Shown here: piece by piece, positions 1 to 64,000 of the stretch
How the letters are laid out: every line of letters begins with the position of its first letter
How positions within the stretch are numbered: position 1 is the first letter of the stretch
Assembly: GCA_964342815.1 (NCBI GenBank)
Contig: CAYFHS010000006.1
Span: 32,001 to 96,000, forward strand
Length of the DNA: 64,000 bases
Direction of reading: 5' to 3'
Origin: an uncultured archaeon
GTDB lineage: Archaea > Thermoplasmatota > Penumbrarchaeia > JASLWR01
Notes under the pieces: model-generated
Databases searched by the model: none
Seen by the model: only the letters and a program-made list of their open reading frames with translations
Told to the model about the DNA's origin: nothing
Translations under genes and position numbers: made by a program

Positions 1-366
1 ATGAACCTGGCTGGAAAGGTGGGTCCTGATGTCGATCTGCGGGCGAAGCAGCTCCTGTCGTTGGTTGGTCTGGGAGATCGGATGGGCCATTTTCCGGATA
101 CGCTTTCGGGAGGTCAGCAGCAGAGAGTGGCTGCTGCCCGAGCCCTGGTTAACGACCCACCGTTAATCCTGGCCGATGAGCCAACGGGAAACCTTGATTC
201 CGCATCGGGTAATGATATCATCGAGTTATTTAAAAGGCTGGCGAGGGAGAAAAAAGGTATTTTAATGGTAACCCATGACATTGAACTGGCCCGGGCGTCC
301 GACAGGGTCTATATAATCAGGAACGGTAGTCTGGAGGAATCACTTACCCAGGAGGTGGGAGTGTGA
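1..366 (+). CDS. ABC transporter ATP-binding protein, LolD/MacB-type (probably 5'-truncated by window edge)
   Basis: Signature LSGGQQQRVAAARAL, Walker B/D-loop ILADEPTGNLD and H-loop VTHD are present; Walker A is absent, so the N-terminus lies upstream of the window. Confidence 0.9.
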   Translation: MNLAGKVGPDVDLRAKQLLSLVGLGDRMGHFPDTLSGGQQQRVAAARALVNDPPLILADEPTGNLDSASGNDIIELFKRLAREKKGILMVTHDIELARASDRVYIIRNGSLEESLTQEVGV

Positions 367-3251
367 AGTTTTCCTTGGCAAATTTTCTCCTCTCCGTTAA
401 CGAGTCCCTAAACGGAATCATGAGGAACCGACGTCGTTCTATGGCCATGATCAGTGGGATAATACTCGGAACACTTATTATTTCAAGCATTCTTATCTAT
501 ACGGGAATTCTCCAGGAAGATAATTACCGCTCAATAATTCAGACCACATCCTACGAGGTTTCCTTCACCCTGTCCGATCCGGGTCGGGAAAGCCGGCTCT
601 GGAACGTAGCAAAGAGCCTGGAGTCGGAGGAACGAATAGAATCCCTGACCGTATTCGGAGGTATTCCGCTTAGCTCTATGTTCGGTGGCGGAGAAGGAAT
701 GGGCCGCTCGTCCCTGAGGATTTCCATACCGGGCGATGTTAAACTGCTGGACATCGATGATTTTGCCAGGGGGGCGCAGATAACTCCATTATTTGTAAGG
801 GATAATTTCACTTCCACCTCCATATACGACAAGATGATCGGTTCGAATATCGAGGGCACCTTTGATCTGGATGACGGTGTGAACCGCACAGTTATCCCAC
901 GGACTACGGCGAATCGTTTGAATCTCGAAGTTGGCGACGTTATTTCCCAGATGAACATAACATTGGTGGAATTGAGAAGAAATGAAGTGACCACCACCGA
1001 GTTCAGCCTTAAAGATATATACGTGAGCGGGATATATGATACGGAACAGGAAGGTTTAGGGGGAATGCTGTCAAACTTTCTGAGGGTCGAGACAATATAT
1101 TTCAACACTGAATTGCTCTATAAATACAACAGCGATCTCGTTCCTATGTTCGAAAAAAAAGGATATTTCTACCTGGCTGCAAAGATAGAACAGGATGAGT
1201 TCACTCTCGAAGATACGGATACGCTGAATCTGGAGATCAATCGTTTGATAAATGATATCACCGATGAATCCGGAGAGGTGGTGACAGGTACGAACAATGT
1301 GGGGAGTTTGCTTACGCCCTTTACCATACTGAATTATTTTTTAATAGTTTTCGATTTTTTGCTGGTTCTCCCCACGGTGGTTCTATCGATCTACCTGCTG
1401 ATATTCGGCCTGGATCTGTCCCTTGAAGAAAGAAGACGTGAGATCGCCATCTTAAAGGTACAGGGGGCCGATAGCAAGCAGATATTCAGAATATTGAGGA
1501 ATGAATCCTTAGTGCTATTCCTGATCGGAGTGATTCTGGGTTATGTACTGGCAATGGTTGGTGCATGGGTGATCAGTTCGTCAGTCGGATTCATGAATTT
1601 CAATCTTGATCCGGCCTCTCTTGCAAATTTCATTGAGTTCGATTTCTGGGCCTTCCTGTTCGGCTTTCTAATTATAGGCTCGGTGGTTTTATTGGCGATC
1701 CGGAAAAAGGGAAAGACCTTCATCGAGCTGGAGGTAACCCAGGCTGTACAGCGAATGGAATGGAAAAAAGCAGGATTCGTAAAGAGGAACAATCTGGATA
1801 TTATTATGCTGACATTCGGTGGTCTCTGCGCGCTGATCACGATTCTGGAGCTGGTTTTCGGGATCACTAGCATATTCGGAATTGAGTTGAGCCTCGGGAC
1901 GGCCTTCGATGTGTTCGTTATAGGTTTTCTTGGTACTATTTTCTTCTGGCTGGGTGGAATGCTCAGCGGGCCCAGGATCGCCAAATGGATATCTATAAAA
2001 CTGGAGGTTGTCTTCCTGAGATTGAGCTATCTCAAGGATGTGGGCAATATTGTAAAGAGCGGTCTAAAAAGGCGGGGTGATGTGGCCCGGTTGGTCGTGA
2101 TAATCGTTTTGACGCTCTCCGTGGCAACACTGGCGGTGGCGCAGGGTTTCACTGACGAGCAGTACAGCATTAGAACATTGGAGTATGAGATCGGCAGTGA
2201 TTATCAACTTGAGTTTTCGATCGAGGAGAATCATACGGCCCTGATAAAGGATATTGAAGGAGTTTCCAGGATAATGGCCTTACCAAGCCTCACAGCGAAA
2301 ATATTGAGCACGGCAACTTCTGTCTATGGTATGGACCCAGCGAACGCCACTTTTGCCGTATGGCACGAAAACAGTTTCGAAGATCTTAGCTACGATGAAG
2401 CTCTTTCCACCCTGGATGCGGACGATGGCATACCCCGGGTGTTTCTTGGTACAGAACTGGCCCTTCATGTGGATGCTAGAGTGGGAGATATAATAAAGTT
2501 AAAGGCCGTAATCGAGAACGATGAAGAGGAGTTGGAGGTCACGGTACCCCTCGAGGTGAAGGTTGCGGTACTATTCGACCATGCTCCCGGTCACATCGGT
2601 TCCAACTCTGTTATATGCACGTACGGTACGATCCACAAACTGAAAGGATTGATGGGAAATTACACTCCTGTGATTAGTGATGAATTGGAGGCAACAAAAT
2701 ATCTTGTAGGTCTCAGCAACGATGCCCGTAGGAAGAATGTAGAGAAGGGTTTCGATCAACTGGAGGGAATTCTCAGCGTACGTGACCTTGAGGATGAGAA
2801 GGGCAATATCGGAAACCAGATGAACTTCGGCATACCGGGTCTTCTTACCATGATGTTCATTACCGCGCTTGCAGCTTCCATCACCAGCGCATTTGCCTTT
2901 TCATCCATCATTATGAAGCGTAGAAAACGGGAATTTGCCGTTCTCCAGACCCTGGGGGCTTCCAGAGGACAGGTTTATAAGACAGCCATTGGAGAGAACG
3001 CCTTATTGATGCTTATATCTGTGGTACTGGGGATTCTCCTGGGGATCGGAGTAAGTTATCAGATGAATGGTTTTTTCGAATTCATCGGTGAAATACTGGG
3101 CCGCGGGGAACTTGACCGTATTGTGTTTATACCCTGGGGGACCGTGTTGATAATCGGTCTGGTGACCCTTGCCGGTATGCTGGTTGCCGTGGCCCTGAGC
3201 GCGAGAAGCGCCGCTCGGCAGGACCTTGCCGTTGCCACGAGGGTGATATAA
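363..3251 (+). CDS. ABC transporter permease with two FtsX-type domains (MacB-like)
   Basis: 962 aa; two FtsX motifs (ERRREIAILKVQGA, RRKREFAVLQTLGASRGQV), each after a large extracytoplasmic loop; GTG start overlaps upstream stop, with GGAGGT RBS. Confidence 0.9.
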   Translation: MKFSLANFLLSVNESLNGIMRNRRRSMAMISGIILGTLIISSILIYTGILQEDNYRSIIQTTSYEVSFTLSDPGRESRLWNVAKSLESEERIESLTVFGGIPLSSMFGGGEGMGRSSLRISIPGDVKLLDIDDFARGAQITPLFVRDNFTSTSIYDKMIGSNIEGTFDLDDGVNRTVIPRTTANRLNLEVGDVISQMNITLVELRRNEVTTTEFSLKDIYVSGIYDTEQEGLGGMLSNFLRVETIYFNTELLYKYNSDLVPMFEKKGYFYLAAKIEQDEFTLEDTDTLNLEINRLINDITDESGEVVTGTNNVGSLLTPFTILNYFLIVFDFLLVLPTVVLSIYLLIFGLDLSLEERRREIAILKVQGADSKQIFRILRNESLVLFLIGVILGYVLAMVGAWVISSSVGFMNFNLDPASLANFIEFDFWAFLFGFLIIGSVVLLAIRKKGKTFIELEVTQAVQRMEWKKAGFVKRNNLDIIMLTFGGLCALITILELVFGITSIFGIELSLGTAFDVFVIGFLGTIFFWLGGMLSGPRIAKWISIKLEVVFLRLSYLKDVGNIVKSGLKRRGDVARLVVIIVLTLSVATLAVAQGFTDEQYSIRTLEYEIGSDYQLEFSIEENHTALIKDIEGVSRIMALPSLTAKILSTATSVYGMDPANATFAVWHENSFEDLSYDEALSTLDADDGIPRVFLGTELALHVDARVGDIIKLKAVIENDEEELEVTVPLEVKVAVLFDHAPGHIGSNSVICTYGTIHKLKGLMGNYTPVISDELEATKYLVGLSNDARRKNVEKGFDQLEGILSVRDLEDEKGNIGNQMNFGIPGLLTMMFITALAASITSAFAFSSIIMKRRKREFAVLQTLGASRGQVYKTAIGENALLMLISVVLGILLGIGVSYQMNGFFEFIGEILGRGELDRIVFIPWGTVLIIGLVTLAGMLVAVALSARSAARQDLAVATRVI

Positions 3252-4306
3252 TGAAAGGTGACAAGGGCAAGAGGGAAAAGGTGGGAGCTGATCAAGGAAC
3301 CCGTGACAAAACCAAGAAGGACGATATAAAAGTGGAATATCTGGTACGGGCCAAGAACGTTTACAGTCTCTACAAGGGAAAGGAGGGCAGCCCGAACGTG
3401 GTGGCCTTGAGAGGCCTGAACTTCAAGATCAAACCGGGTGAGCTAGTTTCTGTGGTTGGGCCTTCGGGATCTGGTAAATCAACGCTTCTGAGAATTCTGG
3501 GAGGATTACAGGCCCCCTCGGCCGGACACGTGTATTATCACGGGGAAGATATTACGAAACTTTCAGAAATTCAGCTCGTACCTTTCAGGCGCGCCCTAGT
3601 TGGATATGTTTTCCAAGAAGGCAATCTCATACCGACCAAGACTGCACTCCAGAATGTTATACAGACCCTGAGATTCGCTGGCAAATCCATCAGGGAATCG
3701 AGGACCAGAGCCGTGGAGCTGATGGAATTGCTCGGGATAAAAGATAGGATGAACGCGTTGCCCGGTTACCTCAGCGGGGGCGAAAGACAGAGAGTGGCCA
3801 TAGCGAGAGCGCTGGCCAATAACCCGGAGATCATTCTTGCGGATGAACCCACTGGCAACCTGGACTATGCAAATGCCGAGAACGTAATGAAGTTGATCCA
3901 GGATCTGAGGGGGGAATTGAACATGGCTTGCCTGGTAGTTACCCACTCCAAACACGTTTCTTCCTTTACGGATCGATCCGTGGAACTTCGTGACGGGAGA
4001 TTCATCGGGCAGCACGGGGCGGACCTGGACCTAGCGGAGCTGTCCAGTTCCCGGCAGGTATTCATATCACCTGACGGGACGCTGACCTTGCCGCCGGAGG
4101 TAATTCCGGTCATCGACGCCTTCGGAGATCTATGGGATATCAATATGGAAACGGACCCACACGGAAATCCAAAGCTCATCGGGACTCCCGCCAACGGAAT
4201 TCGAAGAGAGGGACCAACCGATCTGATGAGTTGGTGTCCCGTATGTAATGCGGTTATTGACGGGAAAAAGTTCTTCTGTGACTCATGCGGTGCCAAATTG
4301 GATTGA
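3251..4306 (+). CDS. ABC transporter ATP-binding protein with C-terminal AbrB-like segment and zinc ribbon
   Basis: GPSGSGKST, LSGGERQRVAIARAL, ILADEPTGNLD, VTH; C-terminal extension with VFISPDGTLTLPPEV and CPVC-x10-CDSC. Confidence 0.9.
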   Translation: MKGDKGKREKVGADQGTRDKTKKDDIKVEYLVRAKNVYSLYKGKEGSPNVVALRGLNFKIKPGELVSVVGPSGSGKSTLLRILGGLQAPSAGHVYYHGEDITKLSEIQLVPFRRALVGYVFQEGNLIPTKTALQNVIQTLRFAGKSIRESRTRAVELMELLGIKDRMNALPGYLSGGERQRVAIARALANNPEIILADEPTGNLDYANAENVMKLIQDLRGELNMACLVVTHSKHVSSFTDRSVELRDGRFIGQHGADLDLAELSSSRQVFISPDGTLTLPPEVIPVIDAFGDLWDINMETDPHGNPKLIGTPANGIRREGPTDLMSWCPVCNAVIDGKKFFCDSCGAKLD

Positions 4307-4424
4307 TAATTGTTGCGAATTTGGGTATGATTTGGGTGTAAATGGGTATCGATTTCGGTAAATTGGTATTAATTCCCTGACCATATCTATCCTGTCTACT
4401 TGTAAGTAAAGGTGACCCATCCTG

Positions 4425-4545
4425 GCTCCTGTAGGTACACAAGTACCGAAGGAGCAGGAGCATACTAATGCTCTGGAGCCCGTAGATTTCATCTTGAAAT
4501 TGAGGGATCAGGGCAATCTCTGATTGTCCAGAGTGAAACGGGCTC
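4425..4545 (+). repeat. Intergenic palindromic element (REP-like or structured RNA) with two GTA-[hairpin]-GA motifs
   Basis: gctcct-GTA-ggtac-acaa-gtacc-GA-aggagc (4425-4455); ccc-GTA-gatttca-tct-tgaaatt-GA-ggg (4479-4506); gagcat/atgctc hairpin; gagcccgt/acgggctc inverted repeat (4476-4483/4538-4545). Confidence 0.65.
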
Positions 4546-4551
4546 ACCAAA

Positions 4552-4580
4552 CTTGTCAAGTTGTGACTTTACTTGACAAG
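4552..4580. promoter_or_regulatory. Operator-like palindrome TTGTCAA-N13-TTGACAA
   Basis: Perfect 10-bp arms cttgtcaagt/acttgacaag, 75 bp upstream of the 4655 start; same 7-13-7 geometry recurs at 61411-61437. Confidence 0.45.
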
Positions 4581-4654
4581 ACGGAGGCTACTGGCCCGGC
4601 TTGAAAGTTTGACATGCCAACAGGTGTGTCTTTACAAGACAGGAGGTATAGAAA

Positions 4655-5374
4655 ATGAATCGAAAAACGATATTAATCGGACTGGGTGTATTGACCCTTT
4701 TGCTGACCGTTGGAATTGCTGCGGCTGGTTTCGACGAGGAAATCGAAGATTTGATGCCTGGAAAAAGGGGCGGAAGAGGTGGTTATTGTGATATGGAAGG
4801 CGGGGAATCCGGACGAACGTACGGAATGAATGGCCCTCGCATGACGGGTGATCTGGACAACGACAGCATAGCCAACTGCGAGGACCCCGACGACGATGGT
4901 GACGGGATAAACGACACCGATGACGAATATCCCCACGACCACGACAATGATGGTATACCAGACCCGAAGGACGACGACGATGACAATGACGGCATACCCG
5001 ATTCGGAGGACGATTCCTATGTCGGGAACTGTCCCGAAGGCGAACGTCCGGGACCCAGAAGACCGCATAAGAGGATGATGGAGCGCCGCAAGGCCTTCAT
5101 GAACGGCGATCTGGATAATGACAGTATTGCCAACTGCGAGGACCCCGACGACGACGGTGACGGGATAAACGACACATCTGACGAGTATCCCCACGACCAC
5201 GATAATGACGGGATTCCCGATTTCAGGGACGACGATGATGACAACGACGGTATTCCCGATGGTGAGGACGACGATTATGTGGGGAACACCCCTGAGATGA
5301 AAGGCCGTAAAGAGATGAGAAAGAACCATCGTAGTGGAGAGGGGAGAGGAGGACGTAAGGGAAGAAGATGTTAA
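4655..5374 (+). CDS. Secreted or membrane-anchored protein with duplicated thrombospondin type 3-like Ca-binding repeats
   Basis: Signal-like N-terminus (MNRKTILIGLGVLTLLLTVGIAAAG); two near-identical blocks of DxDxDG motifs at 258-bp spacing (4841, 5099); GGAGGT RBS. Confidence 0.8.
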   Translation: MNRKTILIGLGVLTLLLTVGIAAAGFDEEIEDLMPGKRGGRGGYCDMEGGESGRTYGMNGPRMTGDLDNDSIANCEDPDDDGDGINDTDDEYPHDHDNDGIPDPKDDDDDNDGIPDSEDDSYVGNCPEGERPGPRRPHKRMMERRKAFMNGDLDNDSIANCEDPDDDGDGINDTSDEYPHDHDNDGIPDFRDDDDDNDGIPDGEDDDYVGNTPEMKGRKEMRKNHRSGEGRGGRKGRRC

Positions 5375-5383
5375 TGACCTGTT

Positions 5384-5419
5384 ATCGGGAAACGGGAATT
5401 TCCGTTTTCCGATTTTTTT
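5384..5419 (+). terminator. Hairpin plus oligo-T terminator
   Basis: atcgggaaacgg-gaattt-ccgttttccgat (12-bp stem, one G-U) followed by a T run, 10 bp after the 5374 stop. Confidence 0.7.
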
Positions 5420-5554
5420 CTAATCCAATATTTATTGTACAATAAACACGATAAGGACTGAGATATTTCAATTTGATCGAAGATTAGGTAACGATTCAAC
5501 GTTTTTTCCCGTCCTGGAGGGCATCCCGAAAGAGAGCCGCGGAGGCGATTAGAA

Positions 5555-6457
5555 ATGAGTAAGAAAACGAATAGCATACTGGTAGCAAGGCAACTCGACA
5601 AGATATTCGAGAAACAGGGGAATCAGGTCAAGGCCCTCAAGGGTGTGAACCTATCAATTAAAAAGGGAGAGTACATTACCCTTCAGGGTCCGTCTGGTTC
5701 GGGGAAGACGACTCTTCTGAATATTCTGGGCTGCCTTGACCGGCCCACTTCCGGGAAGGTCGTAATAGACGGTACGGACGTATCCGAGATGAGCGAAAAA
5801 GAACTGGCGAGTGTAAGGGGGAAGAAGATAGGTTTCGTGTTCCAGGCATTCAATCTCATACCAATCCTCAATGCACTCGAGAACGTGGAGCTTCCCATGG
5901 AACACAATTTGAATCTTACGAAATCCGAAAAACGTGCGAAGGCAAGGGAATTGTTGAAACTCGTGGGCCTTGCCACCAGGGAAAAACACAATCCTGAGGA
6001 GCTGAGCGCCGGAGAGCAGCAGAGAGTTGCCATTGCCCGTGCTCTCTCTAACGACCCGGCCATCATTCTCGCCGACGAGCCCACCGGTAACCTGGATTCC
6101 AAGAAGGGAAAACATATAATGAAATTATTGGGAGAGTTGAACAGAAAACTGGGGACCACCATTGTACTGGTGACTCATGACGATTCAATGGCAAGGTTAA
6201 GCAAAAAGATAGTGAAATTGAAGGATGGCAAGATCCGCAACGTAAGAGACCTTAAAGGCGAAAGAAATTCATTGGACATCTCTGACGAGCTGGAACTGTC
6301 CAAGCACATCGTGGACAAGCTCATTAATGGAGGATACGATACTCTTGCCAAAATATTGAAGCTGAAGGACCGTGATATGAAGACCATTTCAAAGATCACG
6401 AATAAGGATGTGAAGAGGATAAGGAGCAAGATCCGGGCGTACAAGCACGGGATATAG
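5555..6457 (+). CDS. ABC transporter ATP-binding protein (LolD/MacB-type) with C-terminal HhH / RNAP alpha-CTD-like domain
   Basis: GPSGSGKTT, LSAGEQQRVAIARAL, ILADEPTGNLD, VTHD; extra ~60 aa beginning ISDELELS. Confidence 0.9.
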   Translation: MSKKTNSILVARQLDKIFEKQGNQVKALKGVNLSIKKGEYITLQGPSGSGKTTLLNILGCLDRPTSGKVVIDGTDVSEMSEKELASVRGKKIGFVFQAFNLIPILNALENVELPMEHNLNLTKSEKRAKARELLKLVGLATREKHNPEELSAGEQQRVAIARALSNDPAIILADEPTGNLDSKKGKHIMKLLGELNRKLGTTIVLVTHDDSMARLSKKIVKLKDGKIRNVRDLKGERNSLDISDELELSKHIVDKLINGGYDTLAKILKLKDRDMKTISKITNKDVKRIRSKIRAYKHGI

Positions 6458-6477
6458 GGAGACCTGAGGCGTATAAT

Positions 6478-7869
6478 ATGGGATTATTCAGTATGGCCAC
6501 TAGAAATATTTTAAGAAAGATAAACAGAACGTTGCTGGTCTCAATGGCCCTCTGCTTTGCCATCGCTTCGATAATATCCGTCTATTCGGGTATCGAGGCC
6601 TCCAGTGCGGAAACCAAGGAGATGATCGATGAATATCAATCGTACATCGTCGATATGAGTGAACTCAGCGACGTGCAGGAGAGTATGATACAGGTCAGTG
6701 TGGGCTGGGGAGGAGGTATGGGCCACGGAGGTGGCTGGGGGGGCATGGGCGGTGGTTCCTCAGACGCAGTTAAACTAACCCAGGAGGAAATTGATATCGT
6801 GTCCTCAGTGGAATTAGTCGAGGCGGTCATTCCCAAGATCAGCAATTCGGTGGGCGAGGTGGATATGGAGCAGATAAGAGCGCAGATGAGGGCTATGAGG
6901 GAGCAGGGTGGCGGCGGTGCCTGGGGTGCCGGTGGTGGTGGTCATGGAGGCGGAGGTGGTGGTGGATTCGATAGAAATGCGATGATGGCATCATTCTATG
7001 ATTATTACGTGGAGGGAGTTCCCCTCGATTCTTCTCTGAATGAGAAATATTCGATACTTCCATCGAATATCGTTGAGGGAAGGCAACTCAACGAGAACGA
7101 TTCCGGGGTGGTTCTGATCCGGGATGAGTTGAAAAGCTTCTTCTCTGCGGGGCTAGGGAGCACGATCGACATCGAGGGACACGATTTCAGGATAGTGGGC
7201 ATCTACAACAGCTTTGTGAACCGGAACACTGTCTACATGAGTCTTCCGGACGCCCAACTGGTTGCGGGAATGGATGCAAATGAATACTCCTCCCTTGATG
7301 TGTACGTGGAAGACAAATCTCTGATCGATCTTGTGGTTTATGACATGGAGGAACAGTTGACGGATAGTTTCCGTGTAACGTCGTACGCAGAACGCAACGC
7401 CCGTTTCTCAGATCGTGTGCAACAGGCCCAGGAGGCGGAAATAGAAAGCCTCCAGGATGCCAACGACGAGGTTGAGAACTCCGGGAACGCGATCATCATC
7501 ATATCTCTCATTACTGCTGCCCTGATAGTGTTGTTCCTGATGATGTATACGGTGAAAGAGCGAACCAAGGAGATCGGCATATTCAAGGCGCTGGGATTCA
7601 CGGAGAACCGCATCATGAGCCAATTCGTATTGGAAGGAGGCATTGTCGGCTTGATAGGCGGCATATTCGGAATCGCCATCGGCTGGGCCGGCGCTCCCTT
7701 TATCGCGGAATTCTTCTTGCCGCCCACTGATGTTTATTCCACCATCGACCCGAGTATATTTTTAATCGCGGCAGGTCTGGGCTTATCGATCTTTCTGGGT
7801 GTCGTCGGGAGCATATACCCTGCCTGGAAAGCTTCCAGAAAATCTCCTGCGGAGGCGATCCGTGGGTGA
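6478..7869 (+). CDS. ABC transporter permease, MacB/FtsX family, with Gly-rich insertions
   Basis: N-terminal TM, periplasmic core with GRQL motif, C-terminal FtsX domain (VKERTKEIGIFKALGF...YPAWKASRKSPAEAIR). Confidence 0.9.
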   Translation: MGLFSMATRNILRKINRTLLVSMALCFAIASIISVYSGIEASSAETKEMIDEYQSYIVDMSELSDVQESMIQVSVGWGGGMGHGGGWGGMGGGSSDAVKLTQEEIDIVSSVELVEAVIPKISNSVGEVDMEQIRAQMRAMREQGGGGAWGAGGGGHGGGGGGGFDRNAMMASFYDYYVEGVPLDSSLNEKYSILPSNIVEGRQLNENDSGVVLIRDELKSFFSAGLGSTIDIEGHDFRIVGIYNSFVNRNTVYMSLPDAQLVAGMDANEYSSLDVYVEDKSLIDLVVYDMEEQLTDSFRVTSYAERNARFSDRVQQAQEAEIESLQDANDEVENSGNAIIIISLITAALIVLFLMMYTVKERTKEIGIFKALGFTENRIMSQFVLEGGIVGLIGGIFGIAIGWAGAPFIAEFFLPPTDVYSTIDPSIFLIAAGLGLSIFLGVVGSIYPAWKASRKSPAEAIRG

Positions 7870-7931
7870 GGATTCAGTATAAAACTGGGATAATAGAACG
7901 TATCATTCATGAGATCCCGGATCAAGGCGTT

Positions 7932-8222
7932 TTAATTTAAAAGAGCATCGAGCATCAGAATGGCCGCTTTGCACATGACAGCACTGTCCTCGGTGGATAT
8001 TTTCAGCATCATTCTCTTCCGGAACAGTTGATCCGCTTCCACGAGCAAAGTCTCGGACCTATGAATTCCCCGCTGTTTCGCCTTAATAATAAGCGAATAG
8101 AACCTCTTCTCTGCATTCCAGAAACTTTTTTCTATGTTAGCTGTAGAATTGTCGATTTTATCATCACACCGGGTGATTTCTCTTTCAAGATCCTCTGATG
8201 ATACATCAATCAATAGTTCCAT
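7932..8222 (-). CDS. Hypothetical small helical protein
   Basis: 96-aa ORF with ATG and a purine-rich upstream stretch, co-oriented 74 bp downstream of the surface protein gene; no recognisable motif. Confidence 0.5.
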   Translation of the reverse strand: MELLIDVSSEDLEREITRCDDKIDNSTANIEKSFWNAEKRFYSLIIKAKQRGIHRSETLLVEADQLFRKRMMLKISTEDSAVMCKAAILMLDALLN

Positions 8223-8295
8223 AATTCATCATCCCATCTCTTTCGGTAATTTAAAATTCCGTCATAAGTTTGTTACTATCATTCCTTATTTTCCC

Positions 8296-11200
8296 CTACC
8301 GATCATCAAATTTTTTATTCATCGGCAATCTGCCAAATTCATCATCTTCAAGATCGTCTTCCGGCTTTTTTTTCATACCGAGATATATGGCAATAACAAG
8401 GAAGGCCGTCACAATCATAACCACGATCCACAAGATGTAAAGCCAAATACTCATATTTTCTTCTGAAAATATTTTATTACCGTCATCATCCGGATTCTCT
8501 TCATCATCGGTTGTTAAGTCCAGTACAAGCGGAGGTTGTGAAGTCGAATTCTTTTCGGACATTCCCGGATTCCACTTATCCGGCATACCGTCGAAGTCCG
8601 TGTCCACGGATGCCGCGGGATCATATGGAAAAGCATCTTGCTCATCGGGGACTCCATCGTTATCGGAGTCCTTTATCTTCACTATGAGGGTGTAATCGTA
8701 ATGGTCTTTTCCACCTCGCCCGTCCGAAACAGTAACGTTTACCCAATATATCCCCTCTGATAACTTTCCAGAAAGATTTCCTGTGTGTCGATCTATTTCC
8801 AGCCACATGGCATTGGTATATATAGACCAGGTCAATTTATCAGCAACGGGATCATCGTCCGTAGCATTGAACCGAACAAAATAAATCTCCCCATCCATCG
8901 CAGACATCGGAGGTGTTGTGGTGATTATGGGTGGATCGTTAATATTATAAACGGTCAGAGAATAATTATACCATCCTTTCCCACCGTTACCATCGTTCAC
9001 CAAGACCGAGAGCAGGTATTGCCCCACTTCATCGTTGGTTGGAGTCCCGTACAATTCACCCGTATCATTGTTAAAATACAACCAGGTCGAATTCGTTTTC
9101 AGGTTCCAGGTAATTGTCCCCTGCATATCATCATCGGAGCTGAAATTAACGTAATATAATTCGTCTTCAGCAGTACTTATCCTGGGCTTTGTCATGATAA
9201 AAGGAGATGTGTTTTTCACAGTTAAAGTAAAATTTTTAAAATCGAACTCTCTCTGATCAGCAGTTACAGATATATTTACCCAAAACCTTCCTACATTCTC
9301 GTTGGTTGGTATACCAAAAAGAAATCCTGTTGTCTCGTTTAGAGTTAACCATTTCGCGTTCGTATCCAGGTTCCATAAGATAGATTCATCATTATTGAAT
9401 GCAATCTCATATTCATAATCTATTCCATATGGCACATCTTCCTCGTGTGTGGTAAGATCAATGGTGGTGATTCTTAAAATTATTCTTCGTGGCGCCTCCC
9501 AGTGAAAAAACGGATAAGTAAGCCCATCATGTATCCTCCAAATTGTTGAAAAATCCCAATTTGAATCTATAAAGGTTTTCCTGCTCATCATTTGCGTGGT
9601 GTTCTTCCCTATACCGCCGTCGCTCTGGGTTTGACCCGAAGTTTCATTATCCCAAAAACAATTCAGAAAAATGCCGATATCATTATCTCCCGCAAGCCCT
9701 CCGGTATTAAATTCACCGGACACGCTGGTCGCCGTATAACAGTCCTCAACCATACCGGAGTTGAATCCAATAAGCCCACCAATAAAACTATTACCACCCA
9801 CCGAACCAATCGTATAACAGTTTTCCATCTTACCCTCGTTTGTACCAACAAGCCCGCCGATATGGGTATTTCCACTTACATTTCCAATTACACGACACCT
9901 ACTTATCAAACAATCATTACCGGAGATGCCGACAAGTCCGCCCACCCAATTATTTCCACTTACATTGATATCAATCAATGAAACATTTGATATCTTCGCA
10001 TTATTATCCAATTGGCCGAAAAGTCCTGTATAGCTGTCATCTGGAAAAGATAAATTCAGGTTGGAAATCAGGAAACCATTTCCATCGTATTCACCCCCGG
10101 AGAAAACGGGTATATGAATGCCTGGTTCTTGGGATAGATCAATATTTGATAGCTGTCTGAAATTATAATCCAGTAATGCAAAGGGAAGTATGCATTTCAG
10201 ATCGGATACGGACGAAACATTATAGCTGACAGTCCCCGGGATCTTATTCAGGTAATCATCTATATATATTACCATATCCTGGGATATCCAATCATTAAAT
10301 TGCGGGTTTAAAATACCATATGGCGTGGGGTGTTTCTTTCCGTTTATAGTTGATTGATCGATGCAATAGAATGAATTTTTCACTTGTGTGAATGAATATG
10401 TATATCCAACAAGCCCACCAACAAAATCACCTTTTCCACTCACGTTACTCTTTGCATAGCAGTTTTTTACCGTTCCGGATGTTTGGAATCCGATAAGCCC
10501 GCCAATGAAACTTTGGTTACCTGTAACGGTTCCAAATGATTTGCATTTCTTAACATCCCCCCAACTGTTTCCCACAAAACCCCCGACCCTTTTATTTCCA
10601 TGTACATCGCCAGTCGCAGAACAATTATCAACAATGTTGTCGCAATCACCCACAAGTCCTCCCACAGACAATTTCCCGTATATATTGTTAGAAGCCGAGC
10701 TGTTCTCTATCAGACCGTGATAATTCCTTCCTACTAGGCCCCCGACGTTCTCATATGCTTCCACCGATCCTGCAGCCGAGCAATTTGTGATTATACCTAG
10801 ATTCTTTCCAACCAATCCCCCGACGTTATAATCTCCCTTCACATTACCAGTTATGCTAGAGCCATTTATCCGGCCAAGATTGTTTCCAACAAGCCCGCCG
10901 AGGTTGTTTTTTCCAGTGATATTTGCGTCCACAAGATTAATGTTACTTAATAATCCGTTGCTTTCCATGTAGCCGAAAAGGCCAAGGTTAATGTCGGTGC
11001 GGTTGATGAATATACCCGTAATATTATATCCTTGGCCATCGAGACTGCCATTGAAGCGGCCATAGAATTTGCCGATTGGATCAAATCCAATACCATCGTT
11101 CCAATATCGTGTTGAATTGGCATTTATATCGCATACGAGTATATAATGTGCATGTCTGTCACGGCTTATATTCTGGAGAAGTGACACATTGGAGATTCGG

Positions 11201-11391
11201 TAGGGATTGCTTTCCGAGCCGTTTCCTCTTCTAAAAAGTGTATCAACAATCACATTATTTCCGTCAGTGTGTGTCGAGTAATTTTTCATTATTATTTTCT
11301 TTTTGATAATATTCGAAGTTGGAAAGATAATTATTGAATTCCCGACAAGCAGAAGGCACACTACCATTATCGCCGTGGTCTTAGGATACAT
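8296..11391 (-). CDS. Cell-surface protein: two GLUG-repeat beta-helix modules, cadherin/He_PIG-like Ig repeats, TSP3 motif, C-terminal TM
   Basis: Signal-like N-terminus; many xGGLVG repeats; two PYxIxxVxxL-type module starts; three Ig repeats with WLxxxxxTGxLxGxP; DSDNDGVPDEQDAFPYDP; TM MSIWLYILWIVVMIVTAFLVIAIYLG followed by MKKK. Confidence 0.85.
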   Translation of the reverse strand: MYPKTTAIMVVCLLLVGNSIIIFPTSNIIKKKIIMKNYSTHTDGNNVIVDTLFRRGNGSESNPYRISNVSLLQNISRDRHAHYILVCDINANSTRYWNDGIGFDPIGKFYGRFNGSLDGQGYNITGIFINRTDINLGLFGYMESNGLLSNINLVDANITGKNNLGGLVGNNLGRINGSSITGNVKGDYNVGGLVGKNLGIITNCSAAGSVEAYENVGGLVGRNYHGLIENSSASNNIYGKLSVGGLVGDCDNIVDNCSATGDVHGNKRVGGFVGNSWGDVKKCKSFGTVTGNQSFIGGLIGFQTSGTVKNCYAKSNVSGKGDFVGGLVGYTYSFTQVKNSFYCIDQSTINGKKHPTPYGILNPQFNDWISQDMVIYIDDYLNKIPGTVSYNVSSVSDLKCILPFALLDYNFRQLSNIDLSQEPGIHIPVFSGGEYDGNGFLISNLNLSFPDDSYTGLFGQLDNNAKISNVSLIDINVSGNNWVGGLVGISGNDCLISRCRVIGNVSGNTHIGGLVGTNEGKMENCYTIGSVGGNSFIGGLIGFNSGMVEDCYTATSVSGEFNTGGLAGDNDIGIFLNCFWDNETSGQTQSDGGIGKNTTQMMSRKTFIDSNWDFSTIWRIHDGLTYPFFHWEAPRRIILRITTIDLTTHEEDVPYGIDYEYEIAFNNDESILWNLDTNAKWLTLNETTGFLFGIPTNENVGRFWVNISVTADQREFDFKNFTLTVKNTSPFIMTKPRISTAEDELYYVNFSSDDDMQGTITWNLKTNSTWLYFNNDTGELYGTPTNDEVGQYLLSVLVNDGNGGKGWYNYSLTVYNINDPPIITTTPPMSAMDGEIYFVRFNATDDDPVADKLTWSIYTNAMWLEIDRHTGNLSGKLSEGIYWVNVTVSDGRGGKDHYDYTLIVKIKDSDNDGVPDEQDAFPYDPAASVDTDFDGMPDKWNPGMSEKNSTSQPPLVLDLTTDDEENPDDDGNKIFSEENMSIWLYILWIVVMIVTAFLVIAIYLGMKKKPEDDLEDDEFGRLPMNKKFDDR

Positions 11392-11702
11392 GATCGCTCT
11401 CCAGCATCAGTGGTCAAGTATAATTATCTAACTTCTTTCTATAAATCACATCTCCCTTTATTTTAATAAATCTATTGATGTAAATTGAAAAGCTTATGAC
11501 TGGGAATAAATTACATGAATTTGCAGACCTCTCAGGCGGTAATTCCAGATTTTCGGAGTAACGCAGTTTTCCATTTAGATTCTCATTCGTTGGATTCACA
11601 CCATGGAACTACGGATTGTTATTGTGTATCATTCCTTATATATGATTAAATCCATGTTCACTATAAGAGGGGGATTTACTGTTGAGGAAATGGTGAATCC
11701 AA

Positions 11703-12098
11703 ATGAGTCAAACTGAAACGACTATCGATGTCAGGGAAGTAATAGACATCAAAGAACTTGTCATGGCCCAATTGCTGACCGATGATTACTGTTTGAAGAT
11801 CATTTCGGGAACAGCCAAGAAGGGCATGAGCGTAAAGGAGATGGCCTTTACCTATTTTATCCCCTTTGCCACCTGCTACAAGAAAGTGGCCCAGCTTGAA
11901 GCCATCGGGCTGTTGCGGGAAGACGGTAAAGCACTCAAAGGGAATGGAAAAAAATATTCTGTTTACCGCTCATGCTTGAAAAACCTAGAGGTCAATTACA
12001 AGAACAAACATATCGTGCTGGAAATAGAGCTGGAAGGTAAAGCGCCGAAAAAGTTATCGCTGGACCTTGTCGGGGGTTCGCTCCTTACAACCACATGA
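11703..12098 (+). CDS. Winged-helix (ArsR-like) transcriptional regulator
   Basis: LLTDDYCLKII...SVKEMA...IPFATCYKKVAQLEAIGLL...GKKYSVYRS matches the archaeal wHTH pattern; divergent from the surface protein gene. Confidence 0.8.
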   Translation: MSQTETTIDVREVIDIKELVMAQLLTDDYCLKIISGTAKKGMSVKEMAFTYFIPFATCYKKVAQLEAIGLLREDGKALKGNGKKYSVYRSCLKNLEVNYKNKHIVLEIELEGKAPKKLSLDLVGGSLLTTT

Positions 12099-12127
12099 TC
12101 CCGTTTATCTTTGATGTCTATTATTCA

Positions 12128-12139
12128 TTTTTTTTTTTT
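12128..12139 (+). terminator. Oligo-T terminator
   Basis: 12 consecutive T, 30 bp after the 12098 stop. Confidence 0.55.
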
Positions 12140-12251
12140 AATAAGACAATCTGAAAGATCGATCGTAATTAGTATTTCTTTTCGCTTCAACAGATAATAT
12201 TAAAGTATTTTAAAACCTTATCAACCCAATGAAATCGTTCCGGGGGAGCTG

Positions 12252-13373
12252 ATGGCCAAGAGACGAATGGACCGGGAAACCTGGGAAAAGGAAAATTCTG
12301 ATAGCGGGGATTTTATTCCAAAGGACCGACCCAAGAAACGGAGCGTCGGTGGCAAGATTCTTTTCCTAATAGGCAGTTTTATAAAACACCTGGCCATAAT
12401 CGTTTTTATGATATCCGTGGTGCTGGTGTTATTGTGGGGTTATACGGGAAGCTGGCCGCCGTTCGTGGTAGTGCAGTCGGGCAGCATGATGCATCATGAA
12501 ACCGACAGCCAATACGGTGCAGTTGACACCGGTGATATTATCCTTTATAGAAACGTCGATCAAAGCGTGATACAATCAGAGACCACCAGTTGGGTGGACC
12601 AAGAAGAAAAACATTACGGCACGTGGGGTGACGTTCTTATATTCGAGAAAAACGGTGAGGACAGCACACCGATGATCCACAGGGCTGTGGTATGGCTGGA
12701 AGTGAACCTGGCTGATTATGATGGAAACACAAAAAGAGGCGCAACATACGACATACCTTCCATGGGTCTCTATGGACAATCCGGGATAGTGATCATACCA
12801 GGGTACCCGGCCTTTGCCACAAACAGCTCGGATACCACAGATTTGAAAATAGACCTCGACCATATATTGAATAAATATCATGAGCAAGGCCAAAAACCCA
12901 GAAGCGGTTATATTACTAAAGGCGATAATAATCCCCGAATAGACCAGCCCGATATATGCATGCCGGTGGTTGACGAGTGGGTTATGGGGAAGGGCGGGGG
13001 CGAGATTCCATGGCTGGGTCTCATCAGCCTGATATACAAGGATAATCCCGACCCCATCCCCCGCAATTCGATCATATGGTCCGTCTTCACATTAATTATT
13101 CTCTTTGGTATCTCTATAAATCTTGAGATAGTAATAAAGATGATTAGAAGACGCCGGAAGGTAAAGAAGGAGAAATCCAAGAAGAAGGAAGAAAAGCGAT
13201 TTAAAAAGATATACTCAAAACTCGACGCAGGCCCCAAAAATAAAAGAAATTGGAATGAAACAGTTGTAGTTGAGGACGATTATGATGATGGTTGGGATCA
13301 AGGGGGCGGTCCATCGGAAGATGAATGGGACTGGGATGACGATGACGATTATGACGATTATTATGACGATTAA
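12252..13373 (+). CDS. S26 family signal peptidase (archaeal SEC11-type) with acidic C-terminal tail
   Basis: TM then VVQSGSM (catalytic Ser), GDII, IHRAV (His), YITKGDNN, second TM. Confidence 0.85.
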   Translation: MAKRRMDRETWEKENSDSGDFIPKDRPKKRSVGGKILFLIGSFIKHLAIIVFMISVVLVLLWGYTGSWPPFVVVQSGSMMHHETDSQYGAVDTGDIILYRNVDQSVIQSETTSWVDQEEKHYGTWGDVLIFEKNGEDSTPMIHRAVVWLEVNLADYDGNTKRGATYDIPSMGLYGQSGIVIIPGYPAFATNSSDTTDLKIDLDHILNKYHEQGQKPRSGYITKGDNNPRIDQPDICMPVVDEWVMGKGGGEIPWLGLISLIYKDNPDPIPRNSIIWSVFTLIILFGISINLEIVIKMIRRRRKVKKEKSKKKEEKRFKKIYSKLDAGPKNKRNWNETVVVEDDYDDGWDQGGGPSEDEWDWDDDDDYDDYYDD

Positions 13374-13575
13374 GCTGAAGTGTATGTCGAATTTACTGAG
13401 CTAATTACTTTCATAATAATAATGAATAAATGGCTTTAGATTCATTAAACCTTGCTTTTTTTATCATATAGGAAATACAGACCATCCAGTCGATTTGTAC
13501 TTTATTTAGGCAATCAAGTATTTGCGATAACGCAGGAGTGGAACTCTGCTAAGTCGCCAATTTCCTTTGGAATTT

Positions 13576-13815
13576 GGCTCCCCGAGGGAGCCCATCCCGA
13601 AGGGATATATTTGGGGGGGATGCCCACTTCGTTCCGCTAAATCAGAGATTTAGCTGCACCCTCGGTTTTGCGAACAAAACCTACGGGTGGCCCCGCTTTC
13701 CCGCAGGAATCCCATCTGGGATTCCGAGGGTGCTCACCTTGTTACGATGCATCAGAGATACATCTGCTTCCTCGGGAGTAAACTCCCTACGGATGCAGGC
13801 GTATCTTCGATGCGC
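13576..13815 (-). repeat. Dense intergenic hairpin array (REP/BIME-like or structured ncRNA) with two GTA-[hairpin]-GA motifs on the minus strand
   Basis: Perfect stems at 13576-92, 13594-606, 13636-54, 13657-89, 13706-25 and a nested stem 13749-813; 10-bp inverted repeat gcaccctcgg/ccgagggtgc. Confidence 0.7.
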
Positions 13816-13909
13816 CGTGTCATCGTAGAAAAGTGGTTTTTCATTGCTCTTTTTTGACACCTATCAGTAACATTATTATATGTATAAAATCCTTGTACAC
13901 TAGATAACT

Positions 13910-16231
13910 ATGAGCTTACCACCGGCCCCATCCGATTCCTATACTCGTTTTCTGACACCTCCTGCCACAAAGGCCGCACCACACTACGTAATGAATATCC
14001 TGCCAATTTTCAAGATCACCCATATACTCGGCAGCGGAGGTTCGGCCGACGTTTACGCAGCCGAAGATGATGACGGAAGCGAGATCGCAATAAAGATACC
14101 TCATCAGAAGTTCGATAATACCATCGACACATCAATTTATAAGAGATTCGAGAAAGAAGCGGAGATGTGGAATAATCTCGACCATCAGAACATAGTAAAT
14201 TTTTTCTCGGCCCATGACCAACCTGTACCCCATATATCCATGGAATTGGTCAAGGGCGGGTCACTCCGATCATTGATGAAGAACCACCGGCTTACAGTAA
14301 GCGAAGCAATCCATATCATGCAGCAGGTATTGGAAGGCCTTTCTTATGCACATCGAATGGCCATAGTGCACCGGGACCTGAAACCCGAGAACATCCTTTT
14401 CACGGAAGAGGGCCTTGCAAAGATCACCGATTGGGGTATAGGAAAGTTCATGTCATCGGCTACCAGCTCGAAAACGGTTGGACATCTCGGGACCATGGCC
14501 TACAGCGCCCCGGAGCAGTTCGACAAGAAACAGTTCGGGACCATCGATTGGCAGACCGATATTTTTCAGGCGGGGATCATGTTTTATGAGATGTTGACCG
14601 GGGAAAATCCTTTTGCCGACCTGGACAACGCCAGCGTAATGGGCAAGGTCCTGATACTCGATCCCAAACCGCCGAGCAGTTATAACAGTGAAATTCCATT
14701 TGCTCTGGACAATATTGTGCTTGGAGCCCTGGGGAAAAAGAAAAGCTCGAGATGGAGGAGTGCTGATGTCATGCTCTTCCAGTTGAGGCACATGATCAGC
14801 GGGGGAAAGGTGAGCCGTCAGGGTGGGATGAAAGTCCCTCCCGAGCGATCGGAAAAACTTTCTCCAAAGGAGCGGGCACGTGTCATGGCTGAAAAACTTG
14901 ATCAAATGCTAGAGGAATTGAAGAAAATGGATGTGGATGTATCGGGTTTTCTGGAAAATCATTCCAAGGTGAAACGATCCATTAAGATGGGATGGTACGA
15001 GGACGCTGTCACTTTGGGCATTGGATTACTCAAGGAATTTGAATCAAGTTACGCGGAAAAGATGAGGGAAAGGTCGCGAAAGAGAGAAATGCTCCGGCGG
15101 AACGTGAAGATACTTTTCGGGACAGCTTTTAGGTTTAAGATAGACTGCGAGCATTTATTCGAAAAGAACCTGAAAGCCCGGGAGGCTCAGGAGAACGGCG
15201 ATCTTCAGAGAGAGGAGAAACTCAACCGGGAATTGTTACAAGAGTTAACCGAAGGGATCAATGAACATCGTGAGAGGCTGAAGGAGAAGAACAAGGTCGA
15301 GAGATTGGGTGAAGAGATCTCTCAATTATATCAGAGAGCTCTTATATACGGCATCGGTCTCTCAGAAGCACCCCGCTTGATCACCAATGCATCGGCCTTC
15401 CTGAACGAAGGCCGGTTTCAGGAGGCGAAAAAAGCTTTCGCCAAGGCAAATTCCGAACTGGAGACAGCTATCCGGAAATATGAGAGGCTTGAGGGCAGCA
15501 GGAGAAGGAAAGAATATCAGGACATATGGAACGCATCCGAGAAGACCATCCGTTTGAAGTCCACGGTTTATGTGAAAAAACTATTTGTCCAGCACAAAGA
15601 GATTAGAAAGAACAATATAGTGCAGCGGAGGAATTTTATGGGAACCCCATTTGTCAAGATCCCTGGAAAGAACTTTTACATGGCCCGCCACACCGTGACA
15701 CAGAGGGAGTGGAGCATCGTCATGGGGACGGCCCCATGGGAGGGGAGGCGTTATGGGACCGAAGGGGATGAATTTCCTGCCACCTATGTCTCGTGGTATC
15801 ACTGCAGGGATTTCATAAAGAGGCTGAACGAGATGGAAGGTGTCGTCCTGTATCGGCTTCCCACCGAAGAGGAATGGGAGTTTGCTTGCAGTGCCGATAG
15901 TGATACATATTATTATTTCGGGGATGATGAAAAGCATCTGAGATATTACGCATGGTACAGGGATAATGCATGGGCTGCGGGTAAAAAGTTCGCCCACCGA
16001 GTATGCCAGAAGAAACCGAATGCATGGGGTCTCTATGACATGCACGGCAATGTATGGGAATGGTGCGAGGACGAATACGACGCAGGTGGAGAGGCCCGTG
16101 TGATAACTGGCGGGAGCTGGGATGATCTTGCCGAATACTGCCGTACCGGTGAGCACCACGGCAATGTCCCCGATGACGCAACCGACGACGTGGGTTTCCG
16201 ACTGGTTCGGGACATGTCCGGTGGGAAATGA
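13910..16231 (+). CDS. Hanks-type Ser/Thr protein kinase fused to a coiled-coil region and a C-terminal FGE-sulfatase (SUMF1/CLec) domain
   Basis: LGSGGSADVY, IAIKIP, FEKEA, HRDLKPENIL, DWG, YSAPEQF, DIFQAG; C-terminal YRLPTEEEWEFAC, NAWGLYDMHGNVWEWCED, GGSW, GFRLVR. Confidence 0.92.
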   Translation: MSLPPAPSDSYTRFLTPPATKAAPHYVMNILPIFKITHILGSGGSADVYAAEDDDGSEIAIKIPHQKFDNTIDTSIYKRFEKEAEMWNNLDHQNIVNFFSAHDQPVPHISMELVKGGSLRSLMKNHRLTVSEAIHIMQQVLEGLSYAHRMAIVHRDLKPENILFTEEGLAKITDWGIGKFMSSATSSKTVGHLGTMAYSAPEQFDKKQFGTIDWQTDIFQAGIMFYEMLTGENPFADLDNASVMGKVLILDPKPPSSYNSEIPFALDNIVLGALGKKKSSRWRSADVMLFQLRHMISGGKVSRQGGMKVPPERSEKLSPKERARVMAEKLDQMLEELKKMDVDVSGFLENHSKVKRSIKMGWYEDAVTLGIGLLKEFESSYAEKMRERSRKREMLRRNVKILFGTAFRFKIDCEHLFEKNLKAREAQENGDLQREEKLNRELLQELTEGINEHRERLKEKNKVERLGEEISQLYQRALIYGIGLSEAPRLITNASAFLNEGRFQEAKKAFAKANSELETAIRKYERLEGSRRRKEYQDIWNASEKTIRLKSTVYVKKLFVQHKEIRKNNIVQRRNFMGTPFVKIPGKNFYMARHTVTQREWSIVMGTAPWEGRRYGTEGDEFPATYVSWYHCRDFIKRLNEMEGVVLYRLPTEEEWEFACSADSDTYYYFGDDEKHLRYYAWYRDNAWAAGKKFAHRVCQKKPNAWGLYDMHGNVWEWCEDEYDAGGEARVITGGSWDDLAEYCRTGEHHGNVPDDATDDVGFRLVRDMSGGK

Positions 16232-16276
16232 ACCGCAAACCGAGATCTTATTTTCATCCGATTCATAGGCTGGTCT

Positions 16277-17674
16277 CTAATCCTCATGCATTATGTTGCC
16301 GAACAATTCTTCGTCGGTGGGCTGCGTGCTGGGTATCGGATACGATATCCAGGTGTAATTCAATAGATGTTCCCAGGTTACATTCGATGTTGTGCTGTTC
16401 CCCCCCCACGAGCCGCATCCCAAGGTCATTGACATGGGCATACCGTTTGTCCACGCCCCGCTGTTTGCCAGGCACTGCGGCTGCCTTATCATTATCCGTG
16501 ATACCTTCACGCTGAGCCCGAGCTCCCTGATGCGGGATTCTATTTTCGTATGTATACTGCAGGAATGGCCCGGTCCCGAAAAGGTTGTTATCCTGTTTAC
16601 GAGGTCTATGGCGTCTGGGAATTCCCTCCATTTGTAGAGGGTGGTGGTTACGGATAACTTTTCCCCGGAAAAGGGATAACCCACACCGACTCCCGTCTCC
16701 TCGATCATGATGAAGGTTTTTCCCTCCGGAAGGTCGATCCCCGCAAGTCCGGCAATCTTTTCCGGAGCTTGTGCAACGATGTCGCGGTTCAGTATTCCTC
16801 CGTCAACCCACATGGTATCCTGCAGCTTCTTCTTTTCTTCCGGGGATACCAGATATCCGCCTACGGCCTTAAGTTCATCCACCATATCATCGTAAACCTC
16901 TTCCTGAATTAGAATCGAGTTTTCAGTCGAGCAGCTCGTGGCATAATCGAATGTCTTGGATCGCATTATCTTGTCCGCGGCGTCCGCGAGGTCTGCCGTC
17001 TCGTCCACGATACACACTGAATTACCGGCACCAACTCCCTGGCTGGGGGTTCCGCTGCTGTATGCTGCCCTCACCATTCCGCTGCCGCCTGTGGCAAGGA
17101 TCATATCGCACTGCTTCATAAGCTCCTTGCTTGCTTGGACCGTGAGTTCATCGACGTTTATCACCAGATCTTCCGGCCAACCGTTCTTCTTCAATGTGGC
17201 CCTGATCCTGTTCGTAGCCATCTGATTGCAGGCAATTGTCCTGGGATGGGGTGCCATTATAATGGCATTTCTGGTCTTGATGGCTGTAATGGCTTTCACG
17301 AAGGGAGTCGCTTCGGCATTTGTAACCGGGATCAACGCACCGATGACACCCATTGGTTTAGCGATCTTAATGATACCTTTTTCTATGTCATGTTCGACGA
17401 TCCCTACGGATTTTTTACCTAACATATCCCGAAGGGTTCCCTTTATTTTTGTCATTATTTTACCGTATTTATGCGGTGCGTAGCCCATGCGGCTGTCCTC
17501 GACGCAGAACTCCGCCAGCTCGGTGGCGAATTTGGGTTCGACACCCGACCAGGCAACCCTTGTTGCCAGATCGTCCACCTGTTCCTGTGTAGCGAATTCA
17601 ATTTTTTTCTGTGCGGCTTTTGCCCGCTCTATTAGTCCTCTGATATAATCTGCAGCTTCCTGTTGGTCTGCCAT
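16277..17674 (-). CDS. CoA-acylating aldehyde dehydrogenase (SauS/EutE-like); putative malonate-semialdehyde dehydrogenase
   Basis: PMGVIGALIPVTN, ATGG, GVGAGN, KTFDYATSCSTENS (catalytic Cys), PFSGEKLS, GHSCSIH, TLGCGSWGGNS; GGAGGG RBS. Confidence 0.85.
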   Translation of the reverse strand: MADQQEAADYIRGLIERAKAAQKKIEFATQEQVDDLATRVAWSGVEPKFATELAEFCVEDSRMGYAPHKYGKIMTKIKGTLRDMLGKKSVGIVEHDIEKGIIKIAKPMGVIGALIPVTNAEATPFVKAITAIKTRNAIIMAPHPRTIACNQMATNRIRATLKKNGWPEDLVINVDELTVQASKELMKQCDMILATGGSGMVRAAYSSGTPSQGVGAGNSVCIVDETADLADAADKIMRSKTFDYATSCSTENSILIQEEVYDDMVDELKAVGGYLVSPEEKKKLQDTMWVDGGILNRDIVAQAPEKIAGLAGIDLPEGKTFIMIEETGVGVGYPFSGEKLSVTTTLYKWREFPDAIDLVNRITTFSGPGHSCSIHTKIESRIRELGLSVKVSRIMIRQPQCLANSGAWTNGMPMSMTLGCGSWGGNSTTSNVTWEHLLNYTWISYPIPSTQPTDEELFGNIMHED

Positions 17675-17735
17675 TAATTACCCTCCTTTATCTGGATTAT
17701 TTATTTCTTGAATTTTATATCCTTGGACCAGTTCT

Positions 17736-17930
17736 CGTGTAAAGCCGTCCCATTCTGGTTCAACTTTACCAAGAAGTCAGTCCAAATGTTCCTGACTTTA
17801 CGTGTAAAGCCGTCCCTTTTTGGTACGTCTTTACCAATAAGTCTGTCCAAATGTGCCTGACTTTACGTGTAAAGCCGTCCCATTCTGGCACGTCTTTACC
17901 AAGAAGTCAGTCCAAATGTTCCTGACTTTA
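17736..17930. repeat. Non-coding tandem repeat, 3 x 65 bp, each unit with two internal inverted repeats
   Basis: Units start at 17736, 17801, 17866 (cgtgtaaagccgtccc...cctgacttta); stems gtaaag/ctttac and aagtcag/ctgactt. Confidence 0.95.
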
Positions 17931-18015
17931 CTCATGAACTGCCCCTCGATCCTTTTCAACATGCTTGTCAAACTGCCGGATCCCATGGGAAATCCGTACA
18001 GGAATATGAACATTA

Positions 18016-19260
18016 CTATCTCGAGACCGGGGGTACTATTTCCTTCTTGCCCGGCACGTGTTCATAGCATATCATGGGGGGATCGGACACCGGACAGATG
18101 AAGGAGCAAATCATGCAGCTCACGCATTTTTCATCGTCAGGGATTGGTCTCCGTTTTCCCCCGTCCCAACCCAGGCACTGACCGCCGGCATCCCGGCAGA
18201 CGATATAGCACTGGCCGCACCCGATACACCGATCGAGGTCGTAACGGGCGACCCCCTGGTGATCCAGGTCGAAGGCATCCGTTGGGTGTATGTTGGGAAG
18301 TGCTTTTCCGACGAGTTCGGAAACGCTGTCGATGCCTTTCGAATCCATGAAATCGGAAAGCCCCTCTATCATGTCCTCCACTATCCCGTACCCGTAATGT
18401 ATGACGCCAGTGGTCATCTGGACCGTGGACGAACCGCAGAGTATATATTCAAGGGCATCCACCCACGTTTCGACACCGCCGAGGCCCGAAAGGGGCAGGC
18501 TAAGCTCTCTGCACTGGGCGAGCTGGGCTATGCAGCGAAGGCCGATGGGCTTCACCGCCGGTCCGGAGTATCCACTCATGGCGCTCTTTCCGGCCACGTT
18601 GGGATGTGGTATGAATGTATCGGGATCGATCCCCACCAGGGCACTCACAGTATTGATCGCCGAGATTCCATCCGCACCTCCCCTCTTTGCATAGAGAGCA
18701 GGCTCTGTGATATCGGTGATGTTGGGGGTCATCTTTGCTATGATGGGCAGTGAAGTGTTCTCCCGCACTATTCGGGTGAAGTTCTCAAGAAGTTCGAAGG
18801 CCTGCCCCACCTTCATTCCCGAGCCCTCAACTGTCATGTGGGGACAGGAAAAGTTAAGCTCCAGCATGTCGGCGCCGGTCTCCTCCACCCCCCTTGCCAG
18901 CAGGCCCCACTCCTCCTCGGAGAAACCCATTATACTTACTATGACCGGATGATCTGGATAATGCCTCTTCAAGTAGCTTATGTCGGCCAGGTTGTCCTCG
19001 AAGCTTCGGTCAGATATCTGTTCCACGTTCTGGAGACCTACAAGCTTTCGAGATTCGTAATCGTATCCTGCCATTCGCGGTGATGGGTGAATTATCTTTG
19101 TCCTACCCGCATGTACGGTCTTGAAGACGGCCCCCCCAAAACCCTGATCGAAAGCTCTTGCCACCATTTCCGCTGTGTTAGATACCGGCGAGGACGATAG
19201 AAGGAAGGGATTGGGAAACTGAACCCCACACATCTCGATACTCAAATCCTTTCCTGTCAT
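18016..19260 (-). CDS. preA: NAD-dependent dihydropyrimidine dehydrogenase subunit PreA
   Basis: FPNPFLLSSSP, GLQNVEQIS, ELNFSCPH, AKMTPNITDI, AINT, GYSGPAVKPI; C-terminal 2x[4Fe-4S] CIGCGQC and CVSCMICSFICP. Confidence 0.93.
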   Translation of the reverse strand: MTGKDLSIEMCGVQFPNPFLLSSSPVSNTAEMVARAFDQGFGGAVFKTVHAGRTKIIHPSPRMAGYDYESRKLVGLQNVEQISDRSFEDNLADISYLKRHYPDHPVIVSIMGFSEEEWGLLARGVEETGADMLELNFSCPHMTVEGSGMKVGQAFELLENFTRIVRENTSLPIIAKMTPNITDITEPALYAKRGGADGISAINTVSALVGIDPDTFIPHPNVAGKSAMSGYSGPAVKPIGLRCIAQLAQCRELSLPLSGLGGVETWVDALEYILCGSSTVQMTTGVIHYGYGIVEDMIEGLSDFMDSKGIDSVSELVGKALPNIHPTDAFDLDHQGVARYDLDRCIGCGQCYIVCRDAGGQCLGWDGGKRRPIPDDEKCVSCMICSFICPVSDPPMICYEHVPGKKEIVPPVSR

Positions 19261-20597
19261 TCAAACGCACCTCCTGCGGATTTATTTTCCTCAAGCATCT
19301 TCATTATACATTCGGCGGCTGTCTTGCCGTCCTGCACCGCCTGAACGATAAGAGCCGGTCCCCTTGCGGCATCCCCTCCGACGAATATCCTTTTATGGGT
19401 CGTTGAAACTCCATCATCGCCGGTCTTTACTAGGCCGTTTGGCAGATTTTCGACCAACTCGGAAAGCCCCTTGTTGCCCTCCTCGGACCTCATACCGATA
19501 GCCTTGACAAAAAAATCCACATTCAGACGGTATTCGGTCCCGGGAACGGTCACGAGATTCGCCGCAGAATGATCATCAGGGTTCTTCCAGTCTGTCTCGC
19601 AGCCCTTAAGACCGGTTAGCCTGCCGTCCTCGCCTATCAGCTCCGTGACAATACTCTGAGTGCGCAACGTAATGTTGTGGGAAAGGGCCAAATCGAGATC
19701 CTCCTCGTCTGCAGGCATCTCCCGGAGGCTGCGGCGGTAAATGACATAAACCTTGTTAGCGCCCAGGGTTGCACAAGTAGTGGCCGCGTCCATGGCAACG
19801 GAACCGCCTCCCACCACCGCAACGTTCTTGCCACGTATCTTTGATCCCAGTTCGACGTTCCTTCCCGATCTCATGCCCTCAAGGAACTTCTGCGAATCGG
19901 TAACGTTCACAAGATCGCTTCCCGGGATGTCCAATCGCGCAGGATTCCAAGTGCCTATTCCCATGAAGACGGCTTCGAATCCTTCCGAGAGGAGCCTGTC
20001 GGCCTCCCCCCTCTCGATCCTGCTTCTGGTTTTCAATTCCACTCCCAGGGTAAGAACGTCCTCAAGTTCACGTTCCACGAATTCCGTGTTCATGCGAAAT
20101 TCCGGCACGCCGTACCTTAGGACACCTCCCGCCTTCTCCCTCCCCTCGAATATAGTAATGCCGTACCCGTTCTTGGCCAGCTCGGCAGCACAGGCGAGGC
20201 CAGCAGGGCCGGAGCCGATGACTGCAATTTGTCCCTTCCCAGATCCCTTTTTCTTAATAGCATCAAATCCGGTCTCCCAGCCATATTCCACCAGGAACCT
20301 CTGGATCTTGCCGATTTCAATGGGACGGTCTATACCGGTGGCGCTGCACCCTTTCATACATAGTCTTTCCGTAGGACAGAGTGCGCCGCATATCCCTCCG
20401 AGTATGTTGTTGTTCTTTATGGTCCTTACTGCTCCCTTTATGTTCTTGAGCTTCAGTTTTCTAATGAATGTGCCCGGGTCCGTACCCGCAGGGCAGTCCC
20501 GGCTGCAGGGCGGCTCGTGGCAGTTCAGGCACCGGGACGCTTCGGAGATCGCTTGAAGAACACCATATGCCTTCTTATTACGTTCCAACCCGTTCAT
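19257..20597 (-). CDS. preT: Dihydropyrimidine dehydrogenase subunit PreT (GltD-like FAD/NAD oxidoreductase)
   Basis: EASRCLNCHEPPCSRDCP, CGALCPTERLC, IGSGPAGL, GGVLRYGVPEFR, VVGGGSVAMD, FVGGD; 4-bp overlap with preA. Confidence 0.9.
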   Translation of the reverse strand: MNGLERNKKAYGVLQAISEASRCLNCHEPPCSRDCPAGTDPGTFIRKLKLKNIKGAVRTIKNNNILGGICGALCPTERLCMKGCSATGIDRPIEIGKIQRFLVEYGWETGFDAIKKKGSGKGQIAVIGSGPAGLACAAELAKNGYGITIFEGREKAGGVLRYGVPEFRMNTEFVERELEDVLTLGVELKTRSRIERGEADRLLSEGFEAVFMGIGTWNPARLDIPGSDLVNVTDSQKFLEGMRSGRNVELGSKIRGKNVAVVGGGSVAMDAATTCATLGANKVYVIYRRSLREMPADEEDLDLALSHNITLRTQSIVTELIGEDGRLTGLKGCETDWKNPDDHSAANLVTVPGTEYRLNVDFFVKAIGMRSEEGNKGLSELVENLPNGLVKTGDDGVSTTHKRIFVGGDAARGPALIVQAVQDGKTAAECIMKMLEENKSAGGAFE

Positions 20598-20599
20598 AT

Positions 20600-21928
20600 C
20601 TAACCCTCCATCACCCTGAAAGCGTCATCCATAATCTCAAGGGATCTGTCTATCTGATCCATGGTCAATACCAATGGCGGCTGTATTCGGATAACATTTG
20701 CCAAAAGTCCCCCTAGTCCCAGAAGTAATCCGTTGTCCTTGCAAATTTCCATGAACTTCTTTGCTTCGGCCGTCCCGGGCGTCTTTTTCTCACGATCGCT
20801 AACCAGCTCAAACCCGATCATGAGTCCTTTTCCCCTGATATCACCGATCAATGCATGTTCCTCCATCATTTCATTGAGGCGCCGCTTGTAATAATTGCCC
20901 TTGGCCAGGGCTCCTTCCTGAAGGTTTTCCTTCTCTATTATCTCAAGATTGGAGAGCCCTGCTACCATGGCCAGCGGATTTCCGCCGAAGGTGGAGAACA
21001 GGTCTTTGGGCATGAGACAGTCGGATATTTCTTCGGAGGTAATAAGTGCCCCCATTGCAAAACCCGAACCAATGCCTTTTGCCATAGTCATCATGTCCGG
21101 TTTAACCCCCCAGTTCTCGATCCCCCAGAAATGCTTTCCGGTTCTTCCGAAACCGGTCTGTACCTCATCGCTAATAAAGAGCCCGTCGTATTTATGGACG
21201 ATCTCAGCCAGTATTGGAAAGAAATCCGGTACCGGCTCCGTAATACCCCCCACGCCCTGAAGTGGCTCGGCCAGCAGGGCCGCGACCCTCTTTGGCGTCT
21301 GACACCTTATTACCTTATCGGCGAACCACGCACATTCCATATCACACGTTTCGGGGTCCTTTCCGAAGTCACACCTGTAACAGTAACAGTTCGGCGTTCC
21401 TATGGTACCGGTGGCGTAGGTCATGTTTTGCCGCCAGGTGCCCTGGTTGGTAAGGCTCATGGCCATAAGCGTCCTCCCGTGAAAAGCTTCCAGCAGGGAG
21501 ACCACAAAATTGCAGTTGGTGTATTTTTTAGCAAGATGCAGTGCCGCTTCGTTCGCTTCGCTGCCCGAATTAACGAAAAAACATTTCTCTAAGCCTTCGG
21601 GGGAAATGGAAGCCAGTTTCTTGGCATATAGAGCCATGGGTATGGTAGGATAAAGCGTAGTGGTGTGCATCAAAAGGTCGAGTTGTTTTTTCAGGGCTTT
21701 GGTCATCGTGGGATGGCAGTGCCCCGAGTGAACGGTGCAGACACCTGCGAAAAGATCGATGTATGATTTACCTTCGCAGTCGAAGAGGATCGCTCCCTCA
21801 CCCTTGACGAATAATTTTGGTTCAGCATAGTAATGACCCACTGCGGGAACAAGGTGTTTTTTCTCTATTTCCAGTATGTCTTCTGTGGAGAATTTGCTTA
21901 AATTGAAAAGGTCTTCAAATTCACTCAT
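20600..21928 (-). CDS. Class III PLP aminotransferase (AGXT2-like); putative beta-alanine aminotransferase
   Basis: YIDLFAGVCTVHSGHCHP, FVNSGSEANE, FHGRT, AEPLQGVGG, DEVQTGFGRTG, TMAKGIG, TFGGNP; operon context. Confidence 0.88.
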   Translation of the reverse strand: MSEFEDLFNLSKFSTEDILEIEKKHLVPAVGHYYAEPKLFVKGEGAILFDCEGKSYIDLFAGVCTVHSGHCHPTMTKALKKQLDLLMHTTTLYPTIPMALYAKKLASISPEGLEKCFFVNSGSEANEAALHLAKKYTNCNFVVSLLEAFHGRTLMAMSLTNQGTWRQNMTYATGTIGTPNCYCYRCDFGKDPETCDMECAWFADKVIRCQTPKRVAALLAEPLQGVGGITEPVPDFFPILAEIVHKYDGLFISDEVQTGFGRTGKHFWGIENWGVKPDMMTMAKGIGSGFAMGALITSEEISDCLMPKDLFSTFGGNPLAMVAGLSNLEIIEKENLQEGALAKGNYYKRRLNEMMEEHALIGDIRGKGLMIGFELVSDREKKTPGTAEAKKFMEICKDNGLLLGLGGLLANVIRIQPPLVLTMDQIDRSLEIMDDAFRVMEG

Positions 21929-21983
21929 GATTATTTCACCTCACATATGTGGTAATTTATTTGCCCCTGGGAACCGTTGAAGA

Positions 21984-22853
21984 TCAGAGTTCTAAGAGGT
22001 CGTCGTACATTTCCGGCCGTCTGTCCCTGAAGAACTGCCATATGTTTCGCACCTCGTCGATCATGTCGAAATCCAGAGCGGCTGCAATGATCTCATCCTT
22101 GTCTCTGCTTCCTTCAGCAACAATCTGGCCTCGGGGGTCGCAGAAATAACTGGTACCGTAGAATTCACCGATGTTCCATGGTGCTTCAAATCCCACTCTG
22201 TTTATGGCACCGACGAAATACCCGTTGGCCACAGCATGGGCAGGCTGTTCCAGTTTCCAAAGATACTCGGAAAGTCCGGCAACTGTAGCAGAGGGGTTGA
22301 AAATAATCTCCGCTCCGTTCAATGCCAGTGCCCTTGCTCCTTCAGGGAAATGACGGTCGTAGCAGATGTATACCCCTACGTCAGCATATTCGGTCTCGAA
22401 CACTGGATACCCAAAATTCCCAGGTCGGAAATAATACTTTTCGAAAAATCCAGGCAGTACATGTGGTATGTGTGTCTTTCGATATTTTCCAAGGTAGGTT
22501 CCGTCGGCATCGATAACCGCGGCGGTATTATAATAGAAACCTGACATTTCCTTTTCATAAATAGGAACTATGAGGACCATGTGGTGCTTCTCTGCTAGAT
22601 CCATCATGGCTTCCGTGGTGGGACCGTCGGGTATCGGTTCTGCCATGTCATACCATTTTGGTCTCTGTTCGGCGGCGAAATAGGGCCCGTTGAACAGTTC
22701 CTGGAGACATAGTATCTTCACGCCCTTGGATGCGGCTTCTCCTATCAATTTCACATGCTTTTCCATCATGTAGCTCTTTATCTCGTCTACGGGAAGGTCG
22801 GTAGAAATATCGGCCTTGGCCTGTATCAATCCACATTTTACTATTCTTGACAT
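21984..22853 (-). CDS. Nitrilase-family beta-ureidopropionase (N-carbamoyl-beta-alanine amidohydrolase)
   Basis: Glu-Lys-Cys triad motifs CLQELF, KYRKTHIP, ICYDRHFPEG; FFRDRRPEMY tail; start refined to MSRIVK at 22853 by GGTGA RBS (ORF track begins 22883). Confidence 0.88.
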   Translation of the reverse strand: MSRIVKCGLIQAKADISTDLPVDEIKSYMMEKHVKLIGEAASKGVKILCLQELFNGPYFAAEQRPKWYDMAEPIPDGPTTEAMMDLAEKHHMVLIVPIYEKEMSGFYYNTAAVIDADGTYLGKYRKTHIPHVLPGFFEKYYFRPGNFGYPVFETEYADVGVYICYDRHFPEGARALALNGAEIIFNPSATVAGLSEYLWKLEQPAHAVANGYFVGAINRVGFEAPWNIGEFYGTSYFCDPRGQIVAEGSRDKDEIIAAALDFDMIDEVRNIWQFFRDRRPEMYDDLLEL

Positions 22854-22883
22854 GTTATTCACCATTTTATATATATTCGGCAA

Positions 22884-22999
22884 TGTCGATATTGATGGAA
22901 ATATGCCAATCTTATTTAAATTATTAATATATCATATACTTACTTGGACAAATTTCATACGGTATTGTTGAATCCAATGTTAAAGGCAGGGAGCTTCTG
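22884..22999. promoter_or_regulatory. Divergent promoter region (pyrimidine operon / sirtuin)
   Basis: AT-rich core cttatttaaattattaatatatcatatact with TATA-like boxes readable on both strands. Confidence 0.45.
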
Positions 23000-23788
23000 A
23001 TGGATTACGCGGAAAAAATCCGAAAAGCCATTGAATGGATCGTCGGATCGAACCGTCTTGTGATATTCACCGGCGCAGGGGTAAGTACGGAGTCTGGCCT
23101 CCCGGATTACCGCGGTCCCCATGGGGTATGGACCAGAAGGGACAAGGGATTGGCTCCGCCGAAGTCCAAAAACATGGATGAGGTCCATCCCAATCGGACC
23201 CATTATTCCCTGGTCGAGCTTTTGGGATTGGGGAAACTCAATTTTCTCATATCCCAGAACGTGGACAACCTGCATCTTGCTTCCGGAATACCCCCGGATA
23301 TGATCGCCGAGCTGCATGGAAATCACGCGTTGATGAAGTGCATGGATTGCGACCATCGCCTATCTTTCAGCAAAGCAGGATGGGATAAAGGTACCTGGGG
23401 ACAGGGGTATCGTACGCAAAAATCACGCTTGGGACAACCCCAATGTCCGAGGTGCAGCGGCCGGCTAATATCCAGTGTGGTGAATTTTGGAGACCCCATG
23501 CCTGAAAAAGAGATTTCCATATCAATGGAAAGGTCGAGAACCTGCGACGTCTTTATTGTCATTGGCTCTTCTCTAGTTGTTAGTCCGGCAGCTAATATGC
23601 CTGCACTGGCTCTCGAGAACGGCGCGAAATTGATCATTATTAATCAGGGTGAGACTCCTTACGACCACTTGGCCGAATTAAGGTTCTGGGAGAACGCCGG
23701 CTCTGTGATGGAAGATATAGTCAATGGATTGAAGAGAATTGTTCAGCAAAAGAGCAAATCCTATAATGTCAATAGAGCGAACAAGTAA
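23000..23788 (+). CDS. Sir2-family NAD-dependent deacylase, class IV (SIRT6-like)
   Basis: [35 protein letters not shown], CxxC...CxxC, GSSL, IIIN. Confidence 0.93.
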   Translation: [262 protein letters not shown]

Positions 23789-24256
23789 AGAAAATAAAGA
23801 GGGCCGATGACCCCCAAGGCAAACATCGGCCCGATAGAAAAATAATAATATCAAGCATACAGAGGAAGAGGGCCTGGTGCCCTCAGGGTCGGTGTGAGCC
23901 GACCTTATTTGTGCGAATAATATTGGTGAAACACTATTTGACGAGGCAGATGTTCCGCTAGAGCCACATCAGTCTTGAAATCTATTAGGCTAAATGAAAA
24001 GGCAGTTCCCCATCAAATCCTTTTCGAGGTTCGCCTGTTTGACAATATCCAAGAGAAAAGCACTTTGGCGTACCCAGATATGAATATATCGTACATAGCA
24101 GAATGAAATGAGTGGATGGCTGTTCAACGACAGACTAGTGAATTCCTTTTGACACTGTGGCGAGTTTATTTGAATACCACGTTTTACGAAATCAATAGTT
24201 ATAGTCCTAAGAATTTAAGTAACATAATCCAATATAAAGAAATTGAGGGGTATATT

Positions 24257-24838
24257 ATGTCACTCGTTACAATAGTATTTATTATTTTGTTGCTTATATT
24301 AAATGCTTGTCTAATAGGATTAATAATCTATTTTTGGAAAAATTTATCAGTCATAAAAGCAGAAAATAAAACACTTAAGGATAACCAATGGGAAATAAAG
24401 CAAGAATTTGAAAAAAATAAACTGATCGAAATTGAAAGAATAAAACAAACATGGGATGCTCAAAAACAAAATGAAATTGCGAACATAGTTGCACAGACAA
24501 GACAAGATACAAGCAATCGTTCAAGAGCAGCATTAAAAGGTAGAATTGGAGAACAAATGGCTCCACTAATGACAGAATTTTATTCGAAATACGAGTTATC
24601 TGATGCAAGGTTTATTGGAGAACCAATAGATTATATAATCTTTAAGAATTTATCTAAATACAAGTCCGAGAGAGAAAACAAAATTCCCCCGGACCAACGT
24701 TCACAAATTGAGATTATAATTGCTGACGTAAAGACTGGTAAAGCATATCTTAGTCAAGAACAAAGAAGAATTCGAGATGCTATATTATGTAAAAGAGTAA
24801 ATTGGGATATAATTCGTTTAACAATACCAGACGATTAA
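24257..24838 (+). CDS. Membrane-anchored Holliday-junction-resolvase-like PD-(D/E)xK endonuclease (Endonuc_Holl / COG4741-like)
   Basis: N-terminal TM, coiled coil, SRAALKGRIGEQMAP, ARFIGEPIDYIIF, DVKTG, LSQEQRRIRDAI; start refined to 24257 by GAGGGG RBS (ORF track begins 24116). Confidence 0.85.
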   Translation: MSLVTIVFIILLLILNACLIGLIIYFWKNLSVIKAENKTLKDNQWEIKQEFEKNKLIEIERIKQTWDAQKQNEIANIVAQTRQDTSNRSRAALKGRIGEQMAPLMTEFYSKYELSDARFIGEPIDYIIFKNLSKYKSERENKIPPDQRSQIEIIIADVKTGKAYLSQEQRRIRDAILCKRVNWDIIRLTIPDD

Positions 24839-24901
24839 AATGTGAGTACAGTTAACTAACAATTATTTGCCCATTGACTTCACGTAACTCTCTTGGCTTC
24901 T

Positions 24902-25128
24902 GAAGTTTCCGAGGGGCCGTTGCATCTCGGATTCAACGGAGTAAAAAGGGCACACTTGCCGATACTGAAAACTTCCTTTCTGGAACGTTTTTGTATTTTC
25001 TCACAGCTATGCTCGAAAATAACACAGGGGCAATGCCCCGGAGCGGAGTTAGCGCCACCCCTCCTCTATCTTTTCGATATTATTTTTGGGTCAGGCCTGC
25101 GTTGGCCTTAGGGGCCGCAGGCCCTTTT
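24902..25128. repeat. Intergenic hairpin cluster, possibly a degenerate member of the palindromic element family
   Basis: ccgttg/caacgg, ggca/tgcc followed by GA, ggggc-aat-gcccc (25027-39), ggcctgcg/cgcaggcc (25094-25123) followed by a T run. Confidence 0.45.
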
Positions 25129-25300
25129 TGGATAAGAAGAAAGAGATTATAAAAACAAAAGCGGTGAAAGTAATCCACCAATATATTTATCCATAAGATG
25201 TATTATAGTTGTCAATATTTCCGTTAGCTTTATTATAGAAAAAAGACGATGTTATTCAAAGTACAAATTTCAAGTTTTATACCTCTAGAACGGTGATCAC

Positions 25301-28300
25301 ATGTTCGGTTCTCTGAAAAGGTCTCTTAATGTCTTTATACTTGTCCTTATGATAACCAGCAGTTCTTATCATTTTTCCTTCCCGACCGATGATGGAGATA
25401 CTTTTTATAACGGTAAAATACGCAGGGTCGACTTAGATATCGATACCTCCCAGGAATCAACTAGGGCTGAATTGTCTCAGATACTACTAACCGAAACTTT
25501 CGAATCCAATTCTTTTGCAACAAATGGATGGGCCAAGGAGGACGGCAGCGGCGGGGTCGAGATAGTCACCACCAACCCGAAGAATGGTACACGACACCTG
25601 CATTTCAAAGGAAACAGCTATAATACACACGGCTATATTTCAAAGGTTTTGAACCTGTCCGCTTATTCCCAAGCAGTCCTGGAATTCGAAGCCTACGGGG
25701 GGCCTAGCAGCGGTGGAGGTATAGACGGACCGGGAGGAAGCGAGGACATTCTCTGGGTGGATTTTCGTTCGTCGGCAACCAGCCAATGGACCACTTTAAA
25801 CTACTGGCATGGAGCTAACTGCAGCCTAAACCAGTACCGCTTCGAAAGAGTGACCCTACCTTCTTCGTCGTTTACGAACACCAGTGCAATTCGATTTAGA
25901 AACAAGATAAGTGTGAATAGCGAGTATTATCGCATTGACGATATTAAGGTAAAAGCAGCACCGCAGTTGGAAATTAATACTGATAACATCGCAGCTACTC
26001 CATCCTCGATATTGAGATACAATGGGACTATTAATATAAGCGGATCGTTCACGGATGACGTTGGTTTCGGGATATTGGATTATAAAATATCAATCGGAAT
26101 AAGGGATCCGGAGGGAAAAGAGACTCTATTGATAGATAACAAAACAAGCGGGAACGATTCTCTGAATATTCAACAACAGTCGCCAGGTGAATTTAATTTT
26201 TTCTACATCTGGTCCCCTTCGGAGAATTTTCTTTTCGGTAAATACGATATCAATATTAAGGTCTACCACAGACTCGGATGGAAATGTCTGCTTAGTTATG
26301 ACGATAATGATTGTAACTTCACACTTTTATCCGTAGCTCCTTACTTTCGGAATGAGTCTATCTTTTTCGAAAAAGAACCTCTAAACGCTCTGGACCCGGA
26401 TGGGATTCCAATTACAATAAAATTCCATGATGTTGATCGCCAATCCCCCGATGACTTTTTCATGAATCTGACCCTACGAGGAACGGAGAACAATATTACT
26501 ATATTCAAAAGTGCAACAAACGTGTCCGGGCTGAATATTTCAATGACGGAAAACGGGACCTACGAAGCAGCCCACGTATGGTATCCGGAAAATCCGGATG
26601 ATTTGGTCGAGGGGAGATACAGCGTTGACCTTGGTTTGTGGGAGGAAGGCGGACCGTTGGTAGAGATGGAAATCTTTAATATCGAAAGAAACGTCACTCT
26701 GGTAAAGAGATATGTTCCAGGGATAATATCACTGGCGTGTCAACCGGACACTATCAATATGAGCGGTTCCGGGAAAACCACGATACAGGGTGAGTTTTTC
26801 GATAAGGACACGAGCTCCATGATGGATTTCGAAATATCACTGAAGATAAGGGATGGAGATGATAAGGAGATAATTCTTACAGATGGGGCAAAGAGCGGCG
26901 AGAATGGTGTAATCATCGAGAAATCGGGAATATTCAGGTGGCGTATTACTTTTGCATATGATCCCCCGGTGACCCTTCGTCCGGGACCCTATGATCTTTA
27001 TATGGATGTATTCGACGGTGAATCAACCCTCACTAGTGAAGGGTTTAATAACAATACCGATGAGCTGTTTATTTACAACAACACCAGTCCAATAATCCAT
27101 GAGATCACACTCAGCAGATCGGTAGTGAACAAATACGGCAATGATTCCGCAAGGCTGAGCATCATCTTTTCAGATCCAGATGGCGAATCCATGGGTAATT
27201 TCACCATCAATCTGACCCTAATTGACTCGGAGGGCAATTTATATACACTGGTGAACGGTGAAAAGGAAGGCCCCAATGCAAGCATATCGTATCTGGCCCC
27301 CATAGACGGTCACAGTTACGTATTCACGTTTGATATCGACCCAGATACTTCGTTTACGGAGGGCCCGTACGGACTGTCTTTCAATGTCCGGGACAAATGG
27401 GGTGGTATTGATGGATTGGCTTACGGTGAGAACGACCTGAACCTTACTTTCTTCTACAATTATATACCGTCCCCTCCATCGAAAATTTGGCCCAACAGCA
27501 CCACCGATAAGCTTCCATTGATAAGCTGGTGGGGGGCATTGGACCTGGAAACACCCCACGAAGAGCTCGAGTATTCTATAAGGATCGGAACCGCCGGAGT
27601 TGACGATAATATCCTGGCCTGGCACGATGTAGGCCAGCGAACGACCTATCAGGTAATGGAAGAACTTGAGGTAGGTTTTTACCATATCCAGGTAAAGAGT
27701 TATGACGGTGATTTTTACTCCGAAGTTTCCAGCTCCATCATGACCATTGCCCCTGATGGCAATCACCCTCCAGGGGTGCCTGGTGCCATCAGTCCGCTTT
27801 ACACCGTCCGTCGAGATCCCACCATCACCTGGGATGCCAGTATTGACCGGGATGTCAACGATCTTATCGAGTACTTCATAAGCATTGGAACGGACTGGCA
27901 TGCCAGTGATATCATAAAGAGCACACCCACCAGTGTGAACACGATCTACCAGCTACCGTTCATGCTGTCCTACGGCACATATTACGTTCAGGTTATGGCC
28001 ACCGACGGATACGAATTTTCCCCTGTCAGGGAACAGCGGATGATCATCTTCGATCCGTCAGATAACATAGCTCCGTTCCCGCCCAAATCTATTATGCCGG
28101 ATGTGACCCGGAACCCATACCCATTGATCCAGTGGGAAGGCGCCGTGGACCTGAACGGCGACGACCTTCTTTTCTGGTTCAGGATAGGCAGCGGCCCCGG
28201 CCAGGGGGATATTATACCTTGGAGTAGCACGGGGAAGAGCAATTATTTCCAGATCGAGAAGTCAATGGCCCCCGGGGATTATTATGTCCAGGTAAAATGT

Positions 28301-30265
28301 TATGACAGCCAGGCATTCTCAAGGATATTCGAAGCAGTTATCCGGGTGAAAACGGAAAGAGAAATCATCGGTCCCACGGAGATCATACCTCGTATCTCAT
28401 CGGATCCCACGCCTCTCATAAACTGGAGCGGAGCACATTACATGAACAGTCCCGGTACAAATGAAAACTTTTCTTACCTTATCCGTTTAAGCAGCGAGCC
28501 TTCTCTCGGTGATCTGCTCCCGTGGAGTCTGGTTTCGAATACTACGAGTTATCAGGTGGAAAAGCCCTTAAGACGCGGCGATACTGTTTATGTGGAGATC
28601 AAGGCATTCGATGGGCACCAGTATTCCGAAGTTTCAATATTCGATCTGTGGATCGGTGATTTTTCTCTGACGGTTGGGTTCAACGAAACGAACTATATCT
28701 ATAAGATAACGGGAGAGGCCAATCAGACCATCCGAGGATTCATCAAGAACAGCGGCCGGGATGACGTTACCGTGGAACTGGGTTTGGGCGGTACTTTTGC
28801 GAAATACGTCAAAGTACCAGCAGAGCCGCTTCATATCAAAAGCGGGGAGATGGTGAGCGTTCTTCTGACGGTGAACATACCCGATTCGGCCAATGTGAAC
28901 CGTGACTCGGTGATCGTTCTAATAGCCACTTCGACGGATGGTGCTGCCGCTCAGTCCGAGCTTTTGGGATTCGCAAGAGAGAAAGCGGAGGATGAAACAT
29001 GGAGTGAGGCACTGGGGATGAACCTGAACCTAATTCTCGGTTCTATAGTGCTGTTATTGGCTTTTTTCATTCTCCTTATATTGATAGTAAAACGTTCAAA
29101 GCGAGGTAAACGTGAACGATTCGAAGTAATGGAGGTGTCTAAAAGCTCCGAGGCCGTGGTAATCGATGATCTCGTACAGACCAGCATCTATTCCACCCAA
29201 CGCTTAAGCGATCGGCGTACCTTCGAAGCACTGGACAAGACGCTTCTCAAAATGTTCAAGGCTCATGGTGTAAGAACGAAATCCAGAGTGAAAGGCCAAA
29301 AGGGCAGGGCATTGGGTGATGGTAGCAAGGGTAAGAAGACTCCAGCACTTCCACCTCCATCTCCCGGTGCGCTAGAGCCGGGAGAAGTTAAGAAAATGCC
29401 GCCACCTCCAGGAGAACGTGTAGAGTTCCTTCCGCCGGGGGAGGACGTCCCGGCTGAGGAGCTTCCTCCCGCTCCGGAAATGGAATACATTCCGCCTGAG
29501 GGGTCCGGGAAGACACCTGTGGCCATTGGGGATGCCATAGTTGATGCAGAGGAAATTACCGAGAAAATACTTGAGTCCGATGAGATATCGGAACAACCGG
29601 AAGCGGATGCCGTTGCGGTTTCGTTAGAAGATGACGAGAACGTCGATGAAATGCCTGAGGGATTTGCGGAAACGCCCGAAGATGTATCAGTTGCAGTTGA
29701 GGGAGATGGTGAAGAGCCACTCTACGACTTGTCGGAAGATGCCGGGTCACTCCGGCCTACAGGAGATGATGATGATTCGGAACTGTCCGAAGTATTATCA
29801 CAGGATATGGATGAGGATTCGGAACTGTCCGAAGTATTATCACAGGATATGGATGAGGATTCGGGAATATCAGATGCAGTGACGGATGAGCCAAACAAGG
29901 GTGATCCGGCGGAACCGGATGAGCCACTCGAGTCGGCGGAACCGGATGAGTCTCATCCTGAAGAATCCGTCATTCAACCCGATTCCCCCATTGGAGCCGA
30001 GCCGTCAGGGGAGGTGGCTCCCGAACCTAGATCCGAATCACCGGAGCCGGTAGAGCAGCCAAAAGAGCCCGAAACTCCGCCTTCGGAAGCTGATATGTCA
30101 GTACCATCCGAAGGGGATCGCCCAACCACGGATGATCCGACGCCCCCGAAGTCCCTGGAGGAGGCTCCCGAGGCGGAAAAGGAAGATAGCGCAACTGATG
30201 TCGGTGACGATTCCAGCGCCCTTGATGATATAATGGATATACTGGGTATCGATGAGGATGAGTAA
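25301..30265 (+). CDS. Giant single-pass surface protein (jelly-roll tip, Ig-like and FN3-like stalk, TM, long acidic Pro-rich cytoplasmic tail), paralog 1
   Basis: Signal-like N-terminus; four ~125-aa Ig-like repeats; four FN3-like repeats (PxIxW...YxIxIG...YxVQVxxxDG); TM LILGSIVLLLAFFILLILIV followed by KRSKR. Confidence 0.85.
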   Translation: MFGSLKRSLNVFILVLMITSSSYHFSFPTDDGDTFYNGKIRRVDLDIDTSQESTRAELSQILLTETFESNSFATNGWAKEDGSGGVEIVTTNPKNGTRHLHFKGNSYNTHGYISKVLNLSAYSQAVLEFEAYGGPSSGGGIDGPGGSEDILWVDFRSSATSQWTTLNYWHGANCSLNQYRFERVTLPSSSFTNTSAIRFRNKISVNSEYYRIDDIKVKAAPQLEINTDNIAATPSSILRYNGTINISGSFTDDVGFGILDYKISIGIRDPEGKETLLIDNKTSGNDSLNIQQQSPGEFNFFYIWSPSENFLFGKYDINIKVYHRLGWKCLLSYDDNDCNFTLLSVAPYFRNESIFFEKEPLNALDPDGIPITIKFHDVDRQSPDDFFMNLTLRGTENNITIFKSATNVSGLNISMTENGTYEAAHVWYPENPDDLVEGRYSVDLGLWEEGGPLVEMEIFNIERNVTLVKRYVPGIISLACQPDTINMSGSGKTTIQGEFFDKDTSSMMDFEISLKIRDGDDKEIILTDGAKSGENGVIIEKSGIFRWRITFAYDPPVTLRPGPYDLYMDVFDGESTLTSEGFNNNTDELFIYNNTSPIIHEITLSRSVVNKYGNDSARLSIIFSDPDGESMGNFTINLTLIDSEGNLYTLVNGEKEGPNASISYLAPIDGHSYVFTFDIDPDTSFTEGPYGLSFNVRDKWGGIDGLAYGENDLNLTFFYNYIPSPPSKIWPNSTTDKLPLISWWGALDLETPHEELEYSIRIGTAGVDDNILAWHDVGQRTTYQVMEELEVGFYHIQVKSYDGDFYSEVSSSIMTIAPDGNHPPGVPGAISPLYTVRRDPTITWDASIDRDVNDLIEYFISIGTDWHASDIIKSTPTSVNTIYQLPFMLSYGTYYVQVMATDGYEFSPVREQRMIIFDPSDNIAPFPPKSIMPDVTRNPYPLIQWEGAVDLNGDDLLFWFRIGSGPGQGDIIPWSSTGKSNYFQIEKSMAPGDYYVQVKCYDSQAFSRIFEAVIRVKTEREIIGPTEIIPRISSDPTPLINWSGAHYMNSPGTNENFSYLIRLSSEPSLGDLLPWSLVSNTTSYQVEKPLRRGDTVYVEIKAFDGHQYSEVSIFDLWIGDFSLTVGFNETNYIYKITGEANQTIRGFIKNSGRDDVTVELGLGGTFAKYVKVPAEPLHIKSGEMVSVLLTVNIPDSANVNRDSVIVLIATSTDGAAAQSELLGFAREKAEDETWSEALGMNLNLILGSIVLLLAFFILLILIVKRSKRGKRERFEVMEVSKSSEAVVIDDLVQTSIYSTQRLSDRRTFEALDKTLLKMFKAHGVRTKSRVKGQKGRALGDGSKGKKTPALPPPSPGALEPGEVKKMPPPPGERVEFLPPGEDVPAEELPPAPEMEYIPPEGSGKTPVAIGDAIVDAEEITEKILESDEISEQPEADAVAVSLEDDENVDEMPEGFAETPEDVSVAVEGDGEEPLYDLSEDAGSLRPTGDDDDSELSEVLSQDMDEDSELSEVLSQDMDEDSGISDAVTDEPNKGDPAEPDEPLESAEPDESHPEESVIQPDSPIGAEPSGEVAPEPRSESPEPVEQPKEPETPPSEADMSVPSEGDRPTTDDPTPPKSLEEAPEAEKEDSATDVGDDSSALDDIMDILGIDEDE
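29774..29864 (+). repeat. In-frame 42-bp tandem duplication (DSELSEVLSQDMDE x2)
   Basis: Exact DNA repeat starting 29774 and 29816, with a partial third copy at 29858. Confidence 0.9.
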
Positions 30266-30427
30266 TTGGTATTATTGTATCCATGTAGAACCTGATTTAT
30301 AATGATTGGACGGCTCATTATCCGATTCTGATTCCTCAATCTATAGAATCGGCGTTAATTATATAATGATAATAGACAATGGCTTTTCATCGATTCCCAT
30401 CTTCCGGATTCGATCAGGTGAGAGTGG

Positions 30428-33400
30428 ATGTTGATAAAACTGCTGAAGAGGATTATGTTATCCCGTATCTTAATTTTTTTACTTTCGTGTTCGGTGATTT
30501 TTCCCTCGATATTTTCAGCAATTATTTATTCTAATCATCATTATAATGGGAAAGTGGTTTCAAATGGAGAAAACACCCGGAAAGTTCATTTTTCGAGAGA
30601 TCGAGCTTCCATTATTATCTTTGAAGATGATGTGGAACCGGGCGGGGATGCCGCGAACGGACTTTGGGCGATAACCGAGCTGGTGGATGAGGGTACTTGT
30701 GAGCCATGGGCCATAAGCTCAAGCAGGTCCCACAGTGCGACCCATTCATGGTGGATCGATGACAGTGATAAAAGGACCGCAGAGGTGATGGATACTCCAT
30801 TGATCAACATTCCCCGACAAGTTACTGACCCGGAACTGAGATTCTGGCACTATATTGATACCGAGAGCAGCTATGACGGCGGTTGGCTGCAGTACCGAAA
30901 GGACAACGGTGCATGGACCGACGTGCCAAAGGGAATAATCTCGAAAAACGCCTATAACGATCGTATAGGCTTTCAGGGTTCAGGGATACCTTCGCAGGTC
31001 GAAAAACAGGCGTGGTCCGGCAAACCCTATGCCGCTTTCTCGGAAGTTGTGGTGGATCTCACTAGTCTGAACCTTTCTGGACATATGCTGAATATCAGAT
31101 GGAGATTCGAATCTGACGGTGCTGTTGGAGGTGGGGGATGGTGGGTTGATGACGTAAAGATTACCGTGGAACCCAAACTTGTATTTGATAACGGCTCCAT
31201 AAGCTCTTCAGCGTCATCCCTGTATCGATATAACGGAACCACGAATATCACTGGCTTTTTTTCGGACCTAGCGGGATACGAGATCAATGATTATGAACTT
31301 ACCCTGGCCATCCGCGACCCGGAGATGAATGTTACGAATATATTAGACAACCAAACCCATGGTAATCATTCATTGAATGTGTTTAAACTATCACCGGGGA
31401 ATTTCTCCTTTTCCCTGAAACTGATACCCTCCTTGGACTTGCCATTCGGACCCTATGATATTTCGGTCTCAATAAGTAATGTAAATGGTTGGAATGACAG
31501 CGTCTCATTCGATGAAAATGATGCTACCTTTACGCTTCTCTCAACCCCCCCCTTTTTCAGAAATGAAACCGTCTATATCTTGGGTAACACTATAAATGTT
31601 CTTGATCACCGCGGTATTGCCATCAAGATAGTTTTCCATGATCCGGATGCCCAGGATCCCAACGATTTCTCGTTGGACCTATATCTGTCCGGATTCAATG
31701 TAAGGATTACCCTATTCGAAAATTCAACCAATAGCTCCGGTCTGGATATATCTAGGGGACCTGATAATGTATATAATGTATCATACATATGGCACCCTGA
31801 AGAGCCGGAAACGATGCTCGAGGGCAGGTATGAAATTGAATTAATCTTAAGGGAAGGTGACGATTATGAAATCGATCTGGGAATGTTCGATATTGCCCGT
31901 AATGTCACAATTGCAAAGGGATATGTCCCGGATATAATTTCACTCTCGTGTCTGCCCGAGACATTGAATGTAAGCGGTTCCGCAAGCACGGTATTTTTTG
32001 GAAGCTTCATTGACCCCGATACCCTCGATCCGGGTGATTTCCTGGTAACTATCAATGTACGAGATAGATATGGGGCGGTTGTTGAGATCGTCGATAACGG
32101 GAGTAATGGTGAGAAAGGAATCACAATAGTGAAAGAGGAAGCTGCGCTTTGGACTGTAAGCTGTCCATATGATCCCCCCGACGACGTATCACTGGGTTAC
32201 TACGACCTCGCCATAGGTTTGCTAGACGGTGATTTCTCATACGTATCCACCGGGTTCCATAACAATTCTGACGAATTACAGCTCTACCGCAACGCCAATC
32301 CCGTAATCGAAGAGGTGGAATGCAGCGCGCTCAGGGTAAACGTATTCGGAGAGGATTCCTGCCGTTTCAGCGCGGTTTTTTCTGATGCGGATGCCGAATC
32401 AATTGGGAATTTTTCGGTCTATCTTAATTTATTGGACCCTGAGGGAAATGTTCATGGTTTGGTGGGCGGACCCGGTGAGGATCTCAATGCGTCTGCAATG
32501 TATATCAGTCCTCTTGACAGCACCCTTTTTGTTTTCAGATATGACATCGACCCGCCTTCTAAGTTCATGGAGGGAGAATATCTGCTGTCCTTCGGTATTA
32601 GGGACGGTTGGCAGGGTTTGGATTCCCTGAGCTTTGGAGAGATATTGATAAATCTGTCGTTCTTTTACAACTCATTTCCTTCACCTCCCATGAAGATATG
32701 GCCGAACAGCACCACTGATACATTCCCCTTTATCTCATGGTGGGGTGCATTGGACAAGGAAACACCCCACGATAAATTGAAATACTGGATACAGATAGGA
32801 ACCTCCCCGGGAGACGACAACGTTCTTGCATGGTATAATACCAACTTCTCAACCTCCTACCAGCCCTTCAGGGAACTTATTACTGGCGTTTATTATATCC
32901 AGGTACGGTGTTTCGATGGTGAATATTACTCCGATACAGCGGAAATTGCAATGACAATAACCAGGACCGGTAACCGCCCACCAGAAATTCCGGGACCCAT
33001 CAGCCCAAAAAATACCGTAAGACAGGATCCCATGATTACTTGGGGAGCCAGTACTGAATATGATGTGAATGATATCATTGAATATACCATAACCATTGGG
33101 ACGGATTGGCATTCAAGTGATATAATGAAGGACATTCCCACCGGTGTCAATACGTTCTATCAGCTTCCGTTCAAGCTGGAATACGGCACCTATTACGTGC
33201 AGATCTCGGCGAACGACGGCTATGAGTTCTCCCCTGTTAGGGAGCAGGCCCTGGTTGTATTCGATCCTACCGATAATCTACCACCTTATCCCCCATCATC
33301 GCTGGAACCACGGGAAACGAGAAATTCCCTTCCATTTATCTCCTGGTCAGGTTCTATGGATCTCAACGGAGATACGCTTTTTTTCTGGCTTCAGATCGGG

Positions 33401-35599
33401 ACAAGTTCAGGCAGCGGCGATGTGCTTCCTTGGTGGAATACGGGTAAAAACAGTTATTTCCAGCTTTTTGAGGCACTACCGGAAGGTAGGTATTATTTCC
33501 AGCTAAAATGTTTTGACGGCTTTCTGTTTTCCCAGCTCTACGAGACCACCGTGGATATTTTGACCCCTCGTCCCCTTCTGTCTCCCACCAAGCTAGATCC
33601 ATGGTTCACCACTGATCCCATGCCCCTGTTGAAATGGAGCGGTGCCCGTTATTCAGACGGTAACGAAAGTGATGGAAATTTCTCCTATCTCATACGGATC
33701 GGGACCAATGGAACTTCCGGAGATATTATGCCGTGGACCCTGGTCGAAAATCGAACCTATTATCAGCTGGAGGACGAACTTTGGCTTGGAAAATCCGTTT
33801 ATGTCCAGATCAAGACCTTCGACGGAAGCCAATATTCCAACGCTTCGGTCTGGACCCTGGTGGTGACTGAATTTCGTCTGACGGTGGGATTCAACGTGAC
33901 AAATCAATTATTTAATCTGGAAGAGAGAGAAAACCAGATACTTACGGCTTTCATCATGAACCACGGGATCAACGACATAACTGTGAGCTTGAGTGTAGAC
34001 GGTAGTTTATCAAGTTACGTCGAAATACCCGAAAGTACTGTTCTAATTAGACGTGGTGAATTGGTGTCAATAACGCTGCTTGTCAATATACCATCCTCTC
34101 TGTCATTGGGTGAGAATTCAAAAATAACACTGACCGCCAAGGCCTCCGATGGCGCTGTTGCAAGTTCAGAGCCTTTATCCTTCGAAAGAGTTGTGCTGAA
34201 AGACGAGGAATGGTATTCTTCACTTAATGAAAATTTATATTTCATCATAGGGATCATTATACTCAGTTTTACCTTGATATTATTATTGATCTTGATAATA
34301 AAACGGTACAAGAGAGGAAGACGGGAGCGCTTCGGGGCCGTCAATGCTATGGTAGATATCACTGAAGAGGATATGGAAGAATATATTTCTGTCGATAACT
34401 ATTCAAAACGCAGAGCAGCACTCCGTCGATCCCATAGACAAGTCGACGCAGCCATTCTCGAAACGCTTCGAGCACACGGCCTGATGAGCGGAAAAAAGAG
34501 ATTGAAGGTCACATTTCAGCCCCGTCGTGTTCCCCTGGCTTTGAGAGGGGGAGGTGGGAATACAATGGGGACCCAGCCCCGTGCGTTACCGGCGCCACCC
34601 CCCGGTGATGCTCATTCTTCTCTAATCCTCCCTGATTTTGAAGACACATCACTTCTAATGGGAGATACCCCGCCACTGCTTGAAAAGGGCGCTTCGGAAG
34701 ATATTCGTGAACGTCCTCCAGGTCCTCCGGATGATACTCCTGCGCTTCCCGAGTCGGATATACCGGATGCAGGGCCTCTGTTTCAAGGCCCCCCGCCAGA
34801 TGACCTGGAAATGGATTACCTACCCCCTGAATCATTCGAAATTACCCATGACGACCCGATACCTGAAGGTGGGGTTGTTGAAGTTGAAGGTGTACTTGCT
34901 GATGAAAAGGAAGACATGAAGAGTGGTGAAGGTTGGGGTGAATTTGAGGTTGGAGTAACGAATGAAATAAAGAATGAATTTGAGGTCGGAGGGGATATAG
35001 AGAAAGAGGCTGCATATGAGGTGGGAGGGAATGTCGAGAAAGAAGCTGCCTATGATGTGGGAGGGGATATCGAGAAAGAAGCTGCCTATGATGTGGGAGG
35101 GGATATCGAGAAAGAAGCTGCCTATGATGTGGGAGGGAATATCGAGGAAGAAACTGCATATGATGTGGGAGGGGATATCGAGAAAGAAGCTGCCTATGAT
35201 GTGGGAGGGGATATCGAGAAAGAAGCTACATATGAGGTCGAAGAGGATGTTGAGAAAGAAGCTGCTTATGATGTGGGAGGGGATATCGAGAAAGAAGCTG
35301 CCTATGATGTGGGAGGGAATGTCGAGAAAGAAGCTGCCTATGATGTGGGAGGGAATGTCGAAATAGAAGATGAATTGGATGCTGGTGGAAATATTGAGAT
35401 AGATACCGAACTGAAAGCGGGGATGGATTATGATATGGGAGACGAGAAGAATGCCGGTACCGAAAATAATTTAGATGATCGAGCAGGTGAAATTCAGGAC
35501 GACCCGGAAGCGGTGGAAGAAGACAAATCGGAAGGGAGCAAATCTGCTCTGGACGATATTATAGGAATACTGGGAATTGATGACGATGAAGAATTTTAA
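30428..35599 (+). CDS. Giant single-pass surface protein, paralog 2, with InhA/MAM-like N-terminal domain
   Basis: LRFWHYIDTESSYDGG...RWRFESDGAVGGGGWWVDDVKI tip; stalk colinear with the 25301 gene; TM YFIIGIIILSFTLILLLILII followed by KRYKR. Confidence 0.85.
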   Translation: MLIKLLKRIMLSRILIFLLSCSVIFPSIFSAIIYSNHHYNGKVVSNGENTRKVHFSRDRASIIIFEDDVEPGGDAANGLWAITELVDEGTCEPWAISSSRSHSATHSWWIDDSDKRTAEVMDTPLINIPRQVTDPELRFWHYIDTESSYDGGWLQYRKDNGAWTDVPKGIISKNAYNDRIGFQGSGIPSQVEKQAWSGKPYAAFSEVVVDLTSLNLSGHMLNIRWRFESDGAVGGGGWWVDDVKITVEPKLVFDNGSISSSASSLYRYNGTTNITGFFSDLAGYEINDYELTLAIRDPEMNVTNILDNQTHGNHSLNVFKLSPGNFSFSLKLIPSLDLPFGPYDISVSISNVNGWNDSVSFDENDATFTLLSTPPFFRNETVYILGNTINVLDHRGIAIKIVFHDPDAQDPNDFSLDLYLSGFNVRITLFENSTNSSGLDISRGPDNVYNVSYIWHPEEPETMLEGRYEIELILREGDDYEIDLGMFDIARNVTIAKGYVPDIISLSCLPETLNVSGSASTVFFGSFIDPDTLDPGDFLVTINVRDRYGAVVEIVDNGSNGEKGITIVKEEAALWTVSCPYDPPDDVSLGYYDLAIGLLDGDFSYVSTGFHNNSDELQLYRNANPVIEEVECSALRVNVFGEDSCRFSAVFSDADAESIGNFSVYLNLLDPEGNVHGLVGGPGEDLNASAMYISPLDSTLFVFRYDIDPPSKFMEGEYLLSFGIRDGWQGLDSLSFGEILINLSFFYNSFPSPPMKIWPNSTTDTFPFISWWGALDKETPHDKLKYWIQIGTSPGDDNVLAWYNTNFSTSYQPFRELITGVYYIQVRCFDGEYYSDTAEIAMTITRTGNRPPEIPGPISPKNTVRQDPMITWGASTEYDVNDIIEYTITIGTDWHSSDIMKDIPTGVNTFYQLPFKLEYGTYYVQISANDGYEFSPVREQALVVFDPTDNLPPYPPSSLEPRETRNSLPFISWSGSMDLNGDTLFFWLQIGTSSGSGDVLPWWNTGKNSYFQLFEALPEGRYYFQLKCFDGFLFSQLYETTVDILTPRPLLSPTKLDPWFTTDPMPLLKWSGARYSDGNESDGNFSYLIRIGTNGTSGDIMPWTLVENRTYYQLEDELWLGKSVYVQIKTFDGSQYSNASVWTLVVTEFRLTVGFNVTNQLFNLEERENQILTAFIMNHGINDITVSLSVDGSLSSYVEIPESTVLIRRGELVSITLLVNIPSSLSLGENSKITLTAKASDGAVASSEPLSFERVVLKDEEWYSSLNENLYFIIGIIILSFTLILLLILIIKRYKRGRRERFGAVNAMVDITEEDMEEYISVDNYSKRRAALRRSHRQVDAAILETLRAHGLMSGKKRLKVTFQPRRVPLALRGGGGNTMGTQPRALPAPPPGDAHSSLILPDFEDTSLLMGDTPPLLEKGASEDIRERPPGPPDDTPALPESDIPDAGPLFQGPPPDDLEMDYLPPESFEITHDDPIPEGGVVEVEGVLADEKEDMKSGEGWGEFEVGVTNEIKNEFEVGGDIEKEAAYEVGGNVEKEAAYDVGGDIEKEAAYDVGGDIEKEAAYDVGGNIEEETAYDVGGDIEKEAAYDVGGDIEKEATYEVEEDVEKEAAYDVGGDIEKEAAYDVGGNVEKEAAYDVGGNVEIEDELDAGGNIEIDTELKAGMDYDMGDEKNAGTENNLDDRAGEIQDDPEAVEEDKSEGSKSALDDIIGILGIDDDEEF
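34979..35410 (+). repeat. In-frame 36-bp tandem repeat, about 12 copies (YDVGGDIEKEAA)
   Basis: Consensus tatgatgtgggaggggatatcgagaaagaagctgcc, contiguous with no spacers. Confidence 0.95.
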
Positions 35600-35987
35600 T
35601 ATCTTAGCCGTCGAGTTATCTCCCAATGGAGAAAAAAACGATAGCCTGAAATTTGCAGTTGGAGCTAACCCTTCCGATTACCGTAAGCTTCTGGATCGAA
35701 TTGCCAGCACATCACAAAAAAAAATTGGATCCGAAAAAAAACCATCACCCAAAAACCCAGCCGGTTTCCCGGATAATAAAACGGAAAACAAGAAGTGCGG
35801 GATTTGCCTCGAAGAGTTCGGACGGCATTCCAAGGTCGTGACCTGCAACTGTGGGAGATGCTATCACATACTATGTGCCACTCAGGTGGGCGAGTGTCCA
35901 ATTTGTGATGCTGATCTCCTGGCCCTCAGCAGCAGATTGATGGACCGTGGTAAAGTAAATGATTATTCCTTCATTTGGGGTAAATGA
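35577..35987 (+). CDS. Small protein with C-terminal C4HC3 zinc finger (prokaryotic RING family 1-like)
   Basis: CGIC-x11-CNC-x4-H-x2-C-x6-CPIC; start overlaps the upstream stop (ATG at 35577 or 35586). Confidence 0.7.
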   Translation: MMTMKNFNILAVELSPNGEKNDSLKFAVGANPSDYRKLLDRIASTSQKKIGSEKKPSPKNPAGFPDNKTENKKCGICLEEFGRHSKVVTCNCGRCYHILCATQVGECPICDADLLALSSRLMDRGKVNDYSFIWGK

Positions 35988-36037
35988 ATTTATTTATACC
36001 GCTCCTCTCACCGATACCAGGATGACCTAAATAAAAT

Positions 36038-37657
36038 TCAATGTGAATTGTTCTTTTTGTGTCGTGCGGACTTCGATTCCGAATAACGGTAATAGGGAGA
36101 GAGAGATTCGTAACCCATGCCACCGGGCTCGATATGCGACTCCACGCTGAAGTTCATGGGGGTGGAGATGAAGATATTTTCTTCCTCGAACCTTCGGAGT
36201 ATTTCGTGAAGAAGTTCAGACTTTACTGAACGCATCTTTTTCGGATTGTCCACGTAGAATCTCACTTCCATGATCACGTCGAAATCCCCGAAATTCCGCA
36301 GGATCACCTGTGGCGCTCTTGGTTTTTCCTGTACTTCGGGGTGGCCGTTGCTTATCTCTTTCATTATGCGCTCCGCAGCTGAAACGTTCTTCCATGTGGG
36401 AACAAGCCCAAGCCTTATCCTGACCCTGAGTGATGGTTCCTGCAGGTGGCTGAAGTTGGCGAGAAAATTCTCGGTAATCATCTTGTTAGGAATGGTTAGG
36501 ATCACCCCGTCTGTGGACCTCACCTTTGTGCTTCTGAGGCCGATGCGAAGCACGTCCCCCCACGCGCTGTAAAGTGTTCCGATCTTCTCCGGCAGGAGTA
36601 TCCGATCACCGATCTTGAAGGATTGGTCGAGCATGAGATGGAGACCCGCAAATACATTTGAAAGCGTATCCTGCGCTGCGAATGCCACGACTATTCCGAT
36701 CACTCCCATACTGGTGATGAAAAAAGTGATATCCAGACCCAGCTGGTTCAGTATGATGAAAATACCCACCACCACTATCACGGCACTGCCTATCCTTCGG
36801 GTCATGGGAAGAAGCATCTTGGATACACTGGGCTCGTTCATACGATCTGATATCTTTATTCCGGCATTCACGAGGGTTGTAAGAATCTTGACGCTGACGT
36901 ACATTACGTTGATGATCAGAATGATATTGTAAGTGAGTTCCAGCCAGTATATCACATTGGTCGGGATGGACAGCAGTTTCAGAGATGATAATATCCCGTA
37001 GAGTGCCACGAGAAGTATCAAAGGTCCCCGAACTGCATTTACGATAATGTCATCCAATTTTATTTTCGTCTTGCCAGTCAACCGTTTTATGACATAGGTA
37101 ATGAAAAGTGTCAAAACGATAATGATGATCATCCATATGGCAAGTGACAGTAGAAACGCTCCCCCTTCATTGTCCAGAGGCGCGGGTAGCGGGTTCTTGA
37201 ACGTATCGAATATTAATGGATCGTGTATTTTTTCCACCTTTACCGCCCGCTGCACATCGAAAGTGCCTTCCTCTGAGGTAACAATGAATATCACAATGAC
37301 ATCGACCTCGTCATCGGCATCTTCCGAATTCGGTGTGGCTGCGATTGACACCTTCGAGCTGTTTCCGGGGGTGAGTGTAAAAGGATTTCCACTTTCAATT
37401 TCGATGCTCCATTGCTTGCCTATCTCGGAAAGTATCACTCTTACGGTACAGTTCGTTCTTCCTTCATTCGTAAGTAACCATTCATACCGTGCATCCTCCC
37501 CCGGTTCCACCGCTTTCACTTTAACGTTGGTATCATTGATTTTTAGTTCATCGGTAACGATTCCCGTAACGCTTGTTCCAGCCCCCACTGTCATTATGAG
37601 AAATATGATTAGAAGAAATACCGCTTTTTGCGTTACCTTGAACCCAGGGCGTTTCAT
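36038..37657 (-). CDS. mscS: Small-conductance mechanosensitive channel (MscS family) with N-terminal extracellular Ig-like domain
   Basis: GVIGIVVAFAAQDTLSNVFAGLHL, FKIGDRI, IGLRSTKVRS, IPN, FGDF; N-terminal signal then a beta-rich domain. Confidence 0.88.
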   Translation of the reverse strand: MKRPGFKVTQKAVFLLIIFLIMTVGAGTSVTGIVTDELKINDTNVKVKAVEPGEDARYEWLLTNEGRTNCTVRVILSEIGKQWSIEIESGNPFTLTPGNSSKVSIAATPNSEDADDEVDVIVIFIVTSEEGTFDVQRAVKVEKIHDPLIFDTFKNPLPAPLDNEGGAFLLSLAIWMIIIIVLTLFITYVIKRLTGKTKIKLDDIIVNAVRGPLILLVALYGILSSLKLLSIPTNVIYWLELTYNIILIINVMYVSVKILTTLVNAGIKISDRMNEPSVSKMLLPMTRRIGSAVIVVVGIFIILNQLGLDITFFITSMGVIGIVVAFAAQDTLSNVFAGLHLMLDQSFKIGDRILLPEKIGTLYSAWGDVLRIGLRSTKVRSTDGVILTIPNKMITENFLANFSHLQEPSLRVRIRLGLVPTWKNVSAAERIMKEISNGHPEVQEKPRAPQVILRNFGDFDVIMEVRFYVDNPKKMRSVKSELLHEILRRFEEENIFISTPMNFSVESHIEPGGMGYESLSPYYRYSESKSARHKKNNSH

Positions 37658-37658
37658 C

Positions 37659-39302
37659 TCATCTACTCCTGAAAACCGAATTGAGGCTTTTCGATATGAG
37701 GTCCATGTCCGCGATCATTCCCTTCTGGGATTCCATTATCTCACGAACCTTCAGGGATTGGTCCAGAGCTGAAGCGTTTCCCGTTCCAGCTCCAAGTACC
37801 AAGTGTATACCATCAAGGGCAATCTTCAAAGCGGTTTCCCTGGCATAGGTTCGGGACATAGCTTTCCATGTATCTTTATCGAAATTCACAGTCTCTCCGT
37901 ACTCTTCCTTGGCCGCACTTTGAGAAAATACCATGGCGGTCTCCCCGAGAGCGGCCAGTTCTCCCAGTTTGAAGAGAACGTGCTGGTTGCGGGTTAGTTT
38001 CTGGGCTCTGCAGTTTGCGAAAATGCTGTTGAGGGCGGCAAGGGCCAGGGAGACGATTCCGGCACCGACGTCCGGGCTGCTCCGGTGCAGTACGGCCAGT
38101 TTCCGGGAGAGTTCGAGATAATAGGTTTCCCTGCTTTTTAGATGATTCTGCCACCTGTTGCGGGCGATGGTCATCTCCATTATCTCGTTTGTGCCCTCGT
38201 ATATCATGGTTATTCTTACGTCGCGTTTTATCTTTTCCACGGCGTATTCTCTCGTATAACCGTATCCACCCAATGCCTGAATGGCGGCTTCAGCTGCATC
38301 ATTTCCCGTTTCCGTCGCCAGATATTTTGCGATGGCTCCTTCTGTCTGCAGTCCCTCCTCCCCTCCGTCCAAGCGTGCTGCGATCTCTTCGATATATGCC
38401 TTGGAAGCTTCTAGCTTGACGGCGTAGGGTACGATCAACTTATGGGTGTACCCCTGCTTCTCCGACAACGGACCTCCGGCCTGTATTCTCTGTTGGGAGT
38501 ATTTGATCGCTCTCTCAATAGCATCCCATCCGGCACCCAGACCGAAGGCGGCAACCATCAGTCGGGTGTAACCGAATACGGCCTGGGCCTGCATTAGCCC
38601 GAATCCCTCTTTCTCTCCAACCAGCTGGTCGGCGGGAACGTAAACGTTATCCATGGTAAAAGCGGCGGTGTTGGCTGCCCTGATGCCGTGCTTGTCCTCT
38701 GGTGCGTTGATGGTGAGACCCTCGGCGCCCTTTTCCATTATGAACCAACAAAATCCTTTGGGAGTCCGAGCCAGGATCAGATAGATGTCGGCCAGGCCTC
38801 CGTTGGAGATCCACTGCTTGGTACCGGTGATCCGGTATCCCGTGATTACATCGTTCTCAATTACTGCTTCGGCCCTTGTGGTGCTGGCGCCGAGGTCGCT
38901 GCCGGCATCCGGTTCGGTGGCTCCGTAAGCAACGAGAGAGCCTTCTTCGGCAATCTTGGTCATCCATCTGTTCTTCTGTTCATCCGTTCCTCCGACACGG
39001 ATTGGATCGGTTCCGAGAAAGGTGGCGAATATTGCCGTGGCAATACCGAGGTCGATCCGGGCCAGTGCTTCGCAGAGCCGGTAGACATCATAGGTGCTGC
39101 CGCCGAAACCCCCGTATTCCTCGGGCATGAGAACCAGATGAAGTCCCAATATCTCCGGGTCGTACATCTTCCGTAGTATCTCCTCGGGAAATTCCCCGTT
39201 CTTGTCCAGCTCCAAAAGATAATCGAAGGGGAGATGACGAGCGGCAAAATCATTAAGGCTTTCAAGTATCATTTCACGCGTATCCGAATCCAGACCGACC
39301 AT
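37659..39302 (-). CDS. Acyl-CoA dehydrogenase with C-terminal extension
   Basis: YGATEPDAGSD, GTKQWISNG, KHGIRA, ALGGYGYTREY, IYEGTNEI. Confidence 0.93.
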   Translation of the reverse strand: MVGLDSDTREMILESLNDFAARHLPFDYLLELDKNGEFPEEILRKMYDPEILGLHLVLMPEEYGGFGGSTYDVYRLCEALARIDLGIATAIFATFLGTDPIRVGGTDEQKNRWMTKIAEEGSLVAYGATEPDAGSDLGASTTRAEAVIENDVITGYRITGTKQWISNGGLADIYLILARTPKGFCWFIMEKGAEGLTINAPEDKHGIRAANTAAFTMDNVYVPADQLVGEKEGFGLMQAQAVFGYTRLMVAAFGLGAGWDAIERAIKYSQQRIQAGGPLSEKQGYTHKLIVPYAVKLEASKAYIEEIAARLDGGEEGLQTEGAIAKYLATETGNDAAEAAIQALGGYGYTREYAVEKIKRDVRITMIYEGTNEIMEMTIARNRWQNHLKSRETYYLELSRKLAVLHRSSPDVGAGIVSLALAALNSIFANCRAQKLTRNQHVLFKLGELAALGETAMVFSQSAAKEEYGETVNFDKDTWKAMSRTYARETALKIALDGIHLVLGAGTGNASALDQSLKVREIMESQKGMIADMDLISKSLNSVFRSR

Positions 39303-39585
39303 TTAATTCCTCCATATGTCCAAAAATCTTTCATAGTATTCCAGGACTTTTTTAATAGACGGTTTGATAGAAATAAAAAGCTAATATATATTAGTTTGTG
39401 CATATTGGCCCCGATGCACCACAGGACTTTATCAAAGAGCGACATTCAGGGAAAAATAATTATAATCTCTAAAAACGATACATATATACAATAATAAAGA
39501 AGATTACTGAATCCTGAGGGAATCTTAATATAGAATAAATCCATAAAACTTTGGGCGTAAAGTATTCGGCGTATTGGTGAAAATA

Positions 39586-41565
39586 ATGGCAGAACTACCT
39601 GGCGAGCAGGAATGGCTTGAAAAACAGAAATTTTCAGATACCTCCAAGATAAAGATACCGAAGAAATTGATCGATCACGTTATAGGGCAGGACGATGCGG
39701 TAACGGTGGCAAGGAAGGCCGCTCTGCAGCGGCGCCACGTACTTCTCATCGGCGAACCTGGTACCGGGAAATCCATGCTGGCCAACGCAATGGCAGAACT
39801 TTTACCACTGGATAATCTGGAAGACGTCATAGTGTATCCCAACGAGGAGGACCCCAACAATCCAAAGGTACGCGTAGTCCCCCGCGGGAAGGGTAAAGCC
39901 ATCGTGGATTTGCAGAAGGCCGAGGCCAAGATGAGAAAGGATCAGAAGAACAAGATGAAATTGATGATCATCGGAGGAATCGTTGCACTGTCCATATTGG
40001 CATTCATGATGATTCGTGACGCAGACGGTAATCCAAATCCCATGATACTTTTTTTCGGACTGATCGCAGCTGCCATTGTGTATATGGCCATGAGGGGTAT
40101 CGCCCCTCAGAAAGATGAGGAGTCGGTACCCAAGCTCCTGCTGGCACAGAAGAAGAGGTCTTTGGACCGCTTCGTGGACGGTACTGGAGCACACGCAGGG
40201 GCTCTGCTGGGAGACGTCAAGCACGATCCTTTCCAGTCTGGGGGCCTGGAGACCCCCGCCCATGATCGGGTGGAGATAGGTGCCATTCATCGGGCGCACC
40301 GCGGTGTTCTTTTCATAGATGAACTGAATACTCTACGGATCGAATCACAGCACAGCCTGCTCACCGCCATGCAGGAAAAGAAATTCCCCATCACCGGCCA
40401 GAGCGAGAGGAGCTCGGGGGCTATGGTTAAGACCGATCCGGTCCCATGCGATTTCATACTGGTGGCTGCTGGCAATCTCGAGTCCATGAAGGGTATGCAC
40501 CCGGCCCTGCGTTCCAGAATAAGAGGCTACGGTTATGAAATATATGTTAGAAGCACCATGAAGGACACTGACACCAACAGGAAAAAACTTATCAGATTTA
40601 TAGCTCAAGAGGTGAAAAAAGATAAACTGATCCCCCACTTTGCCAAGGATGCCGTAGGGGAGATCATACTTGAAGCCCAGCGCAGGTCCGGTCGTAGAGG
40701 TCATCTTTCGCTGAGGCTCCGGGAGCTGGGGGGTCTCATACGCGTGGCAGGGGATATTGCCAAGGAAGAGAATGCAAAGCTCGTCTCCCCCGAACACGTT
40801 ATAAAGGCCAAGACAATAGCAAAACCTCTGGAGCAGCAGGTGGCGGACCGGTTTATCGAACATAAAAAGGATTACAAGACTTTCAAGGTTACCGGTTACG
40901 AGGTTGGTATGGTAAACGGACTTGGTGTGCTTGGAGCGGATACTGGGATGTCGGATTTTTCAGGGATTATCACGAATATTGCAGCAGAGGTGACCCCGGC
41001 TGCGTCAAGAGATGAAGGGAAGGTGATTGCAACTGGAAAATTGGGCGAGATCGCCAGGGAAGCGGTTCAGAACGTTTCGGCGCTATTCAAGAAGCACACT
41101 GGCAAAGATATCTCAAATCACGATGTTCATATACAGTTCATAGGTACACATGAAGGCGTTGAAGGTGATTCCGCCTCTATCTCTATAGCCACAGCTGTGA
41201 TTTCTGCATTGGAACAGGTCAAAGTGGATCAATCCGTGGCAATGACCGGTTCCCTTAGTGTCAGGGGCGAGGTCTTACCAGTCGGGGGTGTCACGGCAAA
41301 GATCGAAGCCGCAGTAAAATCTGGAATAAAGAAGGTCTTGATACCAAAGGCCAATATGCAAGATGTGCTCATCGAAAACCGGTATAAAGAGATGATAAAG
41401 ATCATACCTGTGAGCAACTTGAAAGAAGTATTGGATAATGCCCTTGTGCAGAAAAAAAAGGGTATAATCGATCGTTTTTCGGAGCTTGTAGTTGAGAAAG
41501 TACCTGTGACGGAGATAGCGACTAAGATCCCCGTAGACAAATCAATAGCCTGCAATACCAGTTGA
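39586..41565 (+). CDS. lonB: Archaeal ATP-dependent protease LonB
   Basis: [13 protein letters not shown], two TM helices inserted in the AAA domain, LFIDE, EGDSAS (Ser), [13 protein letters not shown] (Lys); start refined to 39586 by GGTGA RBS. Confidence 0.95.
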
Positions 41566-41720
41566 CAAAGATAAATAATTATTCCGTTCGATTTTGGATA
41601 ACGCAAAGAATTAATATATACGAGCTATATCGGAGAATTCCCTTCAAGCTTGTATCGAGCCATCTATCTCGAAGTAATCTTGGACCTGAACTCTCAAAAA
41701 ATACAGGAAGTGATACCACG

Positions 41721-44700
41721 TTGCGTGTTATCAAAATAATGTCGATATTCATAATTGTGACTTGTCTCGTAATACCCGGAATGGTCGTAGGTCCAGGTAT
41801 TCAGAACCTCCAGACCGATTTCGGGAACAACCAGAAATCAATAGAAATAACATTCCTAGGCGAAGGCAGCAAAGTGGTGCAAATCCCGGTTTATTCCAAT
41901 GCTACTTATGATTACTGTACCATGAGCGTTATGGGAAAACCCAAGGGTGATCTCTATCCTTCCAATGTAACTGTGGACGTGGGTGATGATGGAATGGAGG
42001 ATTGGGGATTCCAGGGGATAATGGGCAAGATAACCAGGTTGGGGGATGACAGTAGAGAGCACCGATTCGATCTGACGGGGGATCAGAATTATGATATTGA
42101 GACCTTTATCACAATACCCACGGGCTCCAATGTTAGTTCTGCATCCTTGAACATAACCCCCAAGGGCGGTTACACTGAATCCCTTTTCATGAATATCGGT
42201 CCTGTAAAGCTCATGGCCGGAGTTGATGAAGAGATGTGGTATGCTGTGGACAGTGAGGCACTATTAAGACAGCACATTATTACCGAGAACATAGAGGTAT
42301 TCACAAACAGCGACGGGCTTAATAACAGCAGGATAACGGCTCTCACGGCAGATGAGGATTTCGTGTACGCTGGCTCGGAAAATTTGGGCGTATCAATATT
42401 CGACAGGAAAAAAAACGAGTTCGCCCCGTTTCGGTGGGAAAGTGACAGCCTTCTGGGAACAAATAATACCCGCCTTCTGCATTCCGACGGAGAACGTGTT
42501 TACATCGCCACGGATCGCGCCGTGCAGGTGTTCAATAAATTCGGTGATTTCGGTGATTTTCTCTACACCTGGGTACCGACTCCCGGACAGCTTGTAAGCG
42601 TCAATGTGACAGATATCGAGACGTTGGGCCCCCTTGTTTTCATTGGCACAACCGAAGGCATTTCGATATATAACCAGAATACCTTTAATTGGGTGAACTT
42701 GAATGAAGAAAATGGTCTCCTCTCCGATAGAGTACAGGATATGGTTGTAGATAACGATATATTATACGCTGCCACGGATAAAGGTATCTCGAGATATGAT
42801 CATAATATACTTGATTTCCTACCCGAGATAGACAGTTATCATCTTCCCGACGAGGATGTATCCCATCTGGCCCAGAACTCTACCAGTATATTTGCCGTGG
42901 CCAGTAATGGTGGATATGATTCCATTACAAAGATCAGCAAGTCCACCGGAAAGGCAGTGGGGGATCTCTGGTACCAGGGGAACAAGAATATTGGGGATGA
43001 TGATTTCACCGAGGTACTATATTCTGCCGGGTATCTTTACATTGCCACCCCTTCCGGAGTATTCCGCGGAGAATTCCCATCCGAGGAGTTTCGCGATATC
43101 CCACTATCCAATAATCAGATACTGGCGAATTCCGTTGCCCATGTGTTATTCAATCCCGATGATGGTATATTATATATTGTCTCAGAGGAAGGCGTCAGCA
43201 GGTACGATACTGCCAAACAGCAGTTCATTGAACCCTGGACCGAGGACTCTGGTCTCGAAGATAATGACGGAACGGCCATGCTTATCGATTCCGATTATAT
43301 ATATATCGGAACAGCGAGAGACGGGGTTGCCAGGTGGTCGAGGGCTGACGGGATATGGGATGAGCCCATAGATCGGCGAACGAACCCCGTGGGTCTGGAA
43401 TCGAATAAAATTTCTTCCCTTGGTATGGATGATGAATATCTGTATATCGGTCACGATGAGGGTGTTGACCGGTATTATAAGGCCGGCAATCCTCCGTATG
43501 TGGTAGGCGATCCATTGTGGGATGTGGATGTTTTCAATGCCACCTCGAGAGGAGTAATTGTAAACGATATCGTGAGCGATGAAGATTACGTTTATATTGC
43601 ACATGAATCGGTATTCGGAGCATTTGAGACCTATTCCATCGGGGGTTTATGGTGTAACAATAAGACAAGCGGGAACTGGACGCAGTATACGAACCGGAGC
43701 GAGGTTGGAGACAATCTATCGAGCAATGAGGTATTGAGCCTTAATCAGGACGGAGAGAGCCTGTTCATAGGCACGGATAACGGTTTGAACATTATGAATA
43801 AGGATACCCGAGAGATCGAAATAATAAATTACAGCATCGCTCCCACTTTCCTGGGTGGTGCGATTTACGACATTTACCATGATAACAGCAGCTACCCGCC
43901 ACAGCTTTATATGGCCGCGGCTCCCGTGATGAACGAAACACTTGGACACGAGGTTGGGGGGGGTCTTCTGATCTTTAACCTTATTGCCAAAGAAGTTATC
44001 TTTCAATTGAACCGGACAGTTCAGAATCTGAAGATGACCTCGGACAATATCACCAGTATTGAAAAATTCGGCGGCCTGCTGGCGCTGGGAACCAGAGAAG
44101 GCGGTTTGCTCCGGTTCAACCTATCCAATTACGGGATCATGGACCCTTCACAATCCCTGGGAGATCGTCAATTTCCATCCGATCTGCTTTTCGACCTTGG
44201 AAACGACGGCGACATAGAACAGACCGTTCCGGTGTTCAATGCTCCAGTGAGTTTAGACATCGCCGATAAACTGAATCTACTACTGCATTACTCTAGCTCA
44301 TCCATCTACAAGTACGGGGTGGAATACTCAATAATACCCATTAATATTTCCATCCATCCGGAAAGCACCGGAATAATCCTTTTGTCGGACCTGCACATAG
44401 AGTATGAATATGAACATGCTGTGGCTGATTTTTCCGGTACAATCAATGCTTACATCAGTACACTGCCGCTGGGGGAGGATAATCTGCGTTACATCCCGGT
44501 CCGGGTATATTCGAAGAGTCCGGGAGTGGTTTTATTGACGGCACCGATGATGATGTACAGGATCGCTAATGATCCGGTTGCCAATATCGCAAAACCACTT
44601 TCCTGGGATGGTGGGACTTCTTACAAGAACACCGTACCCATCGAGTTCGACGCATCAGGTTCCTACGATCCCGACAAGGAACCCCTGGAATATGTTTGGC

Positions 44701-46394
44701 GCTCCGACATGGATACAACTTTCCGGGGTAACCAAAGGCAGTTTACGTCATATTTGACAAAAGGGAGACATAACATCTCTCTTAACGTGTCCGATCCCAC
44801 CGGGAGATATTCCTTGACCTATGTGATCATCGATGTGGTAGGGAATCGTCCACCCGTTTCAGTCATAGCGTCCCCGTTTAGCGACGCCACCTTCTTCAAG
44901 GGGCAGCCGGTGACATTCAGTGGAGTTGGTAGTTACGACCCGGACGGCGATGAACTTCTTTATACATGGTATGACAGCACCAATGCAAACAAGAAGATCG
45001 GGACGGGAAAGACAATGATACGGGCTTTCGAGATTCCCGGTGACTATAACGTTACGCTTTCCGTATCGGACGGTTCCCTCACGGTCTCTTCTACTATTGT
45101 GAACCTGACCGTCAATTCCTCAACCACCCGGTACCGTAACCAGACCTTCAACTCCACAACCATGATCGGAGTGACCATCGAATACACGCTGACACATTCA
45201 GGCTACGTATCCGACATCGACATGAATTATCTGGACCTGACCGGCGGAGATTTTGATCTGCCCGACGTGGAAAAGACCAATCTCACTCACATAGGAGTGG
45301 GATTTTATATTGACGAGACCACTGGGGCTACCAGATATGAAGAAATGATACGTATTTCATACAAGGGACAGAAAGAGTTCCTTGACAATATAGATATCAA
45401 TACTCTTGGTCTGTATTATTACAACGAATCCACTGAAATTGATAAAAACAGCGAAATGTGGCTGCCAAGCACCACCATTGAGCACAATACCGACCAGATG
45501 TATATCCTCTGCAGCATACCGAATGAGTGGAGGGATGCTTCCACCCGGACTCAATTCGTACTTTTTGCCAATGCCTCCAGATGGGATCGAACTTTCCTTT
45601 CCGTGACAACCAATCCGGAAGACGGAGCTAAAAAGGTGAATCATAAGGGCCTTGTCATCACCATCACTTTCAACAATCATATAATCGACAGCACCATGAA
45701 AATCGAACTTCAGGATGATCCGGGAGGAAATAATCAGGAAATACAGTTTGGTCCCCATTATGATGAAAATACAACATCCGTATCCTTCCGAATGAAAAAC
45801 CTTGAATATGATTCCAAATACACGATCCATATCTCTTTTGTAATGGACGAGTACAGACAGACCATCGAGGATCGTTCATTTACTTTCCATACGAAAGAAA
45901 AGCCTGTACTGGTCGAAGACACCCCAATCTGGTATTGGATCGCAGGCGGCGTCATACTTTTAATATTGATCGCTGTGGCAGTATATTTCCTCGTGATAAG
46001 AAAGAGATTGGAGGAAGAAGAAGAGGAACAAGAGGTCTTTTCCTGCGCGAGATGTGGTTTTGTCCTGGAGGGTGAAGAGGTCAAGGACTGTCCAGAATGC
46101 GGTTTCGAAATGGAGAAGAAGGCCGAGGCAGTGGTTGAGATGAAGTTCATAAACTGCCCGGAATGCGCTGCCAAGATAGATGGCAGATCGAAGATATGTC
46201 CGTTCTGTTCCAAAAAGGTGGGAGAGGAAGAAGAAGAGGTGCTGGAAGAGGAGACCATGGAGGAAGAAGTGGTACTTCCCCCACCTGCTCAGCTGGGTGT
46301 GCCTGAGGATACGGAGTGTCCCACATGCGGTACCATGGTAGAGAAGGGAAATGAAGAATGTCCGGCCTGCGGAGAAGTTGAGTTCGGATTCTGA
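41721..46394 (+). CDS. Large surface protein: beta-propeller, two PKD domains, Ig-like domain, TM, three cytoplasmic zinc-ribbon pairs
   Basis: Repeated LYIATxxGVSRYD blades; IEFDASGSYDPD and VTFSGVGSYDPDGD PKD motifs; TM IWYWIAGGVILLILIAVAVYFLVI; CxxC pairs in tail. Start uncertain (TTG 41721 or ATG 41739; ORF track 41562). Confidence 0.85.
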   Translation: MRVIKIMSIFIIVTCLVIPGMVVGPGIQNLQTDFGNNQKSIEITFLGEGSKVVQIPVYSNATYDYCTMSVMGKPKGDLYPSNVTVDVGDDGMEDWGFQGIMGKITRLGDDSREHRFDLTGDQNYDIETFITIPTGSNVSSASLNITPKGGYTESLFMNIGPVKLMAGVDEEMWYAVDSEALLRQHIITENIEVFTNSDGLNNSRITALTADEDFVYAGSENLGVSIFDRKKNEFAPFRWESDSLLGTNNTRLLHSDGERVYIATDRAVQVFNKFGDFGDFLYTWVPTPGQLVSVNVTDIETLGPLVFIGTTEGISIYNQNTFNWVNLNEENGLLSDRVQDMVVDNDILYAATDKGISRYDHNILDFLPEIDSYHLPDEDVSHLAQNSTSIFAVASNGGYDSITKISKSTGKAVGDLWYQGNKNIGDDDFTEVLYSAGYLYIATPSGVFRGEFPSEEFRDIPLSNNQILANSVAHVLFNPDDGILYIVSEEGVSRYDTAKQQFIEPWTEDSGLEDNDGTAMLIDSDYIYIGTARDGVARWSRADGIWDEPIDRRTNPVGLESNKISSLGMDDEYLYIGHDEGVDRYYKAGNPPYVVGDPLWDVDVFNATSRGVIVNDIVSDEDYVYIAHESVFGAFETYSIGGLWCNNKTSGNWTQYTNRSEVGDNLSSNEVLSLNQDGESLFIGTDNGLNIMNKDTREIEIINYSIAPTFLGGAIYDIYHDNSSYPPQLYMAAAPVMNETLGHEVGGGLLIFNLIAKEVIFQLNRTVQNLKMTSDNITSIEKFGGLLALGTREGGLLRFNLSNYGIMDPSQSLGDRQFPSDLLFDLGNDGDIEQTVPVFNAPVSLDIADKLNLLLHYSSSSIYKYGVEYSIIPINISIHPESTGIILLSDLHIEYEYEHAVADFSGTINAYISTLPLGEDNLRYIPVRVYSKSPGVVLLTAPMMMYRIANDPVANIAKPLSWDGGTSYKNTVPIEFDASGSYDPDKEPLEYVWRSDMDTTFRGNQRQFTSYLTKGRHNISLNVSDPTGRYSLTYVIIDVVGNRPPVSVIASPFSDATFFKGQPVTFSGVGSYDPDGDELLYTWYDSTNANKKIGTGKTMIRAFEIPGDYNVTLSVSDGSLTVSSTIVNLTVNSSTTRYRNQTFNSTTMIGVTIEYTLTHSGYVSDIDMNYLDLTGGDFDLPDVEKTNLTHIGVGFYIDETTGATRYEEMIRISYKGQKEFLDNIDINTLGLYYYNESTEIDKNSEMWLPSTTIEHNTDQMYILCSIPNEWRDASTRTQFVLFANASRWDRTFLSVTTNPEDGAKKVNHKGLVITITFNNHIIDSTMKIELQDDPGGNNQEIQFGPHYDENTTSVSFRMKNLEYDSKYTIHISFVMDEYRQTIEDRSFTFHTKEKPVLVEDTPIWYWIAGGVILLILIAVAVYFLVIRKRLEEEEEEQEVFSCARCGFVLEGEEVKDCPECGFEMEKKAEAVVEMKFINCPECAAKIDGRSKICPFCSKKVGEEEEEVLEEETMEEEVVLPPPAQLGVPEDTECPTCGTMVEKGNEECPACGEVEFGF

Positions 46395-46412
46395 TTTCCT
46401 ACGGGTGGACCC

Positions 46413-47561
46413 ATGCAAGTCGATCCGACAATGCTTGAAAAGCAGAGATTAATTGGCCAGGGTGGAAATTGTGCACCAGCCGGTATATCTTTTTGGGATC
46501 CCAATTCGTATGGCGGTAAGTTGTCTGAAGGATGTGTCCTCTGCGAGAAGGGTGCAAAGATGGTATTTTTCGTGACGGGCATATGTTCTCGTTCTTGCTT
46601 TTACTGCCCGATTTCCGAGAAGAAATCCGGCGTCGACGTTACCTATGCCAACGAGAGACAGGTTTTCGATATCCAGGAGGCCGTGCAGGAAGCCGCACTT
46701 ATTGATGCACTGGGTACTGGTATCACGGGGGGAGATCCTCTGGCAGTGCTCTCAAAAACCTGTTTTTCCATTAGGGAATTGAAAAAGCGTTTCGGCGAAG
46801 CCCATCATATTCACCTGTATACAATGACACCCGCCACTGGAGAAGTTCTCCAGGAATTGGCCAATGCGGGATTGAACGAGATACGTTTTCATGTTCCCCC
46901 TGAAACCTGGAGCTCGGAGGGATTGTGTGATTCTGGATTCGGGGATTCGATCGGAAGCGCAAAGAACCTTGGCTTGGACTGCGGTGTCGAGGTACCAGTT
47001 TTCCCAGAAATGGAGAAGGAATTGATCTTTCTATGCAAGTGGGCCCTTAATACCGGTGCCGATTTCGTCAATCTAAATGAGCTGGAAATGAATTACATCA
47101 ATTATAAATTTTTAAATGAACGTAATTATTCAACCAGATCGGATATCTCAAGTGCAGTTTCCGGTTCAGCTGAGCTCGGGATGCGTGTACTTAGACATTT
47201 CAAGGAGTCCCACAGTAATATCCATTTCTGTTCGGTTGCATTCAAGGACGGAGTCCAGCTAAAAAATAGAATTGGTCGAAGGGCCAAGAATGTGATGAAG
47301 CCTTATCAGGAGATCACCGAAGACAACACTCTGATCAGAGCTTTGATCGAATGTCCGCCAACCGATGAGAATCTAATTTCTCTCAGAGACGAATTCGACA
47401 TACCGGAAGGAATGATCGAAAAGGATCATCTCAATTCATGTCTAAGTACCGCCTGGTACGTGGCTGAGGAGATCAACGAGCATATTCCCTTTCGATGCGC
47501 TATAATTGAAGAGTATCCCACCTACGACCGATTGGAAGTTGAGAGGAGATATCTGAATTAA
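46413..47561 (+). CDS. Radical SAM protein (archaeal COG2108-like, function unknown)
   Basis: LSEGCVLCEKGAKMVFFVTGICSRSCFYCP (CxxxCxxC), GITGGDP, HIHLYT, LNEIRFH, NLNELE. Confidence 0.85.
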   Translation: MQVDPTMLEKQRLIGQGGNCAPAGISFWDPNSYGGKLSEGCVLCEKGAKMVFFVTGICSRSCFYCPISEKKSGVDVTYANERQVFDIQEAVQEAALIDALGTGITGGDPLAVLSKTCFSIRELKKRFGEAHHIHLYTMTPATGEVLQELANAGLNEIRFHVPPETWSSEGLCDSGFGDSIGSAKNLGLDCGVEVPVFPEMEKELIFLCKWALNTGADFVNLNELEMNYINYKFLNERNYSTRSDISSAVSGSAELGMRVLRHFKESHSNIHFCSVAFKDGVQLKNRIGRRAKNVMKPYQEITEDNTLIRALIECPPTDENLISLRDEFDIPEGMIEKDHLNSCLSTAWYVAEEINEHIPFRCAIIEEYPTYDRLEVERRYLN

Positions 47562-47578
47562 ACCTGTGAGGTATTCGG

Positions 47579-48211
47579 GTGAACACCAAAAGAATATTCA
47601 TCGTGATAGGTCATGATTCACAACTTGACGGGATGTTCCGGCTCGAGGATCTCCCTGGGTCGGGCCGGATCGATGAGATTGCCAGGTGCGTCACAGCCGC
47701 CCTTCTTGTGTCCAACGGTATTAGAAAGGATACAGTGGTAATGCTGATACTTCAAGGTAAGGGGGGAACGAGACTGGTGGAATTTAACGGGAAATATATG
47801 AAGAACCTTAATCCCGACGAGAGGAGTACTGCCGCTCTTCTTAGGATCGCTCTTCGTAATGAGGTATTCATTTTTGAAAAAAAGGTCATTCCGGGTATCA
47901 CACTGGTTCCGGGGGACCTCCGAACCCATCTTGAAAAGATCGACAAGAGCTCCCTTATCTTACATTTGCGGGAAGACGGAAAAGACGCTTTTGAAAAAAG
48001 TGCAAAGGATATTATCAAGACATGGGTAAATAAAAACGAAACTTTAGTGATCATCCTTTCCGACAACAAGGACCTGTCAAAAGAAGAGACCGAGCTTCTT
48101 TTAAAAATCTCCACGGTTCCCATTTCGCTGGGACCTTTGAGCCTGCAATCTCATCAGACCATACTTATAATGCATAATCTACTGGACCGAATTACCCAGT
48201 GGCATAATTGA
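47579..48211 (+). CDS. trmY: tRNA (pseudouridine54-N1)-methyltransferase, SPOUT family
   Basis: DLPGSGRIDEIARCV, LNPDERSTAALL, ISLGP, HNLLDR; GTG start with GAGGT RBS. Confidence 0.88.
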   Translation: MNTKRIFIVIGHDSQLDGMFRLEDLPGSGRIDEIARCVTAALLVSNGIRKDTVVMLILQGKGGTRLVEFNGKYMKNLNPDERSTAALLRIALRNEVFIFEKKVIPGITLVPGDLRTHLEKIDKSSLILHLREDGKDAFEKSAKDIIKTWVNKNETLVIILSDNKDLSKEETELLLKISTVPISLGPLSLQSHQTILIMHNLLDRITQWHN

Positions 48212-48578
48212 TGCCATAGATGGAATCATGTCCCAATTCCCGTCATCAAGTTCACATAATTACATTAATGTTACATTACAGTTCATGAACCGACCATATT
48301 TAATTATCGCCTACATTCATTAATAGCTTCGGGGAAGCAAACATCCTTCATGATCGATAACGACAATATTAAAGGTTGAGGGGCTGATATAAACCGTGAA
48401 AATCCCCGTCATTTGTCAGGGGGGATTTGGGACCGGCGATCGAAATAAACGGATAAAACTAATATAAAATCGAAACACTTGGGTAAAAAGATTTAAAAAC
48501 AGTTGAGATATTAAAAACCAAAAATTATTGTCTAGATTAGAGGAATTAAACGCGAACCTGAAAGAGTGATGAGGTGTA

Positions 48579-51500
48579 ATGATGAGAAAGGTTTTTGCAA
48601 TCGTAATTGTCATTGTCATGTTGGCAATGGTTTTTTACAAAACGATACCGACATACGGGAATGAAACCGCTATCGAAACCATTGAACTGCCGGAGGAGCC
48701 CTCCGCGGGATCATACAAGGAGGCTGATACGGTCGATCAATCGATCCAAAATGAGATGGAACAAACGGATGAACCACCGGCGGATTTCGCCCCTATGGAG
48801 GATGGCAAGCCACTGGTGCGTCCGGACGGTACCATTGACCCTGTTGTCTTTCAGGTATACAAGGAAAGAATACAGCGCGAGAACGACCTCATCAGCAATC
48901 CACCCCCTAAACCGAGATCAAGGTTTCACCTGACCACGGCCACAGGTATCTCATTCATCTATCCAAACAACTGGCCTCGCGTAATGTATTATGAAAATTA
49001 TTCGGTGGTTGGTGTTCTTTTCGAGGATTCCAATGAGAACGGACTTTGGAACCAGGGGGAGATTGGTGTACCCAACGCGCCGGTCCACGTCTACTGGGGC
49101 GAAGGGCACGTAAGGGAAATTCTTCCGGCGCCCATAACAGGCGCGACCCAGGCAACGCTTGGTTCATTTTCAACTTATTTTACAGTTACCGAGACTCAGG
49201 AGGGACTTTATCCGCTTAATTTCACATTCAAGGGTCTTACCACAAGAAACGGGACAACCTATTACGAACACACACCTGGATCACCCCCTCCCGCCGGTCA
49301 CTGGTTGGCTACGGAACCTTCAACCTGGCCGCCTTTACCCCTGGAGGATTACCAAGCCGAGATTTGGCACAACGTCAAGATAGATTTTCAGGTAACCTCC
49401 CCAGACCTCGATGATATAGAGGTGGGAGATACTCTGGAGATAACCGGAACACTTGAAGATGCGGACCTCCATTGGGGATTGAGCCAGAAGGTCTTGCACG
49501 TGAAATTCGATAACAATCCCGTATACCCCTCCACAGTTGCCACGTCAGGGACGGGTACGTTTTCCTATCAGTACCAGATACCTGAAACAGTTCGACCCGG
49601 CAAACATACCATCGGAGTGGAATTTCACTCGGGATATACGAACCCACAGCAGGAAAAACCCAATTATTATTATGTTGATAATTCAACGGTAGTGGAATTC
49701 AAGGTTCACCGTCCGACAAGCTTCGTCGTGAACGACCGTGTGGTCTACAGGACCGATACGATAAACATCTCCGGAGCTATTGTTGACAACCGAGGCCAGG
49801 GGCCTGATCCTGTCATAGCCAACGAATCTTTCAAATACGAGGTGATTATAAACTGGGGAGACCCTTCCGAACTGTATTACGAACCGGGGATGAAAGCCAC
49901 TCTATTACCGTCAGGGAACTTTACCCGACAATTCACCATTAAGAAGACCCAGCCCCTCACCAGGGTGCATATCACCTTCCATTTCAGGGTTGAGAATTCC
50001 GATCACGGAGCTACTATGTACTATCGGGAAGCCACGGGTGAGGCATATTACACTGTTAAAGCGAGGACAATATTAGAGCTGCACGTGATGGATAAGGACG
50101 GCAAAAACGAGCTTGATACCGTCAGCCGAACGGGACCTGACAGCGCCTTCAAGATATCTGGAATTCTCTGGGACAAGGACCAGAGGGATGCCTCGGGTCG
50201 CTGGACCAGCCCCATCGAGAAGATGTCTGTGGATATCTGGTGGGGGGATAAATATCTGGGTGAGCGAACTACCGACCAGTTTGGAAGGTTCAGCATAGAT
50301 AAGAACCTTGGTATAAACGATCCTATCGGTCCGGTAATGGTGCGGGCGAACATGGACGATACCTACTGGTACAAGGGATTTGATACCGACAGTTATGCGG
50401 GTGACGGATCATATTACGGCAAGATAATTGACGTGGTGGCGAAGACTACCATCGAAATAATGCAGGGTTCGGGATTGAAGGGGGAAAAAGCTGTAATAAG
50501 GGGGCGGCTCTACGATGACAGAGGTGCGGCTTACGGTATCGGCAACCGTTCCGTGGAGCTATACTGGAAGAAGACCAAATTCGCCCCGCTGGGTTCGTCC
50601 ATTGGAGAAGCATTTACCGATGCTAATGGGAATTTCGTATTATCGAGTTTCCAGATACCCAAGACCCAAGGAGTGGGGGATGCATTCGTTGTTGGAATAT
50701 TCAGAGGATCCGAAAAGGTAATCCATTCAAAGGACCATCAAAAACACTATACGGCAGGGGATGCATATGATTATACGGAATCGGAGGACATCACTTTCAA
50801 CATTTCAGCCTATATTTACGTTTCCATTGACCCCAGTATACTTAACGGTTCCAAGTATACTCGCGGCGATACCATCAAGATAAGCGGTGAAGTGGTTGAG
50901 GTTTTCGAGAACAAGAGAACGAGTCCACCCCGCTACGTTAAAGGTATAAAGGTGTCGGCATTCTTCATGTGGGACGGCAGGGAGCAGAAACTTCCCGATA
51001 CGACCACTGATGATTTCGGGCAATACGAGATAGTCGCTACCGTTCCCAAGAGTCTTGAAGTGGGTCCGTATATATTAAAAATGTATTTTAATAATACTGA
51101 TAAATATGTGACCAAGCCACAGTTTCTGGAATCGAGAAGCATCGTTGTTGTTGCAGATACATACATAAAGATTGTGGATCAGCCCGAGGACGTCACCGGA
51201 GACGAGATCCCCGATATTGGTTTTGTCAATCCAAACGTGGAGACCGGCTATCAGTTCAGTATTCTTCTTCTCGAGCGGAACACACTGCTGAACGAACCTG
51301 TGCCAGTTAACGGTACCATGGTTTCGCTTACGATCACGTTGTGGGACGATTCCGGTATACGGTATATCAACCTTTCGAACCTCAGAACCAACTATCTTGG
51401 CCGTATCGATTTCAACTTCACCGGATTCAGGTCTGTTGACGGGATCTCCATTTCGACACCCGGACTTGGCGCATCCGGTAAAGCTCTCATAGAGTTCAAG

Positions 51501-52103
51501 GGAAGCGGATATCTTACGAAATCCGATGAGGAGATCGATCTTAACTATATTGCAAGGCCGATCATACCCCCGCCTCCTGGCATTACCGATTGGGAATGGT
51601 GGGCAGATCGGCCGGCTGCACTGGCTGGAGTCGGGATATTCCTGATCTTGCTGATACTTGGTATAATCTTATTGGTCCTCTATCTACGCAATAGGGCCCG
51701 TATCAGGGGTATCAAGAGAATTATCAAGAGGGCTGCCGACCAGCTTATTGCAGGTAACGAGTATACTGCAGTCATCTTCAAATCATACCAGAAACTGGGT
51801 ATGCATTTGAGGCGCTTCGGTTACCTCAGGCGTGAGGCCGAGACGTTCAGGGAGTTCGAGGATGCTGTCCGAACGGCATTGCCCGTGGATAAACAGAGCC
51901 TCAACGGTTTCTTAACCATTCTAGAAGAGGCTCGTTACAGCTCCCATGAGATCGGCGAGACCCAGAGGAACAATGCTATCTCCAATCTACGTGGTATTGA
52001 GAATTCACTAACTTATATACAGTTGGATGAAGAAGAGGCCATGAGAAAACTCGAAGAGAGCGAAGCTGATTTCGTGGAGACGGAGATCATTCTTAAAAAA
52101 TGA
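48579..52103 (+). CDS. Large single-pass membrane protein with repeated beta-sandwich ectodomain and C-terminal DUF4129
   Basis: Signal-like N-terminus; SdrD-B-like GVLFEDSNENGLWNQGEIGV; repeated ISGxxxD...TDxxGxF units; TM; YQKL...RREAETFREF...EEARYS (DUF4129 pattern). Confidence 0.8.
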   Translation: MMRKVFAIVIVIVMLAMVFYKTIPTYGNETAIETIELPEEPSAGSYKEADTVDQSIQNEMEQTDEPPADFAPMEDGKPLVRPDGTIDPVVFQVYKERIQRENDLISNPPPKPRSRFHLTTATGISFIYPNNWPRVMYYENYSVVGVLFEDSNENGLWNQGEIGVPNAPVHVYWGEGHVREILPAPITGATQATLGSFSTYFTVTETQEGLYPLNFTFKGLTTRNGTTYYEHTPGSPPPAGHWLATEPSTWPPLPLEDYQAEIWHNVKIDFQVTSPDLDDIEVGDTLEITGTLEDADLHWGLSQKVLHVKFDNNPVYPSTVATSGTGTFSYQYQIPETVRPGKHTIGVEFHSGYTNPQQEKPNYYYVDNSTVVEFKVHRPTSFVVNDRVVYRTDTINISGAIVDNRGQGPDPVIANESFKYEVIINWGDPSELYYEPGMKATLLPSGNFTRQFTIKKTQPLTRVHITFHFRVENSDHGATMYYREATGEAYYTVKARTILELHVMDKDGKNELDTVSRTGPDSAFKISGILWDKDQRDASGRWTSPIEKMSVDIWWGDKYLGERTTDQFGRFSIDKNLGINDPIGPVMVRANMDDTYWYKGFDTDSYAGDGSYYGKIIDVVAKTTIEIMQGSGLKGEKAVIRGRLYDDRGAAYGIGNRSVELYWKKTKFAPLGSSIGEAFTDANGNFVLSSFQIPKTQGVGDAFVVGIFRGSEKVIHSKDHQKHYTAGDAYDYTESEDITFNISAYIYVSIDPSILNGSKYTRGDTIKISGEVVEVFENKRTSPPRYVKGIKVSAFFMWDGREQKLPDTTTDDFGQYEIVATVPKSLEVGPYILKMYFNNTDKYVTKPQFLESRSIVVVADTYIKIVDQPEDVTGDEIPDIGFVNPNVETGYQFSILLLERNTLLNEPVPVNGTMVSLTITLWDDSGIRYINLSNLRTNYLGRIDFNFTGFRSVDGISISTPGLGASGKALIEFKGSGYLTKSDEEIDLNYIARPIIPPPPGITDWEWWADRPAALAGVGIFLILLILGIILLVLYLRNRARIRGIKRIIKRAADQLIAGNEYTAVIFKSYQKLGMHLRRFGYLRREAETFREFEDAVRTALPVDKQSLNGFLTILEEARYSSHEIGETQRNNAISNLRGIENSLTYIQLDEEEAMRKLEESEADFVETEIILKK

Positions 52104-52106
52104 TGT

Positions 52107-52146
52107 AAAAGGGGCCCTAAAAAAGGGTCCTTTTTTCTTTTTTTTT
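52107..52146 (+). terminator. Hairpin plus long T tract
   Basis: aaaaggggccc-taaaaaa-gggtcctttt then ttctttttttt directly after the 52103 stop. Confidence 0.7.
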
Positions 52147-52272
52147 ACCATGATGGCTGTCTGTAATATCGGCGTATAACATAAGACCTAAAACATTAAA
52201 TATCATTAGAAGTATACTGCGAGAGCAATAAAAACCAGTTCCCTGAAATCACAATGAAAAACAGAAGCTGGC

Positions 52273-54594
52273 ATGAAGGGTGGAAAGATGCTGAAGAGGG
52301 TAGCAGCGATCATATTTGCCCTAGTATTAATGGCAACGTACTTGTTTTATCCCATTTTACTTGATGCGATTGAATCCGATGAGGAACCAATTTTTCTCGG
52401 GTTCAATGATACACCCCGAGATATCTCGGGTTTCGTATCTGATATGAAAGGGGATTCGAACTACACCGTAAGAACCGTGGTGACGACCCCTGGGATATTC
52501 GAGCAGAATATGGTCGATCCGGAAAGAACACTGTATATCGCTGCGGGAATTGAACGTGAATATACCGAGAACGAGATCGATGCGATCAAGTCCTTTATTA
52601 AAGCTGGTGGGCACGCCATAATTGCAGATGATTTCGGATATGTCCAGCCCCTGGCAGATGAGTTCAATATCACGTATTATACCGGGCAGTTCTACGACCA
52701 GCGCTTCGACAAGAATGTGAACTTTCCAATATGTGAAGCTGTTCTCGGGCTTGATCAGGGCCGCTGGCAGTACCAGTTTTCCGAGGGGGATATCCCCACC
52801 AGTTCCGGTCAGTACAAAGTTTGGCAGGACGAGCCGGATGGCATCTGGGACGATAACGATGACGGGGACCGCTGGGTGGACGAAGATGTTTTGGATGATA
52901 TTGATAATGATCAGGATAATCGCAAACTGACAAAAAACCACGTTGACGATGATTTTGATAGTGAAGATGAAAATGCCGCAGAAGAAGCCTATAGTCATGA
53001 TTCTTTCTTGGACGGCTCCAACAGCTTGCCAAGGAACGGGAAGTACGACTTGGGTGAAAAGACGGGGAAAGACAAGAAAGGACGGGACGGCGGGGCCATT
53101 TGGGTCGATCTGAATAAAGCCATCGAGGATTTTGATATCACGGGAAAACCCCTTGATAACGATAATGACGGAATCGCCAATGAGGTGATCGACGAATCCA
53201 CTGAAGGAGTTGATGAAGATACGTGGGATGACGATGGTGATTGGATTGATAAGAATAAGAACGGTTACCAGGATCCTTATGAAATCGGTGTGAACGAAGA
53301 AAGTCTGAACGGTATAAATGATGACGAAAAGGTTTACATATTCGGTCTGGAATCGGATAATGACATGATCTATACCATGTTTCAGGGCGCCATCCCGGAT
53401 AAACTTCAGGAACTCTTCACTGAATATAATATATTATTTTCAAAAAATGTCAAGCTGACTTCGGAGACCGAATTGACAATCGATGCCATCATTAACATGC
53501 TCAAAGACGCAGATGTCAACTGGGTGGTACCTCCGAGTTGGAAAATAGTTGATGGCAACCGCGAATTTCAGGTAGAACTTAGCGGGGATGGAGAAACCTT
53601 TGATATATACAAGTTGGACCACATGATTGATGAAGACCTGTTCCACTACCAGTTGATCATGAACAAACCAGTGGGGCTGTACTCTTTCAAAACCGAAACC
53701 AACGTGATAGCAAGAGGTTCTGAGAACAGCTATGTGGATTTGAACAATAACGAGAAGATCGAGTTACCTGAAGAGGGTTCCACCAACTTGGCTGACAGGG
53801 TATCCACTGCAGCAAACCGTGTCGAGCTCATCGTTGAGGTAGTAGACCCCTCCTTCGTAGGTACAGGTTCAGTGGTTTTTATAGCTGATGCCGATTTATT
53901 CACCAACGACCTTTTCTCCCTGGATCATATGTCCATCGATTACGAAGACCCTTCCCACTCTCTTTTCGCGGAAAGCCGGATCAATACAAGCTCCCTTCAT
54001 CCGGATGACAAGGCTGACGGAGATAATCTTGCAGATAACACGCCGGACTCGGAACCGGATTACGATAACCAAAAATTCATGAAAGAACTGATTTATTACC
54101 TGTTTCATGACAAGTTCAATTCGGATGAAGATCCTGAGATCCTCGTTCTCATTGATGACAGCCGGCATGGTGAGGATGCAGTATGGTTAAGACCGATGTA
54201 TGGTAGTTTGAGGGTGACCAGTGTTCTTACCTCACAGAGCTGTTATGTTCTGGTCTCTTCGATATTCCTCTTCGTGGGCCTTTTCCTAGTGGTTTTGTTG
54301 AGCAAGGGCCAATTGGAATGGGAGCACGAATTCAATGTTCGGACATTTAAAAAGAGATCCATGGTGCCCGTGGCTTCCGATTTGAAGAAGTCACGTTTAA
54401 GACGGGCTGTGATCGAGAAAGTAAGGATGGACCGGGGTCTCTCGCCGGAAGAATTCCGTGAGGTGGACCCGCGGGATATTGATCGATTGATCGGAAATCC
54501 ACAGCTTATACAATTGGTAAGGGACGAGAAGATTAGCTATTCGCCAGAGGATTTCAGGCGATTGATTGAGATAATCAATAAATGGAAAAAATAA
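52273..54594 (+). CDS. DUF4350-domain membrane protein with large acidic Ca-binding insertion
   Basis: N-terminal TM; YTENEIDAIKSFIKAGGHAIIADDFG; GSVVFIADADLFTN; VLIDDSRH; C-terminal TM and helical tail. Confidence 0.75.
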   Translation: MKGGKMLKRVAAIIFALVLMATYLFYPILLDAIESDEEPIFLGFNDTPRDISGFVSDMKGDSNYTVRTVVTTPGIFEQNMVDPERTLYIAAGIEREYTENEIDAIKSFIKAGGHAIIADDFGYVQPLADEFNITYYTGQFYDQRFDKNVNFPICEAVLGLDQGRWQYQFSEGDIPTSSGQYKVWQDEPDGIWDDNDDGDRWVDEDVLDDIDNDQDNRKLTKNHVDDDFDSEDENAAEEAYSHDSFLDGSNSLPRNGKYDLGEKTGKDKKGRDGGAIWVDLNKAIEDFDITGKPLDNDNDGIANEVIDESTEGVDEDTWDDDGDWIDKNKNGYQDPYEIGVNEESLNGINDDEKVYIFGLESDNDMIYTMFQGAIPDKLQELFTEYNILFSKNVKLTSETELTIDAIINMLKDADVNWVVPPSWKIVDGNREFQVELSGDGETFDIYKLDHMIDEDLFHYQLIMNKPVGLYSFKTETNVIARGSENSYVDLNNNEKIELPEEGSTNLADRVSTAANRVELIVEVVDPSFVGTGSVVFIADADLFTNDLFSLDHMSIDYEDPSHSLFAESRINTSSLHPDDKADGDNLADNTPDSEPDYDNQKFMKELIYYLFHDKFNSDEDPEILVLIDDSRHGEDAVWLRPMYGSLRVTSVLTSQSCYVLVSSIFLFVGLFLVVLLSKGQLEWEHEFNVRTFKKRSMVPVASDLKKSRLRRAVIEKVRMDRGLSPEEFREVDPRDIDRLIGNPQLIQLVRDEKISYSPEDFRRLIEIINKWKK

Positions 54595-54637
54595 CGGTCA
54601 AAGGAGAAATCCTAATATTATAAAAAGGTGATGAAAT

Positions 54638-55759
54638 ATGACAAATGGAGCAGGACCAAAGAAGTTGCCCCCCGGACCGAGAGGACCTGGGCCTGGCGCA
54701 AGGCCAGTGGGGCCTCCGCAGAGAGGACCCATGGGACGACCCGGACCTAGAGGGCCGGGACCCGGACCCAGGGGACCTCCAAGAGCAGGTGGTGCGCCAA
54801 AAGCGAGCCCAGCAGCTATTAGAGGAGTGGCAGCAACGGCAAATGCCGTTATTGAACAGGTATCCAAGGCTATCATAGGTAAAAGAGAGGTTCTGGAGAA
54901 TGTATTGATTTCCATTCTTGCAAATGGTCATACATTGATGGAAGATTTCCCGGGAACGGCGAAGTCCCTAATGATCATGACATTTGCAGACACTCTGGGA
55001 TGCAAATACAGAAGGATTCAGTTCACTCCGGATTTACTTCCCTCTGATATTACTGGTACCTATATATACGACGAAAAGGAAAACGAATTCAAGTTCAGGG
55101 CAGGCCCGATCTTTGCGAACATAATCCTCGCAGATGAGATCAACCGGGCTCCGCCAAAGACCCAGGCGGCTATGCTCGAGGCAATGCAGGAAAGACAGAC
55201 ATCCATTGAAGGTGTTACTCACAAACTTCCGAAACCCTTCATCGTTATGGCGACTCAGAACCCCATTGAGCAGGAAGGAACATATCCCCTGCCCGAAGCT
55301 CAGGTAGATAGGTTCATGCAGAAGATGAGCATGGGTTATCCGTCCAGAGAAGATGAGCGAGAGATTCTCATCAGGAGGATGGGCCGAGGCAAGGATGATG
55401 TGGATGTGGACGTAATAACCAATCCGGAGAAGATCTTGGCTATGATGCGGACTGTTGAGGGTATTCACCTTGATCCAGCATTATTGACCTATATAGTCGA
55501 GATCGTGACCAGGACTAGAGAGGACCCCCGTGTTGTGGTAGGGGCGTCACCAAGAGGTTCATTGGCGCTTTTCAAGCTGTCTAGAGCCAGAGCGGTCCTT
55601 CACGGAAGAGACTATATCACACCGGATGATATCAAGGCTATCTGCATACATGGGTTGGCTCACAGGATTATCCTGAAACCAGAACCTCGTATCAGAGGTG
55701 TACTGCCTGAGGATATCCTTAACAAGATTCTTGCAGAAGTGCCAGTACCAGCGGTGTAA
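54638..55759 (+). CDS. moxR: MoxR-family AAA+ ATPase with Gly/Pro/Arg-rich N-terminal extension
   Basis: HTLMEDFPGTAKS, RIQFTPDLLPSDITG, LADEINRAPPKTQAAMLEAMQE, ATQNPIEQEGTYPLPEAQVDRF, GASPRG; AGGTGA RBS. Confidence 0.95.
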   Translation: MTNGAGPKKLPPGPRGPGPGARPVGPPQRGPMGRPGPRGPGPGPRGPPRAGGAPKASPAAIRGVAATANAVIEQVSKAIIGKREVLENVLISILANGHTLMEDFPGTAKSLMIMTFADTLGCKYRRIQFTPDLLPSDITGTYIYDEKENEFKFRAGPIFANIILADEINRAPPKTQAAMLEAMQERQTSIEGVTHKLPKPFIVMATQNPIEQEGTYPLPEAQVDRFMQKMSMGYPSREDEREILIRRMGRGKDDVDVDVITNPEKILAMMRTVEGIHLDPALLTYIVEIVTRTREDPRVVVGASPRGSLALFKLSRARAVLHGRDYITPDDIKAICIHGLAHRIILKPEPRIRGVLPEDILNKILAEVPVPAV

Positions 55760-55762
55760 ATA

Positions 55763-57259
55763 ATGTGGACCAAGAAAGCGGTATTGTTGCTGTGTACGGG
55801 GATAGGTCTAGTACTTCTGGGGTTGATATTTCGGAACCTACTCCTCCTTGGGATCAGTATAGTACTGTTAGTATACTTGGGAATAAGCATCTTCATCAAC
55901 CTGAATATGATGGTGCGTCCGAACAGACAGATGTCCAATGAAAGGATCTTTGAGGACGGGATGATAAAGACCGAACTGCAATTGGTCCGACCAAAATCCC
56001 TTCAGATAATCGCCCCTGTCGTTGGTGGGGGAGTTGTTGGCCTTGTGCTTTCGCTCCCCCTCGGTTTCTGGCTTTGGGGATTTGAGAGTCTTGGCAACGG
56101 AGCGGGTTTCCTCGCTCTTTCGACCCTCCTGATCGGTGCGGTTACCGGAGCTCTAATTGGATATTTTTCCTCGAAAGGGGGGATTGTGGAGGTGCGGGAT
56201 ACTCTGCCAAAACAGGTTGAGCTTAGAAGGGGAAGCAATTATACATACCTCGATCTCAAACCCAAGGGAAAAACCCGGTTGAGATATGCGATTCGCTGCC
56301 CCCTGAAAGGAGTTTACAAACTAGGTCCGGTATCCATTAGATCGCATGATCCTTTCTATCTGTTCTACAGTGAGGTCAACATAAACTACACTTCAAGGCT
56401 CACCGTATTCCCGCAGACGAGAGAAATAAAGGAACTGCGTCTTAAGTCCAGGCAGCCCAAGATGTACCCCGGCGAGATGCGCGTGAAAATGCCGGGCCCG
56501 GGATATGAGTTCTGGGGCATCAGGGATTATGTACCTGGAGATTCCTTCAAAATGATAAACTGGAAGGCATTTGCTTCCACAGGGAGGCTTCTGGTCAACG
56601 AGAAGGAAAGAGAGAGCGTTTCCGATATCACCATCGTCTACGATGCAAGGGAGGTCTCAGGTATCGGGATGGAGTCCGATAATGCCAATATATATGGTGC
56701 TAGAGCGGCTGCTACATTGACCCAGTATTTCCTTGGGCGCCGCGATTCCGTGTGCCTGGTGGTATACAGCGACAAGGTCATGACAATCAAGAAAGGTGGC
56801 GGTCAGAAACAGTTATACGAGATATTGACGGCCTTGGCCGGTGCATCCCCCAAGGGGGATATACCGCTGCAGGGAATCGTTGAGGTCGCACTTCCCTATC
56901 TACCTCGAATGTCTCCTGTCATTGTCATTTCCTCATTGGATGATGACGACTCTCTGAGAAAAGCGGTCAGTATGATGCGTGTCCTCGAGTTCGATGTAAC
57001 CATATTATCTCCTTCTACCATAGATTTTGAACTTCTGGCAAAGGAAAAAGGCGCCGTTCAGGAAGGCTCAAGCATACTGGGAACCAAGAAGATACTGCAG
57101 TTCGATCCACTTGCATATGATGTTTTACGTCTCGAGCGGGATATTCTTCTGAAAGAGATGAGAGGATACGGTATTAACGTCGTTGACTGGAAACCACAGA
57201 CACCTCTACAGCAGGTACTGTTAAGGGCAAGATCCATTTCAGGAATACGGGGGGATTAA
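55763..57259 (+). CDS. DUF58 (vWA-like) MoxR partner protein
   Basis: N-terminal TMs; GVYKLGPV...DPF, GYEFWGIRDYVPGDSFKMINWKAFA, IVYD. Confidence 0.9.
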   Translation: MWTKKAVLLLCTGIGLVLLGLIFRNLLLLGISIVLLVYLGISIFINLNMMVRPNRQMSNERIFEDGMIKTELQLVRPKSLQIIAPVVGGGVVGLVLSLPLGFWLWGFESLGNGAGFLALSTLLIGAVTGALIGYFSSKGGIVEVRDTLPKQVELRRGSNYTYLDLKPKGKTRLRYAIRCPLKGVYKLGPVSIRSHDPFYLFYSEVNINYTSRLTVFPQTREIKELRLKSRQPKMYPGEMRVKMPGPGYEFWGIRDYVPGDSFKMINWKAFASTGRLLVNEKERESVSDITIVYDAREVSGIGMESDNANIYGARAAATLTQYFLGRRDSVCLVVYSDKVMTIKKGGGQKQLYEILTALAGASPKGDIPLQGIVEVALPYLPRMSPVIVISSLDDDDSLRKAVSMMRVLEFDVTILSPSTIDFELLAKEKGAVQEGSSILGTKKILQFDPLAYDVLRLERDILLKEMRGYGINVVDWKPQTPLQQVLLRARSISGIRGD

Positions 57260-57261
57260 AT

Positions 57262-58077
57262 ATGGCAAACGAAGTAGCCCGACCTCAAATGTCCATCGAT
57301 GCAACGAAGTCAGCATATTTGATCATATTACTGCAGATATTCGGTACCATCGTCCTGTTTACCGGAGGTTTTTTCCTGTACCAGATTATCAATGCCGGGG
57401 AAACTTCCCAAACACTGCAGCTGATGGGTTTCATTTTTCTTGGCATCGCTGTCATATTGGGACTTGTAGGATTGTGGGGTAGCCTGCCTTTCGAAATAAT
57501 CGAACTGTCCGATTTGGAGATAGTACCAAGCCTAAACAATCTGATGGTAATGTCCACAGCCCTGTTCTTCATACTGGCATCCATAGTTGGTATCTGGGGT
57601 AGCAGGATGTATACCGACGTCGGTAAACTTGGAAGCTGGGATCTCTTTGCGGTTCTTTTGTTCTCTTTCTGCGTGGTGACATATGTCGAATTGGCTTCCA
57701 CCTCGAACCATTTCTATTCGGTAAAGAAATTCGCCAAGAAACACAACCTGAAAAAGGAGAACCTCAATCTGAACGTTCTTTCCGGCAAGTACCTTGTATG
57801 GTTCTTCGTGCTATTCACCATCATATTTATTTATTCCTGGTTCGTATTGGACCTCCAGAATGTAATAATTGCGATGATGGGCGACGGTTATGTAATATCT
57901 CCAATAACAATAGAAGGACTTTCACATCAGTTCGCAAATTCTCTCATATTGAACTCTATCTACGGTGTCGCTCTTTCCATGGCCATTGTTTTCATACCCT
58001 TTACAATATTCATTCTGCTGATTTTCGGCGGGAAGGAAAAGGAAGATGAAGGGTTCGAAAGCGACGATATGATGTGA
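57262..58077 (+). CDS. Hypothetical polytopic membrane protein
   Basis: 271 aa with six to seven hydrophobic segments; 2 bp after the DUF58 stop. Confidence 0.75.
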   Translation: MANEVARPQMSIDATKSAYLIILLQIFGTIVLFTGGFFLYQIINAGETSQTLQLMGFIFLGIAVILGLVGLWGSLPFEIIELSDLEIVPSLNNLMVMSTALFFILASIVGIWGSRMYTDVGKLGSWDLFAVLLFSFCVVTYVELASTSNHFYSVKKFAKKHNLKKENLNLNVLSGKYLVWFFVLFTIIFIYSWFVLDLQNVIIAMMGDGYVISPITIEGLSHQFANSLILNSIYGVALSMAIVFIPFTIFILLIFGGKEKEDEGFESDDMM

Positions 58078-58103
58078 TTTCTTTTTTTTCTTTTCTTTTT
58101 TTT
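58078..58103 (+). terminator. Oligo-T terminator
   Basis: tttcttttttttcttttctttttttt immediately after the stop. Confidence 0.7.
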
Positions 58104-58165
58104 ATAATTCCAGTATAAGCTCTATTTCAATATATATTGCGGGGATTTGGAATTAATTATATTCA

Positions 58166-58310
58166 GCGGAATCGGCCCTTCGGGCTCCCACTTTGTTCCG
58201 GAGACACCCTTCTGGCGCTCCTGAGCCCTCGGCAAGAATGCCTACGGCCCCCGATTCCGCGAACTATGACAGGTAACACCTGTCATGCCAGACGAGCCGT
58301 CAGGGTCGTC
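58166..58310 (-). repeat. Intergenic palindromic element with GTA-[hairpin]-GA motif (minus strand)
   Basis: 10-bp inverted repeat gcggaatcgg/ccgattccgc (58166-75/58251-60) enclosing tc-ggca-agaa-tgcc-tac; perfect 9-bp stem atgacaggt/acctgtcat (58266-86). Confidence 0.65.
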
Positions 58311-58437
58311 GAGGATTGTCAAGCTGCAAACGTCGACTTTTTGTCGAGATTTTCACCATTGACAATATATACCAAAAAGGGGATATTAATAAGGTATAGC
58401 AAAATAACTAAGCATGGATTAAGAAGGGATTGAAAGG

Positions 58438-60147
58438 ATGTTCACAACTCGTAGGATAATTGGCCGGAAAGGTAATATGCCGGTTATTTCGTTTACAGCA
58501 ACCTTTATTATTATCCTACTTTCAATAGCTTCTTTTACCGGTATGATTCTTCTAACTGCCTATGGGGCTCAAGAGGGCGAGACGCGACTTGTCTGGACGG
58601 GAGAAGATGGTTACCATACCGATGGTCTAGAACCGGATTCAGGCCTGACGACCGATACTTTTGAATTCAGGGTCATGTACCTGGATGATCTGGGCGATGA
58701 TCCTTTGGATGAACTGGCCGGACATTACATTCATCTGGTATTGGATGACGATGCTTATGATTTGACAACGGTTGATAATGAGTATTCCGACGGATCCATA
58801 TTCAACATAAGCATGAAGGGACTTGAACCGAGACAGTACAAATACTACTTTAAGCTCAAGGTGCGGGATACGACCTATCGGCTGCCGACATCGGGGTATT
58901 TAGATGCTCCTTACGTTAATTCCAACCCAACATTAAGAACCGTATCGGGCGTGGAGCATGAGACTACGGTATACCCGGAGATGGGGAATACCACCGACCT
59001 CTTTAATTTCCAGATATTATATTCCGACCCCGACAATCATCCTCCCGATGCCGGCCCTTTTTCAAGAGGAGTATATATCGACAATGTGTTTTATGAGATG
59101 AGCCGTGTACCCGGTGGTGGAAAGTACGGTAACGGAGTATTCACCGATGGTGAACTGTATCTGTTCACAACAAATCTAAAAAAGGGTGAACATAGGTATT
59201 ATTTCCAGTTCACAGATGAAAAGGGAGGGGTTGCCACCAGCGAATTATTTATGGGTCCAACTGTAATAACAGGTTTTCCAGACCTGATGGTGAAAATGGA
59301 CGGAGCGGTTCCGGATATAGCTTGGGAGTTGCCCTCCAGCGATCCGAAAGATTGGGATGCTGTTACCATAACGGCGGCAGTAGAGAATGATGGGGGATCC
59401 GATATCCCAGTGAACGAAAGCTTCATTGTTGACCTTGAGGTATATTATGTAGATCCCCGCACCGGAGATGCCGTACTCGAGGAGAGCTGGGTATTTCCCG
59501 AAACCGGCTTGGCCGTTGGTAAGGAACACATCATTAGCACAGAATACAATCCCATCTCCGTGGGAGTGTACGAAGTACGGATAATTGTTGACATGGATAA
59601 CGATATCAGGGAACTCGTTGAATTTCAAGGGAATCTTTCCCCTTCAAATAACTTTGCGAAGGTCCGCTTCAAAGTCGGGCCCGATCTTTCGATATCTCAC
59701 AGCGACATAATGCCCATATCCGCCTTTAACAGGGATGATCTGATATCATCCGTCACAATACGCAATACTGGACCCACCGATGCGGTGCTCGGTGACGACC
59801 TTACAGTGGTGTTCAAACTTGGAGATATAATCGAGCGAAGTATTATTCCCAAGGACACAAAGATAGCTGCGGGGAAAGTATACAAGATTGGTGCGGGATT
59901 CTATATTTCAACAGATAAAACCGATGCGAACATTTCGATCTCGGTTGACCCTGATGGAGTTCTCAAAGAAGCAATAAATCGAGAAAGTCTATATGATAAC
60001 AACAATGCGGATTCTCAAATAAAGGTGGTGACGAGAAAAAACCGGACCGTGGCGCCTTCCTTTCAACCGCCTATGCTGCTGCTTATTTCGGTTCTTGCAG
60101 CATTATCCCTTTTAACATGCAAGGATTCTAAAAAGGATCCCTATTGA
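58438..60147 (+). CDS. Secreted surface protein with two CARDB-like domains and C-terminal membrane anchor
   Basis: Two PxxGxTxDxFxFxVxY modules; FPDL...ITAAVENDG...IVDMDNDIRE...NN and GPDL...VTIRNTG...VDPDG...DNN CARDB patterns; APSF-TM-basic tail. Confidence 0.75.
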   Translation: MFTTRRIIGRKGNMPVISFTATFIIILLSIASFTGMILLTAYGAQEGETRLVWTGEDGYHTDGLEPDSGLTTDTFEFRVMYLDDLGDDPLDELAGHYIHLVLDDDAYDLTTVDNEYSDGSIFNISMKGLEPRQYKYYFKLKVRDTTYRLPTSGYLDAPYVNSNPTLRTVSGVEHETTVYPEMGNTTDLFNFQILYSDPDNHPPDAGPFSRGVYIDNVFYEMSRVPGGGKYGNGVFTDGELYLFTTNLKKGEHRYYFQFTDEKGGVATSELFMGPTVITGFPDLMVKMDGAVPDIAWELPSSDPKDWDAVTITAAVENDGGSDIPVNESFIVDLEVYYVDPRTGDAVLEESWVFPETGLAVGKEHIISTEYNPISVGVYEVRIIVDMDNDIRELVEFQGNLSPSNNFAKVRFKVGPDLSISHSDIMPISAFNRDDLISSVTIRNTGPTDAVLGDDLTVVFKLGDIIERSIIPKDTKIAAGKVYKIGAGFYISTDKTDANISISVDPDGVLKEAINRESLYDNNNADSQIKVVTRKNRTVAPSFQPPMLLLISVLAALSLLTCKDSKKDPY

Positions 60148-60198
60148 GCAATTATTTTAATACCAAAAGTCCAAATTCCTATCTTGGGATGTATTTTT

Positions 60199-60843
60199 AT
60201 GAAAATTCTAGTCGTCAGTGATATTCACGGCAGCAGGAAAGCCGTGGAGATGATCAGGGGGAAGATCGAGAAATTGGGGCCGGACCTTACGGTGGTGTGC
60301 GGTGATATTACACATTTTGGAACTCCTGATGAGGCCCGTTTGACAATTGATTCCTTTTCAGGTCTGGTACTTGCGGTTCCGGGTAACTGCGACCCTCCGG
60401 GGATCGAGGACGGTGTGGCCGATAGTCACGGAGTTGACCTGCACGGAAAGACGTATGAGCTGGACGGAATAATATTCGCGGGATTCGGCGGGGCAAGAAA
60501 GATGTTCGGTACCGCCCGAGAATACGATGAAGAATTTATCGGTGAGAACATAAGACGTATCTTACCGGGTGCGGATGTACTTATTGTTCATGGACCGCCC
60601 TACGGAATCAACGATCTATCCCAAAGTGGTCATGCCGGATCACGCGAGTTACTTGATGCAGTTCAAGCCTACAAGCCACTGCTGGTGCTGTCCGGTCATA
60701 TCCATGAGTGTCAAGGTATCGTCCGGGAAGACGGTATCACTTATATCAATCCCGGGGCTGCCAGAGACGGAAGATTCGCTTTTCTAGAGATAGACGAGGC
60801 AGCTCACAAGATCAGAGATGGGTCTATAGAGATGGTAGATTAA
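60199..60843 (+). CDS. Calcineurin-like metallophosphoesterase (Icc/COG2129-like)
   Basis: SDIHG, GDIT, GNCD, HGPP, GHIHE; start MKILVV at 60199 (ORF track 60184). Confidence 0.9.
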   Translation: MKILVVSDIHGSRKAVEMIRGKIEKLGPDLTVVCGDITHFGTPDEARLTIDSFSGLVLAVPGNCDPPGIEDGVADSHGVDLHGKTYELDGIIFAGFGGARKMFGTAREYDEEFIGENIRRILPGADVLIVHGPPYGINDLSQSGHAGSRELLDAVQAYKPLLVLSGHIHECQGIVREDGITYINPGAARDGRFAFLEIDEAAHKIRDGSIEMVD

Positions 60844-60845
60844 GC

Positions 60846-61394
60846 TCAATCATAAAGATATTTGAAGATCCGGGGATTCTTTTCCATTATCTCCTCTTTG
60901 GTTAGCCCTTCCAATTCGTGGGGAAAAACAAGCCAGTTATCGTTTGTACAAGCGTAATAATCGGGAGTTATGTCGGTTTGGTTTCTCGAGGGTTTGTAAT
61001 AAACCGTAGCAACCCGGATCTCAGGTGCGTTCTTCCTGGCCTTTGCCTTAATGACCCTTATAACCTCCACCATGGTCTTCCCAGTGTCGAAAACGTCGTC
61101 GATCAAAAGCATACGGTCCTCGCTGTTCACTCGGTCAATAACATGATCGATACCCTTAATCTCCACCGGGCCGGTGCTCATAATACCGGTATATGATTGG
61201 GTCTTGATTGAAGTATGGTAGGGTTTTATCCCCTTGTAGACCAGAAATTCATGGATCACTATTCCCGGAGGAGTGCCGCCTCTCCAGATACCTATCAGGA
61301 AATTTGGGTAGTATCCGTCATCCCAGATCATTTTGGCCAGTTCGAAGGATTTCTCCTGTAGTTCATTTGCCGAGATATACACCTTTTTTATCAT
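60846..61394 (-). CDS. Type I phosphoribosyltransferase (probable purine salvage)
   Basis: GIWRGG, PRPP-binding LLIDDVFDTGKT, ATVYYKP, PDYY, WLVFPHE. Confidence 0.88.
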   Translation of the reverse strand: MIKKVYISANELQEKSFELAKMIWDDGYYPNFLIGIWRGGTPPGIVIHEFLVYKGIKPYHTSIKTQSYTGIMSTGPVEIKGIDHVIDRVNSEDRMLLIDDVFDTGKTMVEVIRVIKAKARKNAPEIRVATVYYKPSRNQTDITPDYYACTNDNWLVFPHELEGLTKEEIMEKNPRIFKYLYD

Positions 61395-61409
61395 ATGCTC
61401 CCCTTGTAT

Positions 61410-61438
61410 ATTGTCAAAAGTGATTCACTTTTGATAAT
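61410..61438. promoter_or_regulatory. Near-perfect 29-bp palindrome (TTGTCAA-N13-TTGATAA)
   Basis: attgtcaaaagtga-t-tcacttttgataat, 14-bp arms with one mismatch, 16 bp upstream of the PRTase start. Confidence 0.5.
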
Positions 61439-61481
61439 GTTCGCGGAATGAGAGCTTCGCGGGAACCTTATTCCGCAGAAC
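61439..61481. repeat. Hairpin with GCGGAAT/ATTCCGC arms
   Basis: gcggaatgag/cttattccgc stem (one G-U) closed by gttc/gaac; shares termini with the 58166 element. Confidence 0.5.
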
Positions 61482-61544
61482 ACACATATTATGACTATAG
61501 TGTTATTGGAGTATGACTGTATTATTATTGGTCTTACATAAAAA

Positions 61545-62648
61545 TTATCTTCGTATTACTACCGATAATATATCCTTGTCCTTCAAAATATGGAATAGAC
61601 CCACCTTTTGACCCGGAAACTTCGCGCTGGGACCCCATATACGGGCATATCGAAAGTTATGCACGAAATCTCTGTGAATGTTGTTGCAGATCGATTCCAC
61701 GTCGGTTCCCATTTTCACCACCATTGGCTCCTCAAGATCCGCTTTTTCCCCCTGTGGTTTAAGGAAAACCCTCATAAATCGCAGGGTATCGAAAATACGG
61801 TCCTTGATCTCCTCTATCCCCTGGTTCTTACCAACGGCAATGGGTAGCGGATTGTAGGACCTGTATTTCGCTATGATCTTGGCAACAATTTCGGATTCGG
61901 CCAGGTCTACCTTGTTTATGAAAAGTAATGTCGGGAGATATTTCACACCACCGGTCAGGCTGTCAATCAACTGGTAAGGTTTGATACGACTTCGTACAAC
62001 CACGGTGGCATTGACGTAACCATAGGTTCTCACCATGTCACGTATCAGCTCTTCGGTCATAAAAGGCTGGTGACAGGTGGAGGCAACTTCGATTCCCCCT
62101 GCGTCGTTAACAGTGATGTGTATGTTCGGAGGAGATTCATTGAGTCTAATCTTTGAATCCCTCAGTTCCCTGATCAATAGGTCCAGGTCAGGGGAGAACA
62201 CGTCGAGCATCAGGATAATGAGATCACTACTCCTTGCCGCGCTTATGACCTGTCGGCCTCGTCCCTTTCCCTTTGACGCTCCCTCGATGAGTCCCGGTAG
62301 GTCGAGAACCTGTATGTTCGCGCCCCGGTGATGAAGGGTACCCGGGACCACATCCAAGGTAGTGAAATTGTACGAACCCACCTCACTCTCCGCATCCGTG
62401 ATACAGTTGAGCATGGTGGACTTTCCCACCGATGGGAATCCAACGATGGAAACCGTTGCATTTCCGCTCTTCTTTACCTCATAACCACCTCCTCCCTTTC
62501 CACCGGCGGAACGGTTTCTCTCGAGATCTTCTTTAAGCTTTGCCACCTTCGCCTTGAGCTTCCCTACGTGGTGTTGGGTGGCTTTGTTGTATTTTGTATT
62601 TCGGATCTCTTCTTCAAGCAGATCGATCTGCTCCTTGATGGTCGCCAT
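61545..62648 (-). CDS. DRG/OBG-family GTPase with C-terminal TGS domain
   Basis: KNTKYNKAT-like TKYNKATQHH, GFPSVGKST, YNFTT, DLPG, NKVD, ARIWG...QKVGLFHILKDKDI. Confidence 0.95.
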   Translation of the reverse strand: MATIKEQIDLLEEEIRNTKYNKATQHHVGKLKAKVAKLKEDLERNRSAGGKGGGGYEVKKSGNATVSIVGFPSVGKSTMLNCITDAESEVGSYNFTTLDVVPGTLHHRGANIQVLDLPGLIEGASKGKGRGRQVISAARSSDLIILMLDVFSPDLDLLIRELRDSKIRLNESPPNIHITVNDAGGIEVASTCHQPFMTEELIRDMVRTYGYVNATVVVRSRIKPYQLIDSLTGGVKYLPTLLFINKVDLAESEIVAKIIAKYRSYNPLPIAVGKNQGIEEIKDRIFDTLRFMRVFLKPQGEKADLEEPMVVKMGTDVESICNNIHRDFVHNFRYARIWGPSAKFPGQKVGLFHILKDKDILSVVIRR

Positions 62649-62760
62649 TGGGGTCCGAGAGCGTCATTGGATTATATTTGTTTTTTCCACTCAGCCGTCT
62701 GTGACCAAACGGAAGCCAATTTTTATATTTATTTACTCCCTTACACGCCCCGGTGCATGC

Positions 62761-64000
62761 TTGCTAGCGAGGAAGACCCTGCTGATCATTGCGAATAACG
62801 TCGCAGGCGGAATATTGGGATACATCATCCTGTTCGTCATTGCCAGGTACATGATTAACGCCGATTACACATACGGAGTTGTAGCCTTCGGTCTAGCAAC
62901 TCTCGGCTTGTTCATGTTCATTCTAAATCCAGGTACCAATACGGCCCATATAAAGAAGGTGTCCGAGGGAAAAGATGTTGGGACCTGTATCGGTACTTAC
63001 CTGGCAATGAAGGTTGTGTTAACAGCTTTCTTTCTATTTGTGGTACTGGTTGGAATATTCAGCTGGAAACATGTATTTAATCAGGGGTTTGAGTCCAACA
63101 AGATAGAAGTGGCCATATACATCCTTCTCTTTAACTACGTGCTTACCTCCTTCAACGGTGTCTTCGTTGCCACGTATGAGGCAAGAAAGGAGATTGCAAA
63201 GGCTCAACTGGGAATGCTGATGTCCACTCTATCAAGACTGGCGGCCGTCCTGATAATCGTGTACTTCCAGATGGGTGTATACGGTCTTGCTTGGACTTGG
63301 AACATCAGTATGATGGCATACTTTTTTGTGTCCATATTGATGTTCAGGGGTTACAGGATAAAACGCCCATCCTGGACACTTGCCAAGGATTATATAAAAT
63401 TCGCCTTTCCAATTATGTTCATTACCATCGCATTCGTTCTGGTAGTCACAACTGACAGGGTAATGCTGGGTTATTTCTGGAAACCGGAAGACGTGGGTCA
63501 CTATTTTGCAGCATGGCGCATAACAGTCTTCATCATAATGTTCGGAGTTGCTGTGCAGAAACTAGTATTCCCCACTATATCGGAATACCATACGGAAAAC
63601 AAGGAGGGCCACATTCAAAACCTTAGCTGGGTAGCCGAGAAATATATTGGCCTTTTCATCATACCCATCTGTTTTTTTATGGCTGTGTTTCCAAGTGACG
63701 TGATCCATATTATGACCAGCGATGACTTTCTTCCGGCAGCACCCATACTCCGTATTTTTGCCATTTACTCATTACTTATCGCACTCAATACTCCATATGC
63801 GTCCCAGTTTGCTGGAACTAACCGGCCCCGAATGGCGGCCCTGTTGGGAATCCCCGCCGCCTTTTTGAATATATTATTGAACCTCATTTTAATACCTGCA
63901 TCCCTATTTGGAATCCCACTTGCAGGTCTTAAAGGCGTGGGTGCGGCACTGGGAACTCTCATATCCACAACCATTTATGTCGTTGTATCCCGTATAGTAA
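62761..64000 (+). CDS. Polysaccharide/oligosaccharide flippase (Wzx/RfbX, MOP superfamily), 3'-truncated; absent from the supplied ORF track
   Basis: Open frame from TTG 62761 to the window end: MLARKTLLIIANNVAGGILGYIILFVIARY...DYIKFAFPI...TDRVMLGYFW...VGHYFAAWRI...FPTISEY...NIILNLILIP...GAALGT. Confidence 0.9.
   Translation, partial: MLARKTLLIIANNVAGGILGYIILFVIARYMINADYTYGVVAFGLATLGLFMFILNPGTNTAHIKKVSEGKDVGTCIGTYLAMKVVLTAFFLFVVLVGIFSWKHVFNQGFESNKIEVAIYILLFNYVLTSFNGVFVATYEARKEIAKAQLGMLMSTLSRLAAVLIIVYFQMGVYGLAWTWNISMMAYFFVSILMFRGYRIKRPSWTLAKDYIKFAFPIMFITIAFVLVVTTDRVMLGYFWKPEDVGHYFAAWRITVFIIMFGVAVQKLVFPTISEYHTENKEGHIQNLSWVAEKYIGLFIIPICFFMAVFPSDVIHIMTSDDFLPAAPILRIFAIYSLLIALNTPYASQFAGTNRPRMAALLGIPAAFLNILLNLILIPASLFGIPLAGLKGVGAALGTLISTTIYVVVSRIV

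Follow-up and report, generated by a model that had tools for sequence, protein, structure and literature searches.

A reductive pyrimidine catabolism operon in a marine Thermoplasmatota family, with a SauS-related aldehyde dehydrogenase as putative malonyl-CoA-forming last enzyme

Among the closest described counterparts of the locus reported here is the extended Pyd pathway of Bacillota, which in its published outline comprises PydA-C and the beta-alanine aminotransferase PydD, followed by either the reductase PydE or an MSDH (PMC7332683). Other relevant systems are those of SauS and SucD, relatives of the last enzyme of the archaeal operon, each of which has the physiological role of an NADPH-dependent acyl-CoA reductase (PMC10413351, PMC10249356). 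In the succinyl-CoA reductase of Clostridium kluyveri (CkSucD) the carboxylate-binding residues are Lys70 and Ser243 (PMC10249356). We propose, with a probability of roughly 70%, that the archaeal operon encodes reductive uracil and thymine breakdown extended to a CoA thioester through a SauS-related aldehyde dehydrogenase (ALDH), the thioester most likely being malonyl-CoA or methylmalonyl-CoA.

The window is the whole 64,000-nucleotide stretch of DNA that was analysed. Five ORFs of one orientation, all on the minus strand, occupy its positions 16277-22853 (Table 1), and they are the ureidopropionase, aminotransferase, preT, preA and acylating ALDH genes that an earlier note on this DNA had described as co-oriented. 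The spacing in gene order, from hydrolase to ALDH, is 55 bp, 2 bp, a 4-bp overlap (preT/preA) and 341 bp; the tight packing that the note had reported therefore applies to the first four genes, while the ALDH gene stands apart from preA. This gap, a GGAGG of its own 8 nt ahead of the ALDH ATG and an AT-rich stretch upstream of the gene count against a common transcript, and cotranscription of the ALDH with preTA is putative. The longest ORF of the hydrolase reaches 22883 with a TTG start and contains ATG codons at 22865 and 22853. The tandem repeat between preA and the ALDH gene has a period of 65, 3.0 copies and 89% matches (TRF). Its 65-bp unit recurs at 25 or more sites across the archaeal genome, with 1-3 copies per site and frequently near where contigs end, and is absent from the 156-181-bp preA-ALDH gaps of relatives L001 and L002; it is a dispersed genomic element that is not specific to the operon.

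Table 1. Features of the operon, in gene order, with positions in the window
Feature	Positions	Strand	Location	Family model or method
CN hydrolase, probable beta-ureidopropionase	21984-22853	-		PF00795
Class III (omega) aminotransferase	20600-21928	-		PF00202
PreT	19257-20597	-		Fer4_20 + Pyr_redox_2
PreA	18016-19260	-		NF006183
Tandem repeat, 3 x 65 bp	17736-17931	none	preA-ALDH gap	TRF
SauS-related CoA-acylating ALDH	16277-17674	-		best model NF047625

Every enzyme of the reductive pyrimidine pathway is encoded, and the pathway logic of the earlier note holds. PreA passes the NCBIfam equivalog model at 513 bits (cut-off 335) and is 69% identical to its counterpart in the Spirochaetota locus L005 and 73% identical to that of G083, a genome of the sister genus; by this match it is assigned as the FMN/Fe-S catalytic subunit of an NAD-dependent dihydropyrimidine dehydrogenase. 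PreT, 55% identical to the G083 protein, is likewise assigned as the FAD/NAD(P)- and Fe-S-binding subunit from its Fer4_20 (DPD domain II, 103 bits) and Pyr_redox_2 (93 bits) matches, and since this PreT, which has both DPD Fe-S domain II and a flavin/NAD domain, is encoded next to a PreA equivalog, the two belong to the PreTA group. The dihydropyrimidinase is encoded 23 kb upstream of the operon on the same contig (C6:23825-25180; TIGR02033, 477 bits, cut-off 393) and is 61% identical to that of L005.

The hydrolase scores 212 bits against its Pfam model, and its best solved relatives are the beta-ureidopropionases 2VHH of Drosophila (212 bits) and 6FTQ of human (204 bits), with N-carbamoylputrescine amidase slightly behind at 196 bits; its best NCBIfam model is AguB, at 251 bits under a cut-off of 410. 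It shares 60-64% identity with the hydrolases that adjoin uracil permease and ALDH in Spirochaetota loci, and 74% with its orthologue in G083. Context, namely PreTA, dihydropyrimidinase and, in relatives, uracil permease, favours the ureidopropionase role, with a predicted conversion of N-carbamoyl-beta-alanine to beta-alanine, CO2 and NH3. The aminotransferase (331 bits against its Pfam model) passes no NCBIfam equivalog model; its best solved relative is 6TOR, a human ethanolamine-phosphate phospho-lyase of AGXT2-like type. It is 64% identical to a G083 aminotransferase that adjoins ureidopropionase, and its context points to beta-alanine or 3-aminoisobutyrate as the likely substrate.

The ALDH has the hallmarks of the CoA-acylating group (AdhE-N/EutE/PduP/SucD, PF00171), with the catalytic cysteine, the His-Ser pair and full-length similarity to the solved members 8CEI, 5J78, AdhE and 3K9D (E = 1e-89 to 1e-74). 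Its Cys248 and His370/Ser371 align with the catalytic Cys242 and His364/Thr365 of CkSucD, and Lys76/Ser249 match the anion-binding Lys70/Ser243; AdhE has Ala at both of these positions. Of the NCBIfam models that of SauS scores best, yet the ALDH reaches 521 bits under a cut-off of 600 and six scanned members of its clade reach 509-562 bits, whereas SauS proteins verified by synteny (sauRSTU or Tct-SauS-SauT) score 800 and 676 bits. In a maximum-likelihood tree the sequences from a SauS context form their own clade (SH-aLRT 100), and the window ALDH falls in a separate clade of 82 rows. Neither a SauT/SauCD ligase nor a sulfoacetate transporter was found among the scanned flanking ORFs (window ~4.6-24.8 kb), and a SauT/SauCD-type ligase is absent among the annotated recurrent neighbour families of 81 homologous loci. 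By its score and tree position the enzyme that the earlier note called SauS-type is no SauS equivalog and belongs to a sister clade. The motifs on which that name was based are present (RSKTFDYATSCSTENS at residues 237-252, PFSGEKLS at 334-341), but they are only partly specific to SauS because SKTFD and PFSxEKLS also occur in the acetaldehyde dehydrogenase 5J78.

In G083, which has orthologues of all other operon genes at 55-74% identity, the gene directly after PreA encodes an MMSDH of the MmsA/IolA family (TIGR01722, 541 bits, cut-off 448). TIGR01722 is not among the profile matches of the window ALDH, which is MMSDH-like by position and not a member of that family. Among the four genomes of the archaeal family three carry the ALDH and one the MMSDH: no MMSDH (TIGR01722, E<=1e-60) was found in the ALDH-bearing G000, G077 and G170, and no SauS-like ALDH in the MMSDH-bearing genome. 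The two enzymes fill the same slot and are mutually exclusive within the family, which supports the placement of the ALDH after the aminotransferase that had been suggested earlier.

In the 81 homologous ALDH loci, neighbours were counted within 10 kb unless adjacent. A class III aminotransferase directly adjoins the ALDH homologue in 27, and pyrimidine genes (ureidopropionase, PreA/PreT, uracil permease, dihydropyrimidinase) are found in 29. Synteny with preTA in relatives, which the note had put forward as a check, extends to both of the archaeal relatives and to some 13-16 loci of Spirochaetota. Of the 81 loci, 33 contain an MmdA-like carboxyltransferase, which in 16 of them is the next same-strand gene, often accompanied by Na+-pump decarboxylase subunits; the linkage recurs in pyrimidine, inositol/transaldolase and other contexts. 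In Spirochaetota relatives the ALDH also lies near a Na+-decarboxylase beta subunit (TIGR01109, 506 bits, cut-off 190), a biotin carrier and an OadG-like subunit. TIGR01117 and TIGR01109 are families of the MmdABCDE-type, Na+-translocating methylmalonyl-CoA decarboxylase. In Clostridiaceae 35-E11 the homologue, flanked by IolC and an IolJ-like aldolase, takes the IolA slot of a complete inositol operon that also has IolB, IolD (975 bits), IolE (399 bits) and IolG, and this operon would be a second source of malonate semialdehyde linked to an ALDH homologue. Informative neighbours are absent from 27 of the 81 loci, and the gene stands alone in Vibrio and Ilyobacter; both observations count against our explanation. 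The G083 slot, the neighbours of the 81 loci and the IolA slot of 35-E11 are three independent lines that place the ALDH at the malonate/methylmalonate-semialdehyde step, and the carboxyltransferase linkage in bacteria suggests that the carboxyl group is kept and that the product is malonyl-CoA.

In the route that we propose, PreTA would reduce the pyrimidine ring with NADH, the dihydropyrimidinase would open it, and the ureidopropionase would free beta-alanine, or 3-aminoisobutyrate if thymine is degraded. The aminotransferase would convert these to malonate semialdehyde and, in the thymine branch, methylmalonate semialdehyde; the ALDH would oxidise the aldehyde at its active-site cysteine and pass the acyl group to CoA. 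Judged from genomic context this aldehyde is probably the substrate of the ALDH, which would most likely form malonyl-CoA and methylmalonyl-CoA and thus retain the carboxyl group, unlike the canonical, decarboxylating MmsA/IolA. The NAD(P)H of this last step could pay for the first reduction, so that the route would be redox-balanced, as fits an anoxic life; if true, this would be uracil fermentation in one marine Thermoplasmatota family. Spirochaetota relatives may pass the product to the adjacent MmdA-type Na+-pumping biotin decarboxylase. Candidate sinks in the archaeon are acyl-CoA carboxylase and methylmalonyl-CoA mutases; its genome (89% complete) encodes an ATP-dependent acyl-CoA carboxylase set, and neither a Na+-decarboxylase beta subunit nor a malonyl-CoA decarboxylase was found in it.

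Among 301 Thermoplasmatota genomes the ALDH was found in three, which belong to a single family, and the archaeal trio is nested within a Spirochaetota clade in the maximum-likelihood tree. Acquisition of the gene from Spirochaetota-like bacteria, displacing an MMSDH, appears most likely; the bacterial origin advanced in the earlier note is thus the best reading of the tree, although a placement of the trio outside all bacterial sequences is not rejected by the AU test (p = 0.14). Taking the clade as a whole, the balance tips slightly towards an unrecognised malonyl-CoA-forming malonate-semialdehyde dehydrogenase that replaces MmsA/IolA in anaerobes at the ends of pyrimidine, beta-alanine and inositol pathways, where a Na+-pumping biotin decarboxylase could harvest the energy of decarboxylation, and of which a Spirochaetota gene has entered a marine Thermoplasmatota family.

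The same pathway and substrate could instead end in decarboxylation of the thioacyl-enzyme, as in MmsA/IolA, to give acetyl-CoA or propionyl-CoA and CO2. An enzyme-bound thioester resembling a beta-keto acid tends to decarboxylate, the enzyme displaced in the slot seen in G083 is a decarboxylating MMSDH, and the lack of a dedicated malonyl-CoA decarboxylase or Na+ pump subunit in the archaeal genome would also be in keeping with early loss of the carboxyl group. A carboxyltransferase would however have no substrate if that group were already gone, so its repeated linkage to the ALDH counts against such an outcome, as does the 78-80% identity of the archaeal enzyme to the carboxyltransferase-linked bacterial homologues, and we regard decarboxylation by the ALDH as unlikely, if still worth keeping in view.

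Far less probable is a reductive role, in which the ALDH would be a malonyl-CoA reductase that makes beta-alanine for coenzyme A together with the aminotransferase, the operon being a supply unit. The physiology of SauS and SucD agrees with this direction and counts against an oxidative role, and the encoded acyl-CoA carboxylase could provide malonyl-CoA; against it, the G083 slot holds an MMSDH, whose reaction is irreversible and oxidative, and the bacterial linkage to uracil permease and a Na+-pumping decarboxylase is a catabolic layout. We give equally little credence to a true SauS or SucD that processes taurine or GABA with the aminotransferase and merely lies beside pyrimidine genes. SauS being the best NCBIfam model, the JGI annotation of many homologues as sulfoacetaldehyde dehydrogenase, CkSucD being the closest solved relative and the anion-binding Lys and Ser common to both enzymes would all suit it, but the score and tree position described above do not, the operon lacks both a ligase of SauT or SauCD type and a transporter for sulfoacetate, and the links to ureidopropionase, uracil permease, an inositol operon and carboxyltransferase, with the displacement of an MMSDH, are ill-suited to sulfonate or C4 substrates. 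Retention of the carboxyl group in an oxidative, CoA-acylating step is the reading that we prefer.

Compared with the Bacillota Pyd pathway, the archaeal operon would carry out the same reactions from uracil to malonate semialdehyde and likewise clusters the aminotransferase with ring-degrading genes, and G083 has exactly the MSDH version of that pathway. The differences are the archaeal host, the two-subunit PreTA type of dihydropyrimidine dehydrogenase, a last enzyme from the AdhE/EutE/SucD/SauS acylating family and not of MmsA/IolA type, and a probable product that keeps its carboxyl group. The ALDH is ~40% identical to SauS of Cupriavidus necator (sauRSTU) and belongs with it to one fold family, and it has the same catalytic Cys/His and the same Lys/Ser, able to hold an anionic group; it differs in the clade-specific residues E121, H143, G197, S405, W408, T409 and L418, and in the lack of a nearby CoA ligase and sulfoacetate transporter over the scanned range. 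CkSucD (PDB 8CEI-8CEK), the closest solved structure at 302 bits, works reductively on a C4 substrate, whereas the context of the ALDH points to a C3 aldehyde.

Like the Na+-translocating methylmalonyl-CoA decarboxylase, the Spirochaetota ALDH loci encode, in genes that flank the ALDH, a carboxyltransferase of MmdA type, the beta subunit of the pump, a biotin carrier and an OadG-like subunit; the archaeal operon is without Mmd genes, and the ATP-dependent acyl-CoA carboxylase is encoded in the genome instead. The reverse of the proposed ALDH reaction is that of malonyl-CoA reductase (EC 1.2.1.75) in the 3-hydroxypropionate cycles, where it has a biosynthetic role and is carried out by unrelated families, either aspartate-semialdehyde-dehydrogenase-like or SDR fusion proteins.

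The five-gene operon that the earlier note had claimed is borne out by open reading frames and family matches. Five co-oriented ORFs on the minus strand span window positions 16277-22883, where the first two intergenic gaps, counted from the hydrolase, are 55 and 2 bp, PreT and PreA overlap by 4 bp, and 341 bp separate PreA from the aldehyde dehydrogenase (ALDH). The nearest solved structures to the hydrolase are insect and human beta-ureidopropionases, with N-carbamoylputrescine amidase narrowly behind, while the nearest to the aminotransferase is the human ethanolamine-phosphate phospho-lyase (6TOR). The operon is slightly richer in GC (0.50-0.55) than its flanks (0.39-0.48). A 773-aa fusion of a Ser/Thr protein kinase domain with an FGE-sulfatase-type domain (13910-16231) is convergent with the ALDH and is kept beside the operon of the congener, and positions 25301-35599 are taken up by a tandem pair of very long ORFs (1654 and 1723 aa).

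Genes of the operon, with positions in the window
Gene	Position	Strand	Assignment
Carbon-nitrogen hydrolase	21984-22853 (longest ORF to 22883)	-	beta-ureidopropionase-like
Class III aminotransferase	20600-21928	-	no specific model passed
PreT	19257-20597	-	DPD Fe-S domain II and flavin/NAD domain
PreA	18016-19260	-	NCBIfam PreA equivalog, 513 bits, cut-off 335
ALDH, 465 aa	16277-17674	-	SauS-related acylating aldehyde dehydrogenase

The top curated model for the ALDH is the sulfoacetaldehyde dehydrogenase SauS, which it matches at 521 bits (cut-off 600), followed by AdhE-N (408 bits) and EutE-type (351 bits) models. The SauS score was calibrated with true SauS genes on plasmids, which were recognised by synteny together with HMM score because the plasmid annotations are generic (“aldehyde dehydrogenase family protein”). 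A Caballeronia reference with the sauRSTU layout of IclR regulator, ALDH, AMP-ligase and MFS transporter scores 800 bits, and a Ruegeria reference with TctABC, ALDH and AMP-ligase scores 676 bits; the range for the window ALDH and the six clade members scanned is 509-562 bits. A maximum-likelihood tree of 89 sequences, with AdhE as the root, groups the SauS-context proteins in a clade to themselves (SH-aLRT 100), apart from the 82-row clade that contains the window ALDH.

The nearest solved structure is 8CEI, the succinyl-CoA reductase of Clostridium kluyveri, in which Lys70 and Ser243 hold the distal carboxylate (PMC10249356). Cys248 and His370/Ser371 of the ALDH align with the catalytic Cys242 and His364/Thr365 of this enzyme, and Lys76 and Ser249 with Lys70 and Ser243. 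Lys76 and Ser249 are invariant across the clade and common to SauS, while in AdhE both are Ala. At seven other positions (E121, H143, G197, S405, W408, T409 and L418) the clade has residues of its own that set it apart from SauS. Taken together, the conserved Lys76/Ser249 pair, the aligned catalytic residues, the score below cut-off and the separate clade indicate that the protein is a relative of SauS and not a SauS equivalog, an acylating ALDH whose predicted substrate is an anionic aldehyde. Of the motifs that the earlier note had read as those of SauS, ATSCSxENS is indeed SauS-specific, but SKTFD and PFSxEKLS are also present in the acetaldehyde dehydrogenase 5J78.

Among 301 sampled genomes of the phylum Thermoplasmatota, the ALDH is confined to the window's genome (G000), its congener G077 and G170, which belongs to another genus of the same family, and PreA orthologues occur only in four genomes of that family. 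G083, from a sister genus, encodes PreT, PreA, dihydropyrimidinase, ureidopropionase and aminotransferase that are 55%, 73%, 69%, 74% and 64% identical to those of the window genome, and right after PreA it carries a canonical CoA-acylating methylmalonate-semialdehyde dehydrogenase (MMSDH; TIGR01722, 541 bits, cut-off 448). TIGR01722 has no match at E<=1e-60 in the three ALDH-bearing genomes of the family, and G083 has no SauS-like ALDH. This is a clear non-orthologous replacement of one enzyme by the other in the same operon slot, seen in four related genomes with no statistic attached, and it provides the strongest single argument for the predicted role of the ALDH.

The G083 cluster (C7:14000-33000) differs in gene order from that of the window. 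Some 1.8 kb upstream of PreT, beyond two intervening minus-strand ORFs, is a uracil phosphoribosyltransferase gene, and PreT is followed by PreA, MMSDH, a 146-aa ORF with no family match, dihydropyrimidinase on the opposite strand, ureidopropionase and aminotransferase. The ureidopropionase orthologue of G170 (C70:6632-7522) has one in-frame TGA, which could be a sequencing error, the mark of a pseudogene or a candidate for recoding.

A genome-wide scan gave 80 loci with relatives of the ALDH at 58-92% identity, or 81 with the window; their ORFs were called, the proteins clustered and the recurrent clusters annotated. A class III aminotransferase directly adjoins the ALDH in 27 of the 81 loci (in the same orientation in 26), and pyrimidine genes, counted as ureidopropionase (60-64% identical), PreA/PreT, xanthine/uracil permease and dihydropyrimidinase, are found within 10 kb in 29. 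An MmdA-like carboxyltransferase (TIGR01117, 776 bits) lies no more than 10 kb away in 33 loci, in 16 of which it immediately follows the ALDH on the same strand; genes near it encode the beta subunit of a Na+-translocating decarboxylase (TIGR01109, 506 bits, cut-off 190), a small OadG-like subunit and a biotin carrier. In one locus, L073, aminotransferase, ALDH and carboxyltransferase are consecutive. Since the carboxyltransferase requires a carboxylated acyl-CoA as substrate and is tightly linked to the ALDH in varied contexts, the ALDH product would be expected to keep its carboxyl group, and this linkage is the main argument for malonyl-CoA as the predicted product. In Vibrio and Ilyobacter the ALDH homologue stands alone and the contexts are uninformative.

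Several other genes recur at these loci. In L033, L041, L046 and similar Spirochaetota loci two conserved small proteins of about 127 and 148 aa are encoded between the uracil permease and the carboxyltransferase, and a 172-aa protein recurs beside an SSF symporter in Spirochaetota pyrimidine clusters; none of the three has a Pfam or NCBIfam match. An atypical 361-aa transaldolase-like gene immediately precedes the ALDH in L039, L040, L045, L057, L063-L065 and L068. All seven of these that are long enough have the carboxyltransferase after the ALDH, and some of the eight loci also contain inositol genes or sugar ABC transporters. A Clostridia MAG (L055:10001-12946) carries two tandem ALDH genes encoding identical proteins.

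ALDH homologues also occur among genes of inositol catabolism. Clostridiaceae bacterium 35-E11, whose genome is complete, has one between IolC and an IolJ-like aldolase, in an operon that also encodes a sugar ABC transporter, IolB, IolD (975 bits), IolE (399 bits) and IolG; in the textbook inositol operon this is the position of IolA, malonate-semialdehyde dehydrogenase. A close homologue is present in another cultured strain, Marinisporobacter balticus DSM 102940. Other spirochaete loci combine ALDH and carboxyltransferase with IolG/IolC/IolB/IolJ or the transaldolase-like gene. Malonate semialdehyde is the common product of beta-alanine transamination and inositol cleavage, and inositol is thus a further source of this aldehyde, independent of beta-alanine.

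The rest of the archaeal pathway was sought in the 4.35 Mb window genome (89% complete). A dihydropyrimidinase above cut-off is encoded on the same contig, 23 kb from the operon (C6:23825-25180). One carboxyltransferase of the genome shares 57% identity with that of the spirochaetes, and the biotin carboxylase and carrier protein beside it make it an acyl-CoA carboxylase (C1:182.7-186.4 kb); the Na+-decarboxylase beta subunit (OAD_beta) was not found in this 89%-complete genome. Malonyl-CoA decarboxylase also had no match, and control genomes gave none either, so this result is non-diagnostic. Three methylmalonyl-CoA mutase genes are present, which makes succinyl-CoA the obvious sink for any methylmalonyl-CoA from thymine. 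A second PreT/PreA-like pair (C7:9767-12207; 40% and 34% identical to that of the operon) is found in all four family genomes, and a carboxyltransferase domain at C13:40613-42391 is part of a 2113-aa open frame, suggestive of a large carboxylase-like protein with several domains.

In the route that we propose, which from the identity of the substrate onward is inference, PreTA and NADH would reduce uracil (or thymine), dihydropyrimidinase would open the reduced ring, and hydrolysis would yield beta-alanine (or 3-aminoisobutyrate). Transamination would give malonate semialdehyde (or methylmalonate semialdehyde), to be oxidised on Cys248 to a thioester and passed to CoA, with the NAD(P)H from this step offsetting the NADH spent by PreTA. 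In Spirochaetota the neighbouring Na+ pump would then decarboxylate malonyl-CoA to acetyl-CoA and generate an ion gradient.

The order preA-ALDH is kept in three archaeal genomes, which supports a functional link between the ALDH and the pyrimidine genes. The 341-bp gap between them contains three 65-bp tandem units (17736-17931) of a dispersed repeat family with 25 or more genome sites (also C3:22872-23067, C19:5815-6195, C54:1-175 and about 20 more) of 1-3 tandem copies each, often at contig ends, over which metagenome depth is about 10-fold higher than over the flanks. The two relatives, whose gaps measure 156-181 bp, lack the unit, which is therefore an insertion and not a dedicated regulator; the 60 bp directly in front of the ALDH ATG, GGAGG included, are kept in the congener. 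A promoter/terminator scan, whose bacterial consensus is of little relevance for an archaeon, detected no terminator on the minus strand of the operon. In two metatranscriptome runs from a single sample there are contigs that exactly match parts of ALDH, repeat and PreA, and none spans the whole gap; we rejected them as evidence of expression because strand, ends and co-transcription are invisible in them and DNA carry-over is possible.

The contig itself is archaeal, judging from an archaeal-type LonB (875 bits, cut-off 517) and from its nearest public relative, a Thermoplasmatota MAG with the same five genes and flanks kept. The archaeal ALDH trio (SH-aLRT 99) lies inside an otherwise Spirochaetota clade, itself nested in a 51-row bacterial clade (support 98). 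An AU test of a topology holding all bacterial rows together with the trio outside, a group named only after tree inspection, did not reject it (log-likelihood difference 23.5, p = 0.14). Tree placement, operon GC and the one-family distribution favour transfer from bacteria to archaea as the best reading, which is not proven. On that reading a bacterial gene would fill an enzyme slot in an existing archaeal pathway, a cross-domain replacement.

If the product is malonyl-CoA, a function would follow for many genes that now go under “sulfoacetaldehyde dehydrogenase” or “aldehyde dehydrogenase family protein” in anoxic marine and gut-type bacteria. It would show how anaerobes free of MmsA/IolA complete the degradation of pyrimidines, beta-alanine and inositol, gaining energy from a thioester and a decarboxylation-driven Na+ gradient, and would make nucleobase fermentation one of the known abilities of heterotrophic marine Thermoplasmatota. 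For the production of 3-hydroxypropionate, an enzyme that interconverts malonate semialdehyde and malonyl-CoA independently of oxygen is of interest, and the claim is directly testable with one recombinant enzyme.

The searchable literature, which mostly excludes subscription journals and so leaves novelty unproven, describes neither an acylating, malonyl-CoA-forming malonate-semialdehyde dehydrogenase nor a SauS-like enzyme that takes part in the catabolism of pyrimidines or inositol, and has nothing on action of this ALDH clade on malonate semialdehyde. The known extensions of the pathway, as given in PMC7332683, are of a reductase type and an MmsA type, SauS is described as acting on sulfoacetyl-CoA (PMC10413351), and what we describe is probably a new enzyme specificity within a known pathway.

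What the first reader, a model, noticed from the sequence alone, without database searches (positions are those of the whole stretch)
23000..23788. SIRT6-like (class IV) sirtuin in an archaeon
Seen: [22 protein letters not shown]...[12 protein letters not shown]...[17 protein letters not shown]...IAELHGN. Known, recalled from memory: human SIRT6 reads [21 protein letters not shown]...RPTQTHMALVQL...LRFLVSQNVDGLHVRSG...LAELHGN, and uniquely replaces the helical bundle after the cofactor loop with a short loop, as here; class IV was classically described as eukaryotic, with typical archaeal sirtuins in class III/U. Inference: a prokaryotic relative of SIRT6/7, possibly a long-chain deacylase or ADP-ribosyltransferase. 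Its divergent pairing with an acyl-CoA-producing operon hints at acylation control.
Basis: partly seen in the sequence, partly recalled or inferred. Interest (0 to 1): 0.7.

Follow-up and report, generated by a model that had tools for sequence, protein, structure and literature searches.

The report
SIRT6-like short-loop sirtuin, non-Asgard archaeon
The gene is a real, intact NAD-dependent protein deacylase of the prokaryotic sirtuin family that is sister to eukaryotic SIRT6/7, but this family is already described in Asgard archaea and bacteria, and this copy sits in a marine Thermoplasmatota-like archaeon where it is rare and probably laterally acquired.

Summary
Window 23000-23788 (+) encodes a 262-aa sirtuin with every quoted motif. 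Human SIRT6 is its best solved relative by sequence (168 bits against 142 for Sir2-Af2) and by fold. The helical module after the cofactor loop is replaced by a 25-residue loop.

The class IV reading is largely right. In an ML tree the protein lies in a prokaryotic short-loop clade (99/85). That clade is sister to a monophyletic eukaryotic SIRT6-like clade (100/100) and is well separated from canonical class U/III-type sirtuins (100/98).

Three corrections:
- **Host:** it is not an Asgard archaeon. The genome has no actin or ESCRT-II hit, and its EF-2 groups with Thermoplasmata. The gene was found in 5 of 401 genomes of the host phylum against 109 of 301 Asgard genomes.
- **Family range:** the family also occurs in Dehalococcoidia, Desulfobacteraceae, Polyangiaceae, Acidobacteriota and Rubrobacter.
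- **Neighbour link:** the pairing with the pyrimidine-catabolism operon, which ends in a CoA-acylating step, is kept only within the genus.

The family is already published. Asgard sirtuins were placed next to SIRT7 in 2022, and in 2026 LoSIR2b, about 60% identical and collinear, was shown to deacetylate histone tails.

SIRT6-specific traits are absent, so long-chain deacylase or ADP-ribosyltransferase activity is unsupported.

Verdict: a new member of a known kind, of modest interest.

The parts
23000..23788 (+). Short-loop (class IV-like) sirtuin gene, 262 aa, protein P0001
   Evidence: ORF and translation. Pfam SIR2 107.8 bits. Best PDB match is human SIRT6, 168 bits. AF2 model pLDDT 88.8. 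Foldseek TM 0.79 and VIA Z 27.5 to SIRT6.
23072..23086 (+). GAGVS NAD-binding motif (residues 25-29)
   Evidence: G25, A26, G27 and S29 are invariant in the 45-sequence family alignment A1. The motif aligns to SIRT6 GAGIS.
23096..23203 (+). Cofactor-loop region (residues 33-68), [19 protein letters not shown]...HPNRTH: 25 residues between Arg38 and Pro64, with no helix bundle
   Evidence: DSSP on the model shows no helix of 4 or more residues between 33 and 65. The same span is 42 residues in the own-genome paralog and 44 in E. coli CobB. The paralog model has helices 54-58, 63-67 and 73-89 there.
23255..23266 (+). QNVD motif (residues 86-89), ribose and nicotinamide pocket
   Evidence: Q86, N87 and D89 are invariant in A1. 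The motif aligns to SIRT6 QNVD.
23309..23323 (+). ELHGN with catalytic His106 (residues 104-108)
   Evidence: All five residues are invariant in A1. The motif aligns to SIRT6 ELHGN, which holds His133.
23339..23455 (+). Zinc module: Cys114-x2-Cys117 ... Cys149-x2-Cys152, with the family-specific W-x5-G-x-GYR insert between the pairs
   Evidence: C114, C117, C149, C152, W128, G134, G136, Y137 and R138 are invariant in A1. SIRT6 has no Cys opposite C149 (alignment).
22884..22999 (.). 116-bp AT-rich divergent intergenic region between the sirtuin and the catabolic operon
   Evidence: Sequence read. It holds TATA-like runs and a GGGAG 8 nt upstream of the ATG. No promoter was tested.
16277..22883 (-). 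Neighbouring, not functionally linked: operon of CN-hydrolase, class-III aminotransferase, PreT-like, PreA and CoA-acylating aldehyde dehydrogenase
   Evidence: Pfam and NCBIfam. PreA scores 513 bits, above its 335-bit cut-off. Synteny with the sirtuin is kept only in the same-genus genome.

Best explanation
P0001 is a catalytically intact NAD+-dependent protein-lysine deacylase, most likely a deacetylase. It belongs to the prokaryotic short-loop, class IV-like sirtuin family.

Mechanism, inferred from conserved residues and sirtuin chemistry: an acyl-lysine side chain enters the cleft between the Rossmann domain and a canonical Cys4 zinc module. NAD+ is held by GAGVS, Arg38, Gln86/Asn87/Asp89, Ser190 and Asn215. 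His106 acts as the general base. The products are nicotinamide, 2'-O-acyl-ADP-ribose and the free lysine.

As in SIRT6, the flexible cofactor loop and helix bundle of other sirtuins are replaced by a short 25-residue loop.

The host is a marine Thermoplasmatota-like archaeon. The gene is rare in that phylum and was probably gained laterally; the donor is unresolved, and the nearest sequences are from Asgard archaea.

The natural substrate is unknown. Chromatin proteins (Alba, or the atypical histone-fold protein) and acyl-CoA-synthetase-type metabolic enzymes are the usual candidates.
For: **Shown here**
- The ORF is intact and every catalytic, NAD-binding and zinc residue is invariant across 45 homologs.
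- SIRT6 is the best solved relative: 168 bits, against 142 for Af2, 101 for SIRT7 and 75 or less for SIRT1/3/5. Foldseek gives TM 0.79 and rmsd 3.1 A. VIA gives Z 27.5 and rmsd 2.5 A over 236 residues, against Af2 at Z 26.4 and rmsd 4.6 A.
- The helical module is absent in the model and present in the control model of the genome's own canonical paralog.
- Careful ML tree of 103 rows: the split between canonical and short-loop sirtuins has 100/98 support, the eukaryotic class IV clade 100/100, and the prokaryotic short-loop clade 99/85.
- Host: no actin or EAP30 hit. All named EF-2 neighbours are Thermoplasmata or Thermoplasmatota.
- The gene is native to the lineage: orthologs of 80% and 66% identity occur in two other genomes of the same family.
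- Frequency: 5 of 401 genomes in the host phylum against 109 of 301 in the Asgard phylum.
- There is no match to any defence-system SIR2 model.

**From the literature**
- LoSIR2b of Lokiarchaeum has a published sequence that is collinear with P0001. It is about 60% identical by my manual count and has the same short loop, WG-GYRT insert and VVNFGDPMP motif. It deacetylates histone-tail peptides in an NAD-dependent way.
Against: - No activity, substrate or expression data exist for this protein.
- The VIA Z-scores for SIRT6 and Sir2-Af2 differ by only about 1, so the fold comparison alone is nearly a tie.
- In a JBC 2023 zymograph study, class IV sirtuins showed no significant activity on short acyl-peptides. 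Weak or substrate-dependent activity is therefore possible.
- The host has no typical tailed histone detectable with PF00808, so the histone-tail role shown for LoSIR2b may not transfer.
- True SIRT7 sequences were not in my tree.
Confidence: 0.85

Rival explanations
1. The sirtuin specifically controls acylation of enzymes of the divergently transcribed pyrimidine/beta-alanine catabolic operon, or senses its acyl-CoA product.
For: The two transcription units are 116 bp apart and divergent. The operon ends in a CoA-acylating aldehyde dehydrogenase. The arrangement is kept in a same-genus genome.
Against: The pairing is absent in the next genus of the same family (L004/L005). It is also absent in the Asgard loci examined, which show PHP and PIN/T2SSE neighbours instead. 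Genus-level synteny is expected without any functional link.
Confidence: 0.08
2. It works mainly as a long-chain (myristoyl-type) deacylase or as a protein mono-ADP-ribosyltransferase, as reported for SIRT6, rather than as a deacetylase.
For: SIRT6 is the closest solved structure, and the short loop is shared. Several acyl-channel positions recalled from SIRT6 are conserved or conservatively replaced in the alignment: Ile61 to Leu34, Pro62 to Pro35, Trp71 to Trp44, Val115 to Val88 (the residue roles are from memory).
Against: The protein starts at the equivalent of SIRT6 residue about 28, so it lacks the SIRT6 N-terminus that (from memory) helps form the acyl pocket. SIRT6 Phe82 corresponds to Lys55. 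The SIRT6 LDWED segment reads the canonical VNFGD here. The family member LoSIR2b is an efficient deacetylase.
Confidence: 0.07
3. It is an ordinary class U/III archaeal sirtuin that lost its helical module independently, so the likeness to SIRT6 is convergent.
For: Sir2-Af2 scores only 26 bits below SIRT6 and is nearly tied in VIA Z.
Against: The tree separates 13 canonical long-loop sequences from all 90 short-loop sequences with 100/98 support. The short loop has a conserved sequence, [17 protein letters not shown], shared across archaea, bacteria and largely eukaryotes. That argues for a single origin.
Confidence: 0.03
4. The contig is an Asgard contaminant binned into a Thermoplasmatota genome.
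For: The nearest named homologs of the sirtuin are all Asgard. The genome is a MAG with 3.2% estimated contamination.
Against: Two other genomes of the same family carry orthologs at 80% and 66% identity, with genus-level synteny. This parallels the 94-76% identity of the closest unnamed EF-2 relatives. P0001 with P0002, P0006 and P0009 forms its own clade (100/99), outside the main Asgard clade.
Confidence: 0.03

Closest known systems
LoSIR2b (GNAMCCOK_01652) of Candidatus Lokiarchaeum ossiferum B35, and its Asgard orthologs
   Same: It has the same length class (about 250 aa) and the same 25-26-residue loop. It shares QNVD, ELHGN, the CxxC...CxxC zinc module, the W...WG.GYRT insert and VVNFGDPMP. 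It is collinear with P0001 and about 60% identical by manual count from the sequence printed. P0001 is 58-64% identical to named Asgard homologs.
   Different: The host differs: Thermoplasmatota-like, not Asgard. P0001 and its three closest relatives form a separate clade. The host lacks detectable tailed histones, so the substrate may differ. Only LoSIR2b has biochemical data.
Human SIRT6 (class IV sirtuin; PDB 3K35, 3PKI, 3ZG6)
   Same: It is the best solved match: 168 bits, about 35% identity, TM 0.79, rmsd 2.5 A over 236 residues. The cofactor-loop region aligns without gaps. The helix bundle is missing. The QNVD and ELHGN motif variants are shared.
   Different: P0001 has no N- or C-terminal extension (262 against 355 aa). 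It has a canonical CxxC second zinc pair where SIRT6 has Cys166-x10-Cys177. It reads VNFGD where SIRT6 reads LDWED. It carries a 10-residue longer insert between the zinc pairs. In the tree it lies outside the eukaryotic clade.
Bacterial short-loop sirtuins (Dehalococcoidia, Desulfobacteraceae, Syntrophia, Polyangiaceae, Acidobacteriota, Rubrobacter)
   Same: They are 48-55% identical and have the same 23-25-residue loop and motifs. In the tree they interleave with archaeal sequences in one clade.
   Different: They are from a different domain of life. Some carry N-terminal fusions (P0129 at 537 aa, P0131 at 481 aa). None that I know of has been characterised.
Sir2-Af2 of Archaeoglobus fulgidus and the genome's own canonical paralog (L001:1396-2169)
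   Same: They share the Rossmann-plus-zinc sirtuin core and the catalytic residues. Af2 scores 142 bits and VIA Z 26.4.
   Different: They keep the 42-44-residue helical module. They fall on the other side of the 100/98 split in the tree.

Membership tests
Sirtuin (SIR2) NAD-dependent deacylase superfamily | Match to the SIR2 domain above the curated threshold | tested here: met
   PF02146 scores 107.8 bits against a cut-off of 24.
Sirtuin (SIR2) NAD-dependent deacylase superfamily | GAGxS, QNxD and catalytic His, plus four zinc-binding Cys | tested here: met
   G25-S29, Q86/N87/D89, H106 and C114/C117/C149/C152 are all present and invariant in 45 homologs.
Sirtuin (SIR2) NAD-dependent deacylase superfamily | NAD+-dependent deacylase activity | not testable with these tools
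   Activity has been shown only for the family member LoSIR2b, in a preprint.
Class IV sirtuins (SIRT6/SIRT7 lineage, Frye 2000) | Phylogenetic grouping with SIRT6/7 to the exclusion of classes I, II, III and U | tested here: inconclusive
   The protein groups with a eukaryotic SIRT6-like clade against canonical class U/III-type prokaryotic sequences (100/98), and it lies in the sister clade rather than inside the eukaryotic one. Classes I and II and true SIRT7 could not be fetched. PDB scores for SIRT1/3/4/5 are 82 bits or less, against 168 for SIRT6. A published tree places Asgard relatives next to SIRT7.
Class IV sirtuins (SIRT6/SIRT7 lineage, Frye 2000) | Short cofactor loop with no helix bundle between the Rossmann fold and the zinc module | tested here: met
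   The loop is 25 residues, against 42-44 in canonical sirtuins. The model has no helix there, while the control paralog has three.
Class IV sirtuins (SIRT6/SIRT7 lineage, Frye 2000) | Class IV motif variants: GIPD(F/Y)RGPxGVWT, QNVD, ELHGN (recalled from memory) | tested here: met
   P0001 reads [13 protein letters not shown], QNVD and ELHGN. These align column for column with SIRT6.
SIRT6 orthologs | Zinc motif Cys-x2-Cys ... Cys-x10-Cys | tested here: not met
   P0001 has CPRC. SIRT6 has only the last Cys there and places its third Cys about 10 residues upstream (alignment).
SIRT6 orthologs | N-terminal extension and C-terminal nuclear-targeting extension | tested here: not met
   P0001 residue 1 aligns to SIRT6 residue 26-28, and the protein ends shortly after the core.
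SIRT6 orthologs | Placement inside the eukaryotic SIRT6 clade | tested here: not met
   The eukaryotic clade is monophyletic (100/100) and excludes P0001.
Defence-system SIR2 NADases (Thoeris ThsA, DSR, SIR2-HerA, pAgo-SIR2) | Match to PADLOC SIR2 models, with defence partner genes nearby | tested here: not met
   There is no PADLOC hit at E of 0.01 or lower. A zinc module and deacylase motifs are present. No partner genes are adjacent.

The most novel reading that the evidence does not exclude
A marine, non-Asgard (Thermoplasmatota-like) lineage acquired an Asgard-type, SIRT6/7-related chromatin deacetylase. Unverified notes from other windows suggest it holds other eukaryote-like genes as well. 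If so, 'eukaryotic signature' chromatin and regulatory modules would circulate laterally among archaea. The origin of eukaryotic class IV sirtuins, whether Asgard, bacterial or a wider prokaryotic pool, would then remain open. My AU test does not reject a clade of eukaryotes plus Asgard (p = 0.24), and the best tree makes all prokaryotic short-loop sirtuins the sister group.
Probability: 0.15. Interest if true: 0.5.

Novelty: new member of a known kind. Interest (0 to 1): 0.3.

Why it matters
The sirtuin itself is an ordinary, intact enzyme of a family that has already been noticed and partly characterised. The modest value lies in its distribution:
- The class IV-like family is not a signature of Asgard archaea alone. 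It is spread patchily over several bacterial phyla, Bathyarchaeia and a few Thermoplasmatota.
- Any claim that eukaryotes inherited SIRT6/7 vertically from Asgard archaea therefore needs a phylogeny that samples these groups.
- This copy offers a natural test of what such an enzyme does in a host without tailed histones.

Tried and rejected
- **Asgard host.** I first assumed the host was Asgard, because all named homologs were. I rejected this after finding no actin or EAP30 hit and Thermoplasmata EF-2 neighbours.
- **Reference sequences.** I could not fetch class I and II reference sequences or true SIRT7. The three eukaryotic representatives I checked score about 200 bits to SIRT6 and about 185 to SIRT7. 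SIRT6-versus-SIRT7 affinity is therefore untested.
- **E. coli CobB as outgroup.** In the quick tree it gave a 3.99 substitutions-per-site branch, so I left it out of the careful tree.
- **Cluster names.** Names for the closest relatives (P0002, P0006, P0009) and for odd representatives were empty.
- **Exact LoSIR2b sequence.** It was not among the fetched proteins or loci. Identity was counted by hand from the printed supplement and is approximate.
- **Sequencing runs.** No RNA holder is listed for 21900-24900. The DNA is held in marine and seawater metagenome runs of 8 studies.
- **PADLOC.** There were no hits.
- **Complex prediction.** Not used, because no specific partner is claimed.

Full report
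**1. Observation**

Window 23000-23788 (+) is an ATG-started ORF of 262 aa. The recalled SIRT6 strings are reproduced in the phmmer alignment to human SIRT6 chains.

Pfam SIR2 scores 107.8 bits in two stretches, and profile positions 27-55 have no counterpart. NCBIfam finds only sub-threshold CobB-type matches.

**2. What the protein is**

Scores against all PDB sequences:

| Solved relative | Bits | Note |
|---|---|---|
| Human SIRT6 | 168 | E 1.6e-48; one stretch, ungapped through the cofactor loop |
| Sir2-Af2 | 142 | |
| Sir2-Af1 | about 117 | |
| Sir2Tm | 111 | |
| SIRT7 | 101 | |
| SIRT4, SIRT3, SIRT5, SIRT1 | 82 or less | |

An AlphaFold2 model built on 45 homologs has pLDDT 88.8.
- Foldseek ranks thirty SIRT6 chains first, with TM about 0.79 and rmsd about 3.1 A. 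Af2 follows at TM about 0.67.
- VIA-align gives SIRT6 Z 27.5 with rmsd 2.5 A over 236 residues. Af2 gets Z 26.4 with rmsd 4.6 A over 227 residues. This is a near-tie in Z but a clear difference in rmsd and coverage.

The region between Arg38 and Pro64 is 25 residues with no helix of four or more residues. The same span is 42 residues in the genome's second, canonical sirtuin (L001:1396-2169) and 44 in E. coli CobB. A control model of that paralog (pLDDT 90.3) has three helices there.

All NAD-binding, catalytic and zinc residues are present and invariant in the family. No defence-type SIR2 model matches.

**3. Relatives and phylogeny**

The 120 best homologs are 58-80% identical. Every named one is from Asgard archaea, and JGI labels several 'mono-ADP-ribosyltransferase sirtuin 6'.

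In a library clustered at 50% identity, the next-best representatives are long proteins with one ungapped stretch. Those that carry names are eukaryotic: chytrids, Diversispora, Paratrimastix, Branchiostoma 'sirtuin-6-like', and MMETSP and EukProt transcripts.

A scan of GTDB species genomes found at least 598 stretches that encode a relative of the query. Among the best 80, the short-loop form is carried by loci from Asgard groups, Bathyarchaeia and Freyarchaeia, and by 48-55% identical copies in Dehalococcoidia, Desulfobacteraceae and Syntrophia, Polyangiaceae, Acidobacteriota and Rubrobacter. Several of these lie on contigs over 300 kb.

A careful ML tree was built with 103 rows under LG+C20+F+G4 PMSF. 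The bootstrap had not fully settled.

| Grouping | Rows | Support (UFBoot/SH-aLRT) |
|---|---|---|
| Canonical long-loop against short-loop | 13 against 90 | 100/98 |
| Eukaryotic class IV clade | 28 | 100/100 |
| Prokaryotic short-loop clade, archaea and bacteria interleaved | 62 | 99/85 |
| P0001 with P0002, P0006 and P0009 | 4 | 100/99 |

An AU test does not reject eukaryotes plus the main Asgard clade as one clade (p = 0.244). The donor of eukaryotic class IV is therefore unresolved here. True SIRT7 was not sampled: the three eukaryotic representatives checked score about 200 bits to SIRT6 and about 185 to SIRT7.

**4. Host**

The 4.35-Mb, 89%-complete genome gave no hit to Actin or to ESCRT-II EAP30. 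For its EF-2, all named neighbours are Thermoplasmata or Thermoplasmatota at 65-69% identity, and unnamed relatives reach 76-94%.

The sirtuin has orthologs of 80% and 66% identity in two other genomes of the same family, but none was found in a third. Overall it was found in 5 of 401 sampled genomes of the host phylum, against 109 of 301 in the phylum of an Asgard genome.

The gene is therefore native to this small lineage, rare in its phylum, and probably laterally acquired. The locus DNA is held in marine and seawater metagenome runs.

**5. Context**

The divergent minus-strand operon (22883 down to 16277) encodes, in order:
- a CN-hydrolase (beta-ureidopropionase or N-carbamoyl amidase type);
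- a class-III aminotransferase;
- a PreT-like subunit;
- PreA (513 bits, above its cut-off);
- after a 340-bp gap, a CoA-acylating aldehyde dehydrogenase.

This looks like reductive pyrimidine and beta-alanine catabolism ending in an acyl-CoA.

The pairing is kept in the same-genus genome. It is not kept in the next genus or in two Asgard loci. I see no support for a functional link.

**6. Comparison with what is known**

- Frye's class IV was eukaryotic. A 2021 review already assigns some bacterial sirtuins to class IV.
- Grau-Bove et al. reported Asgard sirtuins as sister to SIRT7.
- A 2026 preprint shows that Lokiarchaeum LoSIR2b deacetylates histone-tail peptides in an NAD-dependent way, and that Asgard SIR2s can restore silencing in yeast.
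- The LoSIR2b sequence printed in its supplement is collinear with P0001 and shares its diagnostic motifs. It is about 60% identical by my manual count.
- From memory, NCBI CDD cd01410 also describes class IV as including bacterial homologs. I could not check this here.

P0001 is not a SIRT6 ortholog. It lacks the N- and C-terminal extensions. It has a canonical CxxC where SIRT6 has Cys-x10-Cys. It reads VNFGD where SIRT6 reads LDWED. The long-chain deacylase or ADP-ribosyltransferase suggestion therefore has no specific support.

**7. Function in this host**

The shown steps are an intact catalytic apparatus and membership of a family with a biochemically active member. The inferred step is lysine deacetylation of host proteins.

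The genome has Alba (69.5 bits), no HU, and only one atypical 218-aa histone-fold ORF without a lysine-rich tail. A histone-tail role may therefore not transfer. Alba or metabolic enzymes are equally plausible substrates.

**8. Verdict**

Novelty is low, because the family is already described and partly characterised. The host assignment, the breadth of the family and the neighbour link needed correction. Interest is 0.3.

The same stretch was also flagged in an overlapping window of this scan (e1-5506580).

Noticed in passing
window 24116-24838 (+): A 240-aa protein with an N-terminal membrane segment and an Endonuc_Holl domain (PF10107, 87.9 bits). This gene is missing at the syntenic position in the same-genus genome (L093), so it is a recent insertion or deletion.
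   Followed up: partly
window 16277-22883 (-): Operon of CN-hydrolase, class-III aminotransferase, PreT-like, PreA (above the NCBIfam cut-off) and a CoA-acylating aldehyde dehydrogenase (SauS-like, 521 bits). It looks like reductive pyrimidine and beta-alanine catabolism, but no dihydropyrimidinase lies in the cluster.
   Followed up: partly
window 13910-16231 (+): A 773-aa fusion of a eukaryote-type Ser/Thr protein kinase domain (158 bits) with a C-terminal FGE-sulfatase domain (110 bits).
   Followed up: no
window 25301-30265, 30428-35599, 41562-46394, 48579-52103 (+); 8296-11391 (-): A series of very large proteins of 1031-1723 aa. The 1654-aa one starts with a hydrophobic N-terminal segment, has a late hydrophobic segment, and ends in a long acidic, proline-rich tail with a repeated DSELSEVLSQDMDED unit. 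The 1031-aa one has GLUG and He_PIG domains.
   Followed up: no
Asgard genomes G613 (C9:775429-777123), G676 (C29:28111-29715), G682 (C323:18478-20069), G646 (C190:72314-73963): Two adjacent copies of the short-loop sirtuin, i.e. tandem duplications, occur in several Asgard genomes.
   Followed up: no
P0122 (408 aa), P0129 (537 aa), P0131 (481 aa): These are short-loop sirtuin domains with N-terminal extensions of 160-290 residues of unknown nature. P0129 groups with Dehalococcoidales sequences, and P0122 falls within the main Asgard clade.
   Followed up: no
G000 C20:43402-43584 (L090:1111-1767, -), G000 C10:27054-27236: The host genome shows only one weak histone-fold hit (22.7 bits), in a 218-aa multi-fold ORF without a lysine-rich tail. 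It has a clear Alba gene, no HU, and no actin or EAP30 hit. This is an unusual chromatin-protein set for an archaeon carrying an Asgard-type sirtuin.
   Followed up: partly
L001:1396-2169 (G000 C5): A second, canonical long-loop sirtuin of 257 aa, resembling LoSIR2a of Lokiarchaeum in its motifs. The genome thus has one sirtuin of each type.
   Followed up: partly
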